Position numbers and translations under genes: made by a program. From positions 1 to 54,683 of the forward strand of contig JBBQRF010000004.1 of the NCBI GenBank assembly GCA_038215155.1: a DNA stretch of 54,683 nt. Reading direction: 5' to 3'. Source of the DNA: Minisyncoccia bacterium (lineage in GTDB: Bacteria > Patescibacteriota > Minisyncoccia > Phycocordibacterales > CAJBRS01). Every line of letters starts with the position of its first letter. Positions within the stretch are counted from its first letter, which is position 1. Of this stretch, positions 1-54,683 are shown one piece after another. The notes below the pieces were generated by a model. The model made no database searches. It saw only the letters and a program-made list of their open reading frames with translations, and had not been told where the DNA came from.

Positions 1-1
1 A

Positions 2-3000
2 AGCCTCCTTAGCTCACTAGGAGATCTCATCTCCTCTTTCTTCGACCTCTTCAGGAAACCTACTCCTCCTACTCCGGTCATTAAAATCACTCAACCAACT
101 TCTCCACCACCGCTCCCAAGAACTACCTACAGCACTACCACCATCATTAATAATTATTCTTCGCAAGGCTCAGGACCTGCGGCCACCATCATTCGGAACA
201 CTACGATAGTGAACGGAGTAACCGAGACCCTGCTCAACCAGAAACTAAAAGCTCTAAACGACAAATTAGAAGCAGAGATTTATACCGCAGAAAACACCGA
301 GCCTTTTACTAACTCCACTACTACTCCAATAGTTAATCAATACATTACCTACACCTCAACTGGAGGAGGAGGCGGTGATTACTCTGGAAGTCTAAACTCG
401 CTCGGAGGAAGAATTGGGACAATTGAATCCGGGCAATTCTCAAACAATTTAAATGTCCAAGCAAGTGGTACAAGTACCATTAGTGACAATCTCTATGTTG
501 GAAACAACGCCACCATTGGCAACAACCTAACCGTTAACGGCAACTTCTTTGTTAAAGGCACTACTACCACTACCAACACTCAAGTAGCAACTAATGGGAT
601 CTTTACTAATCTAACTACCACCAATCTTCAAGCTACCAATGCTACTACTACTAACCTTCAAGTCACTGGTATCGGCACCTCTACATTTATGGGTAATATC
701 CTTGCGAACAACATTACGGCAAACAAATTTGTCGGTGATGGATCTGCTTTAACCGGAGTTGCTGCAGCGAATATTAATTCACTGAATCCGATAGTTGTAG
801 GGTTTCAGAACTCTGCAACAGGAACGAATGCCAGTGCAGTGGGGTATATGAATAGCGCGGGGGGAAATAACAGTTCATCTATAGGATTTTGTAACACTGC
901 TAGCGCCTCTAGAAGTACAGCTTCAGGCTATAACAATACTGCTTCTGGACAATTTAGTTCCGCTTTTGGTTACAGATCTAGTGCCACAGGAGCAAACAGT
1001 TTTGTTGGTGGATACAGTAGCACCGCTTCAGGATTTCAGTCGGCTGCGTTGGGCCGAAACTCCTTAGCAAGTGGTGATGAAAGTCTGGCTTTTGGCGGAG
1101 GAAATATATCCAACATTGCTTCCAGTTGCCAAAGTATGGCTTTTGGTCGTTCAAATTTGTCGAGCGGATATACATCATTGGCGATTGGCGGATATAACAC
1201 TGCAAGTGGAGATACTAGCAGTGCCTCCGGCTATCGAAACACCGCCTCGGGCACTTCATCCAGCGCTTTTGGGTTTTGTAATTTTAGTAGCGGCGTAGGA
1301 AGTACAGCATCTGGTTATAAAAATAATTCAAATTCTAATTTAGCAATATCAATAGGAGCTCTGAATAATTATTGCGGCTATGTAGTGGATGCTACTGGAA
1401 ATGTCTCCGTGGGTGGATATGGTTTAGTAACCTGTGTCGCAGGTCCTGCCTCAACCGCAATTGGAATTCAAAATCGGGCGACGGGAATTAAATCCACAGC
1501 CTCAGGATATTTCAATCTTTCAAGCGGATGCAGTTCTGGTGCTTTTGGCTATGGAAATACTGCCAGTGGGTACTGCGCCCAAGCATTCGGATATTCTAAT
1601 ACTGCGGCAGGGACCAGCTCTTCTGCAATTGGCCAATTTAATAATGCGACGGCATGCAAATCTACAGCCTTCGGACTTTCCAATTCAGTTACTGGAGCAG
1701 GAAGTACTGCATCAGGGATTTATAATCAGGTAGCAGGATGCGGGTCTTCTGGTATTGGAATGAGGAATATTGTGAATGGTGATTGTGTATCGGGGGTAGG
1801 ACTCTGCAACCAAGCCTTCGGCAGCTTTAGTTTCGCCGTAGGAGGATATAACCAAGCTTCTGGAAATTCTACAAATTCTTTTGGAAAAGGAAATATTGCT
1901 TGCGGAAACAACATCTCGTCCTTCGGTATTTCAAATAACGCTTCAGGCACTTCATCGAACGCTTTTGGTTTTTGTAATTGCGCCAGTGGACTGTGCAGTT
2001 CCGTATTTGGGGTATTAAACACGGGAAGTGACTGTTTTGCCTCCGCCTTAGGATATCAAAACACGGCTTCTGGTAAAGGATCTACTGCTTCAGGTTATAT
2101 AAACACATCTAGTGCTTACAATTCTTCAACATATGGAGTACAAAATACTGCGAGTGGCATGTATGCCACTGCCGTGGGAATACAAAATATTGCTTCTTCC
2201 ACAAAAGCAACCGCGATTGGAGTAGCCAATATTGTTTCTGGATCAGAAGGAACCGCGATTGGAGGGTTTAATAAAGCAGCTGGATGTATATCAATCGCTT
2301 TGGGTTATAATAATTCGGCCACTTCTACTGCTGATACTGCTATTGGTTTTCTTAATTGTGCAAGTGGAGGTCAATCCATTGCCTTGGGAGGATTTAATAA
2401 AGCAAGAGGATGCGCCGCATCAGCTATTGGTTATTTCAGTCAGGCAAATGGATATTCGAGCACTGCCGTGGGAAATTTTGCTCAAGGAATCGGCTCCAGT
2501 ACTTCAGCCTTTGGCTCTTATTCATGTGCCGTAGGGGCTAATAGTACGGCCTCGGGATTTTATACCGTGACAGGAGGACAAAATAGTTCAGCGTTTGGAT
2601 ATAAGAACACGGCCTCGGGAACTTCTTCCAGTGCGTTAGGATTTTGTAACACAACAAATGGCTCTAATTCCTTAAGTTTCGGACAATGTAATACCTCTAG
2701 CGGGTATAAAGCTTCTGCTTTTGGTAGAGAAAATAATTCATTAGGAACGGGAACATCAATTGGAGGATACGGTAATACTGCATCCTCCAGTTCAAGTTTT
2801 TCCTCGGCTTTTGGATATGCTAATAACGTCGATAAATTCAGAAGCTCAGCTTTTGGTTCTTTTAACACCGCCTCCGGCTATAATAGCTCGGCCTTTGGAA
2901 GTAATAACACTGCTTCAGGATGCTATTCTTCAGCTCTAGGCATTCAAAATACCTCTTCAGCCTGTCGTTCATCTGCTTTCGGCTTTAGTAACACCGCCTC

Positions 3001-4669
3001 CGCTTGTCTTTCTTCCGCTTCAGGAAACTGCAACACCGCCTCCGGCACTTCCTCCAATGCTTTTGGGTATTTCAATAATGTTTCAGGAATAAAAAGTAAT
3101 GCCATCGGATATGTAAATACCGTATCTTCAGTAGGCGGATATGGTCTAGGTATAGGTGCTTTTAACACTGTATCGGGTGATTATGCTTTAGGTACAGGTT
3201 TTGCAAATAGCGCTGTATCTTCCAACTCATCTGCTTTTGGATACAGGAACACCGCTTCCGCCACCTCATCAAGTGCGATTGGATTCTGTAACACGGGAAG
3301 TGGCTGTTTTGCCTCCGCCCTCGGATATCAAAACACCGCCTCCGGAAAAAGTTCTAGCGCTTCAGGTTATTTAAATACCTCTTCTGGGATTTACTCCGCC
3401 GCCCTCGGATATCAAAACACTGCGAGCGCTCTGCGCTCGTCAGCTCTAGGATTCTCAAACTTTGCCACATCAACCTGTAGTAGCGCTATCGGATTTAAGA
3501 ACACTGCTGGGGGACTTTGCTCCACTGCAATTGGATACTGTAATCTAGCAACGGGAAACCTCGCTGTAGCTCTTGGAACCCTCTCAGGATACGGTACTAA
3601 TATTAGAAATACGGCGTCTGGTTATGGATCCGTTGCAGTGGGAGCTGGTAACACTGGATCTGGAAGATATGCAACTGCAGTAGGGAGAGAAAACACCGCT
3701 AGCGCCTGTCTTGCCTCAGCCTTCGGATCTTGTTTAACGAACGCCAACTCTTGCTCTACTCGAATTGGCTACCTAAATGGTTGGCTTACAGTTAATGCTA
3801 ATGGTTCAGCTACATCATCTACTGGCGCCACACTTTCTGCCGGCGGCGTCTGGACCAACGCCTCCGACCGCAACCTAAAGGAGAACTTCACTGATCTCAA
3901 TCAGGATGAAGTCCTAGGAAAGATCAATGATCTGAACATTCAACAATGGAACTACAAAGCAGAGAACAGCGAAGTCACTCACATAGGTCCAGTAGCCCAA
4001 GACTTCTACGAAAAGTTCCACGTAGGAGGTTCCGACAAGACTATCTCTTCCATTGATCCTGCAGGAGTAGCACTCATTGGTATTCAAGCTCTCTCAAAGA
4101 AAGTAAACTCCCAAAGTGCCTCTACCACTGAAGCATTCTCTAAACTTGAGATCAGAGTTTCTTCTATTGAATCTCTGAAGAATATTTCTACCGGAGGCGT
4201 CTCCGTAGGAGACGCCATTCTCGGCGCCCTCCAATCCTTCGGCGCCGAGGTAGTTGATGGCATTGCCTATTTGAAGAATGTCTTTGTGGAGAGATTGACG
4301 GTGGGTTCACCAACTCATCCAACTGGTATTACTGTATACGATCAAAGTGGCAAGGAAGGATGTTTAATAGTGCTTGATGTGAATACGGGAACTACTAAAG
4401 TAATTCCCGGCAAATGCCAAGATGCTACTTCTACTCCCATAGCGACCATTACTACTGGAGGAGGAAACACGGTGACTATTGTAAACACTGCGGCCACTAC
4501 TTCTGATTCAGTGGCTACTTCTACTAAAGATATCTCTCCACCGAATCCTACTCCGCCAACAGATTCACCTACCTCTGATATTCCAACGCCACCTAATTCA
4601 GATAGTTCTGGCACTGGAGATGCCTCTGCGCCTGCCTCGATTCCTTCTGATAATTCCAGCGGCACTTAA
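2..4669 (+). CDS. Giant surface fibre/adhesin, 5'-partial. YadA-head/Hep_Hag-like repeats, then a Peptidase_S74-type intramolecular chaperone domain, then an S/T/P-rich tail.
   Basis: The frame is open from nt 2, with no stop before the tracker's GTG at 209, so the CDS runs off the window edge. There are dozens of degenerate S-x-A-x-G-Y-x-N-T-A-S-G repeats. WTNASDRNLKENF...IGPVAQDFYEKF...GVALIGIQAL matches the endosialidase/tail-fibre chaperone signature. A GITVYDQSGKEGCLIV module and a proline/serine-rich tail follow. Confidence 0.8.
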   Translation, partial: SLLSSLGDLISSFFDLFRKPTPPTPVIKITQPTSPPPLPRTTYSTTTIINNYSSQGSGPAATIIRNTTIVNGVTETLLNQKLKALNDKLEAEIYTAENTEPFTNSTTTPIVNQYITYTSTGGGGGDYSGSLNSLGGRIGTIESGQFSNNLNVQASGTSTISDNLYVGNNATIGNNLTVNGNFFVKGTTTTTNTQVATNGIFTNLTTTNLQATNATTTNLQVTGIGTSTFMGNILANNITANKFVGDGSALTGVAAANINSLNPIVVGFQNSATGTNASAVGYMNSAGGNNSSSIGFCNTASASRSTASGYNNTASGQFSSAFGYRSSATGANSFVGGYSSTASGFQSAALGRNSLASGDESLAFGGGNISNIASSCQSMAFGRSNLSSGYTSLAIGGYNTASGDTSSASGYRNTASGTSSSAFGFCNFSSGVGSTASGYKNNSNSNLAISIGALNNYCGYVVDATGNVSVGGYGLVTCVAGPASTAIGIQNRATGIKSTASGYFNLSSGCSSGAFGYGNTASGYCAQAFGYSNTAAGTSSSAIGQFNNATACKSTAFGLSNSVTGAGSTASGIYNQVAGCGSSGIGMRNIVNGDCVSGVGLCNQAFGSFSFAVGGYNQASGNSTNSFGKGNIACGNNISSFGISNNASGTSSNAFGFCNCASGLCSSVFGVLNTGSDCFASALGYQNTASGKGSTASGYINTSSAYNSSTYGVQNTASGMYATAVGIQNIASSTKATAIGVANIVSGSEGTAIGGFNKAAGCISIALGYNNSATSTADTAIGFLNCASGGQSIALGGFNKARGCAASAIGYFSQANGYSSTAVGNFAQGIGSSTSAFGSYSCAVGANSTASGFYTVTGGQNSSAFGYKNTASGTSSSALGFCNTTNGSNSLSFGQCNTSSGYKASAFGRENNSLGTGTSIGGYGNTASSSSSFSSAFGYANNVDKFRSSAFGSFNTASGYNSSAFGSNNTASGCYSSALGIQNTSSACRSSAFGFSNTASACLSSASGNCNTASGTSSNAFGYFNNVSGIKSNAIGYVNTVSSVGGYGLGIGAFNTVSGDYALGTGFANSAVSSNSSAFGYRNTASATSSSAIGFCNTGSGCFASALGYQNTASGKSSSASGYLNTSSGIYSAALGYQNTASALRSSALGFSNFATSTCSSAIGFKNTAGGLCSTAIGYCNLATGNLAVALGTLSGYGTNIRNTASGYGSVAVGAGNTGSGRYATAVGRENTASACLASAFGSCLTNANSCSTRIGYLNGWLTVNANGSATSSTGATLSAGGVWTNASDRNLKENFTDLNQDEVLGKINDLNIQQWNYKAENSEVTHIGPVAQDFYEKFHVGGSDKTISSIDPAGVALIGIQALSKKVNSQSASTTEAFSKLEIRVSSIESLKNISTGGVSVGDAILGALQSFGAEVVDGIAYLKNVFVERLTVGSPTHPTGITVYDQSGKEGCLIVLDVNTGTTKVIPGKCQDATSTPIATITTGGGNTVTIVNTAATTSDSVATSTKDISPPNPTPPTDSPTSDIPTPPNSDSSGTGDASAPASIPSDNSSGT

Positions 4670-4690
4670 AAGTTGAGCTTCTAAATTTGA

Positions 4691-4727
4691 GGCCGGCGGG
4701 GGCGAGCCGCCCCCGCCGGCCTTTTCT
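4691..4727 (+). terminator. Rho-independent terminator
   Basis: A 12-bp GC stem, ggccggcggggg/cccccgccggcc, is followed by ttttct. Confidence 0.85.
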
Positions 4728-4741
4728 GTTATCATTTAAAG

Positions 4742-5878
4742 ATGGCGCGCAAACGTATTCAAATAATTGTACCCGACAAGATTAAAAATCCAGTGGGAGG
4801 TCTAGGCGTGCAACTTAAACACATGGTGGAAAATCTTGAGAAGGATTTTGATTTTGATATTATCGGTCAACCAGAAGAAAATGGCTGGCCAAACTACACC
4901 AGTGTATATAATCCCATGCCCGCTCTTCAGCACGGCGCCCTTACCACCATCGCTGGTCAAATTGCTTATTTTGCTGCGGGAGTGGAGAAATCTAAACCCG
5001 ATGTGGTTCATGCTTACGATTGGTCCACCTACCTTGCCGGCGCCTACGTTGCCGAGCATTTCAAAGTACCTTTATTAGTTACCATGCAGCTTTCGATTAA
5101 TCTTTTGGAAAAAGTCGGCATTACCTACGCACACAATGCAGAAACAATTGATGGTGCCTGGATTCATAAGACTCATTGCGAAATTGAACTGTATGGCTTA
5201 AGACATGCCGCAAAAATTGTCCATGTCTCGGAAGCTTACCGGAATCAATTTAAAGGAGTAGAAAATTTTGATCAAAAATCGACCGTGGTGCCAAATGGAA
5301 TTGAATTAAGCGAATGGAGCCAATTTGCACCAATGAAATTCCCAGGGAAAAATCCAATTAAATTAATTTATATTGGACGCTTTGCTCTAATGAAAGGAGT
5401 GCTTGCCCTTTGCGCCGCTAAAGTGCCAGATGGAATTGATCTTATCTTTATTGGTGCAGACAATGGCGGAGAAGCGCAGGTCTTTCAAAAGATGCTGGAA
5501 AAGGTCAATCAAGAGTCAAATGTGCACTATATCGGGCCTCTATACGGTCAAGATAAAATAAATGCTATGTGCTCAGCCGATGCCGTCATTATGCCTTCCA
5601 TTCATGAGCCTTTTGGAATTGTTGCTCTGGAGGCCTTGGCTTCAAAATCTATTTTACTTTCTTCATTTATGGATGGGATGAGTGATTTTCTGACCGAAGA
5701 TGTGGCAATTAATTGCGGCACTACTCCTCCATTTATAGAGCGAGCAATGATTGATTTAATTTCTCTAACGCCCGAAGGTAAGGAGAAGCGAATTCAAAAA
5801 GGACTGGAAGTTTGCCGCCGCTATTCTTGGCAAACGGCGGCTGATCAAATGAGAAAGATTTATCAAAATTTAGTCTAG
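4742..5878 (+). CDS. Glycosyltransferase, GT-B fold, family 4-like
   Basis: HEPFGIVALEALASKS (E-x7-E motif) and overall GT4/glycogen-synthase-like layout. Confidence 0.75.
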   Translation: MARKRIQIIVPDKIKNPVGGLGVQLKHMVENLEKDFDFDIIGQPEENGWPNYTSVYNPMPALQHGALTTIAGQIAYFAAGVEKSKPDVVHAYDWSTYLAGAYVAEHFKVPLLVTMQLSINLLEKVGITYAHNAETIDGAWIHKTHCEIELYGLRHAAKIVHVSEAYRNQFKGVENFDQKSTVVPNGIELSEWSQFAPMKFPGKNPIKLIYIGRFALMKGVLALCAAKVPDGIDLIFIGADNGGEAQVFQKMLEKVNQESNVHYIGPLYGQDKINAMCSADAVIMPSIHEPFGIVALEALASKSILLSSFMDGMSDFLTEDVAINCGTTPPFIERAMIDLISLTPEGKEKRIQKGLEVCRRYSWQTAADQMRKIYQNLV

Positions 5879-6763
5879 GAGGGTTTTCATTATTTCCTCT
5901 ACATCGAAAATTTGGTCAGTGTCGTATGGATGTTCCGCCAAGGTGCCCCAGATATTGTATTTATCTAAATAGGCATCTGGATTGTGGCGGAATTTTTCTT
6001 CTAAAGCGGGCAAAATATTATGGTGCATGGGGTAGCCAAAAACTTTAGGAGAATTAACTATCCAGACCACGGTAGACGAAAGGGCGAGGGCCGCCGCAGC
6101 ATGCTGCGGCGCAGAATCAATCAGCAATCTCTTATTAGAGAATTGGAGAGCACAAAGGAATTCCCTGAGAGTCTCAAATGGAGGGCGAATAGCTCCCTCT
6201 AAGCCATACTGATTTTCACGACGAATATGGAGCACTTCATAACCCTCCGATTTCATTCTATTAACGATTTCCTGAGCCGTGCCTAGTGGTAAATCCCTGG
6301 CCCAAGAAATAGGATAGGACTGATTAATATAGCCTCCACTAGTTTGAATAATGAAGACAGGTTTATCATTGATATTCAATTTAGATTTAACTCTTTCTCG
6401 TTCTTCATCGGTAAAGAATAACTCTGGCATTTCTCCATCATATTTTACGCCGCAGAGCTCACACCATATTTCAATTAGGTGCTTACGGCGAAAGATGAAA
6501 TCCTCGGCTTGGTAAGGATCTTGTAGAAAGAGAAGATTCTTTCCATCTTTTAAGTAGGTTTCTCGAAAGTCTGGAGTTTTCTCAAGGTCTATTACTTTTG
6601 TAACGTGGGGATTATTTGACCAAGCCTCTTTATGAGGTGAGCTGATCAGTATTTCGTGATCTGGATATTTTGCGGCGAGAAGTCGAACCACGGCACTGGC
6701 AGTGATGTTCTTGCCGACTCCACCAGCAATATTAAATATTAATTTCGGTTTTAATTTGCTCAT
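5870..6763 (-). CDS. Heptosyltransferase (GT9)-like glycosyltransferase, paralog 1
   Basis: N-terminal IAGGVGKNI...YPDHEILI and C-terminal LLIDSAPQHAAAALALSSTVVW resemble GT9 motifs. It shares FI(F/Y)RRKHLI(E/D)IWCEL with the neighbouring gene. Confidence 0.5.
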   Translation of the reverse strand: MSKLKPKLIFNIAGGVGKNITASAVVRLLAAKYPDHEILISSPHKEAWSNNPHVTKVIDLEKTPDFRETYLKDGKNLLFLQDPYQAEDFIFRRKHLIEIWCELCGVKYDGEMPELFFTDEERERVKSKLNINDKPVFIIQTSGGYINQSYPISWARDLPLGTAQEIVNRMKSEGYEVLHIRRENQYGLEGAIRPPFETLREFLCALQFSNKRLLIDSAPQHAAAALALSSTVVWIVNSPKVFGYPMHHNILPALEEKFRHNPDAYLDKYNIWGTLAEHPYDTDQIFDVEEIMKTLLD

Positions 6764-7554
6764 GGCAGTAAATTTTGAATAATGTCTGCGGCGCTAGTAG
6801 AGGGTAGATGTTCAAGTGTGCTGTAGCCCCACGCAGTCCAATCTTCTGGAGCGGAGATTATGGTAGCCGCGGCGCCTTGCGCCGCGGCAGCTTGCATTGC
6901 AAAAGAGTTTAAAAATAAATTTTCGGCTGATAAATTCAGAACGCACATCATTTGGCGCAGCGGCAAATTGAGCCATTCAATACCACCAAGCGGCTCTTCA
7001 TCAGCCCTTTTTAGATGGATAGGATGAAAGCCTTCTTTTTGCATCGCTGTCACTACGGCCATCACCGTGGCAAAGGGAAGGGTGGAGATTTTAGGAGCAA
7101 AACCCCAAGCGTCAAAAGGGGGTTGGTTTATCAGTGCGCGGGTTTCAAAAAGGAACAAGGGCTTTCCTCTATTAGTCATTTTTCCTGTTGCTTCGATTTC
7201 TCTAGCAGTAAAGAAAAGTTCTGGCTTTTTAATCTCAGCCGTCACATTAGATAGTTCGCACCAAATATCAATTAAGTGCTTTCGTCGATAAATAAAGTCC
7301 TCGGTCAAAAACGGATCAAGACGGAAGATTTCAGTATCTTTTTTATCCACGAAGTCATCAAAAAAATATTGAGTGTTACCAAGTTTGTAGACTCGGTAGA
7401 CGGCAGGATTGTGAAGCCATACTTCGGGAAAGAGGGTAGTCACTATAATTTTTCGTTCAGGATGAGATTTAGCCAGATTGGCTACCACAGCAGTAGCCAC
7501 TAAATCCTTGCTTGGATCACCCACCACTTCAAAAATTAGGTATTTTTCTGACAT
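6760..7554 (-). CDS. Heptosyltransferase (GT9)-like glycosyltransferase, paralog 2
   Basis: Clear paralog of 5870-6763 (FIYRRKHLIDIWCEL, ELFFT). A 4-nt overlap with paralog 1 suggests co-translation. Confidence 0.5.
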   Translation of the reverse strand: MSEKYLIFEVVGDPSKDLVATAVVANLAKSHPERKIIVTTLFPEVWLHNPAVYRVYKLGNTQYFFDDFVDKKDTEIFRLDPFLTEDFIYRRKHLIDIWCELSNVTAEIKKPELFFTAREIEATGKMTNRGKPLFLFETRALINQPPFDAWGFAPKISTLPFATVMAVVTAMQKEGFHPIHLKRADEEPLGGIEWLNLPLRQMMCVLNLSAENLFLNSFAMQAAAAQGAAATIISAPEDWTAWGYSTLEHLPSTSAADIIQNLLP

Positions 7555-7590
7555 TTTTTAATTATATCCTGCATGGGGTATAATTTCATT

Positions 7591-8661
7591 ATGAAAACTA
7601 TACGAGTAGCCATTAATGGAGCAGGCAGAATTGGCAGAGCTTTTTATAAAGTAGCTTCTAAACGACCAGAAATTGAGATAGTTGCGCTCAATGATCTTGG
7701 TGATATAGAGAACATTGCTTATCTTTTAAAATACGACAGTGTCTATGGCCGTAGTGGTTTGAATATTGAGATAAAGAAGAACTTAGAGGTTGAGCTTCTA
7801 AGTGAAGATTCAGCACTTAGAAGCTCAACCTCTAAGTTGGTAATACAGGGAAAGGAAGTGAAATTTCTCAGTCAGAAAGATCCAGCACAACTACCATGGA
7901 AAGATTTAGATATTGATGTGGTGGTGGAGTCAACCGGTTTTTTCACTAGCTTTGAAAAATCAAAAGCCCACTTAGATGCCGGCGCTAAAAGAGTAGTAAT
8001 CAGTGCGCCGGTGAAAGAAGATGCCTCAGCCGGCGCGCCGACAGTATTAATGGGAATAAATGAAGAAGCTCTGAAAAATTCTAAAGTTAGCTCAAATGCT
8101 TCCTGCACTACTAATTCAGCAAGTCCACTCTTGGCTATTTTAGATGAAGCAATTGGTATTGAAAAAGCTATTCTTACTACTGTTCACGGATATACTGCCA
8201 GCCAGTCAATTGTTGATGGTCCAAATAAGAAGGATTGGAAGGAGGGCAGAGCAGCGGCTCAGAATATTGTACCGACTTCCACTGGCTCGGCCATCGCTAC
8301 CGCTAAGGCACTCACTCAATTTGAAGGGAAGTTTGACGGCATTTCCATGCGCGTGCCAGTACCAGCCGGATCTATTGCCGACATTACCTTTATTGCTAAG
8401 CGCCCAACCACAGTAGAAGAAGTTAATTCGGCCCTAGAAAAAGCGGCCAATGATCCACGTTGGCAAAAAGTTTTTGCGGTGATTAAGGATCAAATTGTAT
8501 CTAGCGATATTCTCGGGGACTCCCATGCCGCCATTGCCGATCTGGGATTGACTCGAGTAGTGGATGGTAACTTAGTGAAAGTGCTGTCTTGGTATGACAA
8601 TGAAATGGGATACACCCATTCATTAGTAGAACATGTAATTGAAGCGGGTAAGTATTTATGA
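7591..8661 (+). CDS. gap: Glyceraldehyde-3-phosphate dehydrogenase, type I
   Basis: INGAGRIGR, SNASCTTNS and WYDNEMGY motifs. The start is placed at MKTIRV (7591) by alignment to the family N-terminus; the tracker start at 7573 lies in the promoter. Confidence 0.93.
   Translation: MKTIRVAINGAGRIGRAFYKVASKRPEIEIVALNDLGDIENIAYLLKYDSVYGRSGLNIEIKKNLEVELLSEDSALRSSTSKLVIQGKEVKFLSQKDPAQLPWKDLDIDVVVESTGFFTSFEKSKAHLDAGAKRVVISAPVKEDASAGAPTVLMGINEEALKNSKVSSNASCTTNSASPLLAILDEAIGIEKAILTTVHGYTASQSIVDGPNKKDWKEGRAAAQNIVPTSTGSAIATAKALTQFEGKFDGISMRVPVPAGSIADITFIAKRPTTVEEVNSALEKAANDPRWQKVFAVIKDQIVSSDILGDSHAAIADLGLTRVVDGNLVKVLSWYDNEMGYTHSLVEHVIEAGKYL
7780..7838. repeat. Perfect 25-bp inverted repeat with a 9-nt loop, inside the gap CDS
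   Basis: aacttagaggttgagcttctaagtg-aagattcag-cacttagaagctcaacctctaagtt. It encodes the extra peptide LEVELLSEDSALRSSTSK. Confidence 0.9.
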
Positions 8662-9134
8662 AAATCTACATTGCTTCAGACCATGCCGGTTTTAAATTAA
8701 AGGATTCACTCCTATCCTTTCTAAAAACCGAAGGCCATGAAGTGGTAGATATGGGAGCCTTTGTTTACAAAATGGGAGATGATTATCCAGACTTTATTAA
8801 ATTAGCTGCTCAAAAAGTATCAGAAGAACCACAATCTCGCGGCATTGTCTTAGGCGCATCGGGCCAGGGAGAGGCAATAGTTGCCAATAAAATTCCAGGA
8901 ATAAGAGCGGTAGTTTATTATGGGGGAAATAGAGAAATTGTTAAACTTTCTCGCCGTCACAACGATGCTAATGTACTTTCTTTAGGAGCCCGATTTTTAA
9001 ATGAGAAGGAAGCAAAAGAGATGGTAAAACTTTGGCTTGGCGCCCGATTCTCCGAGGAAGAGCGTCACGTTCGCCGTATTAAAAAAATTGCTGATTTAGA
9101 GAAAAAAATTATTCAGACTAAGACAAAGAAATAG
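8658..9134 (+). CDS. rpiB: Ribose-5-phosphate isomerase B
   Basis: MKIYIASDHAGFKLK, RpiB/LacAB family. 4-nt overlap with gap. Confidence 0.9.
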   Translation: MKIYIASDHAGFKLKDSLLSFLKTEGHEVVDMGAFVYKMGDDYPDFIKLAAQKVSEEPQSRGIVLGASGQGEAIVANKIPGIRAVVYYGGNREIVKLSRRHNDANVLSLGARFLNEKEAKEMVKLWLGARFSEEERHVRRIKKIADLEKKIIQTKTKK

Positions 9135-9135
9135 C

Positions 9136-9807
9136 ATGGAAATTATTCCGGCCATCATGCCCGAAAATTATGAAGACTTGCGGGAGAAGTTATCGCAAGT
9201 TAGCCATTCTGTGAAAACTGTTCAGATTGACGTGATGGATGGCCGATTCGTCTCATCACGAAGCTGGCCGTATAATCGGCAGCCCGATCCGGATTTTGAA
9301 AAGGTTTTGCATGAAGAAGAAGGGCTGCCGTTTTGGGAGCGACTAAATTTTGAAATAGATTTAATGGTAGATAATCCGAGTAGAGAAGCTAGTAAATGGA
9401 TTTTGGCTGGAGCGACTCGATTGGCGATTCATTTAGAAAGTCAGAAAGAAAATTTAAAGGTAGCTTTGGAAGAAATTAAAAATGGGGGAGTGGAGGTGGG
9501 CCTTGCCATGGATATGAAAACTCCAGTCGAAGAGCTATGGCCGTTTTTAGACTGCGTAGACTTTGTACAATTAATGGGTATTAAAAATATTGGATATCAA
9601 GGCGAGCCTTTTGATGGGGAGGTGGTTGGGCGAATCAAGAGTGTAAAAGAGAGGTCGCCGTCGACGATTGTCAGCGTCGACGGCGGCGTTAGCCTGGAGA
9701 CTGCGCCCGCCATTTTGGCGGCGGGCGCCGAGCGTCTTGTCATTGGATCAGCTATTTTTGATAGCGCAGATGTCGAAGGGGCTATCCATGACTTTCAATC
9801 CCTTTAG
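9136..9807 (+). CDS. rpe: Ribulose-phosphate 3-epimerase
   Basis: VQIDVMDGRFV and SVDGGV motifs. Confidence 0.88.
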   Translation: MEIIPAIMPENYEDLREKLSQVSHSVKTVQIDVMDGRFVSSRSWPYNRQPDPDFEKVLHEEEGLPFWERLNFEIDLMVDNPSREASKWILAGATRLAIHLESQKENLKVALEEIKNGGVEVGLAMDMKTPVEELWPFLDCVDFVQLMGIKNIGYQGEPFDGEVVGRIKSVKERSPSTIVSVDGGVSLETAPAILAAGAERLVIGSAIFDSADVEGAIHDFQSL

Positions 9808-9861
9808 AAAATCTTTATTAATACTTCATGCCGGAATGGTAATTTGATACAATTATCATTA

Positions 9862-10146
9862 ATGAAGATTCCTAAAATGGTTACCATAGATAAATTGGCC
9901 CAAATGATTGCCCGGGGTTTTGAAGATCAAGAAAAAAGATTTACTCATACTCTTAATGAAATTTTACAAAGCCTGAATGAACGGATGGATTTTCTAGAAA
10001 GCAAATTAGATTTTCTAGAAAGCAAGTTAGACGGAATTAATAATCGTTTGGATGATCTAGCCTTAAATCGCGCCACTCGGGACGAGGTCTACACTTTAAA
10101 TAAAAGAATTACGCGTATTGAAAATAAATTAGGCTTTAAAACTTAA
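9862..10146 (+). CDS. Small coiled-coil protein of unknown function
   Basis: Heptad-rich sequence containing an exact DFLESKL DFLESKL duplication. The ATG at 9862 is preferred over the TTG at 9844. Confidence 0.45.
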   Translation: MKIPKMVTIDKLAQMIARGFEDQEKRFTHTLNEILQSLNERMDFLESKLDFLESKLDGINNRLDDLALNRATRDEVYTLNKRITRIENKLGFKT

Positions 10147-11012
10147 TGACTCTAAACGATCAAACTATTTGGGGATTAGAAACCAAGGCGAATGAAATTC
10201 GTCAATCTATTATCGAGATGCTTCTTGAAGCGGGCTCAGGGCACACCGCCGGCCCATTGGGTATGGCAGATATTTTCACTGCACTTTATTTTAAATTACT
10301 TCGGCATGACCCTAAAAATCCTGGGTGGACTGATCGAGATCGAATAGTTCTTTCCAATGGCCACATCTGTCCGATTTTGTATGCTGCCATGGCGCATGCC
10401 GGTTATTTTCCTATAGAAGAATTGAAGACCTTAAGAAAGTTCGGGTCCCGACTCCAAGGCCATCCTCACCGCGAATGGCTACCAGGTCTCGAGACTAGTT
10501 CTGGTCCTTTGGGCTCTGGCTTGTCACAAGCGGTTGGCATGGCCTTGGCCGACAGGATTGATAGCGGGCCAGCTTCAAATCGCTATGTATATGCTCTTCT
10601 TAGTGACGGTGAATTGAATGCAGGAAATATCTGGGAAGGTGCAATGCTCGCCGGCAAAGAGAAACTACACAACCTTATTGCCATTATTGATCGTAATAAT
10701 ATTCAAATTGATGGTTTTACTGAAGATATTATGCCTCTGGAAAATCTTCGCGCTCGTTGGGAATCTTGGAACTGGCATGTGCAAGAGATTGATGGCCACA
10801 ATTTCTCTGAAATTGTGGCCGCCGTCGAACAGGCAAAAGCTATCTTCGAAAAGCCCTCTGTTATCATTGCGCATACCATTCCTGGAAAAGGTGTGAAAGA
10901 ATTTGAGCGTGATTTTCATTGGCATGGTAAGACGCCAAATAAAGAAGAGGCAAAGATGGCATTGAACGAGCTCCGGACGCTCGGTGGAAAAATTAAAAGC
11001 GAACATGAATAA
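10146..11012 (+). CDS. tkt: Transketolase, N-terminal (TPP-binding) subunit
   Basis: SGHTAGPLGMADI and LSDGELNAGNIWE motifs. Split-type transketolase. Confidence 0.9.
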   Translation: MTLNDQTIWGLETKANEIRQSIIEMLLEAGSGHTAGPLGMADIFTALYFKLLRHDPKNPGWTDRDRIVLSNGHICPILYAAMAHAGYFPIEELKTLRKFGSRLQGHPHREWLPGLETSSGPLGSGLSQAVGMALADRIDSGPASNRYVYALLSDGELNAGNIWEGAMLAGKEKLHNLIAIIDRNNIQIDGFTEDIMPLENLRARWESWNWHVQEIDGHNFSEIVAAVEQAKAIFEKPSVIIAHTIPGKGVKEFERDFHWHGKTPNKEEAKMALNELRTLGGKIKSEHE

Positions 11013-11991
11013 TTTAAACCCCAAAATTTTTGCAAAGGATAATAGCGATATTGAGCAAGCGCCAATCCGTAAGGGTTTCGGTGAAGGACTACTTGATGCG
11101 GGTGAGCAGGATGAAAATGTCGTGGGTCTTTGCGCTGATCTGACGGAATCCACACAAATGCACTTATTTAAAGAAAAATTTCCTCATCGCTTTGTGGAAA
11201 TTGGAGTGGCTGAACAAAACTTAGCAACGGTAGCGGCCGGCATGGCCGCCATGGGAAAAGTTCCATTTCTTTCTTCTTATGCCATGTTTAGTCCTGGCCG
11301 AAATTGGGAGCAAATCCGAACTACTATTTGTTACAACAACGCTAATGTAAAGATTGTTGGATCGCATGCGGGAGTCTCTGTAGGGCCTGATGGCGGCAGC
11401 CATCAGGCCCTGGAAGATCTGGCCATTATTCGGGTTTTGCCTCGAATGACCATCATCTCTCCTTGCGATGCAATCGAGGCGCGAAAGGCCACCATTGCAG
11501 CGGCCAAGATGAAAGGCCCGGTTTACCTGCGTCTTGCCCGCGAGAAAACTCCCATCATCACTACTGAAGAAACCGCTTTTGAAATTGGTAAAGCGCAAAT
11601 TTTTTATCAGCCAAAGACTAAAGCCCAGGTAGGAATTATCGCTACGGGAGCACTAGTCTACCAAGCAATTCAAGCGGCCAAGCAATTAGATGATCAGGGC
11701 TTCCCCGCTAAAGTCTTGAACATCTCCACTATTAAACCTCTGGACGAAGAAGCAGTTATCAATTTAGCTAAAGAAAGTGGCGCCATCATTACAGTAGAGG
11801 AGCATCAAATTACCGGCGGTCTTGGTGGGGCAGTTGCAGAATGCTTGGCTAAAAATTACCCAGTACCAATGGAATTTATAGGAGTGAAAGATAAATTCGG
11901 CCAATCAGGAAAACCCTCAGAACTTATCAAACACTACGGTATGGATGCCGAGTCTATTATAGAAGCCGCTCAGCGACTTAGAAATAAGTAA
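11005..11991 (+). CDS. tkt: Transketolase, C-terminal (pyrimidine-binding) subunit
   Basis: FVEIGVAEQNL and GPDGGSHQALEDLA motifs. The ATG at 11005 overlaps the upstream stop (atgaataa). Confidence 0.9.
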   Translation: MNNLNPKIFAKDNSDIEQAPIRKGFGEGLLDAGEQDENVVGLCADLTESTQMHLFKEKFPHRFVEIGVAEQNLATVAAGMAAMGKVPFLSSYAMFSPGRNWEQIRTTICYNNANVKIVGSHAGVSVGPDGGSHQALEDLAIIRVLPRMTIISPCDAIEARKATIAAAKMKGPVYLRLAREKTPIITTEETAFEIGKAQIFYQPKTKAQVGIIATGALVYQAIQAAKQLDDQGFPAKVLNISTIKPLDEEAVINLAKESGAIITVEEHQITGGLGGAVAECLAKNYPVPMEFIGVKDKFGQSGKPSELIKHYGMDAESIIEAAQRLRNK

Positions 11992-12044
11992 ATCTGACCC
12001 GGGTGAATTATCGAAGTCTAACTTCGTTACTATAATCCAGCGGT

Positions 12045-12106
12045 GTTGCGAGCTTGTTGCTTATCCGACTCGCCGAAGGCGACGGCGGGAAGTAACATGC
12101 GAGCGG
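12045..12106. repeat. Conserved structured element, copy 1 (strand unknown)
   Basis: gttgcgagcttg, then a 39-nt imperfect hairpin with a GAAG-type apex, then catgcgagcgg. The same flanks and spacing occur at 54395-54455. Confidence 0.6.
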
Positions 12107-12128
12107 GCCAGCGTGGAAAATTGGTTGT

Positions 12129-13124
12129 TTAAATCTTAGTAGCTTGCCAATCCGCAGGGCGCTTATCCAGCCACTCTTTAATCTTTGCTTCAGAAAGGAG
12201 ACCTCGTTGCGCGCCAATATCTTGAACAACTGACATAGAATTTACTGCACCCCATTCCAGGGCTTCTTGCATGGTTTTTCCTAAGATAAGAGCGCAAGTG
12301 ACGGTTGAAGCAAAAGCATCTCCCGCCCCCGTTCGCTCATATGGGGGTTTTGGGTCTGGATAAGGTGGCATGAACCAAAATTCTTTTCCGTCATAAGCAT
12401 AAGCTCCTTTCGGTCCATCAGTAATGACAACATTTTTAGGACCAAGCCCACTGACAGCAATTAATAATTTTTTAATATCAGTTTCTGATGTATTTAAAAT
12501 TCGGTTCGCTTCGCCCACATTACAGAAAAATAATTCTGATCGCTGATAAATTCTCTGAAGTGCCTCTTTACCAAATTTCATTTGATAAGTACCCGGCTGA
12601 AAACATAGTTTGATTTCCGGATTAGCTTCTAGATAGTCGGCAATTTTTGAATGAAATTCCAAAGAACTTTCTCCAAGCGAACTTAAGTAAAGCCACTTTG
12701 GTTTTCCCACCATCGGCATTTCATATGGGTATTGGAAGTGTTTGATTAAGATGGTGCGCTCATCATGAAACCACAAGACGTAGTGATGATTGGTCTTCAT
12801 TTCCTGATTTACTTTCAGAAAACTAGCGTCAACTAAATTTTGATGAAGACTTTCTAAGCAATCTTTTCCGAGCTGATCATCTCCGACGTTCGAAATAAGT
12901 GCCGATTTTAGACCGACTCGGGCAGCTGAAACGGCAGCATTGGCACTGTTGCCGACGGCATAGATCATCTCGGCAAATTCATAAGGCACTTTGTCCGCAA
13001 AAGAAAGGCAGAGTTTTTCGGACGTATGATTAGCATCCCAGACTTCCTCACCCTCGTTCAGGCGAATAAAAGTATCGACTACAGTATCTCCAATGGCAAT
13101 TAAATCAAAATCTTTAGAATTCAT
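12129..13124 (-). CDS. PfkB-family carbohydrate kinase
   Basis: ERTGAGDAFAS (PfkB signature 2) and an N-terminal GDTVVD-type motif. Confidence 0.8.
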   Translation of the reverse strand: MNSKDFDLIAIGDTVVDTFIRLNEGEEVWDANHTSEKLCLSFADKVPYEFAEMIYAVGNSANAAVSAARVGLKSALISNVGDDQLGKDCLESLHQNLVDASFLKVNQEMKTNHHYVLWFHDERTILIKHFQYPYEMPMVGKPKWLYLSSLGESSLEFHSKIADYLEANPEIKLCFQPGTYQMKFGKEALQRIYQRSELFFCNVGEANRILNTSETDIKKLLIAVSGLGPKNVVITDGPKGAYAYDGKEFWFMPPYPDPKPPYERTGAGDAFASTVTCALILGKTMQEALEWGAVNSMSVVQDIGAQRGLLSEAKIKEWLDKRPADWQATKI

Positions 13125-13172
13125 GGGTGAAATTATATCATGAGAAAAGGAAAGCTGTGATAAAATAAAGCC

Positions 13173-14036
13173 ATGCTAACCTTGCGTGAATGTCTAAAAG
13201 AAGCGGAACAGAATAAAGTGGCCATTGGTCATTTTAATATATCTAATATCGAGGGCTTGTGGGCGGTTTTTAATGCTGCTCGATCACTTAATTTACCAGT
13301 AATTATCGGTACTTCTGAAGGGGAAAGGGAATTTATTGGCACCAAGCAGTGCGCTCTCCTGGTAAAAAGTTTAAGAGAGGAATTTAATTACCCGATTTTC
13401 CTTAATGCCGACCACACTTATTCATTTGAAAAGGTCAAAGAAGCGGTAGACGCTGGATATGATGCCATTATTTATGACGGCGCAGAGCAGCCATTTGAGG
13501 AAAATATTAAAGTAACGAAAGAATGCGTGGCATATGCTAAAAGCAAAAATCCAGAAATTTTAATTGAAGGAGAATTAGGTTACAAAGGAACCTCCTCGGA
13601 AGTTCTAGATTCAATTCCGAAAGGAGTGGAGTTAGGACCAGAATTCTTGACTCATCCAGAGGAAGCAGCACGTTTTGTAGAGGAAACTGGAGTTGATCTC
13701 TTGGCTCCGGCAGTTGGCAATTTTCATGGCATGTTAAAGAGTGGTGACCCCGCCCTCAATATTGACACAGTTCGAGAGGTAGGACTCGCGGCTAAGGTAC
13801 CGCTTGTTCTCCATGGCGCATCAGGTAATTCGGCAGGCGACATACAAGCATCAATTGCTAATGGCGTTAGAATTGTGCATGTCAGTACGGAATTACGGGC
13901 TGCTTATACTGAGGCCTTGCGTAAATCTCTCGCGGATAGTCCAAAGGAAGTAGCGCCCTACAAACTTAATAAACCCGCAATCGTGGCCATGCAGAAAGTA
14001 GCTGAGGAGAAATTAAGGATTTTTAATAATTTGTGA
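13173..14036 (+). CDS. fba: Class II fructose-bisphosphate aldolase
   Basis: HFNISNIEG, LNADHT and LVLHGASG motifs. Confidence 0.85.
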   Translation: MLTLRECLKEAEQNKVAIGHFNISNIEGLWAVFNAARSLNLPVIIGTSEGEREFIGTKQCALLVKSLREEFNYPIFLNADHTYSFEKVKEAVDAGYDAIIYDGAEQPFEENIKVTKECVAYAKSKNPEILIEGELGYKGTSSEVLDSIPKGVELGPEFLTHPEEAARFVEETGVDLLAPAVGNFHGMLKSGDPALNIDTVREVGLAAKVPLVLHGASGNSAGDIQASIANGVRIVHVSTELRAAYTEALRKSLADSPKEVAPYKLNKPAIVAMQKVAEEKLRIFNNL

Positions 14037-15697
14037 AAGAAGAAATTGAGAAAATAATAAAAGGGGAAGTAGACAATAGTGAAGAGACCCTTACAAAATA
14101 TAGTCGAGACGCTAGTTTGTTTGAAGTGCGGCCGGAGCTTGTAGTTTTTCCGAAAGATTCCGATGATCTGAAGAATTTAGTCAAGTATGTCTCGGAGGAA
14201 AAAAAGAATAGGCCTGCCCTGTCTGAAAAACGACGGCCCGAGCTATCGCTGACGGGTCGCTCTGCCGGCACCGACATGTCGGGCGGTGCCATTAACGAAT
14301 CGATAATTCTAGATTTCACTAAGTATTTTAAAAAAGAAGAAGTGGATGTTGAGAATCTGCGGGCCGTAGTGGCGCCCGGAGTTTTCTACCGAGATTTTGA
14401 GACTGAAACTTTACCCAAGCACATTTCTCTGCCCGTTTATCCCGCTTCAAAACAATTGGCAGCACTTGGAGGAATGATTATGAATAATGCAGCAGGGGAG
14501 AAGACTCTGAAGTATGGCCAAATTCGAGATTTTGTAGAGGAAGTGACGATGGTACTTAGCGATGGCAATGAATACACATTTGCAAAGCTCGGCGAAGCCG
14601 AGCTAAAAGAGAAGCTCGCCCTCAATACTTTCGAGGGCGAGCTTTATCGAAAGACCTACGACCTCGTGACTACCAACAAAGAGATTATTGAAAAAGCCAA
14701 ACCCCAAACCTCTAAAAATTCTTCCGGCTACGCTCTATGGAGAATTTATGATGCGGACAAAAAGGTCTTTGACCTTTCCCAACTTTTTGTCGGCTCGCAA
14801 GGCACTCTAGGTCTTTTAACCGAAGCCAAGATGCGCCTAATAAAAGAAAAATCTAATCGAAAGCTCATAGCTTTATTTTTTAAATCCTGGGACGACCTAC
14901 CAAAGGTAGTAAATGAGGTTTTACCCTATCAGCCCGAGAGTCTCGAAGCTTTTGACGATGCCACTCTCAAACTAGGTATTCATTTCATGCCTGAAATCGC
15001 CAAGAAGGCCCACGAACATTTTTGGAAATTTGCTCTCAGTTTTCTCCCTGAAGCCTTTATCGGTCTAGAAATGGGCGGGTTACCCAAATTAATTCTCTTA
15101 ATTGAGTTGGCTGAAGATTCTGAGCAAGAGGTTGAGACTAAGGTAGAAGCAATTACTGCTAAATTAAAATCTTTCCCCATTCATACGCGCATATTAGATG
15201 ATGGTCCAGATTCAGAAAAATACTGGGTGATGCGACGTGAGAGTTTCAATCTTCTGCGCCAACACGTCAAGGGCAAAAAGACAGCCCCTTTTATTGACGA
15301 TTTCGTTATCGATCCAGCCAAGATGCCAGAATTTCTACCGCGGCTCCTTAAAATCTTAAAAGACAATGACATTCAAGCAAATATCGCAGGCCATGCGGGT
15401 AACGGCAACTATCACATCATTCCTTTAATGGACATCACTCTTCCAAGTGAGCGGGCCAAAATAGTACCGGTAGCTAAAGAAGTTTACAACTTAATAATTC
15501 AGTATGGGGGTAGTATTAGCGCAGAACACAACGATGGAATCATGCGTACCCCTTTTGTGGAAGAGATGTTTGGCCATGAAATGTATGGCTTATTTGAACA
15601 AGTGAAGGAAATTTTTGATCCACAAAATATTTTCAATCCAGGCAAGAAGGTTGGCGGTACTTTAGAATACTTGGAGGAGCACATTGCTACAAAATAA
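14033..15697 (+). CDS. FAD-linked oxidase (GlcD/D-lactate dehydrogenase-like)
   Basis: GRSAGTDMSGGAI FAD-binding PCMH motif and a C-terminal oxidase domain (AEHNDG). The GTG start overlaps the fba stop. Confidence 0.78.
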   Translation: MKEEIEKIIKGEVDNSEETLTKYSRDASLFEVRPELVVFPKDSDDLKNLVKYVSEEKKNRPALSEKRRPELSLTGRSAGTDMSGGAINESIILDFTKYFKKEEVDVENLRAVVAPGVFYRDFETETLPKHISLPVYPASKQLAALGGMIMNNAAGEKTLKYGQIRDFVEEVTMVLSDGNEYTFAKLGEAELKEKLALNTFEGELYRKTYDLVTTNKEIIEKAKPQTSKNSSGYALWRIYDADKKVFDLSQLFVGSQGTLGLLTEAKMRLIKEKSNRKLIALFFKSWDDLPKVVNEVLPYQPESLEAFDDATLKLGIHFMPEIAKKAHEHFWKFALSFLPEAFIGLEMGGLPKLILLIELAEDSEQEVETKVEAITAKLKSFPIHTRILDDGPDSEKYWVMRRESFNLLRQHVKGKKTAPFIDDFVIDPAKMPEFLPRLLKILKDNDIQANIAGHAGNGNYHIIPLMDITLPSERAKIVPVAKEVYNLIIQYGGSISAEHNDGIMRTPFVEEMFGHEMYGLFEQVKEIFDPQNIFNPGKKVGGTLEYLEEHIATK

Positions 15698-15718
15698 TCA
15701 CCTTGTATAATTAAATAT

Positions 15719-15928
15719 ATGATGAAAGATGTGGAATTTAATGAATTTCAGCCACAAAATCGGGCACCCTTGAATAAGAATTCCAGGCAAAATCAAAAAC
15801 TAAAGAGTTCATATGTAATCCTGTTAATAATTGCGGCAATTATTTTTCTTTATTTCACTTTTAATCCTAACCAAGAAAACTCGAGGAAATTTCCTCTTCC
15901 TACATCATATGTATCGAATGTTAAATAA
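15719..15928 (+). CDS. Small single-pass membrane protein (pilin-associated), unknown family
   Basis: N-terminal DVEFNEF and one TM segment (YVILLIIAAIIFLYFTF). It overlaps the start of the downstream pilin gene. Confidence 0.5.
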   Translation: MMKDVEFNEFQPQNRAPLNKNSRQNQKLKSSYVILLIIAAIIFLYFTFNPNQENSRKFPLPTSYVSNVK

Positions 15929-16427
15929 AAGAGGATTCACCTTAATAGAATTAATGGTGGTGGTGGCCATTATTGGCATGTTAAGTAGTGTCGTTCTTTC
16001 TAGTTTAAATACCGCTAGAGGAAAAGGTAGAGATGCTCAGAGGATTTCAGATATTAAACAGTTAAAAACTGCTTTACAACTTTATTACGAGGATAATGGA
16101 CAGACGTATCCAACGGCTTTAAGCGGTCTGGCGCCAAAATATATTGGTAAAATCCCTACAGATCCCTCAAGTCAGACCATTAGTGCCTTTACTTGTGGAG
16201 CTGGTAATTATTGTTATGCCTACTATCCTTCTACAAGTCCCAATTTTTATCATCTGGGTGCTAAATTAGAATTTAATAACAGTGTATTGAATTCTGATAC
16301 GGACTGTCGTAGCGATAGTGCCACAGCCGCCTGCGTGGCCGGTCAGACTACTCTAAATGGAGGGAACTTCAACGGTGCCTCAAATGGTCCTGGGGGAACA
16401 GACAACGTATATGATTTAACTAGTTAA
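15909..16427 (+). CDS. Type IV pilin/pseudopilin-like protein
   Basis: Prepilin cleavage/methylation motif KRGFTLIELMVVVAIIG. The start is 15909 or 15918; the tracker start at 15831 is too far upstream. Confidence 0.8.
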   Translation: MYRMLNKRGFTLIELMVVVAIIGMLSSVVLSSLNTARGKGRDAQRISDIKQLKTALQLYYEDNGQTYPTALSGLAPKYIGKIPTDPSSQTISAFTCGAGNYCYAYYPSTSPNFYHLGAKLEFNNSVLNSDTDCRSDSATAACVAGQTTLNGGNFNGASNGPGGTDNVYDLTS

Positions 16428-16440
16428 ATTTAATTAAAAT

Positions 16441-16743
16441 ATGTCAAACGTCGAGTTTGAAGAAGAAAACAACAACAATTCTATCTTATATAATCGCTTT
16501 GAACGGAGTGATAAAAAACCTGGAATGGTTGCTTGGCTAATTCGGAAAAATTTTGCTAAATCAGAATCCGAAGCAAATTATATGCTGCTCATCATAACGT
16601 TTTTTTGTATTCTGGCCGCCCTTTATTTTTTTCTTCATTCAACGAAAAAAAGCAATCCTATAATTTATAAGGAAGATATATCGCCAACAGATAGAGAAAT
16701 CTTACCTCCCGATACTATAAAAAGCTTACCTTCAAAAAGATGA
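16441..16743 (+). CDS. Small single-pass membrane protein (pilin-associated), unknown family
   Basis: N-terminal NVEFEEE and one TM segment (YMLLIITFFCILAALYFFL). The ATGA overlap joins it to the downstream pilin gene. Confidence 0.55.
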   Translation: MSNVEFEEENNNNSILYNRFERSDKKPGMVAWLIRKNFAKSESEANYMLLIITFFCILAALYFFLHSTKKSNPIIYKEDISPTDREILPPDTIKSLPSKR

Positions 16744-17234
16744 AAAGTTTGACTTTTAAAAAAGGTTTTACCCTAATAGAGCTATTAGTAGTTATTTCAA
16801 TTATTGGTTTATTAGCCTCTGTGGTGCTATCGAATATTAATGTGGCTCGCCAAAAAGCCTCTGATACTCAAGTACTCCAAACCCTTTTTCAGATTAAGAA
16901 CGGCATAGAGCAATACTACTCTGACAATAAAAACTTTATTACTTCAACCGTTAGTGTAGATCTGACTGCGAATGGCAACACTACAAATCCTCCCTTTGTA
17001 CCTAATTATGTGGCTATTCCAAATACTAATCCTCATTATTATATTATGCTTCCAGGTAATAGTACTTATGCTGCCAGCAAATACAATTGCGGAAGCTTGC
17101 TGGGCACTCAAAATTTTCAATCATATATAATTTTCGCTTTTTCATATGCACCTACCACCAACACTCCTGCTCAAGCCCTTTACAATAGCGGAGGCCCTTT
17201 AGCCAATTACTACTGCCTCCCAGGGCCAATTTAA
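16740..17234 (+). CDS. Type IV pilin/pseudopilin-like protein
   Basis: KKGFTLIELLVVISIIG prepilin motif. Confidence 0.8.
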   Translation: MKSLTFKKGFTLIELLVVISIIGLLASVVLSNINVARQKASDTQVLQTLFQIKNGIEQYYSDNKNFITSTVSVDLTANGNTTNPPFVPNYVAIPNTNPHYYIMLPGNSTYAASKYNCGSLLGTQNFQSYIIFAFSYAPTTNTPAQALYNSGGPLANYYCLPGPI

Positions 17235-17262
17235 TTGATTTTTCGAAGTGAATAGCTATAAT
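17235..17262 (+). promoter_or_regulatory. Sigma70-type promoter of rplY
   Basis: TTGATT-16 nt-TATAAT. The ATG lies 8 nt after the -10 box and there is no SD. Confidence 0.5.
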
Positions 17263-17270
17263 GATTCTCT

Positions 17271-17927
17271 ATGCTTACATTAAATGTGGAAAAAAGGGAG
17301 AAAAAGTTAAAACCCGAGACTATTCGTCAAAATGGCCAAATCCCTGCTGTTTTCTATGGAAAAAAAGCCGAATCAACCCCAATTACCGTTAAAGAAGTTG
17401 ATTTTCTCAAAGCTTGGAAGGAAGCCGGAGAGTCATCCGTACTTATCCTAAAAGGAGTAGGGGAGGATCATGAGGCTCTGATTCACGATATTGATCTTGA
17501 TCCAGTGACAGGAAAAGTAAGACACGCTGATTTTTACGTCTTAGAGAAAGGAAAGAAAGTAAAAGTGGGAGTTCCAATTGAATTTACTGGTATTGCTCCG
17601 GCCGTGAAAGAACTTGGAGGTACTTTGGTAAAGGTATTGCATGAATTGGAAATCGAAGCCATGCCAAAAGATTTGCCCCACGAACTTATATTGGACGTTT
17701 CAGCACTAGTAAATTTTGAATCACGTATTATTGCCAAGGATATTAAATTGCCAGCCGGGGTAGAGCTGGTCACTGATGCGGAAGAAGTAGTAGCCCTTGC
17801 TTCAGAAGTGAAAGAAGAACTGGAAGAAGAGGCGGCTCCAATTGATCTCGACTCTATTGAAGTAGAGAAGAAGGGTAAAAAAGAAGAAGAGGGCGCCGAA
17901 GGCGCTGAGGCCGCCGACGCTAAGTAA
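17271..17927 (+). CDS. rplY: Ribosomal protein L25/Ctc with acidic tail
   Basis: RQNGQIPAVFYGK and HADFY motifs, plus a C-terminal E/A-rich extension. Confidence 0.9.
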   Translation: MLTLNVEKREKKLKPETIRQNGQIPAVFYGKKAESTPITVKEVDFLKAWKEAGESSVLILKGVGEDHEALIHDIDLDPVTGKVRHADFYVLEKGKKVKVGVPIEFTGIAPAVKELGGTLVKVLHELEIEAMPKDLPHELILDVSALVNFESRIIAKDIKLPAGVELVTDAEEVVALASEVKEELEEEAAPIDLDSIEVEKKGKKEEEGAEGAEAADAK

Positions 17928-17957
17928 ATCGGCGGGGGTCTTTGCGTCTTTATATAC

Positions 17958-19361
17958 ATGCTTCTATTTTTAAAAAGATTTCTACAAAAATTTTCTCTCG
18001 GACTGCTCGTCTATGTATTGGTAGGATCTTTTGTCTTTTCTAACTCACTTAATTTTTTGGATACACACTATGCGCTGGCCCAGAGCTCTGACAGTGGGCA
18101 AACCGCTAATCCTAACCTTACCGCTGAACAGAGAGCAGCTCTTGAGGCTCAGTTACGTCAAATTGAGGGAGAAATCTCCCAACAACAGACCATTCTTACC
18201 CAAGCTAAAAAGCAGGGATCTTCTCTATCTAGAGACATTTCCATTCTAAATGCCCAAATCAAACAAGCTCAGCTGAAGATTCAAGCTCACACCATCGCCA
18301 TTAATCAACTTGGACACGATATTACAATTAAGACTCAAGTTATTAATAATCTCAATCAACACATTGGTGCTGAACAGAACTCCCTGTCTAACATGCTGCG
18401 CCAAGTGCACCAACTCGATTCCTATTCTCTGGCAGAGGCCATTCTTAGCAAGAAAAATCTTTCCGATTTTCTTTTAGATATGGATGCTCTCACCACTCTT
18501 AACAGTGCTTTAAAAGCTCAGGTAGATAAAGTTCAAGAGGATAAACATCAAACTGAAGCCCAACAACAGGCACTAAGTCAAAAGAAAGATCAGGAAGTTG
18601 ATACTCGTACTGACATTCAAAGCGAGCAAAGCAAAATTAAAGTAGCAGAGGCACAAAAGCAAAGACTTCTTAGTCTAAACAAATCTGAGCAGAAAAATTA
18701 TCAAGGAGTTATTTCAAGTAAGCAATCCGAAGCGGCTAAAATACGTAATCAACTATTCGTATTAAGAGATGTACCAGCAATTAAGTTCGGTGATGCTCTG
18801 GCTTATGCTCAGAGTGCCCAACGCGTCACTGGAGTAGATGCAGCCTTTATTTTAGCCATCATAACTCAGGAAAGTAACCTCGGAGCGAACGTCGGAACTT
18901 GCTATCTAACCAATTCTTCCGGTCAGGGCACTAGAATTTCTACCGGGGCAATAATTAATAATCTAATGAAACCAGATCGAGACGTCGCTCCATTCTTAGA
19001 AATTACGGCCGCTGTCGGGAGGGATCCATACCATACTAAAGTTTCCTGTCCAATTGGTGGCTATGGTTATGGAGGGGCCATGGGGCCGGCGCAATTCATT
19101 GCTTCCACTTGGAAACTGAACGCTTCTCGAATTGCCGCGGCCCTTGGAAAGTCCGCTGCCGATCCCTGGAATCCCCCCGACGCTTTCATGGCCTCGGCAC
19201 TATATTTGCAAGATTTGGGAGCAGTGGGCGGAAGTTATAGCGCAGAAATACGGGCGGCTTGTCGTTATTATGGAAGTGGGGGATCCTCATGCGCTTACGG
19301 CAATCAAGTAATGGCCAAAGTTAAAAATATTCAGGCGAATATTGATATCTTAAACGGATAG
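17958..19361 (+). CDS. Membrane-anchored coiled-coil protein with a C-terminal lytic-transglycosylase-like domain
   Basis: N-terminal TM segment, about 250 aa of Q/K-rich coiled coil, then ILAIITQESNLG and GAMGPAQFIASTW (SLT/MltB-like). Confidence 0.65.
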   Translation: MLLFLKRFLQKFSLGLLVYVLVGSFVFSNSLNFLDTHYALAQSSDSGQTANPNLTAEQRAALEAQLRQIEGEISQQQTILTQAKKQGSSLSRDISILNAQIKQAQLKIQAHTIAINQLGHDITIKTQVINNLNQHIGAEQNSLSNMLRQVHQLDSYSLAEAILSKKNLSDFLLDMDALTTLNSALKAQVDKVQEDKHQTEAQQQALSQKKDQEVDTRTDIQSEQSKIKVAEAQKQRLLSLNKSEQKNYQGVISSKQSEAAKIRNQLFVLRDVPAIKFGDALAYAQSAQRVTGVDAAFILAIITQESNLGANVGTCYLTNSSGQGTRISTGAIINNLMKPDRDVAPFLEITAAVGRDPYHTKVSCPIGGYGYGGAMGPAQFIASTWKLNASRIAAALGKSAADPWNPPDAFMASALYLQDLGAVGGSYSAEIRAACRYYGSGGSSCAYGNQVMAKVKNIQANIDILNG

Positions 19362-19374
19362 CAAAACTCGTCTT

Positions 19375-19452
19375 GCCTACAACTTTCATCGAGGCGCGGT
19401 AGTCAATTTGGGTCCGCTAGGCCAAGTCTTACCCTCACTAAAAGTTGTAGGC
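19375..19452. repeat. Intergenic hairpin, with 12-bp perfect outer stem, upstream of rpmE
   Basis: gcctacaacttt ... aaagttgtaggc plus an inner gagg/cctc pairing. The arm sequence resembles the arms of the 45110-45200 hairpin. Confidence 0.6.
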
Positions 19453-19482
19453 TTCGCCGTGTTCTGCTATACTCTCTGAGTT

Positions 19483-19743
19483 ATGAAAAAGGACATTCAC
19501 CCCGCATATTTTCCAAAAGCCACCATTACCTGTGCCTGCGGCAAGATCTACACCCTCGGCTCTACTAAGGAGAAAATGGAGGTGGAAATTTGTGCTGCCT
19601 GCCATCCACTTTATACAGGCAATGAAAAGGTTCTCGACTCGGCTGGCCGAGTAGAAAGATTCAAAGCTCGACAGTCTGGCTCCAAAAAAGTTACTTCAAA
19701 GAAAGTTGCCACTAAAGCTAAGAGTTCAGAAGATAAGAAATAA
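19483..19743 (+). CDS. rpmE: Ribosomal protein L31 (Cys-containing type) with K-rich tail
   Basis: MKKDIHP...CACG...CAACHPLYTG. Confidence 0.9.
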   Translation: MKKDIHPAYFPKATITCACGKIYTLGSTKEKMEVEICAACHPLYTGNEKVLDSAGRVERFKARQSGSKKVTSKKVATKAKSSEDKK

Positions 19744-19750
19744 ATACTCT

Positions 19751-19794
19751 ATAGACACCGCGGCTGCCATTTAAATGGCAGCCGCGGTGTCTAT
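19751..19794. repeat. Perfect 44-nt palindrome between rpmE and prfA (hairpin without U-tract)
   Basis: atagacaccgcggctgccattt|aaatggcagccgcggtgtctat. All 22 pairs are Watson-Crick. It is followed by ctatctac, then the prfA ATG. Confidence 0.9.
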
Positions 19795-19802
19795 CTATCT
19801 AC

Positions 19803-20756
19803 ATGGAAAAAGAAAAATTGGCAGAGCTGAAAAAAAATCATAAAACCAGTTTTCTAGCGGGAGAATTGGAGCGTCTCATTCAAGAAGAAGAGGAAATGAA
19901 AAAAATGGCGGATACTAATAAAGAGATGGCGGAAATGGCTCAAGAGGAATTAAAAGATTTAGAAATCCAAAAAATATCCATTGAAGAGCAGATTGCAAGC
20001 ATCTTGAAAGTAGAAGAATCCGAAGAACAATTTCCGAATGAAGTCATTTTGGAAGTTCGAGCAGGCGCCGGGGGAGAGGAAGCCGCACTTTTTGCTGAGG
20101 AACTTTCCATTATGTATCAGAAATACGCTACTGCTCTCGGTTGGCCTACCAGAAAAATAAATGAATCTCCTTCTGCTCTTGGTGGCTACAAAGAGGTCTC
20201 AATAGAAATTAAAGGCCAGGATGTTTATCGAAAGTTACGTTTTGAGACGGGCGTTCATAGGATCCAGCGAGTTCCTAAGACTGAGAAAATGGGACGAGTT
20301 CACACTTCTACGGCTTCTGTAGCTATTCTTCCTATTCGTAAAAAAACTAACATGGTTATTAATCCCACAGATATTGAAATGGAGTTTTCTCGATCCGGCG
20401 GTGCTGGTGGTCAAAACGTTAATAAAGTGGAGACGGCTGTAAGGCTGATTCATAAGCCGACCGGTATTGACGTGCGCTCGACTCAAGAAAGAAGTCAATT
20501 GAAAAATCGCGAAAAGGCCATGAGTATTCTCGTTGCCAAACTGGAGCAATTAAAAGAAGAAGAGGAATTCAAGAAATTTGCCAAAGAGCGTTCCGATCAA
20601 ATCGGAACTGCCGATCGCTCGGAAAAAATCCGCACCTACAACATTCTTCAAGACCGCGTAACGGATCATCGTATCAAGGAATCCTGGCACAACATTGAGA
20701 AGATCTTTGCGGGGGAGTTAGGGCCCATCATTTCAACTTTACAAGAAAAGGCTTAA
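19803..20756 (+). CDS. prfA: Peptide chain release factor 1 (short form)
   Basis: [14 protein letters not shown] and RVPKTE (PxT-type tripeptide region). 317 aa. Confidence 0.88.
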
Positions 20757-20777
20757 TTGCTACACTGTTCCCTACCT

Positions 20778-21491
20778 ATGGCAGAAAAAACAGAGCAAAA
20801 TAGCCAATTAATTGAGAAAATGTTCTCCGTCGGAGCACATTTCGGCTATTCTCGTTCACGCCGCCACCCTACTACCAGTTCTTATATTTTCGGGGCTAAA
20901 AACAAGGTAGAAATCATTAATTTAGAGAAGACCGAAGAGCTTCTAAATACTGCCCTGGAATTTGTCAAAACGCTTGGATCAGAGTCTAAAACTCTGTTAC
21001 TAGTGTCCGGTAAAAATGAAGCACGAGAGGCCATCGAAGCAGGGGCAGCAAAGATTGAAATGCCATATGTCGCCGGCCGCTGGGTCGGTGGAACTTTTAC
21101 CAATGCTGATAATATTCGTAAGCGAGTAGAGAAGATGTTGGATTTAGTTAGTCAGCGCGAGAAGGGTGAGTTAGCTAAATACACTAAAAAAGAACGACTC
21201 TTAATAGATAGGCAGATTGAAAAACTTGAATTACTTTTTTCCGGTCTGACCACCTTAAAACAATTACCTGCTGCACTTTTTGTTGTTGATTCTCGCAGAG
21301 AACATATTGCCGTAGAGGAAGCAAAGAAATTAAAAATTCCCGTGCTAGCCCTTTGTGGTTCTGATTGCAATTTGAAAGAAGTGGATTTTCCGGTTGTGGC
21401 GAATGATTCTTCCATCACTAGCATTAAATTTTTCGTTGATAAAATCACTGAAGCCTACAAAGAAGGGCAAGCTTTGAAGCCTAAAATTTAA
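20778..21491 (+). CDS. rpsB: Ribosomal protein S2
   Basis: FSVGAHFGYSRSRRHP. Start chosen at MAEKTE. Confidence 0.9.
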   Translation: MAEKTEQNSQLIEKMFSVGAHFGYSRSRRHPTTSSYIFGAKNKVEIINLEKTEELLNTALEFVKTLGSESKTLLLVSGKNEAREAIEAGAAKIEMPYVAGRWVGGTFTNADNIRKRVEKMLDLVSQREKGELAKYTKKERLLIDRQIEKLELLFSGLTTLKQLPAALFVVDSRREHIAVEEAKKLKIPVLALCGSDCNLKEVDFPVVANDSSITSIKFFVDKITEAYKEGQALKPKI

Positions 21492-21497
21492 GTTACT

Positions 21498-22088
21498 ATG
21501 ACTATAACTACCGATCAGGTAAAAGAATTACGAGATAAAACTGGCATTTCTGTTATGCAGTGCCGTAAAGCTTTAGAAGAAGCAGAGGGGGACATGGATA
21601 AAGCCCAGATAATTTTAAAGAAAAAAGGCGCCGAAATCGCCAACAAAAAGAGCGATCGTAATCTCGGCGCCGGCACTATTGCCGCCTACATTCACTCAAA
21701 TGGAAATGTAGGAGCGATGATAGAGCTTGCCTCTGAAACAGATTTTGTCTCCAAGAACCCTGAATTCAAAACCTTAGCATATGAAATCGCTATGCATATT
21801 ACTGCTCTTAAGCCTGAATTTTTAAATAAAGCAGAGATCAGTGAGGAGAACCGCAATAAAGCTACAGAAGTTTTCCAAAAAGAACTTGAGGGAAAGCCAA
21901 AGGAAATGCATGAGAAAATTATGGAAGGAAAGCTAAATGCCTACTTTGCCGACCGTATCCTATTAGAGCAACCATTCATTAAAAATGGCGAACAGACCAT
22001 AGGCCAACTAATCGAAGGAGCTATTCAGAAATTCGGCGAAAAGATTGAGGTAGCAAGATTTGCCCGCTTCGGTGTGTTAGATAAATAA
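21498..22088 (+). CDS. tsf: Elongation factor Ts (short form)
   Basis: VKELRDKTGISVMQCRKALEEAEGDMDKA UBA-like N-terminus. Confidence 0.9.
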   Translation: MTITTDQVKELRDKTGISVMQCRKALEEAEGDMDKAQIILKKKGAEIANKKSDRNLGAGTIAAYIHSNGNVGAMIELASETDFVSKNPEFKTLAYEIAMHITALKPEFLNKAEISEENRNKATEVFQKELEGKPKEMHEKIMEGKLNAYFADRILLEQPFIKNGEQTIGQLIEGAIQKFGEKIEVARFARFGVLDK

Positions 22089-22093
22089 GAAAA

Positions 22094-22471
22094 ATGACCA
22101 TCTTTCTGATTTCTCTTTTCATACTCTCTTTCATCTTGATGGCTCTTATGATTGGGCTAAAAATGGCCGAAGAAAAAAGTGGTAAGAAGTTAACTCTAAT
22201 TAGCTCTCGCGCAGATCAGTGGCTTATCCGGACCGGACGGAAAATTGATGGAGTGTTATATAAGGTCAATTGGCGTACCATGGTGCTTCTCTACCATTTC
22301 ATTTTGGAAAAAGTCGAGAACCTTTTTTTGATAATTTATCGGCAAATTAGAAATAAATTGACTAAAACGGTAAATTTGGTAAAAGGAGAAGGGAAGGTTA
22401 ATGAAGAAAAATCTTCTACTTCCTTCTTTTTGAAGAATATAGAGGAACACAAGAGCAAGCATAAAAAATAA
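22094..22471 (+). CDS. Membrane protein of unknown function
   Basis: N-terminal TM helix and a basic C-terminus. No recognisable motif. Confidence 0.45.
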   Translation: MTIFLISLFILSFILMALMIGLKMAEEKSGKKLTLISSRADQWLIRTGRKIDGVLYKVNWRTMVLLYHFILEKVENLFLIIYRQIRNKLTKTVNLVKGEGKVNEEKSSTSFFLKNIEEHKSKHKK

Positions 22472-22510
22472 ATAGTGTTAGGTTGAGATAGTGAAGTTGG
22501 TTTTTTCAGA

Positions 22511-22583
22511 GCCGGAGTAGCTCAGTCGGTAGAGCAATAGTTTTGTAAACTATAGGTCGTCGGTTCAAGCCCGACCTCCGGCT
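22511..22583 (+). tRNA. tRNA-Thr (anticodon UGU), no encoded CCA
   Basis: Hand-folded cloverleaf: acceptor GCCGGAG/CTCCGGC, D arm GCTC-AGTCGGTA-GAGC, anticodon arm ATAGT-TTTGTAA-ACTAT, T arm GTCGG-TTCAAGC-CCGAC. Confidence 0.9.
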
Positions 22584-22592
22584 CTGAGGAAA

Positions 22593-23273
22593 TCAAAAAT
22601 TTTTCTTTGTGGAAGTTGCGTTAGTCGAGGAAGCTGAGAGAGTCTTTAAAATCGGGAGATATCCTTCCACGTCTTCGATGCTACTAAAGCCGTAATAAAC
22701 CTTCTCATCAATTATCAGAGCAGGTAATTCTCCTGATAATTTATTGATATTAATAAGTGTTTTCACTGCTCCTAAATCAAGACCATAATCAAACGAATAG
22801 ATTCTAAGTTCAGGGTATTGATCTCTTAAGGCATTTAAAACATAGCTCTCTCGGATGCAGTCCGGGCACTCTTTATCTGAATAGAAATAGATAAGGGAGG
22901 CCGAAGGTTTTTTACAGCGGGCGCTAATCTGCTTCATTAGTAGATAATCTTTTAACTCTAGTAAGGAATAATCTTTTTTTAACTGAATAATATTGCTATT
23001 AGTATTGCCAATATTAGCTTCGCCATAACGCAATCTATCTGCCAAGGAATTTAATTCAGGAGAAAGAATTGAGTCATCCACAGTTTTGCACGAAAACTCG
23101 CCGAGCAGTGAAAACTGAATTTCGGAGGAAGCAATGTCAGTGGAAATGGAATTTTGGATGCCTTGAATGTTCTCGATCCTCTTGTTATCGAAATAATTAT
23201 TAAGAAAAAGGGCGGTTAAGAAAATTATCAGAGTTATGGTGAGAGTGAGTAGATATTTTCGCCAGTCCATCAT
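22593..23273 (-). CDS. Membrane-anchored thioredoxin-fold protein (CPDC motif)
   Basis: N-terminal TM segment, then YFYSDKECPDCIRE, a CxxC in thioredoxin-like context. Confidence 0.55.
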   Translation of the reverse strand: MMDWRKYLLTLTITLIIFLTALFLNNYFDNKRIENIQGIQNSISTDIASSEIQFSLLGEFSCKTVDDSILSPELNSLADRLRYGEANIGNTNSNIIQLKKDYSLLELKDYLLMKQISARCKKPSASLIYFYSDKECPDCIRESYVLNALRDQYPELRIYSFDYGLDLGAVKTLININKLSGELPALIIDEKVYYGFSSIEDVEGYLPILKTLSASSTNATSTKKNF

Positions 23274-23282
23274 CTGTCAGGA

Positions 23283-23340
23283 TAGCAAACGTCGCTAATT
23301 AAATCTAGAGACCAGAATAGCGAATTAGCGACGTTTGCTA
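23283..23340. repeat. 18-bp perfect inverted repeat with a 22-nt spacer, between two minus-strand genes
   Basis: tagcaaacgtcgctaatt ... aattagcgacgtttgcta. No U-tract on either strand. Confidence 0.85.
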
Positions 23341-23342
23341 GA

Positions 23343-24581
23343 TCAGCGCCAAGGAGTACTTCTGGAAAAGAGGTTATTATAAAAAGCTTTTAAGAGCCAA
23401 AGAGGAGCGATGAATGAGTAAAGAAGAGCGGAATACACTAAATCCATAAAGCGACGATCTCGTATGCCTGCCATGCGCTTGCCTATAATAATCAAAGCTA
23501 AGGTTAGACCGGCAACTAATATGTTGACGAAAGAAAGAGTAGCGGTGTTGACGTAAAACCAATGAAAATGAAAATTCCACGAAGGACGAAAGCCCACAGT
23601 TTGGAGGTAAACAATCTCACTAATGATTGATTGAACGATGGCGTAATATGAAATAAGCACTAGATAGATAGTGGCAAAGAAGGAAATAAAGGACAAAGGC
23701 AGAATCATTAGGCCGAGATTTCCATATTTAGCATTTAAGATTATAAAACGATAATCTTTAAGATTTTCTAAAAAGCCATGTGTCCAACGTACACGCTGCC
23801 GATATAATTTGTGAAAAGTCTTGGGCCCTACAGTAAAAACTACCGCTTTATGGGCGTTCACAATCTTATAATGATTGGATTGAAGGCGAAGAGCCATTTC
23901 CATATCTTCGGTATTATGTGCATGACGATAATTTCCTAAATCACGATAAACCTGGGCACGGAAAATAGAAAAAGGACCCGGAGTAACATAGATAGCATTT
24001 AATATTGCCGAAATTTTTCTAACAAAGATGCCTAAATTATATTCCACATTTTGAATCATACGCATAATACTGGAGTTAGGATTATGGATCTTCAAGGAAG
24101 GAGTAACGGCCATAGTCTCAGGGTTATCAAAGTAAGGCATTATTTGCTGAAGTGCCTCGGGATGGACAAATGAATCGGCGTCTAAACAGCCAATAAATTC
24201 TGTCTTAGCGTGCTCTAATCCTAAATTTAAGGCGGTGTATTTTCCACCATTTTCTTTCCTAAGGATTTCTATGTTTGGCACGTCTTTAAATTTCGAAATA
24301 ACTTCATAAGTTCTATCATCACTTCCATCATCAATAATAATAATATTAAGCTTTTCTTTAGGATAATTGATTTCCAAGAGAGATTGAATAGTTCCGCCAA
24401 TTGTAGTCTCTTCGTTGTAACAGGGTACTAGAACGGTTACACCCGGAAAGGTGGTCAGTTTTCGGGATTCTTCTTTCTTTATATCGCCCCTTTTTTCCCA
24501 AAATGTCACCAACATAAAAATCTCCCAATAAAGGGTTAAAAATAGAAAAGTATAGGTGACTCCCTCTGAGACAAAATGCAT
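23343..24581 (-). CDS. Processive family-2 glycosyltransferase (PgaC/NodC/cellulose-synthase-like)
   Basis: VLVPCYNEE, IIIDDGSDD, LDADS and QRVRW motifs, plus C-terminal TM helices. Confidence 0.8.
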   Translation of the reverse strand: MHFVSEGVTYTFLFLTLYWEIFMLVTFWEKRGDIKKEESRKLTTFPGVTVLVPCYNEETTIGGTIQSLLEINYPKEKLNIIIIDDGSDDRTYEVISKFKDVPNIEILRKENGGKYTALNLGLEHAKTEFIGCLDADSFVHPEALQQIMPYFDNPETMAVTPSLKIHNPNSSIMRMIQNVEYNLGIFVRKISAILNAIYVTPGPFSIFRAQVYRDLGNYRHAHNTEDMEMALRLQSNHYKIVNAHKAVVFTVGPKTFHKLYRQRVRWTHGFLENLKDYRFIILNAKYGNLGLMILPLSFISFFATIYLVLISYYAIVQSIISEIVYLQTVGFRPSWNFHFHWFYVNTATLSFVNILVAGLTLALIIIGKRMAGIRDRRFMDLVYSALLYSFIAPLWLLKAFYNNLFSRSTPWR

Positions 24582-24632
24582 ATTTCCCTCATCCTAGCTT
24601 GAAATAGGCCATTTTTCAACTCTTACGTTATA

Positions 24633-25343
24633 ATGGCCTATATGAAAGAGGATTTTAAAGGGCATATTCATCCTTTGAGCCAAGTCATCGAGGAACTTTA
24701 CCAGGTTTTTTCAAAACTGGGCTTTGTGGTGGCTGAAGGTCCCGAACTAGAAACAGAATTTTATAACTTTGATGCTTTAAATATTCCAGCTGATCATCCT
24801 GCGCGAGATATGCAAGATACTTTTTGGGTTAAGAATAAAGAGGATGAGAGATTAGTAATGCGCACTCAGACTTCACCGGTACAAATTAGGTTCATGGAGA
24901 AAAATGAGCCACCACTTCGAATTATTGTGCCGGGGAAAGTTTTTCGAAATGAGGCGACAGATGCCACTCACGAAACTCAATTCTTTCAACTAGAAGGGTT
25001 GGTGGTTGATAAAAATATTTCCATGGCTAATTTAAAGTGGACCATGACTGAGTTGTTTAAAGGGATTTTTGGAGAAGAGGTAGAAATTTTGTTTCGGCCT
25101 AGTTACTTTCCTTTCACCGAGCCATCCTTAGAAGTTTTTATGAAATGGAAAGGCAAGTTATTGGAAATGGCAGGCGCAGGAATGGTACATCCAAATGTAT
25201 TTAAGGCTGCCGGTTTAGACGCACAAAAGTGGAAAGGTTTTGCCTTCGGTTTGGGTATTGATCGATTAGTGATGCTTAAATACGATATTCCGGACGTCAG
25301 AATGCTTTATTCGGCTGACTTACGATTAGTTAATCAATTTTAA
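24633..25343 (+). CDS. pheS: Phenylalanyl-tRNA synthetase alpha subunit (short N-terminus)
   Basis: FDALNIPADHPARDMQDTF and GFAFGLGIDRL motifs. Confidence 0.9.
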   Translation: MAYMKEDFKGHIHPLSQVIEELYQVFSKLGFVVAEGPELETEFYNFDALNIPADHPARDMQDTFWVKNKEDERLVMRTQTSPVQIRFMEKNEPPLRIIVPGKVFRNEATDATHETQFFQLEGLVVDKNISMANLKWTMTELFKGIFGEEVEILFRPSYFPFTEPSLEVFMKWKGKLLEMAGAGMVHPNVFKAAGLDAQKWKGFAFGLGIDRLVMLKYDIPDVRMLYSADLRLVNQF

Positions 25344-27346
25344 TGTTAATTTCTTATAAAACTCTTCAGAAATTTTTCGATGAACCGTTGCCCGAGGCAG
25401 AGACCTTGTCAGAACTATTGACGCATCATGCTTTTGAAGTGGAGAAGGTTACTCCAATAGGGGATGATTTTATTTTCGATATTAAGGTATTGCCGGATAG
25501 GGCCCACTATGCCTTGTCACATCGTGGGGTTTCTTATGAGGTAGCGGCCATTTTAGGACTGAAGAGAAATGGAGAGGCGCGGGCGAAGCCTGCGCAAGCA
25601 GACGCGGAAAATTCCAGCCTCGGAAATTTGAAGATTCAAATTTCCGAGGCTGATCTGTGCGCGCGTTACATGATTCGCGAAATTAAAAACGTCACAGTCA
25701 CGGACTCACCTGCATGGCTTCAAGAATTTTTAAAATCAATTGATCAGCGATCGATTAATAACATTGTTGACGCCCTTAATTACATTATGTTTTATGTGGG
25801 CCAACCCCTGCATGCCTTTGATGCGGATAAGGTGGAAGGAGAGCTAGAGATTCGACTAGCCAAGGCAGGGGAGAGAATTACCCTTCTGGACGATAAAGAA
25901 ATAGTTTTGAATGAAAATGCGCTAGTCATTGCTGATAAAGTCGGACCGCTAGCAATTGCGGGAATTAAAGGTGGTAAGCGGGCTGAAGTAAATGCTCACA
26001 CAAAAAATATTCTCATTGAAGCCGCTAGCTTTCAGGCATCAAATGTACGTAAAACCTCCACTGAACTTAATTTACGTAACGAATCTTCCAAACGTTTTGA
26101 AAATGCAATCACTCCAGAACTTGCAGTTATTGGGTTGGAGAAAGTTACCAGTGAGATTTTAATATTGTCGCCTGGTGCTGAAGTGGCAGAGACGATTGAT
26201 ATTTATCCAAATAAGGCTCCTCAAGAAAAAATTTCTATCAACCCCAAAGAAATTAATGACACTCTTGGCATCACTATTCCCAGAGAAGAAATCATAAAAA
26301 TTTTAGAAAAATTAGAAATTCAAATAGAAGATCAGGAGGAAAAACTCTTAATGACTATTCCTTACGAGCGCTTGGATTTAAAATCAGCCATTGATATACC
26401 CGAAGAGGTGGGACGGCTCTATGGTTTCTCAAAAATTCCATCAGAAGCATTGTCTAAAGTAGCAGAGTCAAAAAACCTAAATAAAAATTTCTATTATCAA
26501 AATAGCATTAGAAAAATTTTAGGCCAGGCTGGCTTTTCGGAGATTTATACTCCAAGCATTGTGAATAAAGGAGAAATAGAAATAATTAATCCTCTAGCTT
26601 CTGATAAGAAATCTGCCCGTAGTAATTTAACAGACAATCTAGTAAAAAGCCTCCAACTGAATTTACACAATATTGAGCTTCTTGGTTTAGAGGAAATAAA
26701 AATTTTTGAAATGGGTAAAGTATTTACCAAGAACGGAGAATTCACTTCGCTAGCAATCGGCGTGGCTCATCCTGCTGGATTCAAAGGGGAGTCAGTCAAT
26801 GAGGAAATTAGAAAGGTCCGGGAGTATCTCCTCTCTCATCTCGATACTAAGATTATGACTCTTTGCACCACCGACGATACTGGGGGGCTATTAATGCTCG
26901 AGAAAGAGCATATTGGAGTCATTAATAAAGTTGATGGAATAATGGAACTGAACCTCGATAAGCTCATTGGTGATTTACCTTCACCGGATTTGGAATCTGA
27001 ACTCCTTAGTGACACGTTGGGGAATAGAACTTCACAATCTTATAGTTCTATTTCTATTTACCCTTTTGTGCTGCGTGATATCGCCGTTTTTGTAACTGGA
27101 GAGAAGGGACGAGAAGAGGAAGTGCTTGAAATTATTAAAAAAGAGGCGGGCGCGCTTTTAGTCCGCGCCCGCCTCTTCGATGTTTTTACTAAAATAAATA
27201 AAGAAACAGAAGAAACCAAAACTTCCTATGCCTACAGACTGGTTTTTCAATCAGCCGAGCGTACACTGACTGATGCCGAGATTAACAAGATTATGGATAA
27301 AATTACCACTGCTTTGAATGCTAAAGATCAGTGGTCAGTTCGCTAA
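25343..27346 (+). CDS. pheT: Phenylalanyl-tRNA synthetase beta subunit
   Basis: B3/4 and B5 domains and a C-terminal FDX-ACB region (LFDVF). ATG/TAA overlap with pheS. Confidence 0.9.
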   Translation: MLISYKTLQKFFDEPLPEAETLSELLTHHAFEVEKVTPIGDDFIFDIKVLPDRAHYALSHRGVSYEVAAILGLKRNGEARAKPAQADAENSSLGNLKIQISEADLCARYMIREIKNVTVTDSPAWLQEFLKSIDQRSINNIVDALNYIMFYVGQPLHAFDADKVEGELEIRLAKAGERITLLDDKEIVLNENALVIADKVGPLAIAGIKGGKRAEVNAHTKNILIEAASFQASNVRKTSTELNLRNESSKRFENAITPELAVIGLEKVTSEILILSPGAEVAETIDIYPNKAPQEKISINPKEINDTLGITIPREEIIKILEKLEIQIEDQEEKLLMTIPYERLDLKSAIDIPEEVGRLYGFSKIPSEALSKVAESKNLNKNFYYQNSIRKILGQAGFSEIYTPSIVNKGEIEIINPLASDKKSARSNLTDNLVKSLQLNLHNIELLGLEEIKIFEMGKVFTKNGEFTSLAIGVAHPAGFKGESVNEEIRKVREYLLSHLDTKIMTLCTTDDTGGLLMLEKEHIGVINKVDGIMELNLDKLIGDLPSPDLESELLSDTLGNRTSQSYSSISIYPFVLRDIAVFVTGEKGREEEVLEIIKKEAGALLVRARLFDVFTKINKETEETKTSYAYRLVFQSAERTLTDAEINKIMDKITTALNAKDQWSVR

Positions 27347-27372
27347 ATAAAAAATGCGACGCTGGGCGTCGC
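27345..27372 (-). terminator. Terminator of the 27372-27734 orphan gene
   Basis: On the minus strand, gcgacgc-cca-gcgtcgc is followed by ATTTTTTATTT. The stem abuts the stop codon. Confidence 0.7.
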
Positions 27373-27734
27373 TACCGATATTGGGGTCGCAAATATATAT
27401 TTACTGAGGAAACAACAAGAGACAAAATAAATTCTAGAGCTTCCGAATCGGGAAGGCCGACATTCACGGATATCTTTTCGGCAATTTCCATTAGGTCTGG
27501 TCCAAGAACAATTTTCATTTCTGGAAGTAATTGGGCAAGTAACTCAAAAGCATAGGAACCCTCTGCTTGCCGATCTGGATCTTTTTCCATCAAACGATCG
27601 GAACGAGGAAAGTGTTTAAAACGGCTCTCGGTGATTTCGATTTGCTGAGGCCCTAAACTTTTTACCAGCTTTAGGGGAAAGATTTGTTCCCGAATGCACG
27701 ATCCCGCTACCCACATTTTACGAGGCTTTATCAT
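27372..27734 (-). CDS. Hypothetical protein (orphan)
   Basis: 120-aa ORF with its own terminator. No recognisable motif. Confidence 0.45.
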   Translation of the reverse strand: MIKPRKMWVAGSCIREQIFPLKLVKSLGPQQIEITESRFKHFPRSDRLMEKDPDRQAEGSYAFELLAQLLPEMKIVLGPDLMEIAEKISVNVGLPDSEALEFILSLVVSSVNIYLRPQYR

Positions 27735-27845
27735 TCTAAATTCAATTTACCCTGAAAGGCAAAAAAGTCAATGGATTTAAGCTCATAAATTTAGTATAAT
27801 ATTAGGAAATAAAGCCATATTTATGGGCTTTATTTCATTAAAACA

Positions 27846-29948
27846 ATGGCTAAAAAAGAAGAAAAAGAGACAAAAAAGGGTAGTTATGGAGCGGCGGACA
27901 TTACAGTTCTGGAAGGCTTAGAGCCAGTGCGAAAACGCCCTGGAATGTATATAGGTACCACAGGTCCCGATGGCCTCCATCACCTTATTACGGAAATTTT
28001 TGATAACGCTCGAGATGAAGCCATGGGCGGTTTTGCTAATGATATTGAAGTCACCCTGCTTCCAGGCAATCGGGTAAGAGTAGTAGATAACGGCCGAGGC
28101 ATTCCAGTAGATATTCATCGGCAGTCGAAAGTTTCCGCACTGGAAACTATTATGACCACTCTTCATGCCGGAGGAAAATTCGGCGGAGAAAATAGTGGGT
28201 ACAAAGTTTCGGGAGGCCTTCACGGAGTAGGAGCATCAGTCGTAAATGCTCTTTCTATTTACACTAAAGTAACTGTTTACAAGGATGGAGGGATTTACGT
28301 ACAGGAATATTCTCAGGGCAAGCGAAAGGCCGCGGTAAAGAAAATTGCTAGCACTAAGCTTTCCGGAACTATTGTAGTCTTTGAACCAGACATAGAGATC
28401 TTTAAGGAGATTAGTTTCGATTTTTCTAGAGTGGTCTCTCATATGCGTCAACAAGCTTATTTAGTAAAAGGTTTACGCATCTCCATGATCGATGCCCGGG
28501 CTGAGAGTGGTAAATTGAATATTGATGATATTTTTTATTTTCGCGAACTTGGTCTAGATTATCCTTCTCAAACTTTCTACTTTGAAGGAGGATTAGTTTC
28601 ACTAGTAAAGTTTTACAACCAACTACAAAAACCAGTTCACAAAAATATTTTTTATGTGGATAAAAAGTCAGAGGGAGTGGAATCGGTAGAAGTGGCACTT
28701 CAGTATGTGGACGACATCGCTTCACGAGTTACAGCTTTTGCTAACAATATTCACACTCCAGAAGGAGGTACTCATTTGACTGGTTTTAAAACAGCGCTTA
28801 CACGCACCATTAATTCTTATGGACGTAAGGCCAATATTATTAAAGAATCTGACGATAATTTCACCGGAGAGGATGTCTTGGAAGGATTAACTGCAGTTAT
28901 TTCCGTTAAGCTAAGAGAAATTCAATTTGAAGGCCAGACGAAGGCAAAACTCGGGAGCGTTGAGGCCCAGAGCGCCGTTAATAGTGTCTTTGGCGAAGCT
29001 TTTGCTGCCTTCCTTGAGGAAAACCCCGATGACGCTAGAGCCATCATTTACAAATCATTACTCGCCTTGAAAGCCCGAAAGGCGGCTAAAGCTGCTAAAG
29101 ACTCTATCCTACGTAAGGGGGCGCTTGAAGGTATGACCTTGCCGGGTAAATTAGCCGACTGCCAATCGAAGGAAGCTAGCGAATCCGAATTATTTATTGT
29201 AGAAGGAGATTCCGCCGGGGGTACTGCCAAAATGGGACGAGATCGCCGCACCCAAGCCATCTTGCCACTTCGAGGCAAGATCTTAAACATTGAGCGCGCT
29301 CGTCTAGATAAAATGCTGGCATCAGAGCAGATTAAAAATCTAGTTATTGCCATTGGCACGGCCATCGGCGATACCTTTGATATTTCTAAATTGCGATATC
29401 ATAAAATCATAATTGCTACCGACGCTGACGTCGACGGTGCTCATATTCGCACCCTCATTCTCACACTCTTCTATAGATATTTTCGACCGCTTCTTGATGG
29501 CGGCTTTATCTATATCGCTCAACCGCCGCTTTATAAAGTGAAATACGGCAAAGAAGTTTTGTATTTTTATACTGAAGAAGAGAAGAATAAATTTTTAGCT
29601 AAAGAAAAAGTAGAAATCGGTGAGACCATTGAAGAAGGAGGTGAGGGAGGAGAAGAAGAAAACCAAAGCGTGGAAGGGGAGCAAGAGAATACCGAGACAA
29701 ATGAAAAAACGGCCCCATCAAGGGGCGCAAAGAAGATCGCCATTCAGCGATACAAAGGTCTAGGAGAAATGAATGCAGAAGAACTTGGAGAAACGACGAT
29801 GGACCCTAATAATCGCGTCTTGAAACAAGTAAATATTGAAGATGGCGAAGCAGCGGATAAGGTAATTGAAATTTTAATGGGCACCGACGTGCCAAGCCGC
29901 AAGTCATTCATCCAATCTAATGCTAAGGCGGCTAACATCGATATTTAG
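27846..29948 (+). CDS. gyrB: DNA gyrase subunit B
   Basis: YGAADITVLEGLEPVRKRPGMYIG, EGDSAGG and YKGLGEM motifs. Confidence 0.95.
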   Translation: MAKKEEKETKKGSYGAADITVLEGLEPVRKRPGMYIGTTGPDGLHHLITEIFDNARDEAMGGFANDIEVTLLPGNRVRVVDNGRGIPVDIHRQSKVSALETIMTTLHAGGKFGGENSGYKVSGGLHGVGASVVNALSIYTKVTVYKDGGIYVQEYSQGKRKAAVKKIASTKLSGTIVVFEPDIEIFKEISFDFSRVVSHMRQQAYLVKGLRISMIDARAESGKLNIDDIFYFRELGLDYPSQTFYFEGGLVSLVKFYNQLQKPVHKNIFYVDKKSEGVESVEVALQYVDDIASRVTAFANNIHTPEGGTHLTGFKTALTRTINSYGRKANIIKESDDNFTGEDVLEGLTAVISVKLREIQFEGQTKAKLGSVEAQSAVNSVFGEAFAAFLEENPDDARAIIYKSLLALKARKAAKAAKDSILRKGALEGMTLPGKLADCQSKEASESELFIVEGDSAGGTAKMGRDRRTQAILPLRGKILNIERARLDKMLASEQIKNLVIAIGTAIGDTFDISKLRYHKIIIATDADVDGAHIRTLILTLFYRYFRPLLDGGFIYIAQPPLYKVKYGKEVLYFYTEEEKNKFLAKEKVEIGETIEEGGEGGEEENQSVEGEQENTETNEKTAPSRGAKKIAIQRYKGLGEMNAEELGETTMDPNNRVLKQVNIEDGEAADKVIEILMGTDVPSRKSFIQSNAKAANIDI

Positions 29949-29977
29949 CAGCCCTATAGTTATAAATTAGACAAATT

Positions 29978-30014
29978 AAAACAGCCGGCGCGAGAATCTC
30001 GCGCCGGCTGTTTT
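29978..30014. terminator. Bidirectional terminator (gyrB / CARDB gene)
   Basis: aaaacagccggcgcgag-aat-ctcgcgccggctgtttt. A/T runs lie on both sides. Confidence 0.85.
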
Positions 30015-30020
30015 AATTAA

Positions 30021-31253
30021 TTAGTAATTATTGACACTGATGTTCACAGAGGCATTGTTGTTTCCTCTATTAACATCATTAGTTTGATTATAAGGGTCGA
30101 GGTTGATGGTGACGCTATTGTTTGAACCATACTGCATTCCATCAAACCCAAGAATGTAGATTCGACTTTCACCGGGTGTTAGAGACGCTTGATTGCTTTG
30201 GGTCAAATTATTATTAGCATTATTACAGTTGTTTCCGTAATTATAAGAGCAGTTATTATTTGAATTCGGTAAAGTAGCACTAAAATTCCAAGAGCCGCTA
30301 GAAAGTGTTCCTTGATTAGTCACTCGGAAGCGCACCCCCGCACGGTTACCAGACGAAATATAATTAGTTTGGCTGTACTGCCCAGTGGATCGATCCACCG
30401 TACCCGTATCTATGATTTGAATTGCTAAGTCCACTCCGTTAGAAGTAATACCGCCATTATAATTTCCATAATTTCCGCCCGTGGCATTAATAGTCACTTG
30501 AGCACTATTATTTGCCGTCTGCAATTCTGGTTTATTATTACTGATGACGATTTTTACTAAACGACTTTGTCCAGTTTGAACGTAGTCAAAGTAAAGTTCA
30601 CCGCTGACGGCCATACCGGCCGGAATAGAAATTTGATTGTAAAGATTTTTGATTTGATCTGAAGGATTAACGGCGGGAAGGGCAGCAGAAAGATTCCAAG
30701 GACCCGAAGGACCGTTTCCAACATTTTCTACTTGGAATTTCACCGCTACTCGGTCATTAGTATTTACATTTGTGTTAGGAATGAAAGCGCCGGTATTACG
30801 CTCTAGGGTGCCGATGGAAGTAATAGTAACTTCTAAATCAGGGGCACCGTTATTAACAGTCCCAACGGAGTTATTAGAATTACCGGAGCTTGGGTAATTA
30901 TTTTGATTTTTGCGAGGATTGGTAGCATTGGAATTTCCGATCTGAGGATTTTCGATATGAAAGTAATTATTAGTTGTAGTTGCGCTCGGTGTAGAGACAG
31001 TAAGAGGAGTAGAGGTTGCCTTTGGTTTATTGGGCGTAAAAAGGGAAGAGATAGAAACGTTTACTGAGGCCAGAGAGGAAAGTGCCTTGGGCACTAATTT
31101 AATAATTCCAATACTTAAAACCACTAAAACCACTAAAACGGCACCTAAAATAAGAATACGCCAAACCACTCGAGAAGAAGACTTCTCCTCTTCAATAGGA
31201 AGGTTCGGAGGGATACTTTGAACTAGTAATTTTGGGTTTTTTTCTTTTTCCAT
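30021..31253 (-). CDS. N-terminally anchored surface protein with two CARDB-like domains
   Basis: TM helix, S/T/N-rich linker and two repeats: DLEVTITSIG...VENVGNGPSGPWNLSAALP and DLAIQIIDTG...VTNQGTLSSGSWNFSATLP. The ATG at 31253 is preferred because the tracker's GTG lies in the -10 box. Confidence 0.6.
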   Translation of the reverse strand: MEKEKNPKLLVQSIPPNLPIEEEKSSSRVVWRILILGAVLVVLVVLSIGIIKLVPKALSSLASVNVSISSLFTPNKPKATSTPLTVSTPSATTTNNYFHIENPQIGNSNATNPRKNQNNYPSSGNSNNSVGTVNNGAPDLEVTITSIGTLERNTGAFIPNTNVNTNDRVAVKFQVENVGNGPSGPWNLSAALPAVNPSDQIKNLYNQISIPAGMAVSGELYFDYVQTGQSRLVKIVISNNKPELQTANNSAQVTINATGGNYGNYNGGITSNGVDLAIQIIDTGTVDRSTGQYSQTNYISSGNRAGVRFRVTNQGTLSSGSWNFSATLPNSNNNCSYNYGNNCNNANNNLTQSNQASLTPGESRIYILGFDGMQYGSNNSVTINLDPYNQTNDVNRGNNNASVNISVNNY

Positions 31254-31310
31254 AGTGAGCGAATTATATACCACATTTGATTATTTGTCAAATAGACGTA
31301 TAATGCAGGG

Positions 31311-31970
31311 ATGAAATGGTATAAAGCGAAAGAAGCGCAGTTTTCAATATTCTTCCTACTCATTTTTCTAGTGACTTTTACTGGGCTTTATTTATTCGGC
31401 CTCATTCCTACTGAGCTAAAGGAAGAAGGCGGTACCAACATACTTAATCAACTTTCTCAAAACTCTATTGAAAATATTACTGGTAACAATTCCAATAACA
31501 TAGTCGCACCCACCCTGAAAGGAGAAGAGCCTCTGCGCATTCAATCAGAAAAAATTGGTCTGGATTTTAAAATCGTTAATCCAAACAGTACCAGCAATAC
31601 TATTTTAGACAGCGCCCTGACCGAAGGCGCTGTCCACTATCCCGGATCCGGTCTTCCTGGTATTGGCAACATGTTTATATTCGGCCATTCCACCGGACTT
31701 AAAGTAGTGAACAATAAGGCCTATGAAGTTTTTAATAATCTTCACAATTTAACCTCTGGCGATCAAATAAAAATTGTCACCAAGGATCATGTTTATTTTT
31801 ATACCGTCAACTCCGTTAAATTAGAGAAAGATACAAGTGCCTATGTCAGCTTCTCAACTAAAGAGAATATGCTCACTCTCTCAACTTGCAATAGCTTCGG
31901 CGCCAAGGAAGATAGGTACGTGGTGGTGGCTACTTACTCTGGAAATTCTTCTATAAAAGCATCCTCTTAA
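31311..31970 (+). CDS. Sortase-family transpeptidase
   Basis: N-terminal TM segment, IFGHS (catalytic His), LTLSTC (TLxTC Cys) and EDRYVV (Arg). Confidence 0.8.
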   Translation: MKWYKAKEAQFSIFFLLIFLVTFTGLYLFGLIPTELKEEGGTNILNQLSQNSIENITGNNSNNIVAPTLKGEEPLRIQSEKIGLDFKIVNPNSTSNTILDSALTEGAVHYPGSGLPGIGNMFIFGHSTGLKVVNNKAYEVFNNLHNLTSGDQIKIVTKDHVYFYTVNSVKLEKDTSAYVSFSTKENMLTLSTCNSFGAKEDRYVVVATYSGNSSIKASS

Positions 31971-31987
31971 GATTTCTCTCAAAAACT

Positions 31988-32016
31988 TTGACTTATCACA
32001 TTAAATGTGGTAATAC
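31988..32016 (+). promoter_or_regulatory. Sigma70-type promoter, cassette 1
   Basis: TTGACT-17 nt-TAATAC with TGg immediately upstream of the -10 box. Confidence 0.6.
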
Positions 32017-32061
32017 TCGGGTAGAAATAGATTTTCGACAACAAAAAACAAAGGAGAAAAA

Positions 32062-33774
32062 TTGAATCAAGTTACTCGATTTCCCGCACCCTTAACAGGG
32101 AAGGGAGCAGAAAAAGCAAAAGAATTGAACCAGAGGGTTCGCCCTCGGACAAATGACTGGGACGGTAAGCGGAATCCTCAAGACAACGGTCTCCTCTTCG
32201 GAGATTCTTTACGTGTTGTTGGACCACTCGATGGTTTTAAAGGGCGCGGTTTGGAGGGCAAATTTGAAGTCGGGTTTTTAATCTGGCTCGGCCAAGTTTT
32301 TGGTAATGTCTCTCGAAAAACAGGCATCGGTAATTTCTTAACCAAAGATATTACAAACATTCACGGTGAAGTAACTTCAGTGGAGGGTAGCGGAAACGGT
32401 TTCCTTACTCCTGTCGATGTCACTTATTGGGGCGATAAAGAACTAATCAACCTACTCCTTAATGGTTATTCGGCTGAAGACTTCCAAACTTTCGCCGAGA
32501 TTCCTGTAGAGGAGTGGAATAAATTCATCATCGCTAAAGCTGGTAGTTTTTGGAACCTATATCTTTTGGCTGAGAAAGCCTTCAAGGATCCTAAACGAGG
32601 CGGCTACAACGAAGATGTTAAAGCCTTATACGATACAGCAAAAAAAGAACTGGAGCGCACTTGGAAAATAGCCCGTCAACTGAAACTGGTTTCAAATCTG
32701 GATCAAGCGACGACAGCAAGTTTTGAATGCCCGCCGGAACTCGAGCATAATTTCTACGAGAAATCCAAGGAAATTGCCGAGGAATGGAAAAAAAATGGTC
32801 TTACAAACTTCATTTCTGGTCCGGTAGAGGTATTGAAATATCCGAATGGCAACGTTCGAAAAATTCAAGCCAAGTATGCTGATTTGGACTTTCGTTCGGA
32901 CGAGGAAAAGAATTTTGAGTTGCCACCCGAACCAATAATTCGGTTACGCACTCCGAAGGAATTCTGGGATGAACTCTGCCTGCCAATGAGTCAGAGTGAA
33001 CATCGCCGACGATTAGGTGAAAATCGGAAAATCGAGAGAAAAAATCTTCGCCTAGCAGCAGAAGGTAAGCCACTCCACCCACTTCTTCCGATTAAACGAT
33101 TTCGGCGCGTGCCGGAAAAGCCGATTTGGAGAGGGGAGGAACTGTGGATGGTGCCGATTGTTCCTATGGAGGGGCAGGAAGAAAGGCTACTCTCGATGCC
33201 TAAGGTAAAGCACGAGACTGATGAAGAATATGACAGCCGAATGTATCGACGCAAATGCATTGTTAAGCGTCGGTATCTTTGGAAAGAGGGCTTCTATCTA
33301 TCAGTTCCAATCTATGCCAAAACCGGGGAGATCATTCCTCTGGTAACGCCACCTCGTGAATCAACTCCAAAATTTACCCCGCAAGAGGTGATTGAGTTGA
33401 TATCGAAGAACGACTTGAAGAATCGAAAGGACATTGAAACGTTCTTCGAAAATCAAATCCCTCTTGAGCCAGTCCTCAGTGAGAAAGCTAAGAAAGAGCT
33501 CGAAGCAGAAATGAAACCTTTGGTTGAAAGACCGAACAAAATTTCTCCAGTTGTTTCGACTGTTTCGCCAAAAGTAGTTAAACCCTCGGCATTAAAAGCT
33601 TTGAAGCCGAAAGTGGTAAAACTCGAGACACACCAAGAAAAGTTCGAGTCGCCCCAACCAGATTCGCCCACAAGGATTACTCCTGAGGGAAATATGGCAG
33701 AGGATGAGACTCGGAGAAAATCGGGATGGTGGTCTAAATTTCAGGATATTTACGGCCCATCTGACCCTCGTTAG
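32062..33774 (+). CDS. Hypothetical 570-aa soluble protein with K/P/V-rich tail
   Basis: TTG start 7 nt after aaaggag. No TM segment, signal peptide or known motif recognised. Confidence 0.6.
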   Translation: MNQVTRFPAPLTGKGAEKAKELNQRVRPRTNDWDGKRNPQDNGLLFGDSLRVVGPLDGFKGRGLEGKFEVGFLIWLGQVFGNVSRKTGIGNFLTKDITNIHGEVTSVEGSGNGFLTPVDVTYWGDKELINLLLNGYSAEDFQTFAEIPVEEWNKFIIAKAGSFWNLYLLAEKAFKDPKRGGYNEDVKALYDTAKKELERTWKIARQLKLVSNLDQATTASFECPPELEHNFYEKSKEIAEEWKKNGLTNFISGPVEVLKYPNGNVRKIQAKYADLDFRSDEEKNFELPPEPIIRLRTPKEFWDELCLPMSQSEHRRRLGENRKIERKNLRLAAEGKPLHPLLPIKRFRRVPEKPIWRGEELWMVPIVPMEGQEERLLSMPKVKHETDEEYDSRMYRRKCIVKRRYLWKEGFYLSVPIYAKTGEIIPLVTPPRESTPKFTPQEVIELISKNDLKNRKDIETFFENQIPLEPVLSEKAKKELEAEMKPLVERPNKISPVVSTVSPKVVKPSALKALKPKVVKLETHQEKFESPQPDSPTRITPEGNMAEDETRRKSGWWSKFQDIYGPSDPR

Positions 33775-33783
33775 TAAATACTT

Positions 33784-33813
33784 AGCGTTGCGCCCCCGCG
33801 CAACGCTTTTTTA
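33784..33813 (+). terminator. Rho-independent terminator, cassette 1
   Basis: agcgttgcgc-cccc-gcgcaacgct followed by tttttt. Confidence 0.8.
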
Positions 33814-33819
33814 TTTATA

Positions 33820-33848
33820 TTGACACAGTTTTATATTTATGCTAAAAG
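33820..33848 (+). promoter_or_regulatory. Sigma70-type promoter, cassette 2
   Basis: TTGACA-17 nt-TAAAAG with TGc extended -10. Confidence 0.55.
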
Positions 33849-33870
33849 CAGGGGTAGAAGTAACTTAAAA

Positions 33871-35400
33871 ATGGAAACAATTACCGAAAAATCAGAAAGA
33901 TTCGATCAACTACTAAGCACTTCAACCACTTCCAACGGAACCAAAATTCCCAAAAAAGGTTGGTTGCAGAACCGCAAAGAAAGAAAGATGACCGCAGAAG
34001 AGAAACGTCTTCGCGAGGAGAGAATGATTGTGGATTTTGCGCTCGATCCGGGCACCGGAAACACTATCATAATTCCCTTAAATCACGACGGTTCACTCGA
34101 TCTGGGTAACATGTTCGATGAGCCCTCTGTGATTATTTTGAAATCTAATCGTCAGGGGGACGAGTCGCGCTACGAGCGTATCGCGGCGATTGGGAATATG
34201 GCTAAGCCACTCATCAACCAAATCTCCGATGATTCATGGACGAGCGGCTTCAGAACCCTTCAACCAATCGTCGACGGCTTGATCCAACATGACGTGGAGA
34301 CGGCTGCTATGTGGAAAATGTGTCTCGATAAGGTTTGTGAAAAGATGGGCCTTAATCCGAAAGCCAAGCGCAACCTAATCATTACAGTTCCTCTGGGGTT
34401 AACTCCTCTTCAGGAGAAGACAGTGTCTGATGTAGCCATGATGGCTGGAGCGAACGAGGTTGAAATCGTCAGCCAAGTTTTCTGCGCCGTCTTAGGAGGA
34501 GGATTGTATGATCCCAACACTATCGAACCGACCTTCGGTATCGATATCGGACACGGCACGTCGCAGCTTCTTTTGTTTACCGGATCCGGTACTCTTAAAG
34601 TTGAGGCGGTTCAAAATGCAGGGGGTGGTTATTACACCGAGGCTCTACAAACCTACCTGCTAAAGACATATGGGTTTCAACTTGATCCACTCCGGGCGGA
34701 AAAGGTAAAAATTCAAATCGGAGCCGCAATGTTAAAGGAAGGAGAGGAAGATATTGGAATGACGGTCCCGGCCATCGACAAAAAAACCGGAAAAGGTGGA
34801 AACATCTTCATACGTCGATCCGATACCGTCGAAGCCTTCCGCTTTCTGAATGAAGAATTGGTTCTGAACATTCGAGAAGTTTGCAATAAAGCCCCAAACG
34901 GCCTGGTTGCTGATTTTTCGGACGAGGAGAAACCCTGTTCATTCTTTTTGGGAGGAGGAGGCACCTTGCTCCATAATCTTGACGAGTATCTTCGTCTCGA
35001 GCTGAATTATCGGGTACTGCGAGTGCACGATCCACTTCACGCTATTGCAATCGGAGCGGCTAAGATAATGGCCAACTCTAACCTGCGACCCTTCCATGCT
35101 CGGAAGCCATTTGAATGGCCGACGGAAACGGACCCTTGCCCGTTTTACGTACTTCGGAAATCTGCTGGATTTAAGCGAGTGAAAACCCGCATGGAAAGAA
35201 GGGGGAGTCGCTGGGCTTTCTGGCGTCGAGATCCGATTCCAGTTCGAATTGCCACGAATCCGACCGACATAGCAAACGTTATCTCGAAACACGGGAAAGC
35301 CTATCTCGAAAGGATTGGAGAATATACCCGGGGTAATTTTTGGGAAATCGTTTTTCCCAAGCAAGAGGTAGCCGCGGGAATAGTACAAAACCGGACTTAG
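33871..35400 (+). CDS. Divergent MreB-like actin-fold ATPase with N- and C-terminal extensions
   Basis: Alignable by eye to MreB: LDPGTGNT (phosphate 1), PIVDGLI, ITVPLGLTPLQEKT, IDIGHGTSQ (phosphate 2), LGGGGTLLHNLDEYL (adenosine), VHDPLHAIAIGAAK. The tracker's TTG start is the -35 box, so the ATG at 33871 is used. Confidence 0.75.
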   Translation: METITEKSERFDQLLSTSTTSNGTKIPKKGWLQNRKERKMTAEEKRLREERMIVDFALDPGTGNTIIIPLNHDGSLDLGNMFDEPSVIILKSNRQGDESRYERIAAIGNMAKPLINQISDDSWTSGFRTLQPIVDGLIQHDVETAAMWKMCLDKVCEKMGLNPKAKRNLIITVPLGLTPLQEKTVSDVAMMAGANEVEIVSQVFCAVLGGGLYDPNTIEPTFGIDIGHGTSQLLLFTGSGTLKVEAVQNAGGGYYTEALQTYLLKTYGFQLDPLRAEKVKIQIGAAMLKEGEEDIGMTVPAIDKKTGKGGNIFIRRSDTVEAFRFLNEELVLNIREVCNKAPNGLVADFSDEEKPCSFFLGGGGTLLHNLDEYLRLELNYRVLRVHDPLHAIAIGAAKIMANSNLRPFHARKPFEWPTETDPCPFYVLRKSAGFKRVKTRMERRGSRWAFWRRDPIPVRIATNPTDIANVISKHGKAYLERIGEYTRGNFWEIVFPKQEVAAGIVQNRT

Positions 35401-35412
35401 CTCTTTCACACC

Positions 35413-35441
35413 CGCCGCAGATGCAAATCTGCGGCGTTTTT
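35413..35441 (+). terminator. Rho-independent terminator, cassette 2
   Basis: cgccgcagat-gcaa-atctgcggcg followed by ttttt. Confidence 0.85.
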
Positions 35442-35476
35442 ATTTGCCCGGCCTAAGCTGCTATGGAGGGACATCC

Positions 35477-35505
35477 TTGACTAAGACCAATAAATGTGAT
35501 AATGA
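35477..35505 (+). promoter_or_regulatory. Sigma70-type promoter, cassette 3
   Basis: TTGACT-17 nt-TAATGA with TGa extended -10. Confidence 0.55.
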
Positions 35506-35549
35506 GAAGGAAGATTTCAACCCAAAAACACACACAAAGTTCTTAAAAA

Positions 35550-36422
35550 ATGAAAATAATACTGACGATTCTTATTCTGTTTATCCTTGGAACAATCATT
35601 GGTCTCTCGGTGGCGATTTATCGTCTTGGCTGGCCAAAGTTTGTGGAAGAAGTGATTCACTTCGCAATCATCCTTCGTCGCTTAAAGTGGCGATTACTTC
35701 TTCGGCATCTCGGAATGGTTGCTCTTGTAATCTGCACCCTCGGATTTATTCTGAACTATCTTCCTAGCACTGTCTGCTTCGGCTGGCGCTGCTTGAAAGA
35801 AAATGCGGATTACTTTCTGGGCTACAATCATGTGGTCACCGAACTTCACAAGGAGCGCGATAATCATTACGCGCTCAGCAAGGAGCTGGATCGGAAAGAA
35901 AATGAGAAGCAAGCTTTGCTAAAACAAAGTGAAGAGTGGCAAAAAGCTTTTCAAACAGCTGAACTTTCGGCGGATAAATCAACGATTCGGCAAACCGAAC
36001 TGGAAGATAATCTTCGGAGCTCACAGCACGTTGCTGACAATCTGCGGGGGGAAAAGACCAAACTTCAGCAATCTCTCGTCCAAAAAGACAAAGACATTGC
36101 TGAGGTAAATCGAAAACTCGTGGAAAAGGAGGGAGAAATAGAAAGACTGGCCAAAAAAGACGCAGAAAAAAGGCAGTCTGAACTTGCTCAAAACGGCGAG
36201 AGTCATTGGTGGTCAGATTGGTTTAACAAAGAAACCAAAAATGAATCTGCAAAGGTTAGTCCTTCATCACCACCAACCGTGACGGCAATACCTCCAAGCC
36301 TTCCTTCGGATCCTGTCTCGAATATTGACGAAACAGAGTTAATTCAAGCCTCTGTGAAGAATGCCCGTTTGAAACTGGCCCTCATCGAGAAGACACTTAG
36401 GGAAAAAGGTTACAGCGATTGA
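35550..36422 (+). CDS. Membrane protein (2-3 TM) with a long coiled coil
   Basis: The hydrophobic N-terminal 90 aa are followed by about 130 aa of heptad-rich E/K/Q sequence and an S/P-rich segment. Confidence 0.6.
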   Translation: MKIILTILILFILGTIIGLSVAIYRLGWPKFVEEVIHFAIILRRLKWRLLLRHLGMVALVICTLGFILNYLPSTVCFGWRCLKENADYFLGYNHVVTELHKERDNHYALSKELDRKENEKQALLKQSEEWQKAFQTAELSADKSTIRQTELEDNLRSSQHVADNLRGEKTKLQQSLVQKDKDIAEVNRKLVEKEGEIERLAKKDAEKRQSELAQNGESHWWSDWFNKETKNESAKVSPSSPPTVTAIPPSLPSDPVSNIDETELIQASVKNARLKLALIEKTLREKGYSD

Positions 36423-36446
36423 GTGCCCTCGGCTCAATCGTTTTTT
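36416..36446 (+). terminator. Rho-independent terminator, cassette 3
   Basis: cgattgag...ctcaatcg followed by tttttt. The stop codon lies inside the stem. Confidence 0.75.
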
Positions 36447-36460
36447 ATTTTATCGTTACT

Positions 36461-36489
36461 TGACTTTTGAATAAAAGTATGCTAAATAT
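36461..36489 (+). promoter_or_regulatory. Sigma70-type promoter, cassette 4
   Basis: TTGACT-17 nt-TAAATA with TGc extended -10. Confidence 0.6.
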
Positions 36490-36558
36490 TGAATAGGTTA
36501 GATAGTTCTGGGCATAATGTCTGGAGCGCCTAAAAACAAATTCCTCAGAAAGGGGATC

Positions 36559-37149
36559 ATGAAGAACAAAATAAAAATCTATTTATTGGTTATTGCGGTT
36601 ACTTTCGTCGGCGTCAATTTGACCTTCGGTCAATCGCCGTCGTCACCTCCGGGGTCAATCAGCCCTAGCAGGGGTATAGCCAGCGCGTCTCCTAAAGGAA
36701 GCGCTGCCTCAAAGTCTACACCCCGTCCTGCGGTCTCACCGAATCCCTCCACAGCCGGGAACGGTAGTCAAATAAATGCGGATGCCAATACCTGGGCTGA
36801 AATCGTCGACACCTTGGGTGAGAAAACCAAGGCGTCCTTGAAGGAGAAGGACGACAAAATCGCCGACCTCGATCTTCGAAATAGTTCGATTATCAAGGAG
36901 AAACAAGATCTCGAAACCGAGAAGCTTAATCTCGAAACAAAGGTTCGGGCTCTGGAACAAGGACAAAATGGCGTAGATAAGCGAGTTAAAGCGATCGAAA
37001 AAGAAAGGGATGAGGCTAAAGCAGCTTTCAAGACCATCACCGACGCCTTACGCAAGGTCAATAACGACAAAGAGTTAGCAGTCGGAGTTGACCCCACGAA
37101 AAAAGGTTCGGCATTACCTCAGGTCGTGGACACACGGCCGTCCAACTAG
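36559..37149 (+). CDS. Secreted S/P-rich coiled-coil protein
   Basis: Signal-peptide-like MKNKIKIYLLVIAVTFVGVNLTFG, an S/P-rich linker and a coiled coil (DLETEKLNLETKVRALEQ). The ATG at 36559 follows aagggga. Confidence 0.6.
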   Translation: MKNKIKIYLLVIAVTFVGVNLTFGQSPSSPPGSISPSRGIASASPKGSAASKSTPRPAVSPNPSTAGNGSQINADANTWAEIVDTLGEKTKASLKEKDDKIADLDLRNSSIIKEKQDLETEKLNLETKVRALEQGQNGVDKRVKAIEKERDEAKAAFKTITDALRKVNNDKELAVGVDPTKKGSALPQVVDTRPSN

Positions 37150-37163
37150 GAGGTCAGTTAAAT

Positions 37164-37200
37164 AACAGGCGTTATGGAGTAATCCTAGCGCCTGTTTTCT
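37164..37200 (+). terminator. Terminator, cassette 4
   Basis: aacaggcg...cgcctgtt (8 bp, 17-nt loop) followed by ttttct. Confidence 0.6.
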
Positions 37201-37206
37201 TTATAC

Positions 37207-37235
37207 TTGACAATTATCTTAAGGTGTGCTAATAT
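37207..37235 (+). promoter_or_regulatory. Sigma70-type promoter, cassette 5
   Basis: TTGACA-17 nt-TAATAT with TGc extended -10. Confidence 0.6.
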
Positions 37236-37302
37236 ACTGATAAATGGTTCTACCCAGAACCCCATTCACACAGCAGTAAACCTCAACGAAAGGAATCAGA
37301 AA

Positions 37303-38034
37303 GTGAAAAAGTTCATTAACATGTTAGTTCTCATCAGTTTGTTTGGAATGGCGGCAGCTCACGGCTTTGGCCAAGAGTTAACCCCTGACCAAGCGGTGGC
37401 CCAGCTCGATGCGCTGGCAAAAAAAGCAGCTAAGGCTGATGCCTCCGAAAAGGAGAATCAAGCCTGGAAAGCAAAGGTAGGAGCAGTCCTCGGCACTCAA
37501 TCGAAGGCCGCATCTGCTTCTTCCCCATCAGCAGCCCCAGCGTCCGTAACGACTGCCTCAAATTCGGATCTGCGTGCGCAGATCGAAGCTCTCAATAAGA
37601 AAAACGAAGAGCTTGAATTAAAGGTGAAGGAAGCGCCTGTAAAAACAGCGGGAAATGCTCCAAGTGATTCGCCCAGTGTCGATCGGCCAGAAATGTCGGA
37701 AGGCAATAGTGGTGCAATACCAGCCTCACTGACGGACACCCGAGCCCTCAGCAATCGTCAGAAAGCGGAGAAGCTCGAAGGAATGTTGAAGAGCCAAGGG
37801 CTCCTCAGCAATGGTCGGCTAGCGACCAGCGATTCAGTGCTCCGATTCTGTGTAGCAGTGCCGGGCGTCAATGCCTGCATTCCTCACGATCGGATGAATC
37901 ACGTCTTCCGGTTCGCCGACATGTCGGCCGATCAAGGAATTCCAGACAGCGTGGTAGGGGAGTATATCCACCGCCACCATCTGCAGGTGCACTTGCGGTC
38001 CGAAAGTCCTGCCCCTCGAATGGCGCGGAACTAA
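37303..38034 (+). CDS. Secreted A/S/P-rich protein with a short coiled coil and a Cys/His-containing C-terminal domain
   Basis: GTG start after gaaaggaa. Signal-peptide-like KKFINMLVLISLFGMAAAHG, coiled coil LRAQIEALNKKNEELELKV, C-terminus FCVAVPGVNACIPHDRMNH. Confidence 0.55.
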   Translation: MKKFINMLVLISLFGMAAAHGFGQELTPDQAVAQLDALAKKAAKADASEKENQAWKAKVGAVLGTQSKAASASSPSAAPASVTTASNSDLRAQIEALNKKNEELELKVKEAPVKTAGNAPSDSPSVDRPEMSEGNSGAIPASLTDTRALSNRQKAEKLEGMLKSQGLLSNGRLATSDSVLRFCVAVPGVNACIPHDRMNHVFRFADMSADQGIPDSVVGEYIHRHHLQVHLRSESPAPRMARN

Positions 38035-38044
38035 CAAAAACCCG

Positions 38045-38079
38045 GTGTGAATATTAGGTTCAATCCCTTTTATTCACAC
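38045..38079 (+). terminator. Weak terminator hairpin, cassette 5
   Basis: gtgtgaata...tattcacac (9 bp, 17-nt loop). The downstream T-run is poor (tctttgtattt). Confidence 0.4.
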
Positions 38080-38118
38080 TCTTTGTATTTAGTAGAACGT
38101 TGATATTAAGAAGCATAC

Positions 38119-38147
38119 TTGACTTTTCATAAAGGTTAGTGTATAAT
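38119..38147 (+). promoter_or_regulatory. Sigma70-type promoter, cassette 6
   Basis: TTGACT-17 nt-TATAAT. Confidence 0.65.
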
Positions 38148-38177
38148 GCTGATATTAATTATTTAAGAAAAAATATT

Positions 38178-39602
38178 ATGAAAAATTTATTCAATTTAAT
38201 CCTTCCAAAGATTGTGCCAGCAATTGTAGTTTTAATCTTGGTCGGAGGAGTTTTCGGAGTTAGTTTCGCCTTTCCTTCAAAGGCAAATGCTCAATACTTC
38301 GACGGCGGCCTAGATTACGGCGGCTTCGATTATTCAGGCGGTACTTATGGAAGTGACGGCCTAGATTATGGCGGTTTCGATTATGGCAGCGGCGGTTACG
38401 GTGATAGCTTTAGTAACTATGGCTACGGAGACAATTCTGGTTATGGAAACTACGGTTATGGAGATAACTCAGGTTACGGATCTTATGACCCTTGTAGCTA
38501 CGGTTGTTACGACAACAACTCTAGTTACGGAGACTATGGAAATTCAGGTTGTGATTACGGTTGCAACGATAATAACTCAAGTTATGGAAATTATGGATGT
38601 GATAGCTGTAACTCTTATGGTAACTATGGCGGTAATCAAGGATCTTATGGTTGCAACAGTTGTTACACCCCTCCTCCTTATCACCCAACCACCACTTACC
38701 ATCCTCCAGTAACTAATTCTACTCCAGCTACTATTCACAACACTAATACTAATAACAATAATAATTTCTCTAATTCTAATTCTAGCTCCAGTGCTACTGC
38801 TATTAATAACAACACTGTTATTATTAATACTCCAGCCGGTAACAACAATACCACCGAAGCTCCAAACTTAACTGCTTATTGTGTCGCTAATCCATCAAGT
38901 CCTATTGTAGGAAATGTTGTAAATTGGCAAGCAAATGCTAGTGGTGGAAATGGAAATTATTCTTACTCTTGGAATGGTGATGTCTACGGAAGTGGTTCAA
39001 GCGTTTCAAATACTTACTACAACAGTGGTACTCGAAATGCTAACGTAACTGTGACTTCCGGTGGGCGACAAGTCACCGCCAGCTGTTCAGTAAATGTTCA
39101 GCCAAATGGTGCTCAAGCGGCTTTCACTACGGTCTATCAGCAACCAACTGGTACTCCTAGCGCAGGCGTCTTCTTAAGTCAGATTCCAGCAACTGGCATC
39201 AGTATGAATCTTAAGATGGCTCTATTCGGACTAGGATTAGCAATGTGGAGCGCCTTCGGAGCCTACATGATTCTTCAGAAGAAAAAGTTGGCAGTTCTAG
39301 CCGTTGCAGGCATCAGCGCTTCAGAGATGGAAGCTGAGGAAATCACTGCTCCAGAAATGGAAGAGGAAGTGATGGCTCCAACTGAAGTAACTTCAGAGGA
39401 GTTTGAAAACAGTCTTTCTTTCATGGCTCGCGAAAACAATGTTCTGATCTCCCGAGATGGCTTAAATACTATTCTCGCTCGAGTTGGAACTGATAAAGTG
39501 GCTGGCGAAAATATGCTTAACACTCTTATCGGCAAAGTTTCTCGAAATGATGGAAACTACGCTACTCTCAACTCTGAGAAAATTGAAAAACTATTAGCTT
39601 AA
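38178..39602 (+). CDS. Surface protein: signal peptide, G/Y/D/N-rich repeats, PKD-like domain, IPATG+TM+KKK segment, acidic cytoplasmic tail
   Basis: MKNLFNLILPKIVPAIVVLILVGG...ANAQ; GLDYGGFDY and NYGYGDNSGYG repeats; WQANASGGNGNYSYSWNGD (PKD-like); SQIPATG, hydrophobic stretch, QKKK. Confidence 0.65.
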   Translation: MKNLFNLILPKIVPAIVVLILVGGVFGVSFAFPSKANAQYFDGGLDYGGFDYSGGTYGSDGLDYGGFDYGSGGYGDSFSNYGYGDNSGYGNYGYGDNSGYGSYDPCSYGCYDNNSSYGDYGNSGCDYGCNDNNSSYGNYGCDSCNSYGNYGGNQGSYGCNSCYTPPPYHPTTTYHPPVTNSTPATIHNTNTNNNNNFSNSNSSSSATAINNNTVIINTPAGNNNTTEAPNLTAYCVANPSSPIVGNVVNWQANASGGNGNYSYSWNGDVYGSGSSVSNTYYNSGTRNANVTVTSGGRQVTASCSVNVQPNGAQAAFTTVYQQPTGTPSAGVFLSQIPATGISMNLKMALFGLGLAMWSAFGAYMILQKKKLAVLAVAGISASEMEAEEITAPEMEEEVMAPTEVTSEEFENSLSFMARENNVLISRDGLNTILARVGTDKVAGENMLNTLIGKVSRNDGNYATLNSEKIEKLLA

Positions 39603-39607
39603 TAAAA

Positions 39608-39650
39608 ACGAAAAAGGCCGGGCGCGAGAAACGCGCCCGGCCTTTTTCGT
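39608..39650. terminator. Bidirectional terminator (cassette 6 / thrS)
   Basis: acgaaaaaggccgggcgcg-agaaa-cgcgcccggcctttttcgt. Confidence 0.88.
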
Positions 39651-39653
39651 TGT

Positions 39654-41414
39654 CTATTTTCTTTCTATTATTTCTTTATTAAATTTCTCTAAAACTTCAT
39701 CAATACTCAGGGCGCCCAAATTACCATTATCACGGCTCTCGAGAGTAACTGTTCCTGATTCTATCTCTTTATCACCAATGACCAAGAAGTAGGGAATTTT
39801 CTCAATTTTTGCCTGGCGGATTTTTTTCCCCAAGCTTTCATTACTACCATCGAGCTCCACTCGAAAATTTTCTCCTTGTAATTTCTCGTAAACTATTTTT
39901 GCGTAACTTTGATGAGTTTCGCCAATGGGCAAGACTTTTACTTGAAGAGGGGAAAGCCAGAGAGGAAAGGCTCCTGCGAAGTGCTCTATAATTATAGACA
40001 TGAATCTCTCTAGAGAACCGGCTACAGCTCGATGAATCATGACGGGTATTTGTTTAGAACCATCATTGGCAGTGTATTCAAGCCCAAAACGAGAAGGCTG
40101 AACAAAATCAATTTGAGCCGTAGCAAGTTGCCATTCTCGATTCAAAGCATCTTTAAATTTAAAATCTAATTTAGGACCGTAAAATGCAGCTTCACCTTCC
40201 ATTCTTCTAGCGTTGAGACCGAATTCATCTGAAATTTCCTGAAGATATTGTTCTGCCTTATTCCAATTTTCTTCTTCTCCTAAATATTTCTCAGGAGTCT
40301 TGGGGTCGCGGACTGATAAAGAAACCCAAAAACTTTCTCCTTTCTTCCACATTCCTAAGGCACTATAAAACTCTTCAATAATCCGCACGATATTTCCAAC
40401 CTCGTCTTTAATTTGCTCTGGAGTGGTAAAAATGTGAGCATCATCAATAGTGATAGATCTGACTCGCGACAAACCTAAAAGCTGGCCTGGTTTCTCATCG
40501 CGATATTGCATAGTGAGTTCTGTGTATCGAACTGGTAAATCCCTGTAACTTCGAGGTTTGGCTGCGTAAATTTGAGTATGGTGAGGACAATTCATTGGCT
40601 TCATCACAAATTCTTGATTACTCTGAGCTCCATGGACGTAGAAAAATTCGTCTTTAAATTTCTCGGCATGACCACTAGTTTCGTAGAGAGTCAGTTTAGC
40701 AATATGGGGAATGGAGACTTTTTGGTAGCCATATTTTTTTGAAAGTTGCCAGAGAAAATCAGAAATGTTTTCTCGCATAGCTTGGCCCCGAGGGGTAAAG
40801 AGGGGAAGGCCCGGACCTACTAAATCAGAAAAAGTAAAAAGATCTAATTCGCGTCCCAATTTTCGATGGTCACGTTTCTCTGCTTCCTCTTGCTGTTTAA
40901 GATAATTATCGAGGCCATCTTTATTTTCGAAAGCTAGACCATAAATTCTAGTGAGCATCTTATTTTTTTCATCACCACGCCAATAGGCTCCGGCGAGGTG
41001 GGAGAGATGGAAACCTTGTGGATCGATAAGCTCAAAATTTTCCACGTGTCCTCCTCGACAAAGGTCGGTGAAATTTCCGGAAGTATAGAGTGTAATTTTC
41101 TCACCCTTCTTTTCAATTTCATCAATTAACTCGAGCTTATAGGGGTTATCAGTAAAAAGAGCCCTCGCTTCGCTCGGGCTTACTTCTTTGTGAGAGAAAT
41201 TTTTCCAAGTAGGAAAAATTTCTCTCATCTTTTTCTCAATCTTTATCAAGTCTTCTTCAGCAACGGGCGAAACAAAATCAAAATCATAATAGAAGCCATT
41301 ATCTACGGCGGGGCCGATGGTATTTAAAGCATCCGGATATAATTCCAAGGCAGCAGCTGCCAACAGGTGAGCTAGTGAGTGTCGAATCTTAGCTAAATGG
41401 TCTACTTCAGTCAT
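39654..41414 (-). CDS. thrS: Threonyl-tRNA synthetase (no TGS domain)
   Basis: HSLAHLL, HRKLGRELDLF and MNCPHH motifs, plus a C-terminal anticodon-binding domain. Confidence 0.9.
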   Translation of the reverse strand: MTEVDHLAKIRHSLAHLLAAAALELYPDALNTIGPAVDNGFYYDFDFVSPVAEEDLIKIEKKMREIFPTWKNFSHKEVSPSEARALFTDNPYKLELIDEIEKKGEKITLYTSGNFTDLCRGGHVENFELIDPQGFHLSHLAGAYWRGDEKNKMLTRIYGLAFENKDGLDNYLKQQEEAEKRDHRKLGRELDLFTFSDLVGPGLPLFTPRGQAMRENISDFLWQLSKKYGYQKVSIPHIAKLTLYETSGHAEKFKDEFFYVHGAQSNQEFVMKPMNCPHHTQIYAAKPRSYRDLPVRYTELTMQYRDEKPGQLLGLSRVRSITIDDAHIFTTPEQIKDEVGNIVRIIEEFYSALGMWKKGESFWVSLSVRDPKTPEKYLGEEENWNKAEQYLQEISDEFGLNARRMEGEAAFYGPKLDFKFKDALNREWQLATAQIDFVQPSRFGLEYTANDGSKQIPVMIHRAVAGSLERFMSIIIEHFAGAFPLWLSPLQVKVLPIGETHQSYAKIVYEKLQGENFRVELDGSNESLGKKIRQAKIEKIPYFLVIGDKEIESGTVTLESRDNGNLGALSIDEVLEKFNKEIIERK

Positions 41415-41436
41415 AAAAATATTTTAACACACTCGT

Positions 41437-41467
41437 CCAAAATAAAATCGAACACTTAAGTGTTCGA
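41437..41467 (-). terminator. Terminator of the 41456-41857 orphan gene
   Basis: Perfect 20-nt palindrome tcgaacactt|aagtgttcga with the stop codon at its apex. It is followed on the minus strand by ttttatttt. Confidence 0.7.
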
Positions 41468-41857
41468 CGTAAGCACTCCCTTCGAGGATAACCGAGTTTT
41501 GATGAAGCCCATTATCTCATCGAGAATCAGGCTATTTTCTGGGGAGAGGAAAAGGTCTCTTCGCCAGCATTCCATGCAATAGCTGTCTAACTCGTTTTCA
41601 AGTTTAGGGGATCTAACCTGAATGAACCCATAAAACCGAAAACCGTTCAAAGTAAGAGATATTTGCGAAGAATGAGCGGGTGGGCTATCCCAATTAAACC
41701 GCATATTGCTCAAGGCAGGAATTCGTTCAGCCATTTCGTCTTTTAGATGATAAAAAAGCTCTTGCCAAATTTCGTCATCTTGAGGAAGGGGAATGTTCTC
41801 ATCAAACATTCGAACAAGGATGGCTCTAAAGAGCTCGGGAAAAGAGTTTAGTAACAT
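41456..41857 (-). CDS. Hypothetical protein (orphan)
   Basis: 133-aa ORF with its own promoter, an agagg RBS and its own terminator. No recognisable motif. Confidence 0.5.
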   Translation of the reverse strand: MLLNSFPELFRAILVRMFDENIPLPQDDEIWQELFYHLKDEMAERIPALSNMRFNWDSPPAHSSQISLTLNGFRFYGFIQVRSPKLENELDSYCMECWRRDLFLSPENSLILDEIMGFIKTRLSSKGVLTSNT

Positions 41858-41872
41858 ATAACCTCTAAATAA

Positions 41873-41900
41873 ATTATATGAACTTCGTTGAATTTTGCAA
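41873..41900 (-). promoter_or_regulatory. Sigma70-type promoter of the orphan gene
   Basis: Minus strand TTGCAA-16 nt-TATAAT, directly after the dnaE stop. Confidence 0.55.
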
Positions 41901-41905
41901 CCAGC

Positions 41906-44900
41906 CTAGATCTCTTTAATTGCTTCAGCCACCAGACTTATTTCTCCATTACGGTCACTCAATCGGCCTTTCACCGCTAAACATTTTTCTAGAGCAATAA
42001 TGGAGCTGTATTTTTCACAAATTTTCGGAAAGACCACTACTTCAATGCTGCCGTTATAATCAGCAATTTTAAGAAAGTACATCGGGGAGCCGTTTTTGGT
42101 TCGGACTTGCTTAGCTTCCTCGACAATTCCCTCAATGACGGCGAGCATGCCTTCTTTCAATTCAGCTTTAATTTTGGCGATGTGGGTCTGCTTTTTTTCT
42201 AGACGGTCCTTGTGTTTGTCTAGGGGGTGACCACTGACATATAGGCCGAGAAGTTCTTTTTCCCATAGGAGCCTCTCGGAGGCTGTGGCGTCTGCCGCTT
42301 CGCGAAGACGAAGCGGCGGCAGGGTAATCGTTCCTCCCAGAGATCCAAATAAGGAATCCTGATTAGCTGGCGCGCGATTTTTTTCCTTGTTGTAAATTAA
42401 AATATCCTCAATATTGGCTAGAAGAGTGCCCCTGTCGGCGAACTCATCAACAGCCCCGGTTTTAATCAGCGCCTCTAAAGATTTTTTATTTAAATTTCGA
42501 TCGACAATTCTATTGAGGAAATCTTCCAACGATTTGAATTTTCCACTTTCTTTGCGCTCTTTAATAATAGAAGCAGCAATTCCCGAACCAAAATTCTTAA
42601 TCGAAGTAAGTCCAAACCGAATTTGATCCGCCGTTTCTGTCTTCACTACGGTAAAATCTTCAAAACTTTCGTTAATGTTTGGCGGCAAGACGGAAATACC
42701 CATTCGTTTTGATTCAGTGATAATCTCGGCAATTTTTTCGACGTCACCTGATTCTGCACTAAGAACCGCTGCCATATAAATACTAGGGAAGTTAGCTTTC
42801 ATATAGGCCGTTTGGTAGGCCACCTTACCGTAGCTTGCTGCATGGGCTTTGTTAAATCCATAAGCTTGAAATGGTTCAAATAATTTCCACAAATTTTCCG
42901 CAAATTCTTTTGTCTGGCCATTTTTAATAATGCCTTCAATCAGTTTCTCTTTTTGGGCGGCCATTTCTTTTGGAATTTTTTTACCAACCGCTTTACGAAA
43001 TTTATCGGCTTCAAGCCAGGAGTAACCAGCGAGCTCAATGGCGCTAAAGAGAAGATCGTCTTGATAAACAATTAATCCATAGGATTCCTCTAAATATTTT
43101 TTCATTCGAGGGTCAGGATAGATAATGCTTCGGGGATTATTCTTGCGGCGAATATATTCTGGAATCACTTCCATCGGGCCCGGACGATAAAGTGCAACCA
43201 TGGCATTAATATCGTGAATTGTAGAAGGCTTTAGTTCTTTCAGATAGCGCGTCATACCCGCGCCATTTAATTGAAAAAGGCCTCCAGTCTCTCCTTTAGC
43301 CAATAATTCAAAAGTTTTCTTATCATCAAGTACCACATTTTCAATATCCACTTCCACACCCTCAATCTCTTTAGTTAATCGGACAGCGTCGGCTAAAATT
43401 GCCAGATTTCTAATACCTAAAAAATCAAACTTTAATAATCCGGCATTATTTTCATCGACAGAGTGCATATCATATTGAGTGATGATTTTAGCGCTCATAT
43501 CTTCGCCAGTACTTTTAGGATCGTACTGAAGGGGTACGATTTCGGTCAAGGGAATGGGAGAGATGACCACGCCAGCGGCATGAACGCTAATATGTCGGGC
43601 TAGCCCCTCAATTTTCTTGGCCATTTCTATGACAGTTTTTACATCTTTATCGGCATTATAAAGTTTTTTTAATTCAGGAACTTCGTCAAAAGCTCTCTCC
43701 AGTGTCATGGGAAAACCTTGAGCCCCTAAGGGAATTAATTTAGCAATCTTATCTCCGACATCGTATGGAAATCCTAGGGCACGGGCTACATCTCTGACCG
43801 CCCCACGAGCCATCATTGTTCCAAAAGTTCCAATTTGAGCCACTTTATCTTTGCCATATTTCTCTCTTGCATAAGCAATTACTTCGTCTCGACGATTATC
43901 TGCAAAATCCATATCAATATCTGGAGCGGATGGTCGCTCGGGATTAAGAAAACGTTCAAACGGCAGTTTATACTCAATCGGATCTACATTAGTAATGCCG
44001 GCGAGATAGGTCACCATGGAACCGGCAACCGAGCCTCTAATAGTAGTCAGAATTTTATTCTCGTGAGCGAAACGCATTAGATCGGCTACCACTAAAAAGT
44101 ATGGAGCATAACCTTTTGTTTTAATAATATTTAATTCATATTCGGCACGTTCTCTAATCGGGCCAGAGAAAGCAATCTCTCTTTTTTTCGCCCCATTTTC
44201 TACCAGGGCGCGCAACTCATCATCAGCAGTTTTTCCCGGCGCCACCTTATAGTCGGGGAAAAGCCATTTTCCTAAAGTTAATTCTAAATTGCATTTGTCA
44301 TTAATTTTCTGGCAATTCTCCAGTGCTTCCGGCCAATTTTTAAAATATCTCTCGGCCGTTTCAGGAGAAATGAAAGAAAAATCTTTTCCATCTTCTATTA
44401 CTGTTCTCTCGCTAAATTCATTTTGAATAAAGACTAGGGTGTTTCGAGCTTTTTGATCGGCAGGGTCGAGATAGTAAGTGTCATGAGCAGCTACGATAGG
44501 CACTCCGTTACGGCTAGCGAAGTCTACTAGTTGCTTCATGTTCTCATCATGACCTGTTATTTCCGAATGACGAGTGATTTCAATATAAAAATCATCAGCA
44601 AAAAGTTTTTTATAGAAATTTAAAGCATCGAGGGCGGCCTCTTCATTACCATTACGCAGGTTGAGAGCAATCTCCCCACTGAAAGAGGGCGAAATCAAGA
44701 GGAGATTGTCCTTATGTTTTTCCAGAAGCTCCTTATCTATCCGCGGTTTGTAATAGAAACCTTCCAAGTAGGAGGCCGTCACTAATTTAATCAGATTTTT
44801 ATAACCCTCGGCGTTTTTAGCTAAAAGTAATAGGCGGGTGCGCTTATTATCTATTCGCGCCTCTCGATCAAAACGAGTTCGGTGAGAGAGATAAAAATCT

Positions 44901-45112
44901 ACTCCGAGGATGGGTTTGATACCTTGTTCCTTACATTCTTTATAAAATTCAATGGCACCGTAGAGATTGCCGCTATCAGTGAGGGCGAGGGAAGGCATTT
45001 GATATTCTTTTGCCCGTGCCACGAGGTCGGGAATTTTAGGCAAGGCCTGGAGAAGACTGTAGTGAGAGTGTGTATGGAGATGAATGAAACGAGAAGGCAT
45101 AATTAAAAGCAT
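41906..45112 (-). CDS. dnaE: DNA polymerase III alpha subunit
   Basis: PHP-domain FIHLHTHSHYSLL and polymerase core motifs. The true start may be the second ATG at 45100 (MPSRFIHLH). Confidence 0.9.
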   Translation of the reverse strand: MLLIMPSRFIHLHTHSHYSLLQALPKIPDLVARAKEYQMPSLALTDSGNLYGAIEFYKECKEQGIKPILGVDFYLSHRTRFDREARIDNKRTRLLLLAKNAEGYKNLIKLVTASYLEGFYYKPRIDKELLEKHKDNLLLISPSFSGEIALNLRNGNEEAALDALNFYKKLFADDFYIEITRHSEITGHDENMKQLVDFASRNGVPIVAAHDTYYLDPADQKARNTLVFIQNEFSERTVIEDGKDFSFISPETAERYFKNWPEALENCQKINDKCNLELTLGKWLFPDYKVAPGKTADDELRALVENGAKKREIAFSGPIRERAEYELNIIKTKGYAPYFLVVADLMRFAHENKILTTIRGSVAGSMVTYLAGITNVDPIEYKLPFERFLNPERPSAPDIDMDFADNRRDEVIAYAREKYGKDKVAQIGTFGTMMARGAVRDVARALGFPYDVGDKIAKLIPLGAQGFPMTLERAFDEVPELKKLYNADKDVKTVIEMAKKIEGLARHISVHAAGVVISPIPLTEIVPLQYDPKSTGEDMSAKIITQYDMHSVDENNAGLLKFDFLGIRNLAILADAVRLTKEIEGVEVDIENVVLDDKKTFELLAKGETGGLFQLNGAGMTRYLKELKPSTIHDINAMVALYRPGPMEVIPEYIRRKNNPRSIIYPDPRMKKYLEESYGLIVYQDDLLFSAIELAGYSWLEADKFRKAVGKKIPKEMAAQKEKLIEGIIKNGQTKEFAENLWKLFEPFQAYGFNKAHAASYGKVAYQTAYMKANFPSIYMAAVLSAESGDVEKIAEIITESKRMGISVLPPNINESFEDFTVVKTETADQIRFGLTSIKNFGSGIAASIIKERKESGKFKSLEDFLNRIVDRNLNKKSLEALIKTGAVDEFADRGTLLANIEDILIYNKEKNRAPANQDSLFGSLGGTITLPPLRLREAADATASERLLWEKELLGLYVSGHPLDKHKDRLEKKQTHIAKIKAELKEGMLAVIEGIVEEAKQVRTKNGSPMYFLKIADYNGSIEVVVFPKICEKYSSIIALEKCLAVKGRLSDRNGEISLVAEAIKEI

Positions 45113-45200
45113 TCTAGCATGCTTGACTACGAACTTTTAGAGAAGGCCGGACATAACGGGAAAGCCTCTCTAAAAGTTGTAGTCGGCACATGCTAGAATG
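45110..45200. repeat. 91-nt extended imperfect hairpin in the dnaE/rnhB divergent intergenic region
   Basis: Paired blocks are cattctagcatg/catgctagaatg (12 bp), actac/gtagt (5 bp), aacttttagaga/tctctaaaagtt (12 bp) and ggc/gcc, with a 16-nt loop. Confidence 0.75.
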
Positions 45201-45227
45201 AAAATTTAAGCAATCAAAATTTAAAAG

Positions 45228-45857
45228 ATGGATAAGAAATTAAAATATCTCATTGGCATTGATGAAGTGGGGAGGGGGCCATTGGCTGGACCGGTTTGTG
45301 TTGGAGCGGTGATGGTGCCAAGAGGATTTAATTTGAGAATTTTTAAGAGTGCTCGTGATTCAAAGAAGATGACAGCAAGAAAGAGAGAAGAATGTTTTGA
45401 AGAAGTAAAAGCGGCATTTGGCCGGAGAAGAAAAGAGAGCGGTTGCTGCTTTGCTGTTTCCTTTGTCAGTGCTAAAAAAATTGATAGTGGGGGATTAAGC
45501 CCGGCCATAAATGGGGCCATTGCCGATTGCTTGAAAAAATTAAAAGCCAAACCAAAGCAATGCATGATCTTTTTAGATGGCGCCCTCCGGGCGCCATCCG
45601 TCTACAAGAATCAAAAAACCATTATTAGAGGCGATGATAAAGAAAAAATAATTTCTCTCGCCTCAATCGTAGCCAAAGTTTCTCGAGACAAATTAATGAC
45701 CAAACTTTCTCTCAAACATCCCGCTTATAAATTCCATAAACATAAAGGCTACGGCACATCCCTCCATCGAGCTCTAATAAAAAAACACGGCCCTTCACCC
45801 CTCCACCGCCAAACTTTCTTAACAAATATTCTTAAGGAGAGAGGCGTAGTCAAATAA
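45228..45857 (+). CDS. rnhB: Ribonuclease HII
   Basis: IGIDEVGRGPLAGPV and KGYGT motifs. Confidence 0.9.
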   Translation: MDKKLKYLIGIDEVGRGPLAGPVCVGAVMVPRGFNLRIFKSARDSKKMTARKREECFEEVKAAFGRRRKESGCCFAVSFVSAKKIDSGGLSPAINGAIADCLKKLKAKPKQCMIFLDGALRAPSVYKNQKTIIRGDDKEKIISLASIVAKVSRDKLMTKLSLKHPAYKFHKHKGYGTSLHRALIKKHGPSPLHRQTFLTNILKERGVVK

Positions 45858-45937
45858 ATTTTCTGGAATGAAACGACAGGAGTAACGAGGAGTGCGTTGA
45901 AATGGAAGAGAATTTCATTTGACGGAGGCCGCTCTCC

Positions 45938-45966
45938 TTGGCAATTTTTAATATATTTGCTATATT
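45938..45966 (+). promoter_or_regulatory. Sigma70-type promoter of rpmF (leaderless geometry)
   Basis: TTGGCA-17 nt-TATATT with TGc. The ATG begins 7 nt after the last -10 base. Confidence 0.55.
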
Positions 45967-45972
45967 CTCCTC

Positions 45973-46200
45973 ATGGTTATTCGAATGCGACACACTCGGG
46001 CTCATACCGGCAATCGCCGCTCTCACCACGCTCTAAAAAGCGCGGGCAGCACTCTTTGTGCGGAATGCGGACATCCTAAGCTTAAGCACGTCGCTTGCAC
46101 TAATTGCGGCAAGTATAAAAAGCGAGTAGTAGTAGACGTAGTTGCTCGCGCAGAAAGAAAAGAGAAGAAGCGAAAAGAAAAAGCGACAGCAGGAAAATAA
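45973..46200 (+). CDS. rpmF: Ribosomal protein L32 with K/E-rich tail
   Basis: RHTRAHTGNRRSHHAL and CAECG...CTNCG motifs. Confidence 0.9.
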   Translation: MVIRMRHTRAHTGNRRSHHALKSAGSTLCAECGHPKLKHVACTNCGKYKKRVVVDVVARAERKEKKRKEKATAGK

Positions 46201-46243
46201 TTAGTTAGGAATTAAGAGCTAACCCTCTAATTCTTATTTTAAA

Positions 46244-47149
46244 ATGGCTAACCGGCACCTTTCCAGATCAATAGCTCTGCAAGCCCTCTTCGAGTGGGAT
46301 TTTGCCAGTAAGGATGATTCACAAATTGATTCAATCTTAGACCGTATCACTCCAGAATTTGCTGCGGGGATGGGAGACATGAGTTTCGTCCGAGCACTGA
46401 CTGCTAATATTTTAAAAAAACGTCCAGACCTCGATAACATTATTACGAAAGCCGCTCCGGATTGGCCTCTTTCAAAAATCAGCCCCGTTGATCGCAACAT
46501 TCTGCGACTCGGTCTATTTGAATTACTTTTCGCTGATAGAAAAGAAGTACCAGCAAAAGTTGCTATAAACGAGGCCATTGAACTGGCTAAAACTTTTGGA
46601 GGAGACACTAGTGGAAAATTTGTTAACGGAGTACTCGGCGCTGTTTATAAAGAAATGGGTGAGCCAGGAAAAGACGAACAGTCCACAAAAAAACACAAAA
46701 ATTTTAAAAATATTCCGTACGAACAAATGCCCATTGAGACGCTCGGTGGCGCAGTAGTCTACGCCAAGGACCCTCAAGGAGAAATGTATTTAGCCCTAGT
46801 TCACGATGTCTTTGGCCACTGGACACTTTCCAAGGGGGGTCTTGAGGCAAACGAAGAGACAAAACAAGGGACAGAAAAACAAGTGGAGGAGGAAATTGGC
46901 ATTAAGGTTGAAGCCGAAGAAGAGCTAGCTAAAAATGAATACATCGCCACTCATCCTGAAAAAGGAAAAATTCGTAAACAAGTTATTTATTATCTAGCCA
47001 GCGCTTCGTATGAAGATCTTCATTTGAAAAAAAGTGGGGGACTGGACGACGCGCGATGGTTCCGTCTAAAAGATATTTTAGATTTAAATTTCTACAACGA
47101 CATCCTGCCCATCATCACCAAAGCAATTACTATTTTATTAAAGAAATAA
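46244..47149 (+). CDS. nusB: NusB antitermination factor fused to a C-terminal Nudix-fold domain
   Basis: N-terminal RSIALQALFEWDF...AINEAIELAKTFGG...KFVNGVLG (NusB). C-terminal GGLEANEETKQGTEKQVEEEIGI (Nudix-box-like). Confidence 0.8.
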   Translation: MANRHLSRSIALQALFEWDFASKDDSQIDSILDRITPEFAAGMGDMSFVRALTANILKKRPDLDNIITKAAPDWPLSKISPVDRNILRLGLFELLFADRKEVPAKVAINEAIELAKTFGGDTSGKFVNGVLGAVYKEMGEPGKDEQSTKKHKNFKNIPYEQMPIETLGGAVVYAKDPQGEMYLALVHDVFGHWTLSKGGLEANEETKQGTEKQVEEEIGIKVEAEEELAKNEYIATHPEKGKIRKQVIYYLASASYEDLHLKKSGGLDDARWFRLKDILDLNFYNDILPIITKAITILLKK

Positions 47150-47154
47150 TCTGA

Positions 47155-47841
47155 ATGGATTTCTCTCCGTTTGAAAAAATAATCGGCATTACTTTTAAAA
47201 ATAAAGGTCTATTGAAACAGGCCTTTACCCATCGTTCTTATCTAAATGAAAATCGCCAGCTTAGGACAGAACACAATGAACGTCTGGAGTTTTTAGGTGA
47301 TGCAGTTTTGGAATTAGTCATTACAGATTATCTTTTTAAAAAGTACTCTGAAAAACCGGAAGGAGAGTTAACCGCCTATCGTTCGTCTCTTGTAAACTAC
47401 AGCGTTCTCGCTGAGGAGGCGACGCGTCTAAATATGAATAGCTTTCTGCTCCTTTCACGAGGTGAAGCGAAAGATACTGGAAGGGCTCGCACTATTATCC
47501 TAGCCAATGCCTACGAGGCCTTGGTGGGAGCGATTTATTTGGATCAGGGCTATAACGCCGCGCGCGATTTCATCGCCCTCGGCCCTTTCAATCTCATCGA
47601 CGATATTGTTCGAAAAGGCAGTTTTATTGACGCTAAAAGTCTTTTTCAAGAGAAAGCCCAAGAGAAAGCAGGCGTCACCCCACTTTATAAGACTATTAGA
47701 GAAGAAGGTCCCGACCACGATAAACGTTTTACTGTCGGTCTCTATTTAGACGATGACTTAATAGTAGAGGGGAGCGGAAAAGCCAAACAAGAAGCCGAGC
47801 AAGACGCTGCTCGTAAAGCCCTAGAGAAAAAGGGGTGGTAA
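47155..47841 (+). CDS. rnc: Ribonuclease III
   Basis: NERLEFLGDAVL signature and a C-terminal dsRBD (KQEAEQDAARKAL). Confidence 0.92.
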   Translation: MDFSPFEKIIGITFKNKGLLKQAFTHRSYLNENRQLRTEHNERLEFLGDAVLELVITDYLFKKYSEKPEGELTAYRSSLVNYSVLAEEATRLNMNSFLLLSRGEAKDTGRARTIILANAYEALVGAIYLDQGYNAARDFIALGPFNLIDDIVRKGSFIDAKSLFQEKAQEKAGVTPLYKTIREEGPDHDKRFTVGLYLDDDLIVEGSGKAKQEAEQDAARKALEKKGW

Positions 47842-47858
47842 TCTGCTAAAATATATTC

Positions 47859-50111
47859 ATGCATCTTAAATCTCTGGAGCTTTCTGGATTCAAATCTTTT
47901 GCCAAGAAGAGTACTCTTGAATTTAATACCTCAATCTCGGCTATTGTCGGCCCTAATGGGTCCGGAAAATCTAATATTGCCGAGGCCTTTCGTTTTGTCT
48001 TGGGAGAACAGTCCCTTAAATCCATGCGAGGCAAAAAAGGAGAAGACCTTATTTTTAACGGAGGTAAGGACTCTGCGCGCGCCAACAGAGCTAACGTTAA
48101 AGTTAATTTTGATAACAAGGATCGTAATTTGAACGTCGATTTCGACGAGGTAGCTATTGAGCGCATAGTTCATCGAGATGGAATCAATCAGTACTTAATC
48201 AATGGTTCGGAGGTGCGCCTTCGAGACATTATTGAGCTCTTAGCCGGAGCGCACATTGGAGCATCAGGTCATCATATTATTTCCCAAGGAGAAGCGGATA
48301 AAATTCTCAACGCTAATTTGCGCGAGCGCCGCGCCATGATTGAAGATGCCCTTGGTTTAAAGATCTATCAATACAAGAAAGAGGAAAGCGAAAGGAAGCT
48401 AGAAAAAACAGAGGAAAATATTAAATCAGTGGAATCATTACGACGGGAGATTGCGCCGCATTTGAAATTCTTGAAAAAACAGGTGGAAAAGTTGGAGAAG
48501 GCGCGAGAGATGAAAGAAGAATTAAAGGATCTTTATCGAGAATATTTTAAAAGAGAGGAGACTTATTTGAGTTTGGGAAAGGCAAATTTAGCCGGGGAGA
48601 GAAGCGCGCCGCAAGCGGAGCTTGCGGGGCTAGAAAAGGAGCTCCAAAACGCCAAGGGCATTTTGGAAAAGACCAAAGAAAAAGATTCTCGCGGAGAAGC
48701 AATTATTAACATGGAAGGAAAGTTAAAAATTGCTCGCATTGAGCGCGACATTCTTACCCGCGAAGCCGGCCGAATCGAAGGAGAAATTGCCTATTTGGAA
48801 AAAAGCATTAAAAAACAGAAAGAAAACCAAAACCAAGTAGAACAAAAAACTGTTTATTTAAATGAAGTTGAAAGTCTAAAATCGAAAGTCGAAAGCTTGA
48901 TAAAGGAAGCAGAAAGCTTAACAGAAGTTGGATCCATCCGAGGATTGCTTTCTAAAATTCGGGACATTTTCAGTAATTTCATTGAAAGCAATCGTGCTAA
49001 ACGGGAAGAAGCTAACGTCTCAGATTTAGAGGCTGAGCTTTCAAGTCTAAACAAGCAGCGCGAAGATTTAAATAAAAAGTTACAAAATCAAACCGCTGAA
49101 GAAGAAAAATTAAACCAAGAATATTTGCAATTAAAAGAAGAAGTAGAAAAAGGCAAGGATTCCAGTCTAGAAGCTGAACGGAAGATGCTGCAAATCATGG
49201 CGCGCCAGACGGAGCTACACGCCGGATTAAATATTTTAAAATCAACGGAAGAAAAAATAAATCTAGAAGAGGCAGATTTTAAAAGAGAGCTAGGAGAAGC
49301 AGGGGCGCTCCTTGGCCGAGAGGTTATTGATTACCAGACCTTCACTCTCCCCAATAATTCAGAAAGCCGTAATGAGCAATTAGAACGCCGGCGCTATATT
49401 GAGAAAATTAAGATTCGCCTAGAAGAAGCCGGGGCAGGTGGAGGAGAAGACATTCTGAAAGAGTATCAGGACGCCGAAGAGCGCGATGCTTTTTTAGGCA
49501 GGGAATTAGAAGACCTTGATAAATCTGCCATTTCCTTAAAAGAATTGATTACCGATCTTGAAGCTCGGCTCGACCATGAGTTTAAAGAAGGTGTTCATAA
49601 AATCAATGAGGCCTTCGGTAATTTTTTCGCTCTAATGTTTGGCGGCGGCCGCGCCTCTCTCGAAGTAGTGAGAGAGAAAGTCCGCGCCCGGCGTCGTGAT
49701 GAAGATTTGGATCTTGATCTAGAAGCTATGCCGCCCGAGGCAGACGAGCTCGGCGACGAGGGGATTGATATTAGCGTCTCCCTTCCTCACAAAAAAATTA
49801 AAGGTCTAGTAATGCTTTCCGGTGGCGAAAGAGCCCTTACTTCCATCGCTCTTCTTTTCGCCATCTCTCAAGTAAATCCACCTCCATTTATTATTCTAGA
49901 TGAAACAGACGCGGCACTCGACGAAGCAAATTCTCGCAAGTATGGCGATATGATTGAAAATCTTTCTAAATATTCACAACTGATCCTCATCACTCACAAT
50001 CGCGAAACTATGTCCCGCGCCGGCATAATCTATGGCGTCACCATGGGCGGCGACGGCCTCTCTAAACTTCTATCAATTCAATTTGAGCAAGCGGTTGAGG
50101 TAGCGAAATAA
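47859..50111 (+). CDS. smc: SMC-family ATPase, unusually short (750 aa)
   Basis: FKSF...GPNGSGKSN (Walker A), LSGGERALTSIALLFAI (signature) and ILDETDAALD (Walker B). Confidence 0.8.
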   Translation: MHLKSLELSGFKSFAKKSTLEFNTSISAIVGPNGSGKSNIAEAFRFVLGEQSLKSMRGKKGEDLIFNGGKDSARANRANVKVNFDNKDRNLNVDFDEVAIERIVHRDGINQYLINGSEVRLRDIIELLAGAHIGASGHHIISQGEADKILNANLRERRAMIEDALGLKIYQYKKEESERKLEKTEENIKSVESLRREIAPHLKFLKKQVEKLEKAREMKEELKDLYREYFKREETYLSLGKANLAGERSAPQAELAGLEKELQNAKGILEKTKEKDSRGEAIINMEGKLKIARIERDILTREAGRIEGEIAYLEKSIKKQKENQNQVEQKTVYLNEVESLKSKVESLIKEAESLTEVGSIRGLLSKIRDIFSNFIESNRAKREEANVSDLEAELSSLNKQREDLNKKLQNQTAEEEKLNQEYLQLKEEVEKGKDSSLEAERKMLQIMARQTELHAGLNILKSTEEKINLEEADFKRELGEAGALLGREVIDYQTFTLPNNSESRNEQLERRRYIEKIKIRLEEAGAGGGEDILKEYQDAEERDAFLGRELEDLDKSAISLKELITDLEARLDHEFKEGVHKINEAFGNFFALMFGGGRASLEVVREKVRARRRDEDLDLDLEAMPPEADELGDEGIDISVSLPHKKIKGLVMLSGGERALTSIALLFAISQVNPPPFIILDETDAALDEANSRKYGDMIENLSKYSQLILITHNRETMSRAGIIYGVTMGGDGLSKLLSIQFEQAVEVAK

Positions 50112-50148
50112 ATTGACAAATTTGGCTGGAGATATAACCTGATAGCAG

Positions 50149-50646
50149 ATGAGACTTATAGATATTCCGAAAGTACTTTTTTGGCAATTTAGTAAACCAC
50201 CTGCCATAGATCTTCCTCCTTGGAACAGCCATAGGGGCTACCGAATCGGAGCTCCTTTCAAAGAGGCTACTCCTTGGTGGTTAGTTTACGAGGATAACCG
50301 TGGCGTAAAGAGCAATCCCTCTGGGCGGAATAGATTAGCCACTATTGCTCAGTTGATAATTACTCAGGATGAAGAGATTGCAAGAGACGAAGAGTTTCGC
50401 AATTTATGCTCGGTGAATATTAAAGTTAGCCATACGAACCACCCAGACGATTACGAAAATCGTTACCTCCCTAACTGCCGTGGTTTTGAATACATTGATC
50501 CTCGTCATCCGAACATGCCGCACTTACTCCAATTGATCTATCGTTTTCATGAGCTTGCCGCCGCCTCCGAAGATTTCGGTCCCTACCGAGTCTTATCAGA
50601 AGCAGACGCGCAATTGCGAGTCTTGAAAATCACCAGCCACTCTTAG
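50149..50646 (+). CDS. Hypothetical protein (orphan)
   Basis: 165-aa ORF. A TTGACA-16 nt-TAACCT promoter lies 8 nt upstream. No recognisable motif. Confidence 0.5.
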   Translation: MRLIDIPKVLFWQFSKPPAIDLPPWNSHRGYRIGAPFKEATPWWLVYEDNRGVKSNPSGRNRLATIAQLIITQDEEIARDEEFRNLCSVNIKVSHTNHPDDYENRYLPNCRGFEYIDPRHPNMPHLLQLIYRFHELAAASEDFGPYRVLSEADAQLRVLKITSHS

Positions 50647-50660
50647 TGAGTGGTTTTTTA
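50635..50660 (+). terminator. Terminator of the orphan gene (convergent with rnr)
   Basis: ccactc-ttagt-gagtgg followed by tttttt. The TAG stop sits in the loop. Confidence 0.7.
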
Positions 50661-52643
50661 ATTCACCAATTGATAATCTAAAGTTTTCTTTTCGAGATCT
50701 GCGGCGGCTACTTTAATTTTCACTTTGTCACCCAGCGTGTATTTCTTTTTAGTTTTCTGGCCGACAATACAATAATTTTTCTGATCAAAGATATAGTAAT
50801 CATCCATATCACGCAGGCGTACCATTCCTTCTGATTTAGTGGTTAGTTCTTCGACATAAATACCCCATTCAGTGACGCCGGAAATAATGCCATCATAGAT
50901 TTCTCCAACGTGTTCGCTCATGTACTCTACTTGTTTGTATTTAATTGATGATCGTTCTGCGTCTGCGGCAGCTATCTCTTGGCGAGTCGAATCGGTTGAA
51001 ACTTTAAAGTGATAGGCCATTCGTTCAGCGGTGATTTTTTCACCACTTAAAATATCTTGAAGAATGCGATGGACTAATAGATCTGGGTAGCGTCGAATAG
51101 GAGAAGTGAAGTGAGTGTAATATTCAAAAGCTAAGCCAAAATGGCCAATGTTTTTAGTGCTATAAATCGCCTTGGCCATGGAGCGAATGGCCGCAGTTTT
51201 AATTAGTGATTCTTCGGCCTTGCCTTCCACCTGATTGAGTAATGCTTGAATATCTTTTGGCGTTACGCCACTTTTTTTAATAAGGAAGTCATAGCCAAGG
51301 GCTTTTAGAAAAATGGATAGTTCGGCGATTTTTTCCTGGTTAGGCACATCGTGGATTCGGTAAATAGAAATGTCGCGATTTTGGTATTTTTCTTTGGCGG
51401 CGGTGTAAATAAAGTAAGCTACTTCGCGATTGGCGAGAAGCATGAATTCTTCAATCAGTTTATGGGTATCAAGACGGGCCTTCTTTACTACTTCCAGTGG
51501 TTTGCCATTCTCATCAAGTCGGAATTTTACTTCGTCCGTTTCAAAATCAATGGCACCCATTGAAGTCTTTTTTGTCTTTAAGATTTTTGAAAGAGCATTT
51601 AGTGTATTTAGTTCGACAAAATAGTCCCCCTCTTTTTTATCAAGAACACCTTGGGCTTCTTCGTACGCGAAGCGTTTGTCGGAATGAATGATAGTTTTAC
51701 CGAACCAGCGGTTTTTGAGCTCGGCCTCGGGGGTGAGTTCAAAAACCGCTGAGAAGGTGAGCTTATCCTCCTTCGGATTAAGACTACAGATGTCATTTGA
51801 AAGAGCGTGGGGAAGCATGGGAATAGTGCGGTCTACAAGATAGACGGAGAGGCCACGCTTCATAGCCTCCTTATCTAATTGACTGCCGGGTCGAACATAA
51901 TGAGAGACATCAGCAATATGAACACCCACCTCAAAGTTGCCATTAGGTAGTTTTTGAAAAGAGAGAGCGTCGTCAAAATCTTTTGCATCAACGGGATCAA
52001 TGGTGCAAGTAAAGATTTGACGAAAGTCGCGGCGGCGCTCGATTTCCGCCGCCGTTATTTGTTTCTCCGTTTTTTCAATTTTCTCCGCTTCACTTACCAC
52101 CGCTTCTGGAAAAGTAGTATCAAAGCCCTTCTCTAAAACAATTGCCTCCATTTCAACATTATGCTCACCTTTCTGCCCAAGCACTTTCATAACTTTTCCT
52201 TCCGGGCTCTTTTGCGGATCTTTCCAGGAAATTATTTCTGCTAGAGCTTTTTCACCCGCTCTTGCCGTCATCGAATATTCCTTTGAAATAAAAATATCCA
52301 CATACATTTTGCGATCATCCGGTACTAAGAAAAAATTGGAGCCAGCGTTTTCAAGAACTCCCACAAATTGATTTTTGGCTCGGTGGATAATTTCTAGCAC
52401 TTTTCCTTGTTGGCGGCCGCTACCCTTTTTAGGAATTAAAACAGCTTCTACCTCGTCACCGTTAAGGGCTGTATTTAATAGACGATTTTCAATTTCCAAA
52501 TCTTCTGCCTTCGGATTAAGTGGATTCACCAGATAGCCAATTCCACGGGAATTAATACTGATAATGCCTTTTAGATGCATCTCTGGTGCTTTTTTGTGGG
52601 CCATTGGTTTTTTCTTTGACATTTTGTAAGATGATGATAACAT
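50658..52643 (-). CDS. rnr: Ribonuclease R
   Basis: RNB-domain DPVDAKDFDDA and a C-terminal S1 domain. An alternative start lies at 52622. Confidence 0.9.
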   Translation of the reverse strand: MLSSSYKMSKKKPMAHKKAPEMHLKGIISINSRGIGYLVNPLNPKAEDLEIENRLLNTALNGDEVEAVLIPKKGSGRQQGKVLEIIHRAKNQFVGVLENAGSNFFLVPDDRKMYVDIFISKEYSMTARAGEKALAEIISWKDPQKSPEGKVMKVLGQKGEHNVEMEAIVLEKGFDTTFPEAVVSEAEKIEKTEKQITAAEIERRRDFRQIFTCTIDPVDAKDFDDALSFQKLPNGNFEVGVHIADVSHYVRPGSQLDKEAMKRGLSVYLVDRTIPMLPHALSNDICSLNPKEDKLTFSAVFELTPEAELKNRWFGKTIIHSDKRFAYEEAQGVLDKKEGDYFVELNTLNALSKILKTKKTSMGAIDFETDEVKFRLDENGKPLEVVKKARLDTHKLIEEFMLLANREVAYFIYTAAKEKYQNRDISIYRIHDVPNQEKIAELSIFLKALGYDFLIKKSGVTPKDIQALLNQVEGKAEESLIKTAAIRSMAKAIYSTKNIGHFGLAFEYYTHFTSPIRRYPDLLVHRILQDILSGEKITAERMAYHFKVSTDSTRQEIAAADAERSSIKYKQVEYMSEHVGEIYDGIISGVTEWGIYVEELTTKSEGMVRLRDMDDYYIFDQKNYCIVGQKTKKKYTLGDKVKIKVAAADLEKKTLDYQLVN

Positions 52644-52651
52644 ATTGCCAC

Positions 52652-53155
52652 ATGTTAAAGATTAGATTACAACGAATTGGAAGAAAAAATGAACCAGCTT
52701 TTCGCTTGGTTTTAACTGATTCTAAAAACAGCACAAAGAGTGGAAGATCTCTTGAAGTGCTTGGTTCTCACGATTTTCGCAAAGAGACTACCACAATTGT
52801 TGGTGACCGAGTGAAGTACTGGATGAGCAAAGGAGCTCAAGCGACGGACACTGTTCACAATCTTTTAATTTCTCACAAAATAATTGACGCCAAAAAAAGA
52901 AACGTTTTACCTAAAAAGACAGTAGAAAAAAAGGAAGAGCCTGCTCCGGAAAAATCTGCAGTAGAAACTCCAGCGCCGGCTGATGCGGCCGCCCCGGTCG
53001 CTGAGACTCCTGTAACAGAAACGGCAGCACCAGTGGCAGAGGAAGCGCCAGTAGCAGAGGAGACTCCACTACCAGAACCAGCGCCAGAAGTAGAGCCAGC
53101 ACCCGAACCAGACGCAGCGGCTGAGGTTCCTAGTGATAGCGCGCCCGCCGCCTAG
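52652..53155 (+). CDS. rpsP: Ribosomal protein S16 with a long A/P/E-rich tail
   Basis: MLKIRLQRIGRKNEPAFRLV. The tracker's upstream extension is rejected. Confidence 0.9.
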   Translation: MLKIRLQRIGRKNEPAFRLVLTDSKNSTKSGRSLEVLGSHDFRKETTTIVGDRVKYWMSKGAQATDTVHNLLISHKIIDAKKRNVLPKKTVEKKEEPAPEKSAVETPAPADAAAPVAETPVTETAAPVAEEAPVAEETPLPEPAPEVEPAPEPDAAAEVPSDSAPAA

Positions 53156-53234
53156 TTTACAAATCTTTCACAACTCTTATAATAATTAAAGGAATGGTCG
53201 ACATTCACATTTGATAGAAAAGATATTTAATAAA

Positions 53235-53549
53235 ATGAACGAACAAGATACACAATTTCTAGATTACGTAGTGAAAGCTCTAGTTGATAATCAGAACGCC
53301 GTTAAAATTAATCGCACTGTCGATGAAATGGGAGTGTTAATGACCCTGTCGGTTGATCCAGCAGATATGGGAAAGGTTATTGGCCGCCTAGGCAATACCG
53401 CTAAAGCAATTCGGACCTTACTACGAGTAGTCGGAATGAAAAATAACGCCCGCGTTAATCTCAAGATCGAGGAACCAGAAGGCGGAATTAAGAAGGAACA
53501 GAGCGCTAGCCGGACTGTCGACGAAGTAATGGAGGATCTTAAGCTTTAA
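53235..53549 (+). CDS. KH-domain RNA-binding protein (YlqC-like)
   Basis: GKVIGRLGNTAKAIRTLL (GxxG KH motif). Conserved position between rpsP and trmD. Confidence 0.8.
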   Translation: MNEQDTQFLDYVVKALVDNQNAVKINRTVDEMGVLMTLSVDPADMGKVIGRLGNTAKAIRTLLRVVGMKNNARVNLKIEEPEGGIKKEQSASRTVDEVMEDLKL

Positions 53550-53560
53550 ATTCAAAAATA

Positions 53561-53596
53561 AAAACCGGGGCACACAAAGCCTCGGTTTTTATTTTT
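53561..53596 (+). terminator. Rho-independent terminator
   Basis: aaaaccgggg-cacacaaa-gcctcggtttt (one G-U pair) followed by tttttattttt. Confidence 0.7.
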
Positions 53597-53641
53597 AGTT
53601 TATGAACTTTACAAACCTTATGAACTTTATAAACTTCCTAT

Positions 53642-54316
53642 ATGACCTTCCATATCATCACCCTATTTCCAGGAATTTTCGATTCTTATCTGAATGAATC
53701 GATACTTAAACGTGCCCAAAAAGCCAAACTAATTAAGTTTAAATTCTATAATCCTCGTGATTATGTGAAAGTAGAACGAAGTCAAAGAGGGAAGAGCAAG
53801 CCATATTTGAGAGTAGACGACAAACCTTATGGCGGTGGCCCGGGAATGGTAATGCAGGCAGAGCCTTTGATTAAAGCTATTACAAAGGCTCTGTCACGCG
53901 GAACGAAAGATAAATCGCGAATAGAAATTATTTTCCTCGCCCCCCACGGAAAACAATTCGATACAAAATATGCTAAAAGTACTGTTGAAAAATATACTGA
54001 TATTATTTTAATCTGCGGACGATACGAAGGTATCGATGCTCGAGTGCGAAAAATATTTAAAGCAAAAGAAATGACTATTGGCCCATATGTTTTAACCGGT
54101 GGGGAATTGCCAGCTATGATTATGATTGATTCCATGGCGCGTCAAATTGAAGGAGTTTTGGGAAACTTCCAATCTCTAGAAGAAACCAGAATCGCCGGCC
54201 GCGACGTCTACACGCGGCCGGCTTCCTTAACCCATAAATGCAAAGCCTACAAAGTGCCCAAGGTTCTACTCTCCGGCCATCACCAAAAGATTGATAAGTG
54301 GAGGGAGAAAAAATAG
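53642..54316 (+). CDS. trmD: tRNA (guanine37-N1)-methyltransferase
   Basis: ITLFPGIF, CGRYEGIDARV and LTGGELPAM motifs. Confidence 0.92.
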   Translation: MTFHIITLFPGIFDSYLNESILKRAQKAKLIKFKFYNPRDYVKVERSQRGKSKPYLRVDDKPYGGGPGMVMQAEPLIKAITKALSRGTKDKSRIEIIFLAPHGKQFDTKYAKSTVEKYTDIILICGRYEGIDARVRKIFKAKEMTIGPYVLTGGELPAMIMIDSMARQIEGVLGNFQSLEETRIAGRDVYTRPASLTHKCKAYKVPKVLLSGHHQKIDKWREKK

Positions 54317-54394
54317 GTTATCGTACCCCACTACATTTTTTAAACGCCGGCGGGTGGTGTAGGAAATCCAATGCATTTATAGACGAATGAGGCT

Positions 54395-54455
54395 GTTGCG
54401 AGCTTGCCACTTCTTTGACTTGCGAAGGCAACGTCAAAAAGTGGCATGCGAGCGG
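54395..54455. repeat. Conserved structured element, copy 2 (strand unknown)
   Basis: gttgcgagcttg, then a 38-nt hairpin (gccactt...ttgc-gaag-gcaa...aagtggc), then catgcgagcgg. Same architecture as 12045-12106. Confidence 0.6.
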
Positions 54456-54683
54456 ATAGGGATTAGCTACGAGAATGTCTTGATAGCCCTTTCCCCCTCT
54501 TGCGCTGCCATATTTCATGCTACAATAATCCCATAACTCACAAGGGATCAATGAAACGTTTTTTTCTAAATTAACCTTACTTTCTCTAGCTATTTTCCTT
54601 CTTTTCCGCACCCTGGGAAATGAAAACTCTCTTTCACCACGCGAAAAAACCACTCCCACCCCACTAAAGAGGTTAGCTAACAA

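Follow-up and report, generated by a model that had tools for sequence, protein, structure and literature searches.

The window examined here, by which we mean the whole 54,683-nt stretch of DNA that was analysed, carries on its forward strand at positions 7591-8661 the gene gap, encoding a type I glyceraldehyde-3-phosphate dehydrogenase (GAPDH). The open reading frame (ORF) is intact (7573/7591-8661, +), with the ATG at 7591 (MKTIRV...) as the probable start and an upstream ATG at 7573 likewise open, and its product matches Pfam Gp_dh_N with 110.7 bits and Gp_dh_C with 174.7 bits; an exact-protein look-up returned no record of this GAPDH. Lying in frame within gap is a perfect palindrome of 59 nt (7780-7838), whose two arms of 25 nt (7780-7804 and 7814-7838) are 100% complementary and enclose a 9-nt loop, as an earlier note on this DNA had described. 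The palindrome encodes residues N64-L83 of GAPDH, and the peptide encoded across it, NLEVELLSEDSALRSSTSKL, is the one given in that note. The note had also judged the chance expectation of such a structure to be negligible, and simulation agreed, with an arm containing up to 3 mismatches expected 0.00 times (100 shuffles) and the longest perfect arm in 60 Markov-1 simulations of the window reaching 13 nt compared with the 25 nt observed. As single-stranded DNA the 59-mer folds with an energy of -26.9 kcal/mol (z = -10.9).

Perfect palindromes are classic sites of misassembly, and Logan unitigs from two other samples (X2 and X3) break within the left arm, the X3 sequence reaching 8 nt into it. 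Even so, it is scarcely credible that a foldback or chimeric join during assembly created the palindrome. The reading frame and the homology to gap run on both sides of it, and an independent Logan assembly (X1) spans the complete palindrome in a 16-kb contig with 0 differences. A contig from X2, which belongs to a different study, covers positions 7794-7846 (11 nt of the left arm, the loop and the right arm), again with 0 differences, and comparable inserts occur in other assemblies (L002, the same as L003; JGI and Logan). The artefact check that the earlier note had called for, carried out here on assembled contigs and not on raw reads, therefore supports a real palindrome on the evidence of X1 and X2. 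For genome annotation, this means that palindromes of this kind in MAGs should be taken as genuine and not as assembly errors.

Comparison with related gap genes showed that the palindrome accompanies additional coding sequence. The GAPDH loop that runs from YG to LPW is 47 amino acids long in the window and 32 amino acids long in the nearest relatives. The extra residues reported in the earlier note are thus present, but relative to the nearest orthologues the loop has grown by a net 15 residues (45 nt) and not by 18. Alignment of the gap orthologues also bore out the suspected lineage specificity, since the palindrome is missing from L001/P0001, L084/P0002 and L085/P0004. The nearest orthologue, P0001, is 88-93% identical to the window GAPDH and free of the insert, as are most of the 165 gap genes compared. 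Inserts have been gained repeatedly: the window sequence is sister to the insert-free P0001, and the insert-bearing L002/P0006 is sister to the insert-free P0002. Scans of genomes and metagenome contigs for relatives closer in gap yielded sequences of at most 69% identity and no nearer intermediates, and the insert peptide had no match in a region-limited protein search. In a structure model of the window GAPDH (TM 0.82-0.90 to solved GAPDHs), residues 66-78 have pLDDT values below 50 and are flanked by strands at residues 59-62 and 82-85, with a GAPDH fold that is otherwise normal. The model therefore agrees with the surface position in the NAD-binding domain proposed in the earlier note, and it predicts that the insert occupies a floppy, disordered surface loop of the enzyme.

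The palindrome is composed of two 23-nt units in inverted orientation. Unit 1 (7781-7803, +), with the sequence ACTTAGAGGTT-G-AGCTTCTAAGT, is itself an imperfect palindrome in which 11 pairs can be drawn by eye, two of them G.T, and 9 pairs form in the DNA fold, giving -3.9 kcal/mol for the unit alone. Its foot is double, ACTTAG...CTAAGT, or ACTTAG-N11-CTAAGT when written in full. Unit 2 (7815-7837, -) is the exact reverse complement of unit 1 and reads ACTTAGAAGCT-C-AACCTCTAAGT on the forward strand, where A.C takes the place of the G.T of unit 1. Between the two lies an 11-nt spacer, GAAGATTCAGC (7804-7814), whose outer G and C pair with each other, leaving the central 9 nt as the loop of the long hairpin. 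Two inverted units (7781-7803, + and 7815-7837, -) that together with a short spacer build one long hairpin, here a perfect one of 25 bp, constitute the layout of a REPIN, or REP doublet, and the 23-nt unit falls within the 20-40 nt of the short imperfect palindromes known as REPs. The GTAG/CGTC end tag of classical REPs is absent, the foot being ACTTRG at one end and the complementary CYAAGT at the other, and the location is not extragenic, as the doublet lies inside gap and a further, probable unit (49024-49046) lies inside an SMC-family gene.

Several other readings of the unit were considered and discarded. The foot ACTTAG...CTAAG might have been native gap DNA, containing a conserved Lys codon, that was copied by template switching; however, the insert-free relatives L001, L084 and L085 have no CTAAG at the insert site, so the foot is not native gap sequence, and the inserts of the window and L002 are offset from one another by one codon. 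The insert might also have been a duplicate of the downstream KEVKFLSQKD strand, but the DNA identity between them in the window is only ~52% (27 nt compared), and for the 17/23 match in L104 the chance expectation is ~2.7 at that threshold. A single fixed reading frame for the copies within genes was rejected, as both open frames of the unit are in use: the frame CTT AGx ... xCT AAG is common to arm 2 of the window palindrome, L029, L018 and one unit of L002, and unit 1 is read in the other open frame. Lastly, a 10-mer, TGAAGATTCA, which occurs in the gap spacer, at the centre of a palindrome in pheT and at position 18274, was treated as a chance resemblance and not as a meaningful link; similarity stops at the 10-mer itself, 2.7% of shuffles score equally and many segments of the window score higher.

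To place the gap palindrome among other hairpins we used a covariance model, R1, constructed only from hairpins associated with RAYT-like Y1 transposase genes in L029, L018 and L090 (5 sequences, for which E-values are rough). The top R1 matches in the window were the two units in gap, at 7781-7803 (+) and 7815-7837 (-), with 28 bits (E ~9e-5); unit 2 scored 21.1 bits when read on the forward strand. Apart from these two the next match had 15.3 bits (4664-4686), a score that none of the window's other perfect palindromes exceeded. Outside the window R1 found matches in L002 and L135, in both cases within gap, and in L115 and L052. In a family alignment (A6) of 14 units, including unit 1, 95% of cells pair and 6 of the 10 pairs have changed on both sides, and the covariation score of these units was reached in 0 of 500 shuffles. 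The foot ACTTRG...CYAAGT is conserved throughout the family, whereas the upper stem varies freely yet still pairs. Primary sequence and paired structure thus both identify the gap palindrome as a member of a dispersed hairpin-repeat family. In-frame hairpins were also found in four further gap genes, distributed over two surface loops, and those of L002 (same loop as in the window) and L135 consist of units of this family. The L002 insert is independent and follows the same plan of 23 nt with a double foot. In L096 a doublet of 47 nt lies in frame in gap, and in L017 two self-palindromic units make up a perfect palindrome of 50 nt (25-nt arms), located between its RAYT gene and gap. The earlier note knew of no expectation of an in-frame palindrome in a CPR-like genome; inserts of this kind are not unusual in the group, with comparable hairpins in 4 other gap genes among 165.

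The window itself contains further copies of the unit. Within the window the gap element aligns best, in local alignments, with a degenerate single unit, ACTTAAAAGTTGAGCTTCTAAAT, at 4664-4686 (+), which is identical at 20 of 23 positions (R1, 15.3 bits). It overlaps the TAA stop codon (4667-4669) of a giant surface-fibre gene, the ORF of which has YadA_head and Peptidase_S74 domains, and is situated just before a GC-rich terminator hairpin (4690-4722). A probable degenerate single unit, ATTTAGAGGCTGAGCTTTCAAGT, at 49024-49046 (+; 19/23 identical, R1 14.5 bits) lies in frame in the coiled-coil region of the SMC-family gene (47859-50111), where it encodes the peptide DLEAELSS in the frame that unit 1 also uses. 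The third-best local alignment, at 46210-46232 (-) in the spacer upstream of the ORF at 46244-47149, is a possible but weak decayed copy (17/23; 0.225 expected at this level of identity). An identity to the unit of at least 19/23 was reached in 0 of 40 simulated windows. The 54.7-kb window thus contains four, possibly five, units, of which two are perfect, two degenerate and one doubtful. When the whole X1 metagenome was searched with a 75-nt element at 80% identity or more, 1 contig was recovered, and no other copy of the doublet was present there. We also note that codon bias in coiled coils could be reflected in one of the degenerate single units.

No Y1 transposase gene is encoded within the 54.7-kb window. 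In 16 of the 165 related loci, and also on the P0005 contig, a Y1_Tnp gene is located directly upstream of gap. The products of these gap-adjacent genes belong to the Y1 HUH fold family, having both the HUH motif and the catalytic Tyr (NHFHL/NHYHL and SAYI motifs in the alignment), and score 30.6 and 37.6 bits against Pfam Y1_Tnp (cut-off 23). Their sole NCBIfam match is REP_Tyr_transpos, at 26-31 bits and so below the cut-off of 80, and a phmmer search against the PDB gave nothing at E <=1. Short perfect palindromes occur beside the Y1 gene in 12 of the 16 loci, several of them flanking both sides with the same sequence, and the hairpin concerned is also found inside the Y1 gene, at a homologous position, in 8 of the 13 genes aligned. 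The L029 hairpin, AACTTAGTAGTT-G-AACTACTAAGTT, is identical to the window unit at 19 of 23 positions, and copies of the unit around and inside the Y1 gene number three in L029 and three in L090, a REPtron-like arrangement in these relatives. Units of the family therefore occur beside and within genes for RAYT-like Y1 (HUH) transposases in related Paceibacteria. In the literature searched we found no paper linking RAYT or REPIN elements with Patescibacteria.

REPs and REPINs are known together with RAYT (TnpA_REP) transposases of the Y1 type (Bertels & Rainey, 2011, PMC3116915, PMC3337134; Ton-Hoang, 2012, PMC3333891; Quentin, 2018, PMC6006769). The gap palindrome shares with them a short imperfect palindromic unit, the combination of two inverted units and a short spacer into a near-perfect long hairpin, and lineage-specific hairpins that flank a single Y1 HUH gene, here in the relatives. 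It differs from them in being intragenic, in its foot of ACTTRG/CYAAGT in place of GT[AG]G, in its unit of only 23 nt and spacer of 11 nt, and in the few copies seen, and the Y1 proteins of the relatives score under the NCBIfam cut-off for RAYTs. Excision has been reported for REPINs. Subclass 2.4 has been described as having REPs with a double foot as well as REPs within the transposase gene (tnpA_REP), and atypical or double-foot REPs without GT[AG]G are described for some Y1 subclasses. Single REPs and REP dimers inserted in frame in housekeeping genes were reported by Di Nocera et al. (2013, PMC3733652), where the Rickettsia elements RPE-4 and RPE-6 were classed as CGTC-type REPs. The gap doublet resembles these intragenic REPs in being inserted in frame in a housekeeping gene as they are, singly or as dimers, and differs from them in its tag and lineage, in that insertions recur in two loops of one enzyme across lineages and in that a transposase gene often adjoins the target. 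Elements of the RPE-1 type are palindromic repeats inserted in frame in conserved genes at fold-compatible sites (Ogata et al., 2000, 2002, as cited in PMC10969869); RPEs are ~100-150 bp long, encode a conserved peptide and number tens of copies, and RPE-1 has no established transposase link (PMC10969869). The in-frame insertion into a conserved gene at a structurally tolerated site is common to both, but by description 59 nt made of 23-nt units in Patescibacteria lies outside the definition of RPEs as ~100-150 bp elements of Rickettsia, and the element is probably unrelated to RPEs in sequence. The comparison with Rickettsia palindromic elements drawn in the earlier note is therefore right in its essentials, and apt because RPE-4 and RPE-6 are classed as CGTC-type REPs and in-frame REP dimers have been reported (PMC3733652); it holds for the in-frame palindromic insertion and not for the element itself, which is a doublet of 23-nt units and not one RPE-sized element.

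We consider that the palindrome is probably an intragenic hairpin repeat of the REP type, in the form of an inverted, REPIN-like doublet, inserted without loss of the reading frame where GAPDH has a permissive surface loop. The firm ground for this reading is the anatomy of the doublet, its family membership in sequence and structure, the window copies, the link with RAYT genes seen in relatives, the lineage-specific occurrence and the disorder of the loop. RAYT-like Y1 enzymes would have spread the units by acting on folded single strands during replication, with mobilisation in this case presumably by a RAYT of this genome, and replication template switching possibly helped to make or to perfect the doublet. 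The insertion may have replaced about four native codons, and would have done so after the split from the P0001 lineage if this order of events is correct. Either strand of the unit is open in two of its three frames and the loop accommodates additional disordered residues, which would explain why the gap copy persisted, and the insert is likely to be neutral for the enzyme.

The main rival remains a purely local origin by replication template switching (a quasipalindrome or inverted duplication), in which reversed copying of the loop DNA, in a single step or several, produced the palindrome and also keeps its arms perfect; no transposase or repeat family would be involved, and the likeness to RAYT-flanking hairpins would be coincidental. 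We regard such an origin as unlikely, although several observations speak for it. There are 21 perfect inverted repeats with arms of at least 10 nt and loops of at most 12 nt against ~1 expected, over half of them within genes, and 11 with arms of at least 12 nt against 0.05 expected. A palindrome in pheT (25615-25652) was tried as a second insertion and rejected, because its segment is nearly normal in length compared with 40 orthologues, which indicates that it arose in place. The window and L002 share a perfect hairpin in tkt (11382-11411), and L001 has the same amino acids with synonymous differences that break the hairpin. The net insert of 45 nt falls short of both the gap palindrome (59 nt) and the 57-nt doublet, so that the insertion either cost the gene four native codons or left a stem that partly copies native DNA, as template switching would predict. 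In L015 the gap loop contains a palindrome with 11-nt arms, the right one of which is native coding sequence. Template-switch mutations follow the model of Ripley (see also Monttinen & Loytynoja, 2022, PMC8794818; PMC5941160) and have been documented creating new perfect stems by insertion (PMC8794818), and the gap palindrome resembles their products in its perfect arms and nested symmetry, in a genome with an excess of perfect hairpins, some of them made in place in genes. However, that process is not sequence-specific, unlike the conserved foot, the unlinked copies and the association with Y1 genes, and it gives no account of a 28-bit match to a model derived from the hairpins of other genomes, of copies with 20/23 and 19/23 identity elsewhere in the window or of the same unit design in the independent L002 insert. 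Moreover, the CTAAG foot is missing at the site in all insert-free relatives, and comparison of the insert with neighbouring gap DNA gave no significant similarity and no local source. Since a single unit may have been turned into the doublet by template switching, the local origin and the REP-type reading overlap.

It would be very surprising if the hairpin were a selected functional element, that is a DNA or RNA signal in gap such as a site of pausing or processing for the gap-rpiB-rpe-tkt operon or a cruciform bound by protein, and not selfish or neutral DNA. The arms in gap are perfect whereas the single units elsewhere have decayed, hairpins recur in the gap loops of several lineages and L002 has conserved other hairpins that this genome carries within genes, all of which would suit a functional role. 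Against this, the insert is missing from the closest relative as well as from the majority of gap genes, sequence and position vary between lineages, and no Rfam-type or regulatory context was found, the sequencing runs found being all of DNA.

The REP-type reading gives a testable origin for many perfect hairpins in essential genes of the ultra-small CPR bacteria, which would be REP-type repeats tied to RAYT-like single-strand DNA transposases. The element belongs to a known kind of selfish DNA, found here in a little-studied lineage, and knowledge of the kind itself is unchanged, as in-frame REP dimers were described in 2013. A broader and decidedly tentative idea, which we think doubtful as it stands, is that domesticated RAYT-like Y1 enzymes form a large clade in the Paceibacteria, often encoded beside gap and each with a private double-foot hairpin at one fixed position in its own coding sequence, and that these hairpins hop mainly nearby, with either the enzyme or template switching keeping them perfect. 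If that were true, two GAPDH surface loops would be recurrent landing pads in independent lineages, and the hairpins would be the product of an active, locally acting system that writes hairpins into genes, and not just occasional junk. The inserts also amount to a natural insertion scanning of GAPDH, in which two loops take 5-20 extra residues in independent lineages.

At 7780-7838, within the gap gene (type I GAPDH), lies the sequence AACTTAGAGGTTGAGCTTCTAAGTG / aagattcag / CACTTAGAAGCTCAACCTCTAAGTT, a perfect inverted repeat with arms of 25 nt and 9 nt between them, as the earlier note had described. The arm was absent from shuffles of the window with up to 3 mismatches allowed, and the longest perfect arm in 60 simulated windows was 13 nt. 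Folded as single-stranded DNA, the 59-mer reaches -26.9 kcal/mol (z = -10.9). The element keeps the reading frame of an intact ORF (7591-8661, alternative start 7573) in which Pfam recognises both GAPDH domains. A check for assembly artefacts was made on assembled contigs from sequencing runs X1, X2 and X3: an independent Logan assembly of X1 spans the element with 0 differences, a contig from X2 (another study) covers 7794-7846 and is identical to the window, and sequence from X3, a third sample, extends into the left arm. These contigs, together with unbroken gap homology on both sides, rule out a foldback artefact for practical purposes.

The 59-mer contains a 23-nt imperfect palindrome, ACTTAG-N11-CTAAGT, twice in opposite orientations around the spacer GAAGATTCAGC, giving a REPIN-like doublet. 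Unit 1 (7781-7803) forms 11 pairs by eye, two of them G.T, and unit 2 is its exact complement. The related locus L002 carries an insert of the same design in its gap gene, comprising 2.5 units (ACTTAGCGACC-A/T-GGTCGCYAAG).

The palindrome is a lineage-specific insertion within a surface loop of GAPDH. Its closest orthologue, P0001, which is 93% identical outside the loop, lacks the insert and reads IEIATDRLSLNIDGN where the window has IEIKKNLEVELLSEDSALRSSTSKLVIQGK. Measured from YG to LPW in 165 gap genes, the loop is 30 aa long in 87 and 32 aa in 35, with the window an outlier at 47 aa; the longest perfect inverted-repeat arm in the loop DNA is 3-9 nt in 161 genes, the outliers being L015 (11 nt), L002 = L003 (17 nt) and the window (25 nt). 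The net gain in the window is therefore 15 residues, so that the insert noted earlier stands and its proposed size of 18 residues does not. Since the doublet is 57 nt long and the net gain 45 nt, the insertion either cost the loop about four native codons or entered an ancestral loop that was shorter. An AlphaFold model of the protein (pLDDT 82 overall) agrees with the predicted surface position, placing the insert in a loop with pLDDT <50 at residues 66-78, flanked by strands 59-62 and 82-85, while the remainder superposes on solved GAPDHs with TM 0.82-0.90. In a gap tree computed with the loop masked, the sister of the window is the insert-free P0001 and the sister of P0006 (the L002 protein), whose palindromic insert in this loop differs from that of the window, is the insert-free P0002. 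All four fall within one eight-member clade (support 100/99), and parsimony favours two separate gains over one gain with four or more losses.

Relatives of this genome link such hairpins to REP-associated Y1 (HUH) transposases (RAYTs). Gene tables of the contigs encoding orthologues P0004 and P0005 list a Pfam Y1_Tnp gene immediately upstream of gap, and tblastn found a Y1_Tnp gene adjoining gap in 16 of the 165 loci. In diverse Paceibacteria a RAYT-like Y1_Tnp gene directly precedes gap (e.g. L029 1217-1885, L085 129-815 and L090 757-1425). The gap-adjacent proteins score above the Pfam Y1_Tnp cut-off, and their sole NCBIfam match, below its cut-off, is the REP-associated tyrosine transposase model. 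Short perfect palindromes adjoin the Y1 gene in 12/16 loci, several with the same sequence on both flanks; 8 of 13 aligned Y1 genes also contain the external palindrome in their reading frame, within a homologous linker immediately preceding the HUH motif, where its sequence is lineage-specific and follows the external copies. These loci share the REPtron layout and, with subclass 2.4, both REPs inside tnpA and double-foot REPs (PMC6006769). The hairpin at L029 is AACTTAGTAGTT-G-AACTACTAAGTT, that at L018 differs from it by a compensatory inner pair, and that at L090 is ACTTGGAGGC-NNN-GCCTCCAAGT. Between the RAYT gene and gap of L017 lies a 50-nt perfect palindrome with 25-nt arms, built of two self-palindromic units, a nested architecture in common with the window element. 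L143 has a 53-nt palindrome (1396-1448, 26-nt arms) between the RAYT gene and gap, made of three head-to-tail CAAGGCGWCGCCTTG units with CTAG joints. In the window, the position held by the RAYT gene in other relatives is occupied by adjacent paralogous genes on the minus strand (5870-6763 and 6760-7554), also kept in L001 (the P0001 locus), with the common motif FI(Y/F)RRKHLI(D/E)IWCEL and no credible Pfam family.

A covariance model trained exclusively on five RAYT-associated units, from L029, L018 and L090, recovered the two gap units of the window at 28 bits (E ~9e-5, a rough value from a model that rests on few sequences). The best window match outside them is a degenerate copy at 4664-4686 (15.3 bits), with all other perfect palindromes of the window scoring lower. 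Among related loci, the model found units about 80 nt upstream of gap in L115 (32.8 bits), downstream of gap in L052 (30.1 bits), within gap in L002 (24.7 bits) and, as a single in-frame ACTTRG-family unit in the second variable loop of gap, in L135 (1884-1906; 24.1 bits); it found none at the P0001 locus. Most hairpins of other RAYT families did not reach the listing threshold (E of 1), the highest listed being that of L032 at 19.3 bits. In an alignment of 14 units, 95% of cells are paired, both sides have changed in 6 of 10 pairs, and no shuffle reached the covariation score. The copy at 4664-4686 is 20/23 identical to the window unit and overlaps the stop codon of a YadA-head/S74 fibre gene; a probable second one at 49024-49046 (19/23), likewise among the weaker hits of the model, falls in frame within the coiled-coil part of an SMC-family gene, and a weaker candidate lies at 46210-46232. 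These three are the window's best local alignments to the gap element, and simulated windows contained no match of at least 19/23. In the X1 metagenome the complete 75-nt doublet occurs once. The units at L052 (1851-1921) and L115 (1398-1428) have stems extended by copy-specific complementary flanks, of 24 nt per side in L052, giving a 71-nt perfect palindrome, and of CCCC and GGGG in L115. The fibre gene whose stop codon coincides with the 4664-4686 copy is the giant ORF at 2-4669; its YadA-head repeats and its Peptidase_S74 (endosialidase chaperone) domain point to a putative self-cleaving surface fibre.

Other gap genes also contain in-frame hairpins. The loop holding the L135 unit is hit in L096 by a 47-nt perfect doublet of another hairpin family (653-699), in frame, with units GCGGAAGTC.GACTTCCGC encoding TAEVGLPLSGSPTSAV. 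In the first loop of L015 an 11-nt-arm palindrome (1084-1107) uses native coding sequence as its right arm. The old, conserved long loops of L043, L136 and L057 are not palindromic. At L009 (3508-3576) and L040 (3199-3273) the final 23-25 codons of gap (residues 332-356) recur as a short copy, placed 200-500 nt downstream of the complete gene, which may be the footprint of an insertion at the gene end.

The best-supported reading makes the gap palindrome a REP/REPIN-type insertion within a gene. Its units would have been spread by a RAYT-like enzyme that works on folded single-stranded DNA, and the copy in gap would have persisted since neither open frame of the unit contains a stop and the loop is permissive. 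The doublet anatomy, the family membership, the further copies and the RAYT association in relatives are observed; that such an enzyme was involved in this genome, and in which order the events ran, we infer. As the main rival, template switching could have produced the palindrome from purely local sequence, and perfect hairpins clearly do arise and persist in place in this genome: the window has 21 perfect inverted repeats with arms of 10 or more and loops of 12 or less against ~1 expected (about 12 of them intragenic), and 11 with arms of 12 or more against 0.05. The pheT palindrome (25615-25652, 18-nt arms, encoding SSLGNLKIQISEA) was rejected as an insertion, since comparison with 40 orthologues shows a segment close to normal in length that preserves the x-L-x-I-x-V strand pattern, and it is therefore a palindrome formed in place; its central 10-mer TGAAGATTCA also occurs in the gap spacer, with no similarity beyond the 10-mer. 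A hairpin in the C-terminal part of tkt (11382-11411) is perfect in the window and L002, whereas in L001 five synonymous differences break it with the GPDGGSHQAL motif retained, so codon choice co-varies between the arms. The rpe hairpin (9656-9685) is likewise intragenic, kept in L002 and present in L001 with 10-nt arms. Template switching would nevertheless leave the conserved foot, the unlinked copies and the RAYT association unexplained. Within a REP/REPIN-type origin, it may still account for the doublet, by duplication of a single unit, or for the continued identity of the arms.

Elements of this kind are already known. Di Nocera et al. (PMC3733652) described REPs inserted in frame, singly or as dimers, that encode 20-30 aa, with Rickettsia RPE-4 and RPE-6 among them; other accounts cover REPINs with single-copy RAYTs (Bertels and Rainey, PMC3116915, PMC3337134), and double-foot REPs and REPs within tnpA_REP (Quentin et al., PMC6006769). 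Our literature search found no paper connecting RAYT or REPIN elements with Patescibacteria. The gap element has three local twists, namely the ACTTRG foot, the RAYT-gap synteny and the repeated use of the same GAPDH loops.

Several GC-rich hairpins of the window have GGCGCG/CGCGCC cores in common in an AT-rich genome. A 44-nt perfect palindrome without a loop (19751-19794) occupies the spacer of ORFs 19483-19743 and 19803-20756, and two hairpins lying between convergent genes, at 29974-30018 and 39607-39651, resemble bidirectional terminators.

Follow-up and report, generated by a model that had tools for sequence, protein, structure and literature searches.

An orphan family of small dispersed hairpins with an invariant mismatched foot in two genomes of uncultured Paceibacteria

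The window analysed here, a stretch of 54,683 nucleotides, is one contig (C4) of the 657-kb genome, in 8 contigs, of a tiny uncultured (Paceibacteria) bacterium (G000), which was compared with two congeners (G001 and G002). Two of its intergenic spaces each contain a copy of a structured unit on the + strand. Copy 1 sits between the stop codon (11991) of a gene encoding the pyrimidine-binding/C-terminal half of transketolase (10984-11991, + strand) and the stop codon (12129) of a convergent gene encoding a PfkB kinase (12129-13124, - strand). Copy 2 starts 70 nt past the stop codon (54316) of trmD (53642-54316), in a region that also encodes KhpA (53211-53549). The Pfam assignments of these genes agree with the neighbors named in a first-pass annotation of this DNA (tktC, a convergent pfkB kinase and trmD). 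The same annotation had placed both copies in 3' intergenic space, which holds in that both follow genes, but a gene on the same strand also starts at 54552, approximately 95 nt downstream of copy 2. Both copies share the 5' flank GTTGCGAGCTTG (12045-12056 in copy 1 and 54395-54406 in copy 2) and the 3' flank CATGCGAGCGG (12096-12106 and 54445-54455), enclosing variable hairpins of 39 nt (12057-12095) and 38 nt (54407-54444), exactly as had been described from the sequence. The heptamer TGCGAGC, previously noticed as a direct repeat around the hairpin, is indeed present on both of its sides in the two window copies, and this is true for every copy of the family. The two-flank pattern occurs twice in the window compared to 0.00 expected from 100 dinucleotide-preserving shuffles, no third copy exists in the rest of the 657-kb genome, and outside of the motif the two window loci do not align. 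Contigs from four DNA runs were compared over the hairpin; those of one run, the probable source, cover it with identical sequence and those of the other three do not cover it.

The unit had been described as 61-62 nt long, but a covariance model (R1) matches about 80 nt in the window, adding an outer 5-bp helix and a bulged G; the matches extend from 12036 to 12116 for copy 1 (81.2 bits) and from 54386 to 54465 for copy 2 (91.3 bits), and across the family the unit length ranges from approximately 75 to 97 nt. Independent minimum free energy (MFE) folds give one architecture in every copy. The foot begins at its base with an outer helix of about 5 bp, which reads GUGUU/GACAC in most copies and CUGUU/GAUAG in copy 2, where 54455-54459 pairs with 54393-54397. 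Above this helix the foot is composed, proceeding inward, of a bulged G on the 3' strand (G54454 in copy 2), a G-C and a C-G pair, a tandem G·A/A·G mismatch, again a G-C and a C-G pair, a U·U mismatch, and a U-A followed by a G-C pair (UG/CA step). Two variable helices follow above the foot, the first of which reads NNNCUU/AAGNNN in three copies; they are separated by a single bulged base on the 5' strand, and between the second one and a short apical helix with its loop a C is bulged on the 3' strand. In copy 1 these elements are P2 (UUGCUU/AAGUAA), the 5' bulge, P3, the 3' bulged C, P4 and a GAA loop, and in copy 2 they are P2 (CCACUU/AAGUGG), a 5' bulged C, P3 (UUUGAC/GUCAAA), a 3' bulged C, P4 (UUGC/GCAA) and a GAAG loop. 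The predicted stability depends on the strand: copy 1 folds with -37.4 kcal/mol on the + strand versus -25.2 kcal/mol on the - strand, copy 2 with -34.7 versus -27.7 kcal/mol, and all copies taken together with -34.7 to -37.4 kcal/mol versus -19.6 to -27.7 kcal/mol for the complement. The good fold is restricted to the + strand because of G·U pairs, of which there are 2-4 per copy, and this one-strand folding argues that the element functions in single-stranded form and with a defined polarity.

Three further copies are carried by the congener G001, at C5:176744-176812 (+ strand), C5:174672-174740 (- strand) and C6:145352-145409 (- strand), all matching the flank pattern with 0-1 mismatch, so that the family totals five copies (two in G000 and three in G001) with four different hairpins. 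Of the 23 flank positions all are identical in four copies and 22 in the fifth; the 5' flank is the same in all five, and the only change, C>U (C>T in the DNA) in the 3' flank of the G001 copy a', converts a G-C into a G·U pair and thus keeps the pairing. The interiors, of 39, 38, 46, and 35 nt, are 50-67% identical among copies (54-67% for copy 1 versus the others), and the closest interiors across species, copy 1 and the G001 copy b (67%), compare with 62% for the pair within G000. Orthologous genes of G000 and G001 share 67-72% DNA identity. The foot is therefore invariant while the interiors and the neighboring genes diverge, which argues that each foot is under its own purifying selection. 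Moreover, in an alignment of five sequences, four of them independent, that was fitted to the structure, 88.8% of the cells pair and double changes occur at 10 of 25 pairs; none of 500 shuffles matched the observed pairing values, and with the partners slid by 1-3 columns 35-51% paired, statistics which are weak for so small and model-fitted an alignment but with which the separate MFE folds agree. The first-pass proposal of a selected RNA or single-stranded DNA (ssDNA) structure with compensatory stem changes is thereby borne out, by the three new copies, the pair counts and the strand asymmetry, and further covarying copies do exist in a related genome, G001, their absence having been named as grounds to give the proposal up. 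The element is real and beyond chance, and it is an orphan structured member among the small dispersed hairpin elements.

The distribution of the family is narrow. Among 101 related genomes the flank pattern is present in G000 and G001 alone, and among 401 genomes of the order, searched with up to 3 mismatches, matches with 0-1 mismatch occur again in G000 (two) and G001 (three) alone. Twelve other genomes of the order gave single matches at 2-3 mismatches and the reversed-pattern control gave 11; matches at this level equal the control and are therefore attributed to chance. In 151 relatives the covariance model R1 recovered the same five copies with 70.8-91.3 bits; the best non-members in the 149 other relatives scored 17.4 and 16.7 bits (E 0.56-0.84), and G002 was without a match. 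A sample of the phylum (151 genomes) yielded R1 matches in G000 and none in the 150 others. No decayed copies were seen, neither in the 401 genomes of the order with up to 3 mismatches nor by R1 in the 151 relatives. With exact flanks, 19 stretches were retrieved from genome_contigs, three of which are true; they belong to one Paceibacterota MAG record and are the same three sequences as in G001. Across 185,579 species genomes, likewise searched with exact flanks, no true copy was found beyond the sequences of G000 and G001, and none of 37 stretches from metagenome_contigs was true. In viral_contigs none of the best 12 of at least 120 matches, ranked by interior folding energy and located in DNA of 56-71% GC, was a true copy with full flanks. 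A loose pattern (GCGAGC...GCGAGY, 1 mismatch) gave noise at control level in the three genomes.

That the motif belongs to no known RNA family, as initially stated, is supported by Rfam 15: at the gathering threshold the sole match in the window is a tRNA (22511-22583), and at E<=10 no match to the motif was obtained with copy 1 or in a joint search of the five copies. The 59-position model of the Transposase-1 RNA (RF03014) is covered in full by copy 2, but the score is 17 bits versus a gathering threshold of 42.8 (E = 0.56); membership in this family was rejected as chance, the match having recurred neither on copy 1 nor on the five copies together. Abstracts on structured RNAs and REP elements of Patescibacteria/CPR do not mention the motif. 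Further candidates were set aside. Trans complementarity of either window copy to the rest of the genome is limited to chance-level 10-13-mers; the near-matches at C5:9978 and C1:41518-41550, considered for a guide-RNA function, fall inside metG-like and dnaB coding sequence, and rRNA mimicry was rejected, neither flank occurring in the 16S or 23S regions.

None of the copies is syntenic between G000 and G001, and all five are situated at different loci. The transketolase-PfkB gap measures about 40 nt and is without the unit in G001, it contains an extra gene in G002, and the region past trmD is different in each of the three species. Conversely, the gene order sodA-comEC-rpmB-S2P-rpsL, in which G001 carries the copies a' and a, is kept in G000 with short gaps that are empty at these places. 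Downstream of rpoD, copy b abuts the stop codon in G001, and a hairpin of a different family is located there in G000. Copies a and a' represent an 89-nt unit that is 96.6% identical and occurs in inverted orientation, 2 kb apart, without any flanking DNA in common and without a visible target-site duplication at its borders. The gene contexts are mixed: two copies lie between convergent genes, two to three are upstream of same-strand genes and one, a', is located between the divergent sodA and comEC with no same-strand gene upstream, which argues against the unit being no more than the 3' end of a gene that precedes it. By likeness to G000, copy a' would be placed upstream of the sodA -10 box. 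The species G002 is without the motif although, at the two compared loci, it is closer to G000 (72-76%) than is G001.

Our favored, though tentative, reading of these observations is that of a transcribed hairpin whose foot is read by a trans-acting protein. The unit would be transcribed and would function through one strand, the + strand in the window, with the mismatched foot serving as a docking or cleavage site, and the long upper helix, in which two bulges are kept and any sequence that pairs is tolerated, would merely be a rigid handle. As a hairpin for protein binding or processing within intergenic RNA it would define or protect transcript ends, and its copies would have arisen by relocation or duplication of the unit as a discrete piece. 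Three points of this reading are inferred, namely the RNA (as opposed to ssDNA) nature of the strand, the recognition of the foot by a protein and the effect of the binding. The presence of a trans-acting reader is suggested by the foot, which is frozen in every copy, together with the lack of decayed copies, a lack that also fits a function of each copy better than selfish turnover. RNA is favored because selection acts on each copy individually, because the foot is identical across species, compared to three substitutions between G000 and G001 in a second, repeat-like hairpin family, and because the sole flank change is from G-C to G·U. It is favored also because a -10-like hexamer stands just upstream of four of the five copies, a sign that was judged by eye and is weak, as is the observation that homology between a and a' begins about 7 nt past this hexamer. 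In copy 1 the hexamer is TATAAT (12031-12036, + strand, 8 nt 5' of the flank), a possible -10 box on weak evidence, and copy 2 lacks an acceptable one; consensus scans returned neither a promoter nor a terminator at either window copy. Counting against the RNA reading, bare-unit duplication and non-synteny are typical of mobile DNA and not of ordinary sRNA genes, the gene context is inconsistent, no partner protein was identified, and G·T pairs and tandem G·A mismatches form in ssDNA as well. Weinberg et al. (2017; PMC5737381) describe ssDNA and RNA motifs as hard to separate bioinformatically. As to possible models for protein recognition, the tandem G·A/A·G, which is invariant, flanked by G-C pairs, close to a bulge and set in an otherwise regular helix, resembles kink-turns and their relatives, RNA helices with tandem sheared G·A pairs that are bound by proteins; the unit differs from them in that it is without a 3-nt bulge directly beside the G·A pairs and in that its 2x2 loop is symmetric.

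The RNA reading and that of a non-autonomous mobile ssDNA hairpin of REP/REPIN-like or attC-like type are not separable on these data, and the latter is nearly as likely. In such a hairpin a strand-specific recombinase or an HUH/Y1 transposase would read the foot and the bulges, each TGCGAGC repeat would mark a point of cleavage or joining, and the upper stem would be free cargo. Mobility of this kind is consistent with five copies at different loci and orthologous gaps that lack the unit, with the copying of a/a' as an inverted 89-nt unit without flanking DNA, with the location of all copies in intergenic space that is neutral and in many cases directly past a stop codon, and with the fold being specific to one strand; the arrangement of a variable tip on a conserved foot with extrahelical bases also matches the way in which attC and REP sites are read. 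Y1_Tnp-like (RAYT-like) genes are present in both carriers (one in G000 and four in G001), G000 also carries REP-type palindromes, and G000 and G001, but not G002, have another dispersed hairpin family in common. The single Y1 gene of G002 is a canonical IS605 tnpA adjoining tnpB. The unit shares with REP/REPIN elements the small imperfect intergenic palindrome, the strand-specific hairpin, the conservation of foot and mismatches and the dispersal to unrelated loci, but it occurs in 2-3 copies per genome without decayed relics, as opposed to tens to hundreds of REP elements per genome. Its interior is 33-50% diverged on a foot that is invariant even across species, and such deep divergence of interiors on identical feet contrasts with the whole-length similarity expected from recent transposition. 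REP/REPIN elements have a conserved GTAG-type tetranucleotide at the 5' foot; the foot of the unit lacks this and reads GTGTTGCGAGC or CTGTTGCGAGC. No copy adjoins any of the five Y1_Tnp-like genes of G000 and G001, and the one of G000 is tied to a different, 21-bp palindrome. Ends of IS200/IS605 elements were likewise rejected, G000 and G001 having no TnpB (PF07282) and no Y1 gene between or beside the copies. Integron attC sites are folded single-stranded recombination sites with RYYYAAC ... GTTRRRY cores. With these the unit has in common short imperfectly pairing ends, an unpaired spacer, extrahelical bases, a variable terminal hairpin, the reading of one strand, and the size, but its ends are GTGTTGCGAGC ... 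GCGAGCGGACAC rather than the attC cores, and its copies are solitary beside core genes; neither an integron integrase nor a cassette array is present, the single PF00589 gene in each of G000 and G001 being of the Xer type. A hairpin-less joined foot, which would represent an empty site, gave matches at control level in the three genomes, which, like the borders of a/a' without target-site duplication, speaks against mobility. Since the defining features of REP and attC elements that were tested are lacking, the unit is filed under neither family. The first-pass annotation had proposed a REP-like element, a small RNA or a protein-binding site; of these a classical REP element disagrees with the copy number, the missing GTAG head and the missing RAYT linkage, and a duplex DNA site is unlikely in view of the spacing and the one-strand fold, the remaining proposals being those carried forward here.

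The duplex site, in which two TGCGAGC half-sites would be bound by a regulator with the hairpin being incidental, accounts for the exact direct heptamer repeat in every copy, but the repeats are spaced variably (47, 50, 51, and 58 bp) and so do not stay in helical phase, neither the compensatory changes nor the G·U asymmetry makes sense for duplex DNA, and the neighboring genes have no common function, so we consider it highly improbable. A purely cis-acting 3'-end structure without a dedicated partner, either a factor-dependent terminator or a block to 3' exonucleases, fares better and is still unlikely. It would suit the four of five copies that follow a same-strand gene by approximately 45-160 nt, the two between convergent genes and the stability of the hairpins (-34.7 to -37.4 kcal/mol); it is at odds with copy a', and a stability hairpin needs no 23 invariant and partly mismatched bases. 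The ordinary terminators of G000, a genome that was scanned for folds over the 116.7 kb outside ORFs of at least 150 aa, are perfect GC hairpins followed by T-runs. An intrinsic (rho-independent) terminator was rejected altogether: neither window copy has a U-tract after the hairpin, and the terminator scan is empty at both. The least probable of the explanations weighed takes the flanks for conserved codons of a small peptide. Short ORFs do overlap the window copies (49 aa on the + and 35 aa on the - strand at copy 2, 73 aa on the - strand at copy 1), but stop positions and peptide lengths differ between copies, and interiors of differing length put the flanks into different relative frames in most copies; there is therefore no common reading frame, and we reject the peptide.

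To our knowledge, almost no non-coding elements beyond the universal RNAs have been described in CPR/Patescibacteria. Signs of selection are clear in the motif, whose foot is mismatched yet invariant, whose stems change in a compensatory manner and whose fold is confined to one strand, and it matches no catalogued family. A bolder proposal, which we hold to be rather unlikely, is that the unit may be the part recognized by a structure-reading system, so far undescribed, of ultra-small CPR bacteria, either as a new class of protein-binding or processing RNA that is identified entirely by its mismatched foot (tandem G·A, U·U, and bulged G) or as an attC-like folded ssDNA site at which a housekeeping-type recombinase or a Y1 enzyme moves tiny hairpin cassettes. 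Both options, if true, would account for a foot that stays unchanged between species of only about 70% identity, with the remainder of the unit drifting. Should a protein recognize the foot, the motif would offer a small and well-defined probe for RNA- or ssDNA-binding activity in unculturable organisms, and if the unit is mobile, hairpin elements persist at 2-3 copies in genomes of 0.65 Mb. The practical weight is limited, with five known copies in two uncultured species and a putative function that is read from sequence.

The second hairpin family mentioned above shows the reverse conservation pattern in the same two genomes. It consists of an invariant 27-nt apex (TAAGACTTGGCCTAGCGGCCCGGAGCG) on long, perfect and variable stems and is located 20-120 nt after gene ends. 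In G000 there are eight copies, all outside of the window (C1:15876, C1:173932, C3:77894, C3:94926, C3:97163, C5:5169, C6:13025, and C7:15263), and in G001 there are nine, the apex of which is altered by the compensatory change from GGCC/GGCC to GGGC/GCCC. None of 39 other relatives, G002 included, carries this family, and it has no Rfam match. It resembles the motif in being intergenic, hairpin-forming and of the same two-species distribution; it differs by its 8-9 copies and by its invariant apex on variable stems, the motif being reversed in this respect and of minimal copy number. Correia/CREE, ERIC, BOX, and RUP elements are transcribed palindromic repeats and MITEs. They are intergenic, hairpin-forming and lineage-specific like the motif, but exist in many copies and are conserved over the whole length or at the apex, whereas the motif has few copies and a conserved foot. 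A third hairpin family of G000 has two copies, at C1:26537-26608 (+ strand) and C2:60105-60176 (- strand), with the invariant apex GAGAATTCGGGCTTCCGACCTCTC on different stems, and the hairpin of its C1 copy has no Rfam match.

Palindromes of another kind accompany the Y1_Tnp/RAYT-like gene of G000 (C1:153481-154134). This gene contains three in-frame copies of the perfect 21-bp palindrome CTTAGAGGCTSAGCCTCTAAG, which are read as LRGSASKL or SLEAEPLS. Two more palindromes of this type, one of them a variant, are positioned just upstream of the gene (C1:154238; locus L116/L253), and the exact palindromes of the gene occur nowhere else in the G000 genome. In the window, positions 7780-7838 form a 59-nt palindrome, located inside gap and built from a variant of the 21-bp unit (CTTAGAGGTTGAGCTTCTAAG). 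In G001 a long-range 14-bp inverted repeat, GCATTAGTATTTC ... GAAATACTAATGC, encloses about 60 nt between the S2P protease gene and copy a (L001:1330-1480), immediately upstream of the latter, and may be another structured element. Moreover, a G000 locus on contig C5 (L120; C5:4875-8489) encodes a 334-aa reverse transcriptase beside a 120-aa ORF; the latter looks like an Avd-like four-helix bundle and the locus like the core of a diversity-generating retroelement. A second reverse transcriptase of G000 is encoded at C5:41596-42288, both being on a contig other than that of the window and unlinked to the motif. Finally, the last 167 nt of the window (54517-54683) are paralogous to the promoter region and the start of a large surface-protein-like gene on C1 that adjoins the RAYT-like gene, which probably explains the break of the contig at this point. 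The paralogous copy on C4 differs by one base in a T-run, leading to a stop after 7 codons (MKRFFLN*), and could be a pseudogene or an assembly error.

Follow-up and report, generated by a model that had tools for sequence, protein, structure and literature searches.

An MreB-like actin gene (c2) and four genes with products of no recognisable family (c1 and c3-c5) form a separate island (31988-38080) between a sortase gene and the surface-protein gene c6. The DNA analysed, here called the window, is a 54.7-kb stretch. The initial annotation treated c1 to c6 as a six-gene module. This view did not hold, and the unit is five plus one. We place c6 outside the island because it is a sortase substrate, lies beside thrS in relatives without c1-c5, and has native codon usage. 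Our tentative reading, which we consider possible, is that a native sortase-c6 pair flanks an orphan island, present in one small Paceibacteria sublineage, for an actin-anchored envelope structure.

Transcription signals of the six genes

Six plus-strand ORFs lie within 32062-39602, with the coordinates first reported (Table 1). A motif scan agreed with the earlier description of one TTGAC(A/T)-N17-TAnnnn box per gene, five of the six with TGn immediately 5' of the -10. The exception, at 38119, reads GTG-TATAAT. In the whole window, counting both strands, there are nine exact matches to this pattern, compared to 3.5 +/- 1.9 in Markov shuffles. Six of the nine occupy the module's six short intergenic regions, correctly oriented, and a seventh is upstream of the adjacent divergent N-rich gene. 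The window holds five TGn-bearing boxes, all inside the module. Those of c1-c5 combine a full -35, a 17-nt spacer and a TRTGn-type extended -10, and were rated strong. A hairpin with a T-rich tail was also found 3' of each of the six genes (dG -13 to -39 kcal/mol), as had been claimed; the weakest terminator is that of c5. Intergenic gaps in the module are 91-153 bp, compared to -29 to +72 bp for most other gene pairs, so the reported contrast with tight packing elsewhere is real, apart from some larger gaps in other parts of the window. On these signals, c1-c5 are predicted to be transcribed as five separate units, each from its own sigma-70-type promoter to its own intrinsic terminator.

A phage moron is a lone gene of deviant composition that lies inserted between other genes and brings its own promoter and terminator. 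The cassette plan of c1-c5 (sigma-70 promoter, one ORF, intrinsic terminator, deviant composition) is the same, but these cassettes are chromosomal, belong to no prophage, stand five in tandem and are conserved together in a second genome.

Table 1. Features of the locus, in order along the window (dG in kcal/mol)
Feature	Coordinates	Strand	Basis or detail
Sortase, 219 aa, upstream island boundary	31311-31970	+	Pfam Sortase, E 1.3e-20
Promoter-like box, cassette 1	31988-32016	+	TTGACT-N17-(TGG)TAATAC
c1, 570 aa, soluble orphan, predicted cytoplasmic	32062-33774	+	no hydrophobic helix
c1 intrinsic terminator	33784-33807	+	10-bp stem, TTTTTATTT, dG -17.3
Promoter-like box, cassette 2	33820-33848	+	TTGACA-N17-(TGC)TAAAAG
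c2, 509 aa, predicted divergent MreB-family actin-fold ATPase	33871-35400	+	Pfam MreB_Mbl
c2 intrinsic terminator	35413-35436	+	dG -18.5
Promoter-like box, cassette 3	35477-35505	+	TTGACT-N17-(TGA)TAATGA
c3, 290 aa, membrane protein	35550-36422	+	hydropathy and composition
c3 intrinsic terminator	36415-36441	+	overlaps stop codon, dG -13.0
Promoter-like box, cassette 4	36460-36488	+	TTGACT-N17-(TGC)TAAATA
c4, 196 aa, predicted Sec-type signal peptide, S/P-rich linker, coiled coil	36559-37149	+	sequence features
c4 intrinsic terminator	37164-37196	+	dG -19.9, tail TTCTTTATA
Promoter-like box, cassette 5	37207-37235	+	TTGACA-N17-(TGC)TAATAT
c5, 243 aa, predicted Sec-type signal peptide, coiled coil, S/P/A-rich linker, small C-terminal domain	37303-38034	+	sequence features
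c5 terminator-like hairpin	38044-38080	+	AT-rich stem, weak T tail, dG -15.5
Promoter-like box, cassette 6	38119-38147	+	TTGACT-N17-TATAAT, without TGn
c6, 474 aa, G/Y/N/S-rich surface protein	38178-39602	+	sortase sorting signal
Bidirectional terminator hairpin, common to c6 and convergent thrS	39607-39651	.	20-bp perfect, dG -39.1

The sortase and c6

The sorting signal of c6 consists of LSQIPATG, a hydrophobic helix and KKK, and is followed by a further ~105 aa of cytoplasmic tail. The signal is kept in the c6 homologues that adjoin thrS in L001, L003, L011 and L066. The earlier description of c6 as a G/Y-rich surface protein stands, while "PKD-like" found no Pfam support and the supposed membrane anchor is this sortase-type signal. 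The pair resembles known sortase/LPXTG-substrate pairs, in which a sortase gene accompanies a substrate whose (I/V)P(A/Y)TG motif is followed by a hydrophobic helix and then a basic patch; this likeness concerns c6 only. Unlike typical LPXTG proteins, c6-type substrates run about 105-165 residues past the basic patch as a conserved cytoplasmic tail.

A c6-type protein and a sortase are present in L001, L003, L005 and L011, and in L001 the sortase gene directly adjoins the c6 homologue. Compared to L066, the window sortase is 61% identical and c6 is 43% identical to its counterpart, L6. The cassette-6 box of L066 is TTGACA-N16-TATAAT, with the same TAGTGTATAAT core as in the window. The codon usage of c6 is native (z +0.15, GC3 0.34). 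From these comparisons, c6 is the predicted substrate of the 31311-31970 sortase, which would partner c6 and not the actin, and the two are the putative ancestral gene pair of the locus beside thrS. Surface proteins are abundant at the locus (a CARDB-like N-rich protein, the sortase and c6), and L066 has a further protein with a sorting signal.

A divergent MreB-like actin

The product of c2 has a core at residues ~53-415, flanked by extensions of 52 aa (N-terminal) and ~95 aa (C-terminal). Its assignment as an MreB homologue was confirmed: it is genuine and very divergent, matching Pfam MreB_Mbl (PF06723) with E 3e-40 and 138 bits and NCBIfam mreB with 141 bits (cut-offs 293-366). An AF2 model with a core pLDDT >90 was compared to known structures with Foldseek, and it has the MreB fold, with a target-normalised TM of 0.87-0.92 against MreB structures. 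The phosphate-1 (DxGTxN), phosphate-2 (DIGxGT) and adenosine (GGGG) motifs are retained. Gln occupies both conserved Glu positions (SQVF, GTSQ), one of which aligns with the catalytic Glu of MreB. Since both are replaced, the sequence suggests slow hydrolysis.

Among 1.84 billion (1.84e9) representatives, the best non-self match and sole relative of c2 is P0003 (31%), and the two are sisters in 99/100 NJ bootstraps. P0003 has the same two substitutions and alone shares the indels of c2, which are insertions of 5-6 residues in the "GRTP" loop and of 1 residue before phosphate-2. The c2 extensions, candidate partner-binding parts, are unconserved.

With the rod-shape actins MreB, Mbl and MreBH (1JCE, 4CZJ, 7ZPT), c2 has in common the fold, the family-level match and the nucleotide motifs. 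However, it is just 25-31% identical to any MreB, far under the NCBIfam cut-offs, and differs in the two Glu-to-Gln changes, the P0003-type insertions and the terminal extensions. It is also monocistronic, has atypical codon usage, occurs in two genomes only and has no elongasome neighbours; Pfam and further searches of the window found no mreC, mreD, rodA or PBP2 gene, as first noted.

The initial annotation had likened the cluster to crenactin/arcadin and to Spiroplasma MreB/fibril systems. In these systems (MreB1-5 in Spiroplasma), as with c2, an actin homologue outside the classical elongasome is clustered with lineage-specific partners. Neither sequence nor fold supports the analogies. 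Spiroplasma MreB3 and MreB5 match c2 structurally less well than classical MreB (Foldseek ranks 21-25), nothing resembling fibril, arcadin or crenactin sequences turned up, and for c1 and c3-c5 no family could be detected at all.

The candidate partner proteins

The c1 gene starts with TTG, with the Shine-Dalgarno sequence AAAGGAG 6 nt upstream, and its product has a basic, Pro-rich, unconserved tail. Its sole homologue is at L066 7894-9861 (36% identity over 490 aa, E 3e-73), and its AF2 single-sequence model has a pLDDT of 36. For c1, nothing matched in Pfam, NCBIfam, PHROG, PADLOC or PDB, and c3-c5 likewise have no recognisable family in these collections, in agreement with the claim that the partners are unrecognisable. 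Profile searches placed none of them among phage structural or other known families.

As described earlier, c3 is a transmembrane protein with a coiled coil. Two hydrophobic helices are joined by a basic loop, and the protein also has an S/P-rich stretch and a long, charged coiled coil that is probably extracytoplasmic. Compared to L066 11637-12359, the juxtamembrane segment and helix are homologous (z 6.6), and the coiled coil shows no recognisable similarity (z 0.9). The sequence features of c4 and c5 also fit their description as signal-peptide proteins with an S/P/A-rich stretch and a coiled coil. A Shine-Dalgarno sequence, GGGGA, precedes the c4 ATG at 36559. c4 (E 7.5e-4) and its positional counterpart L4 (1e-3) weakly match the same region of the Pfam DUF3450 profile, and their direct similarity is marginal (z 2.4). 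Similarity between c5 and L066 13264-14097 is also marginal (z 3.7, 2/300 shuffles). All library matches of c3-c5 are weak and of coiled-coil type.

In the PilM-PilN-PilO-PilP alignment subcomplex of type IV pili, the actin-fold protein is cytoplasmic and is retained at the membrane by a bitopic coiled-coil protein, through the short N-terminal peptide that the latter exposes to the cytoplasm. Additional coiled-coil partners, either bitopic or secreted, are on the outside. c2-c5 share only this architectural logic with PilMNOP, GspL/GspM and FtsA with FtsL/FtsB, and on the c3 side the likeness lies in the juxtamembrane segment and helix, the sole conserved part. Pfam searches gave no PilM_2 match for c2 and no PilN, PilO or PilP match for c3-c5. 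The neighbourhood lacks genes for a pilus ATPase, a platform protein or a secretin, and the window's two pilin-like genes are at a distance of 15 kb.

Distribution and composition of the island

The codon usage of c1-c5 is the most atypical in the window, and c5 has the window maximum for both GC (0.54) and GC3 (0.54). In both genomes, GC3 and codon usage are atypical for c1-c5 and typical for ribosomal genes, c6 and the sortase. The other genome is also of Paceibacteria (GCA_017881075.1), and the order of the set, its site and its promoter/terminator grammar are the same there. In L066 and L067, gene order, spacing and grammar between the sortase and the c6 homologue are as in the window, and the cassette-1 box of L066 is TTGACT-N17-(TGG)TAGCAA. 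Co-occurrence and synteny in related CPR MAGs thus proved partial. L066, the sole other c2 carrier, has the order and the six-promoter/six-terminator grammar, while in six relatives (L001, L006-L009 and L020) the syntenic thrS-gyrB gap lacks c1-c5. The size of this gap (0.4 to 4.9 kb) and its content differ among relatives. The module is not general to such MAGs, and c2 has one relative among all representatives searched. Because only two genomes are involved and the flanks are syntenic too, the conserved order may reflect inheritance, and gives no independent proof that the genes are functionally coupled.

DnaE is 80% identical between the two carriers, compared to 36% for c1 and 29% for c2. 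Conservation drops further from inside to outside, to the helix region only in c3 and about nil in c4 and c5, a gradient that fits diversifying pressure on, or replacement of, external parts.

Discussion

The stretch from the sortase gene to that of its substrate could be a hypervariable spot for surface proteins, with c1-c5 a hitch-hiking mixture and not one machine. By this account, which we think rather unlikely, c3-c5 are fast-evolving secreted or membrane coiled-coil proteins, adhesin- or wall-associated and under diversifying selection, and c1 and c2, whether an unrelated pair of cytoplasmic proteins or simply two unrelated genes, came in with them. Moron-like cassettes would then mirror independent expression of independent functions. 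The self-contained transcription unit of every gene, the richness of the locus in surface proteins, the variable thrS-gyrB gap and the divergence of c4 and c5 almost past detection against DnaE all agree with such a mixture. However, all five genes have one compositional anomaly in common in both genomes, they are present or absent together, and their order and grammar are identical although their sequences are at 29-36% identity or below. The conservation of c3 solely at its juxtamembrane segment and helix also suggests a constrained cytoplasmic contact.

It is improbable that c1-c5 are instead a derived rod-shape module, in which c2 is the MreB of the lineage and c3-c5 are RodZ/MreC/MreD analogues, diverged past recognition, that guide wall synthesis. 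MreB is the nearest relative of c2 by sequence and fold, and an actin followed by membrane proteins recalls the mreBCD order. The architecture of c3-c5 is roughly that of MreC and RodZ, both of which are bitopic and carry coiled-coil or extracytoplasmic domains. Nevertheless, neither c3-c5 nor L3-L5 matched MreC or MreD in Pfam at E up to 0.1-1, no RodA or PBP2 lies within the 54.7 kb, and canonical MreBs from the same search adjoin mreC/mreD/PBP2/RodA (L070, L071). For a core shape gene, one would not expect absence from the syntenic site in six relatives, foreign codon usage, or 29% identity where DnaE is at 80%, and both conserved Glu are replaced in c2. We regard as very improbable a plasmid, phage or ICE remnant with a ParM/Alp-type DNA-segregation actin, a remnant that the chromosome has since domesticated or that is in decay there. 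Such an origin would account for the foreign composition in both genomes, the patchy distribution, the moron-like cassettes and a weak PHROG match of c2 (phrog_22570, E 3e-16). Yet c2 is closest to MreB, not to ParM, Alp or MamK, and the ORFs are long, intact and kept in two genomes, which speaks against decay. Pfam, PHROGs and NCBIfam gave no gene for an integrase, replication, conjugation or phage structure, and no att-like or iteron/centromere repeats were found. When compared by tblastn with 50,697 phage and 72,556 plasmid records, c1 matched nothing and c2 matched only generic MreB at <=29% identity; IMG/VR scans were negative, and a viral fold library gave Hsp70-like matches only. No plasmid, phage or defence signatures were found for the island.

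Several points weigh against the actin-anchored structure that we tentatively prefer. Five independent promoters and terminators are unexpected for stoichiometric subunits of one machine, the gene order of the two carriers may be plain inheritance, the homology between c4 and L4 and between c5 and L5 is marginal, and the c2 extensions are unconserved. A cytoskeletal or envelope role for c1-c5 is plausible. c2 would form filaments or a scaffold with the soluble c1 on the cytoplasmic face of the membrane, and the basic cytoplasmic juxtamembrane segment of c3 would tether this scaffold. The coiled coil of c3 would project outside the cell, where the Sec-secreted c4 and c5 would join it. The outcome would be an actin-anchored trans-membrane envelope structure adjoining the surface-protein locus.

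Organization of the cassettes

Six plus-strand ORFs, here called cassettes 1 to 6, are present where the initial annotation placed them, and its description of each as a separately promoted and terminated gene agrees with the sequence. An exact TTGAC[A/T]-N17-TAnnnn string precedes every ORF, with TGn directly upstream of the -10 in five of the six boxes and GTG-TATAAT in the sixth. On both strands of the 54.7-kb window this motif occurs nine times, compared with 3.5 ± 1.9 times in Markov shuffles. Six of the nine matches sit, correctly oriented, in the six short intergenic regions, and a seventh lies upstream of the neighboring divergent N-rich gene. All five TGn versions are confined to cassettes 1 to 6, and a good -35 box is missing from most other genes in the window. 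Each cassette also has its own hairpin with a T-rich tail at its 3' side (dG -13 to -39 kcal/mol). The weakest is that of cassette 5, while cassette 6 shares a 20-bp bidirectional hairpin with thrS. The spacing is different as well, with 91-153 bp between the cassettes versus mostly -29 to +72 bp elsewhere in the window. Cassettes 1 to 5 resemble phage morons in being single-gene cassettes, here outside any prophage.

The palindrome in the cassette 1 promoter spacer is related to AATAAATGTGATAA in the cassette 3 promoter (inverted-repeat pair I17). An operator is one reading of these sequences; the other is that they merely reflect the TRTGn extended -10 context.

Coordinates of the features discussed, in the window and in related loci
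Feature	Locus	Coordinates (strand)	TTGAC[A/T]-N17-TAnnnn box	Description
Cassette 1	Window	32062-33774 (+)	31988	570 aa
Palindrome CACATTAAATGTG	Window	31993-32005		Spacer of cassette 1 promoter
Cassette 2	Window	33871-35400 (+)	33820	MreB-like
Cassette 3	Window	35550-36422 (+)	35477
Cassette 4	Window	36559-37149 (+)	36460
Cassette 5	Window	37303-38034 (+)	37207
Cassette 6	Window	38178-39602 (+)	38119	Predicted sortase substrate
Cassette 6 type	L001	11803-13719		Predicted sortase substrate
Cassette 6 type	L011	7259-8830		Predicted sortase substrate
Cassette 6 type	L066	14252-15703		Predicted sortase substrate
Second sorting-signal protein	L066	4452-5597		381 aa, LSHVPSTG and helix, ends soon after
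Sortase gene	Window	31311-31970
N-rich protein	Window	30021-31274 (-)	31291 (perfect TTGACA-N17-TATAAT)	417 aa, N-terminal membrane helix, divergent from sortase gene
thrS	Window	39654-41414 (-)		ThrRS
thrS	L066	15726-17474		ThrRS
Unassigned ORF	Window	41456-41857 (-)		133 aa, between thrS and dnaE, no Pfam match
Type IV pilin-like	Window	15831-16427 (+)		Small, prepilin N-terminal methylation motif
Type IV pilin-like	Window	16740-17234 (+)		Small, prepilin N-terminal methylation motif
YadA-head-like	Window	209-4669 (+)		1486 aa, YadA-head repeats (E 3.6e-32), C-terminal endosialidase-chaperone domain (Peptidase_S74)

A surface-protein locus in chromosomal DNA

The window represents ordinary chromosome sequence from a Paceibacteria (CPR/Patescibacteria) bacterium. 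Its genes include gap, rpiB, rpe, tkt, fba, rplY, a prfA-like gene, rpsB and tsf, as well as pheST, gyrB, thrS, dnaE, rnhB, nusB, rnc, smc and rnr. Two pilin-like genes lie about 15 kb upstream of cassettes 1 to 5. The 1486-aa protein resembles a surface fibre of trimeric-autotransporter or tail-fibre type and has atypical codon usage (z -2.1).

By hydropathy and composition, cassette 6 encodes a protein with a signal peptide, a region rich in G, Y, N and S, and a hydrophobic helix toward the C terminus. It carries a sorting signal, LSQIPATG-ISMNLKMALFGLGLAMWSAFGAYMIL-QKKK, which is kept in L001, L003 and L011, three of the loci found with ThrRS, and in L066, the locus of GCA_017881075.1. In all homologues, LSQ(I/V)P(A/Y)TG precedes a hydrophobic helix and then basic residues. 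These features and the nearby sortase gene identify the product as a predicted sortase substrate. A sortase gene was found in L001, L005 and L011 and a cassette 6-like gene in L001, L003 and L011; in L001 the two directly adjoin. The composition of cassette 6 is native (GC3 0.34, codon usage z +0.15). Together, the sorting signal, the adjacency in L001 and the native composition indicate that cassette 6 pairs with the sortase and is an ancestral component of this locus. Between these two genes lie cassettes 1 to 5, referred to below as the island.

The cassette 6 family extends about 105-165 residues beyond the basic part of the sorting signal, which is unusual for LPXTG-type proteins, and conservation includes this cytoplasmic C-terminal domain (for example ...LSFMARENNVLISRDGL...SRNDGNYATLN...). 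Sortase cleavage, if it occurs, would leave a membrane-anchored cytoplasmic fragment. The L066 counterpart of the N-rich protein has CARDB domains (E 2.7e-11), making the whole neighborhood a surface-protein locus. Upstream of that CARDB gene, L066 has the second sorting-signal protein, which has no counterpart in the window; over the final ~55 residues it matches the cassette 6 sorting region at 72% identity.

Cassette 2 is a divergent MreB-family actin

MreB proper forms membrane-bound antiparallel double filaments by ATP-dependent polymerization. As a rule it is one of the best-conserved proteins in bacteria and is linked to the elongasome of wall synthesis. The MreB-like assignment of cassette 2 was upheld by Pfam MreB_Mbl (PF06723; 138.3 bits against a gathering cut-off of 27, E 3.4e-40, profile positions 3-321 of 327), and the L066 orthologue, P0003, scored 154 bits. 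The best PDB sequences were MreBs (E about 1e-32). Cassette 2 falls well short of the NCBIfam MreB cut-offs (TIGR00904, 140.7 vs 365.75 bits; NF010539, 141.8 vs 293).

An AlphaFold2 model has a core (residues ~50-415) with pLDDT >90 and low-confidence extensions. In a Foldseek search of the PDB, the best 25 matches were all MreB, with target-normalized TM scores of 0.80-0.92 (0.87-0.92 for T. maritima and most C. crescentus entries), to be read with the caveat that the MSA behind the model was made of MreB matches. The closest structures were T. maritima, C. crescentus and Geobacillus MreB; Spiroplasma MreB3/5, BeeR, MamK, actin and DnaK ranked below them. The model thus places cassette 2 in the actin/MreB fold, nearest to solved MreB structures. 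MamK membership was not supported (27.3 bits vs a cut-off of 400 for NF040964; target-normalized TM 0.78, under MreB), and Pfam and NCBIfam searches gave no ParM/Alp-type match.

Cassette 2 has SQVFCAVLG and DIGHGTSQ where MreB has EEPMAAAIG and DIGGGTTE, and P0003 has DQPMAAAIG and DIGGGTHQ. Both proteins therefore carry Gln at both conserved Glu positions, the first of which, in the EEPMAAAIG motif, aligns with the catalytic Glu of MreB. Among the 150 best matches, the first position is Glu in 110 proteins and Gln in 22; at the second, 136 have Glu or Asp and 10 have Gln. Two insertions are common to cassette 2 and P0003 as well, one of 5-6 residues in the 'GRTP' loop and one of a single residue ahead of phosphate-2. 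As the initial annotation had noted, mreC, mreD, rodA and PBP2 are absent from the 54.7-kb window; they are absent from the 21-kb L066 locus as well. The canonical MreB matches P0055 and P0059 do have mreC/mreD/rodA/pbp2-type neighbors. We conclude that cassette 2 is a divergent MreB-family actin with novel partners.

The island has one known relative

The adjacent ThrRS was used to scan GTDB species representatives, giving 65 loci, with the L066 genome not among them. By tblastn, the dnaE-thrS...gyrB backbone is conserved in L001, L006-L009 and L020, where the thrS-gyrB gap is 0.4-4.9 kb versus 9.7 kb in the window. Co-occurrence of the cassettes in related CPR genomes was not borne out in these six loci, none of which has cassettes 1 to 5.

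An exhaustive phmmer search of 1.84 billion representatives with cassette 2 gave 2,594 matches at E <= 0.001. The best non-self match was P0003 (487 aa), at 129 bits and 31% identity; the remainder consisted of ordinary MreBs, and the extensions matched nothing. Cassette 2 and P0003 were sisters in 99 of 100 neighbor-joining bootstraps on long branches (0.81 and 0.68 vs a median of 0.41). Long-branch attraction is a caveat for this placement; the shared position settles orthology. Other long MreB-like matches were rejected as further members, being canonical MreBs beside mreC/mreD/PBP2/RodA (L070, L071) or in an unrelated context (L069), which underlines that cassette 2 and P0003 stand outside the elongasome context.

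In L066, and in a Logan contig with the same locus, the gene order is that of the window: CARDB-like (-), sortase, 655 aa, MreB-like 487, 240, 194, 277, 483, thrS (-), dnaE (-). The grammar also matches, with a GC-rich hairpin and T-run followed by TTGAC(N)-N16/17-(TGn)TAnnnn at all six L066 genes. Identity to the window is 80% for DnaE, 61% for the sortase, 54% for ThrRS and 53% for the CARDB-like protein, and 43%, 36% (E 3e-73) and 29% for cassettes 6, 1 and 2. The cassette 2 extensions and the cassette 1 tail are unconserved. Cassette 3 is 25% identical around the helix only, and its shuffle-test signal (z 6.3) comes wholly from the juxtamembrane-plus-helix part (z 6.6; coiled coil, 0.9). 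Cassettes 4 and 5 gave no BLAST match to their counterparts; shuffle tests gave z 2.4 and 3.7, respectively, with controls at <=1.9.

Word-index searches with cassette 1, cassette 2 and a cassette 2-P0003 profile returned the query alone. No relatives were found for cassette 1 in GTDB genome, JGI metagenome and IMG/VR contig scans, for cassette 2 in IMG/VR, or for P0003 in metagenomes and IMG/VR. A search of the literature on CPR actin-like or cytoskeleton modules gave nothing relevant. The island therefore has exactly one known relative, and two genomes are known to carry it. The proposed actin-centered set stands as real, syntenic and orphan; it has five genes rather than six, given the predicted role of cassette 6 as a sortase substrate, and is known from only two genomes.

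Composition and origin of the island

Codon usage was scored as a leave-one-out likelihood over 44 window genes. Cassettes 4, 5 and 2 are the three most atypical (z -4.7, -4.5 and -2.6), and cassettes 3 and 1 have z -2.1 and -1.6. GC3 is 0.43-0.54 in cassettes 1 to 5 versus a native mean of 0.374 ± 0.035 (maximum 0.451). A high-expression signature was ruled out since neither GC3 nor codon usage is unusual in rpsB, tsf and rplY. L066 has the same contrast (GC3 0.49-0.61 in the five counterparts, 0.40-0.49 in the flanks). A recent one-off insertion, suggested by the anomaly and by the absence of the island in L001-L009, was rejected because L066 shares both block and anomaly. Synonymous sites should equilibrate long before proteins reach 30% identity, so the persistent anomaly implies either a gene-intrinsic bias or repeated import of divergent alleles from a GC-richer pool into the same site. 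The island looks foreign or hypervariable.

A defense-system, phage or plasmid origin found no support. PADLOC gave only coiled-coil noise versus JetC/PbeC for cassettes 3 and 4 and nothing for cassettes 1, 2 and 5 or the L066 counterparts of cassettes 1 and 3 to 5. In phage and plasmid records, cassette 1 had no match and cassette 2 nothing closer than generic MreB (24-28% in phages), and a viral fold library gave only Hsp70-like matches. No integrase or att-like repeats are present, and no iterons or direct-repeat arrays occur in 31200-39700.

ThrRS is a mosaic. Its identity to the L066 orthologue is about 53-82% over residues 1-180 (mostly above 65%) and about 57-75% over residues 460-586 but drops to 20-50% in the catalytic core (200-450); DnaE next door is mostly 70-97%. 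The pattern suggests that part of thrS, on the scale of a domain, was replaced or recombined in one lineage. A breakpoint running from thrS into the island was rejected, as the divergent part is internal and not island-proximal. Codon usage in the 133-aa ORF is atypical (z -2.0), and L066 lacks a counterpart, with 186 bp separating its thrS and dnaE.

Products and possible function

Hydropathy and composition indicate that cassettes 1 and 2 encode soluble proteins, cassette 3 two hydrophobic helices around a basic loop and then a long charged region, and cassettes 4 and 5 Sec-type signal peptides, S/P/A-rich linkers and coiled-coil-like regions. For cassettes 1 and 3 to 6, Pfam, NCBIfam, PHROG, PADLOC and PDB gave no family beyond coiled-coil noise. 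A profile of cassette 1 and its counterpart matched no PDB sequence even at E 10, and a single-sequence model of cassette 1 reached pLDDT 36.5. A G-rich, bactofilin-like impression at residues ~66-125 of cassette 1 was discarded, as it had no Pfam support. The earlier analogies to crenactin/arcadin and Spiroplasma fibril systems gained no support from sequence or fold, since the nearest relatives of cassette 2 are bacterial MreBs and cassettes 1 and 3 to 5 match no family or PDB sequence that would make them arcadin or Fib partners.

The common composition, joint presence or absence, and identical order and grammar despite extreme divergence favor treating cassettes 1 to 5 as one unit, and so does the drop in conservation from inside to outside: the cytoplasmic cassette 1 and 2 proteins are best conserved, cassette 3 only in its juxtamembrane segment and helix, and the secreted cassette 4 and 5 proteins barely or not at all. 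As the most parsimonious model we infer, tentatively and at somewhat less than an even chance, an actin-anchored envelope structure. Cassette 2 would be an MreB-derived, probably slow-hydrolyzing filament or scaffold at the inner membrane face, cassette 1 its dedicated partner and cassette 3 the tether of this scaffold. The cassette 3 coiled coil and the secreted coiled-coil proteins of cassettes 4 and 5 would form the external part, and the independent strong promoters and terminators would let each component be made at its own level. This arrangement shares the logic of PilM/PilN/PilO and MreB/RodZ/MreC, but all membership tests for those families failed. PilM_2, PilN, PilO and PilP matched neither cassettes 2 to 5 (E up to 0.1) nor their counterparts (E up to 1), and the PilM/N/O/P likeness is architectural only.

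The genes could instead be hitch-hikers with no relation to one another, mixed together in a hypervariable spot for surface proteins, which we consider rather unlikely. A very derived elongasome would account for the MreB ancestry of cassette 2, but this is improbable with cassette 2 and P0003 outside the elongasome context. Poorest of all are the prospects of a mobile-element segregation remnant, with no ParM-type match, repeat array, integrase, or close plasmid or phage relative.

A bolder form of the envelope structure, which is unlikely, is that cassettes 1 to 5 alone make up an actin-based apparatus spanning the envelope of ultra-small episymbiotic bacteria. In it, a slow-hydrolyzing MreB-derived filament with its 570-aa partner would be coupled through a bitopic protein to fast-evolving extracellular coiled-coil fibres. 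Attachment to a host or contact between cells would be its purpose, and the five cassettes, each with its own promoter, would be passed on horizontally as one block. If true, this would add a new class to the bacterial actin systems, one whose partner families are not recognizable.

Cassette 2 is an MreB copy outside the elongasome context in which both active-site-motif Glu are changed, which keeps only 29% identity between two genomes that share 80% in DnaE, and which is accompanied by four proteins of no known family. Even without cooperation among the five genes, the locus cleanly shows, in a natural setting, moron-like cassettes of one gene each that lie outside a prophage, as well as extreme contrasts in rate inside one chromosomal neighborhood. 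If they do cooperate, they would represent a new actin-based system beside ParM, MamK, AlfA, the Spiroplasma MreBs, crenactin and BeeR, and a handle on envelope organization or host contact in the CPR/Patescibacteria.

Follow-up and report, generated by a model that had tools for sequence, protein, structure and literature searches.

Within the window (the whole 54,683-nt stretch of DNA analysed here), the forward-strand coding sequence at 33871..35400 (509 aa plus stop) encodes an MreB-like protein, P0001, a genuine though very divergent representative of the MreB branch within the actin fold; that this is a real gene and an MreB-family paralogue can be taken as almost certain. Judged from its sequence and genomic setting, P0001 may be an ATP-binding, slowly hydrolysing MreB-type scaffold of a genus-restricted cassette of membrane and secreted coiled-coil proteins, a reading to which we give an even chance.

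The MreB-fold core was delimited to residues 52–410 (34024..35100, + strand; acidic, pI 5.1) using Pfam, AF2 and Foldseek. It matched Pfam PF06723 (MreB_Mbl) over residues 55–402 and profile positions 3–321 of 327 with 138.3 bits against a cut-off of 27 (E 3e-40), the next-best families being FtsA and HSP70 with 27 and 23 bits, respectively. The core was modelled by AF2 with pLDDT >90, and a Foldseek search with the model gave MreB at all of ranks 1–25 (TM 0.83–0.93) followed by BeeR, MamK and actin, the TM values for the MreBs of Thermotoga maritima, Caulobacter crescentus (Cc) and Geobacillus stearothermophilus (Gs) being 0.86–0.93. PDB sequence matches in HMMER were exclusively to MreB. These values bear out the preliminary description, made from the letters alone, of an MreB homologue whose core aligns to MreB along its length. 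P0001 did not reach the cut-offs of the NCBI MreB subfamilies NF010539/TIGR00904 (141.8 bits vs 293 and 140.7 vs 365.75). A ParM, MamK, FtsA or crenactin-type identity was ruled out by profile scores, tree and fold matches, so that the profile comparison that had been recommended places P0001 with the MreB type. Specifically, the MamK NCBIfam NF040964 gave 27.3 bits against a cut-off of 400, and no ParM/Alp Pfam family matched at E<=1.

The intact open reading frame extends over 33820–35400 (+) with a TTG as its upstream limit. This TTG was ruled out as a start, being the first base of the TTGACA –35 box of a promoter-like site read directly from the sequence (TTGACA, 17 nt, TGcTAAAAG with an extended –10; 33820..33848, +), and the start was therefore placed at the first ATG, 33871, giving 509 aa. 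The gene of the orthologue, P0002, shows TTGACA-17-TAGATA at the equivalent relative position. A consensus promoter scan did not list the 33820..33848 site because its –10 box ends in G. The ATG at 33871 has an A-rich context like that of other genes of this genome, where Shine-Dalgarno sequences are unused genome-wide. The ATG at 34024, preceded by GAGGAGAGA, was rejected as a start, given that the genome does not use Shine-Dalgarno sequences and that the 51 upstream codons are well coded in frame 0. Two intrinsic terminators on the + strand, each with a 10-bp stem, 7 GC pairs and a T-run, bracket the gene. The first, at 33784..33807, belongs to the upstream gene unk570 and thus makes the MreB-like gene a separate transcription unit; the second, at 35413..35436, is the strong terminator of the MreB-like gene itself, which from these signals is predicted to be monocistronic.

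Codon-usage log-odds favoured frame 0 in both terminal extensions of P0001, with frame-0 usage on a par with housekeeping genes. The possibility that these extensions are mis-called starts or stops was thus set aside on the A-rich ATG context, the frame-0 codon usage, the terminator at 35413–35436 and the similar tails of the sole orthologue. The N-terminal extension (residues 1–51; 33871..34023, +) is basic (pI 9.9) and predicted to contain low-confidence helices (AF2 pLDDT 53–60, rising to 80 at residues 41–50). It had been put at about 75 aa; with ATG 33871 as residue 1, the first strand of the core starts at residue 52–55, which leaves about 45–50 aa, compared with 8–17 residues ahead of this strand in canonical MreBs. 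The C-terminal extension (residues 411–509; 35101..35397, +), also basic (pI 10.5), is real and measures about 95–105 aa (about 110 aa as first estimated), since the core ends near residue 405–415. It consists of a disordered linker bearing an Arg/Trp/Phe-rich patch (35188–35247, +), followed by a predicted amphipathic helix (residues 464–488; 35260–35334, +) with a hydrophobic moment of 0.55 and a pLDDT of ~55; pLDDT values were <50 at residues 422–461 and 486–509. No homologue of the C-terminal extension was found in an exhaustive search of 1.84 billion representatives. Six longer matches (P0083, P0054, P0058, P0139, P0003 and P0009) were rejected as relatives of this tail, being canonical MreBs whose tails are frameshifted, chimeric or duplicated.

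In P0001 and P0002 the two tails are basic and for the most part predicted to be disordered; no homologues were found for them, and their sequences are not conserved between the two proteins. They may provide the added binding surfaces first proposed. The N-tail contains a PKKGW motif (33949–33963) with PKKLKPW as the aligned counterpart in the orthologue, and this segment together with the Arg/Trp patch of the C-tail is suggestive of membrane-targeting elements. The IA loop of P0001 reads M-G-L followed by KAKR, where CcMreB has GFV. The best amphipathic N-terminal segment of P0001 is acidic.

All the motifs quoted in the preliminary description are present, namely DPGTGNT, VSQVFCAVLGGG (residues 200–211), DIGHGTSQ, KKGW...REER (28–51) and RMERRGSRWAFWRRDPIPVR (440–459). 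The phosphate-1 motif DPGTGNT (residues 59–65; 34045..34065, +) keeps D59, G61 and T62 and has Leu60 replaced by Pro, a change found in 0/113 other MreBs. In the connect-1 segment (34468..34503, +) Q202 takes the place of the catalytic Glu (CcMreB E140, GsMreB E136). The phosphate-2 motif DIGHGTSQ (residues 225–232; 34543..34566, +) keeps T230 (CcMreB T167) and shows Q232 for E169 and H228 for Gly, the latter again in 0/113 others, while the adenosine motif LGGGGTLL (residues 360–367; 34948..34971, +) is intact in the alignment. The catalytic motif E...T-x-[D/E] accordingly reads Q202...T230-S-Q232 in P0001 and Q...T-H-Q in the orthologue. Gln at the catalytic Glu position alone occurs in 12 of 113 representatives, the complete Q/T/Q triple in none of these 113. 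Across 27 related genomes all MreBs carried the canonical phosphate-2 motif, and EE was present in 15/15 of those where the search pattern captured connect-1. The positions of Q202 and Q232 were established by HMMER against PDB MreBs and in a 115-row MAFFT alignment, three independent alignments agreeing with high posterior confidence, so that re-gapping cannot restore the acidic residues; their absence, first noticed by eye, is thereby confirmed.

Of the nucleotide-binding motifs (phosphate 1 DxGT, phosphate 2 DxGxGT, adenosine GGG and the AExxK ribose contacts), D59, G61, T62, D225, G227, G229, T230, A276, E277, K280 and G362–364 are all kept, as are all 9 invariant columns of the 115-MreB MAFFT alignment; over the strongly conserved columns P0001 retains 28 of 39 vs 32–39 in other MreBs. 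Outside the nucleotide site, Q181 (34411..34413, +) stands in place of a Glu conserved in the TxVE(R)RA helix, a change seen in both orthologues, L180 aligns with the inter-protofilament contact CcMreB V118, and A347 aligns with CcMreB S283. N116 (34216..34218, +) occupies, in the xMxGRTP motif, the position of an almost invariant Gly that makes a longitudinal contact (GsMreB G56), with a 5-aa insertion directly after it; the orthologue has Asp at this position.

In CcMreB, E140 and T167 position the attacking water (PMC4051119), and the E...T-x-[D/E] motif (E140, T167 and E169) occurs in 95.8% of MreBs (PMC9597168). Experimental change of the catalytic residues slows hydrolysis while polymerisation continues (PMC9597168; bioRxiv 10.64898/2026.07.23.740262). 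Specifically, GsMreB E136A has a ~55-fold lower ATPase with ATP binding, polymerisation and lipid adsorption kept and with persistent polymers (bioRxiv 10.64898/2026.07.23.740262). The catalytic Glu is likewise missing in P0001, but E136A is an engineered single Ala in a canonical MreB, whereas P0001 has Gln and many further changes. A natural case is Spiroplasma MreB3 (PDB 7e1c/7e1g; PMC9597168), an MreB paralogue without E...T-x-[D/E] that has a specialised non-elongasome role beside other MreB paralogues and in which loss of the motif leads to slow Pi release (PMC9597168). It differs from P0001 in having D...K-x-S/T and no long tails, in belonging to another lineage and serving motility in a wall-less cell, and shares only 19% identity with it in the fold comparison. 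Eukaryotic actin also has Gln (Q137) at the position of the catalytic Glu (PMC9597168) and, like P0001, a non-Gly residue at the fourth phosphate-2 position (D157; H228 in P0001), but has His161 where P0001 has Q232, and its fold match to P0001 is at TM ~0.7 with 12–15% identity.

With Q202 and Q232 on CcMreB E140 and E169 and both changes also present in the orthologue, altered ATP hydrolysis, as proposed at the outset, is well supported as a sequence-based deduction, and the ATPase of P0001 is probably strongly reduced. Two further substitutions bear on ATP binding and assembly. GsMreB G160R abolishes nucleotide binding, and G56R abolishes longitudinal contacts and polymerisation (bioRxiv 10.64898/2026.07.23.740262). 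H228 adjoins the Gly equivalent to G160 in the phosphate-2 loop, which makes ATP binding by P0001 uncertain; N116 at the G56 position, together with the 5-aa insertion, means that the longitudinal interface may be altered or lost. Whether P0001 forms polymers is, on these sequence features, evenly poised.

A search for canonical mreB elsewhere, suggested in the preliminary description, found two such genes in the same 657-kb genome, which score 454 and 447 bits against the Pfam profile, one of them followed by mreC on contig C1, so that P0001 is a third paralogue. P0001 shares 24–26% identity with these resident MreBs, and a search of genome contigs with P0001 gave no more than two matches, both to canonical MreBs (one Chloroflexota, one Patescibacteria fragment). 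The exhaustive search of 1.84 billion representatives returned P0002 as the single specific relative (29–31% identity), a 487-aa protein with the Q-T-Q motif and basic tails, encoded within a syntenic locus of a congener, in the equivalent sortase-to-thrS slot. Word-indexed searches with P0001 and with the unk570/unk655 alignment, capped at 8000 candidates, gave back the query alone, and it is the exhaustive search that carries weight here. The two proteins have Q181, Q202, Q232 and G309 in common as derived residues, and in both AF2 predicts a core followed by a disordered linker and short C-terminal helices. They are the two known members of this divergent MreB-like group. A recent duplication of a resident mreB finds no support in the tree, where P0001 and P0002 fall outside a 97%-supported 50-member clade holding both residents, the exact position of such long branches being unreliable. 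A grouping with ordinary MreB would have told against the preliminary description; P0001 instead stands on a long branch away from both residents, although it is nested inside the MreB radiation.

Between the two species the MreB-like proteins are only 29% identical, whereas the canonical MreBs share 83% and 94%, DnaE 80% and ThrRS 54%, and neither the sister species G002 nor 58 further genomes of the order yielded the gene. The extreme divergence of P0001 and P0002 is also compatible with relaxed constraint, and P0001 could be a decaying, non-polymerising paralogue, an MreB duplicate or import that is at most a nucleotide-binding adaptor and is being lost as in G002; the contrast with the canonical MreBs, the patchy occurrence, the loss of 11 of the 39 conserved columns including the longitudinal-contact Gly, the missing catalytic acids and the disordered, unconserved tails would all fit. 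We consider this unlikely, as both open reading frames are intact (509 and 487 aa) and have a promoter and terminator in species 54–80% identical in housekeeping proteins, every invariant nucleotide-site residue is retained, the derived states are common to both orthologues rather than random, and P0001 combines a very confident AF2 core with frame-0 codon usage equal to that of housekeeping genes.

Compared with canonical MreB, P0001 has the same four-subdomain fold and keeps D59, D225 and K280 as well as the glycines of the phosphate-1, phosphate-2 and adenosine motifs; L180, at the inter-protofilament position, is hydrophobic, and A347, where CcMreB has S283, is small. It differs in being only 24–31% identical, in Q...T-x-Q, the Pro in DxG, the His in the phosphate-2 loop and the lost GRTP glycine. 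Six small insertions interrupt it, and basic tails of ~47 and ~100 aa extend its N and C termini, respectively; nor does the gene lie beside mreCD. Its lateral and one longitudinal interface residue fit MreB contacts, so that P0001 might act as a modulator of the resident MreB cytoskeleton, a co-assembling slow-hydrolysing subunit or cap that stabilises or locally re-targets elongasome filaments and builds no structure of its own. Hydrolysis-poor MreB stabilises polymers (bioRxiv 10.64898/2026.07.23.740262), Bacillus subtilis MreB paralogues are known in mixed assemblies, and the top fold match of P0001 is the PDB integrative Mbl-MreB model. Such a role nevertheless appears quite improbable given the 24–26% identity to the resident MreBs, the altered IB contact region and the survival of the sister species without this MreB-like protein. 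In addition, no link to mreC, mreD or other elongasome genes was found in the vicinity, where the neighbours are an orphan gene, coiled-coil genes, a sortase gene and thrS, and the gene co-occurs with cassette-specific orphans.

The cassette comprises five genes between the sortase gene and a gene for a sortase-substrate-like surface protein, in the sortase-to-thrS slot. Upstream of the MreB-like gene lies unk570 (32062..33774, +), a 570-aa cytoplasmic orphan with no TM segment, for which no Pfam, PADLOC or PHROG family was found and an ESM Atlas look-up gave no usable match. It was detected in 2/201 genomes of the order plus one marginal match, accompanies the MreB-like gene only in genomes G000 and G001, and is 36% identical between them. 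A complex prediction for the MreB-like protein (1–509) with unk570 (1–490) scored 0.00, which, with the fold of the partner uncertain, counts neither for nor against a complex. Downstream are cc290, cc210 and cc275 (35550..38034, +), each with its own terminator or promoter; cc290 has 2 TM segments and a coiled coil, cc210 and cc275 an N-terminal signal or anchor and a coiled coil. The three coiled-coil proteins have TM segments, which the MreB-like protein and unk570 do not. The tie between the MreB-like protein and the coiled-coil genes consists of co-location and co-occurrence. PADLOC JetC matches of the coiled-coil proteins (13–25 bits) were coiled-coil noise, and the idea of a defence island was dropped.

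The GC and GC3 contents of the cassette are 5–10 points above those of its flanks, and the cassette is confined to two of three species of one genus and evolves far faster than the flanks. In G002 the same slot holds genes for a bactofilin and a 553-aa orphan, accompanied by those for one secreted and one TM coiled-coil protein. No bactofilin was found in G000 or G001, and 3/31 genomes of the order carry one; a profile-profile comparison of unk570/unk655 with the 553-aa orphan detected no relationship (probability 0.3%). The raised GC and GC3, the patchy distribution, a promoter and terminator for each gene and a 60-bit match to a phage MreB-like PHROG family are features expected if P0001 were mobile-element cargo, with an actin-like role in segregation or host manipulation for a plasmid or prophage remnant, comparable to ParM/Alp. 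This is very improbable, as P0001 is of the MreB and not the ParM/Alp type and its PHROG match scores much lower than its Pfam MreB match. The searches found no phage, plasmid or defence hallmark (integrase, replication, relaxase, capsid or defence families) among the cassette genes, no plasmid or phage families among the neighbour genes, no iterons or repeat arrays in 31900–38200, and no flanking direct repeats or adjacent tRNA. The chromosomal slot and gene order are identical in two species, with another cassette there in the third. ParM, Alp and MamK resemble the proposed P0001 system as accessory actin-fold polymers outside the elongasome, often with small dedicated gene sets, but P0001 belongs to none of their HMMs and has no ParR-like adaptor, centromere repeats or magnetosome genes.

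The fast-changing cassette slot and the different filament protein in the sister species point to P0001 being probably a specialised scaffold rather than a cell-shape MreB. As a slowly hydrolysing scaffold, P0001 would bind ATP and polymerise or oligomerise in the MreB manner against the inner face of the membrane, contacting it through the basic and aromatic tails and the partly retained hydrophobic/basic IA loop. Slow ATP hydrolysis would make these assemblies long-lived, and P0001 could then serve, outside the mreBCD elongasome, as a static cytoplasmic scaffold for the envelope proteins of the cassette, an assignment that we put forward only tentatively. The role may be taken in G002 by the nucleotide-independent bactofilin. 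The bactofilin (PF04519) cassette is alike in its sortase-to-thrS slot, a membrane-associated polymer former, a large cytoplasmic orphan, TM and secreted coiled-coil proteins and a GC content above that of the flanks; it is unlike in its beta-helical fold, nucleotide-free polymerisation and accompanying proteins that have no detectable homology to those of the P0001 cassette. A more speculative and rather unlikely extension is that the slot holds interchangeable cytoskeleton cassettes, each combining a cytoplasmic polymer (hydrolysis-crippled MreB-type actin or bactofilin) with a large orphan and with coiled-coil proteins that are secreted or span the envelope, and that these components together build a surface or attachment structure which diversifies rapidly and might serve, for instance, in host-cell contact. 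If this were true, an actin-fold protein and a bactofilin could stand in for one another as scaffolds, and close species would exchange them as complete cassettes.

Accessory MreB paralogues with rewired active sites are rare and have been informative where studied; Spiroplasma MreB3 and MreB5 drive swimming. In P0001 and P0002 both acids of the catalytic network are amides, kept across deep divergence, which offers a natural means of testing the contribution of ATP hydrolysis to MreB polymers. The location of a genus-restricted, fast-evolving and GC-richer cassette beside a sortase and its likely substrate, with a bactofilin cassette in its place in a sister species, hints at a lineage-specific envelope architecture in ultra-small, uncultivated bacteria, a group about whose cell biology next to nothing is known.

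Window positions 33871-35400(+) encode a 509-aa MreB-like protein (P0001) that matched Pfam MreB_Mbl over residues 55-402 with 138 bits, its only other Pfam matches being FtsA (27 bits) and HSP70 (23 bits). Its NCBIfam scores lie below every cut-off: 141-142 bits for the MreB models, which require 293 and 366, and 27 for MamK, which requires 400. An AF2 model made from a 115-sequence alignment gave pLDDT >90 for residues 52-415, and a Foldseek search of the PDB returned MreB structures in all of ranks 1-25 (target-normalised TM 0.83-0.93), with BeeR, MamK, actins and DnaK ranked below, so that P0001 is MreB-type and not ParM-, MamK-, FtsA- or crenactin-like.

The open frame (33820-35400(+)) begins at the TTG that opens a TTGACA box, with TGcTAAAAG 17 bases 3′ of the box and the first ATG at 33871. 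Strong intrinsic terminators flank the gene upstream (33784-33807) and downstream (35413-35436), and it is therefore monocistronic. The confident genes of this genome lack Shine-Dalgarno motifs and have A-rich leaders or -10 boxes immediately 5′ of their ATGs, a pattern shared by ATG 33871 (cttaaaaATG). Codon-usage log-odds favoured frame 0 in both the first 51 codons (-3.90 vs -4.35 and -4.15) and the last 99 codons (-4.17 vs -4.40 and -4.39); given this and the start context, the 509-aa product is the right gene model. A shorter start at ATG 34024, preceded by GAGGAG, was considered and gave no reason to shorten the frame in a genome whose confident genes do without Shine-Dalgarno motifs. 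None was seen 5′ of ~25 confident window genes (e.g. 6760-7554(-), 31311, 39654-41414(-) and 47859). Many window ATGs follow a TATAAT-like box at a distance of 6-10 nt or have A-rich surroundings, and leaderless or very-short-leader mRNAs are suggested to be common in this genome.

Motifs were placed using HMMER alignments to solved MreBs and the 115-sequence alignment, which agreed. Every motif quoted in the preliminary description is present in P0001, and the three departures from the MreB signature that it had reported were borne out: DLGTANT reads D59-P60-G-T-G-N-T, DIGGGTTE reads D-I-G-H228-G-T230-S-Q232, and the EE pair is lost, EEP being replaced by S201-Q202-V203. Among 39 columns conserved in ≥85% of 113 other MreBs, P0001 retains 28 and P0002, its 487-aa orthologue in a congener, retains 30 (range in other MreBs, 32-39). 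All nine invariant columns are kept in P0001 (D59, G61, G108, A111, G227, G229, K280, G362 and G395). Five conserved columns are altered in P0001 and P0002 alike, namely L60, the Gly of xMxGRTP (N116 in P0001, D in P0002), E181 (Q in both), P309 (G in both) and P343.

In Caulobacter numbering (chain index + 7, checked on E140), Q202, T230 and Q232 of P0001 correspond to MreB E140, T167 and E169, and the resulting Q/T/Q triple occurs in P0001 and P0002 and in 0/113 other MreBs. In the filament state of Caulobacter MreB, E140 and T167 keep the attacking water in place (PMC4051119). Takahashi et al. described these three residues as the motif E...T-x-[D/E], found in 95.8% of non-Spiroplasma MreBs, explained slow Pi release in Spiroplasma MreB3 by loss of this motif, and placed actin Q137 and H161 at its first and last positions (PMC9597168). 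In Geobacillus MreB, E136A lowers ATPase activity ~55-fold, spares ATP binding, polymerisation and lipid adsorption, and lets polymers persist under limiting ATP; G14E and G160R abolish nucleotide binding and G56R abolishes longitudinal contacts (2026 preprint, bioRxiv 10.64898/2026.07.23.740262). Compared with that protein, P0001 keeps the G14 and G160 positions as G61 and G227, and has Asn at the G56 position followed by a 5-aa insertion. At the filament contacts, L180 corresponds to Caulobacter V118 (inter-protofilament; V118E gives single protofilaments) and A347 to S283 (intra-protofilament; S283D gives monomers). On these sequence comparisons P0001 likely retains ATP binding, its ATP hydrolysis would be strongly reduced, and it may plausibly polymerise with a modified longitudinal contact. 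One main rival reading is a non-polymerising or decaying MreB paralogue, which the altered G56 position favours and the nine retained invariant columns speak against. The interpretation in the preliminary description was partly supported: altered hydrolysis is favoured by inference from the active-site changes and the published mutants.

The observation itself was confirmed, with one correction: the N-terminal extension, put at about 75 aa, is ~45-50 aa, the resident MreBs having 8-17 residues before the first strand. The C-terminal extension is ~95-105 aa. In the AF2 model the N-tail forms short helices (pLDDT 53-60), residues 422-461 and 486-509 fall below 50, and a helix at 464-488 is at ~55; the P0002 model has the same plan of core, ~40-residue disordered linker and short C-terminal helices. 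Both orthologues combine an acidic core (pI 5.1 in P0001, 5.3 in P0002) with basic tails (pI 9.9 and 10.5; 10.5 and 8.8), and both carry a PKK..W motif N-terminal to the core.

Relatives were sought exhaustively with HMMER among the 1.84 billion representatives of ~15 billion proteins; this gave 2594 matches, all to the MreB core alone, and no homologue of either tail. Seemingly long matches proved to be canonical MreBs whose tails were junk or duplications. The one protein standing out was P0002 (29-31% identical to P0001), from GCA_017881075.1 (G001). Maximum likelihood, with FtsA and PilM of this genome as the root, paired the two at 98% SH-aLRT support on terminal branches of ~1.1 substitutions per site and a stem of 0.54. 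The pair fell inside the MreB radiation amid other divergent representatives and outside a 97%-supported clade holding both resident MreBs, placements that are unreliable on such long branches; the pair can nevertheless be said to belong to the MreB family and not to stem from recent duplication of a resident mreB. P0001 and P0002 are a new two-member, fast-evolving MreB subfamily whose active site conserves Q...T-x-Q and whose tails are basic and predicted to be mostly disordered.

The assembly (657 kb, 97% complete) holds two canonical mreB genes elsewhere, on contig C1 at 14826-15797 (L002) and 20161-21135 (L001), scoring 454 and 447 bits, ~5 kb apart and 48% identical in protein, with mreC after the second. 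The same pair occurs in almost every genome sampled from the order, and in most of them the two genes are likewise close together; there, MreB ORFs from canonical loci carried the canonical DxGGGxxD phosphate-2 motif (25/25) and EE before the Pro/Ala position (15/15 in which the pattern caught connect-1). A second main rival reading makes P0001 a modulator of these resident MreBs. FtsA, two PilM-like proteins and DnaK are further actin-fold proteins of the genome; the PilM-like ORFs (377 and 350 aa; C1:204834-205451, L052, and C5:46888-47184, L054) hint at type IV pilus-like machinery.

Both members of the subfamily are encoded within a variable envelope and cytoskeleton cassette, which lies between sortase and thrS. 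The G001 locus has the window's gene order: CARDB protein(-), sortase, large orphan, MreB-like gene, three small coiled-coil genes, G/Y-rich surface protein, thrS(-) and dnaE(-). Its MreB-like gene has a promoter of its own (TTGACA-17-TAGATA) and is preceded by a terminator. Identity between the two genomes is 94% and 83% for the canonical MreBs, 80% for DnaE, 61% for sortase, 54% for ThrRS, 36% for the large orphan, 29% for the MreB-like protein and essentially none for the coiled-coil proteins. The orphan (570 aa, cytoplasmic, 32062-33774, directly 5′ of the MreB-like gene) matches no family in Pfam, PADLOC, PHROGs or ESM Atlas, and its sole relative is the 655-aa G001 protein; it was found only in these two of 201 genomes of the order, bar one marginal match, and the MreB-like protein only in the same two of 61. 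Its last ~80 residues form a Lys/Pro/Glu-rich low-complexity tail. TM segments were absent from the MreB-like protein and the orphan; the coiled-coil neighbour cc290 has two, and in cc210 and cc275 the coiled coils come after an N-terminal signal or anchor segment.

In a third congener (G002) the syntenic slot (L042:132-6418, contig C9, 462 kb) holds a different cassette. The flanks of this slot are closer to the window than those of G001 (sortase 74%, surface protein 61%, CARDB protein 62%). The cassette encodes a 136-aa bactofilin (PF04519, 59 bits), an orphan of 553 aa and two coiled-coil proteins, one secreted (227 aa) and one transmembrane (297 aa). Bactofilins are rare, with 3/31 genomes sampled from the order having one, and none was found in the other two congeners. 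No homology was detectable between the two cassettes, yet each joins a cytoplasmic protein of a polymer-forming family to a large orphan, also cytoplasmic, and to coiled-coil proteins of the membrane or secreted type. The G/Y/N-rich surface protein closing the slot (38139-39602; L005:14252-15703 in G001; L042:132-1493) is 43-61% identical across the three congeners, unlike the adjoining cassette, and its second hydrophobic segment, around residue 350, follows the sequence IPATG. In the window a 133-aa ORF (41456-41857(-)) lies between thrS and dnaE, with no gene called there in G001.

The cassette block at 32062-38034 has GC 0.45-0.54 and GC3 0.43-0.54, against 0.39-0.43 and 0.33-0.40 in its flanks; in 3/3 congeners (also L005:7894-14097 and L042:1625-5650) the cassette lies 5-10 points above flanking housekeeping genes in both measures, whatever its gene content. 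Repeated exchange from a GC-richer pool and recombination-driven compositional bias are both possible, and mobile-element cargo is the third main rival. The cassette contained no PADLOC families beyond coiled-coil noise, no PHROG match other than an MreB-like family (60 bits), and no integrase or replication families, iterons or flanking repeats; the nearest and only window tRNA is at 22511, 9 kb away. That the cassette keeps one chromosomal position in three species speaks against a recent insertion. For the MreB-like protein we infer a membrane-associated scaffold of MreB type that would hydrolyse ATP slowly, be long-lived and serve the envelope proteins of the cassette.
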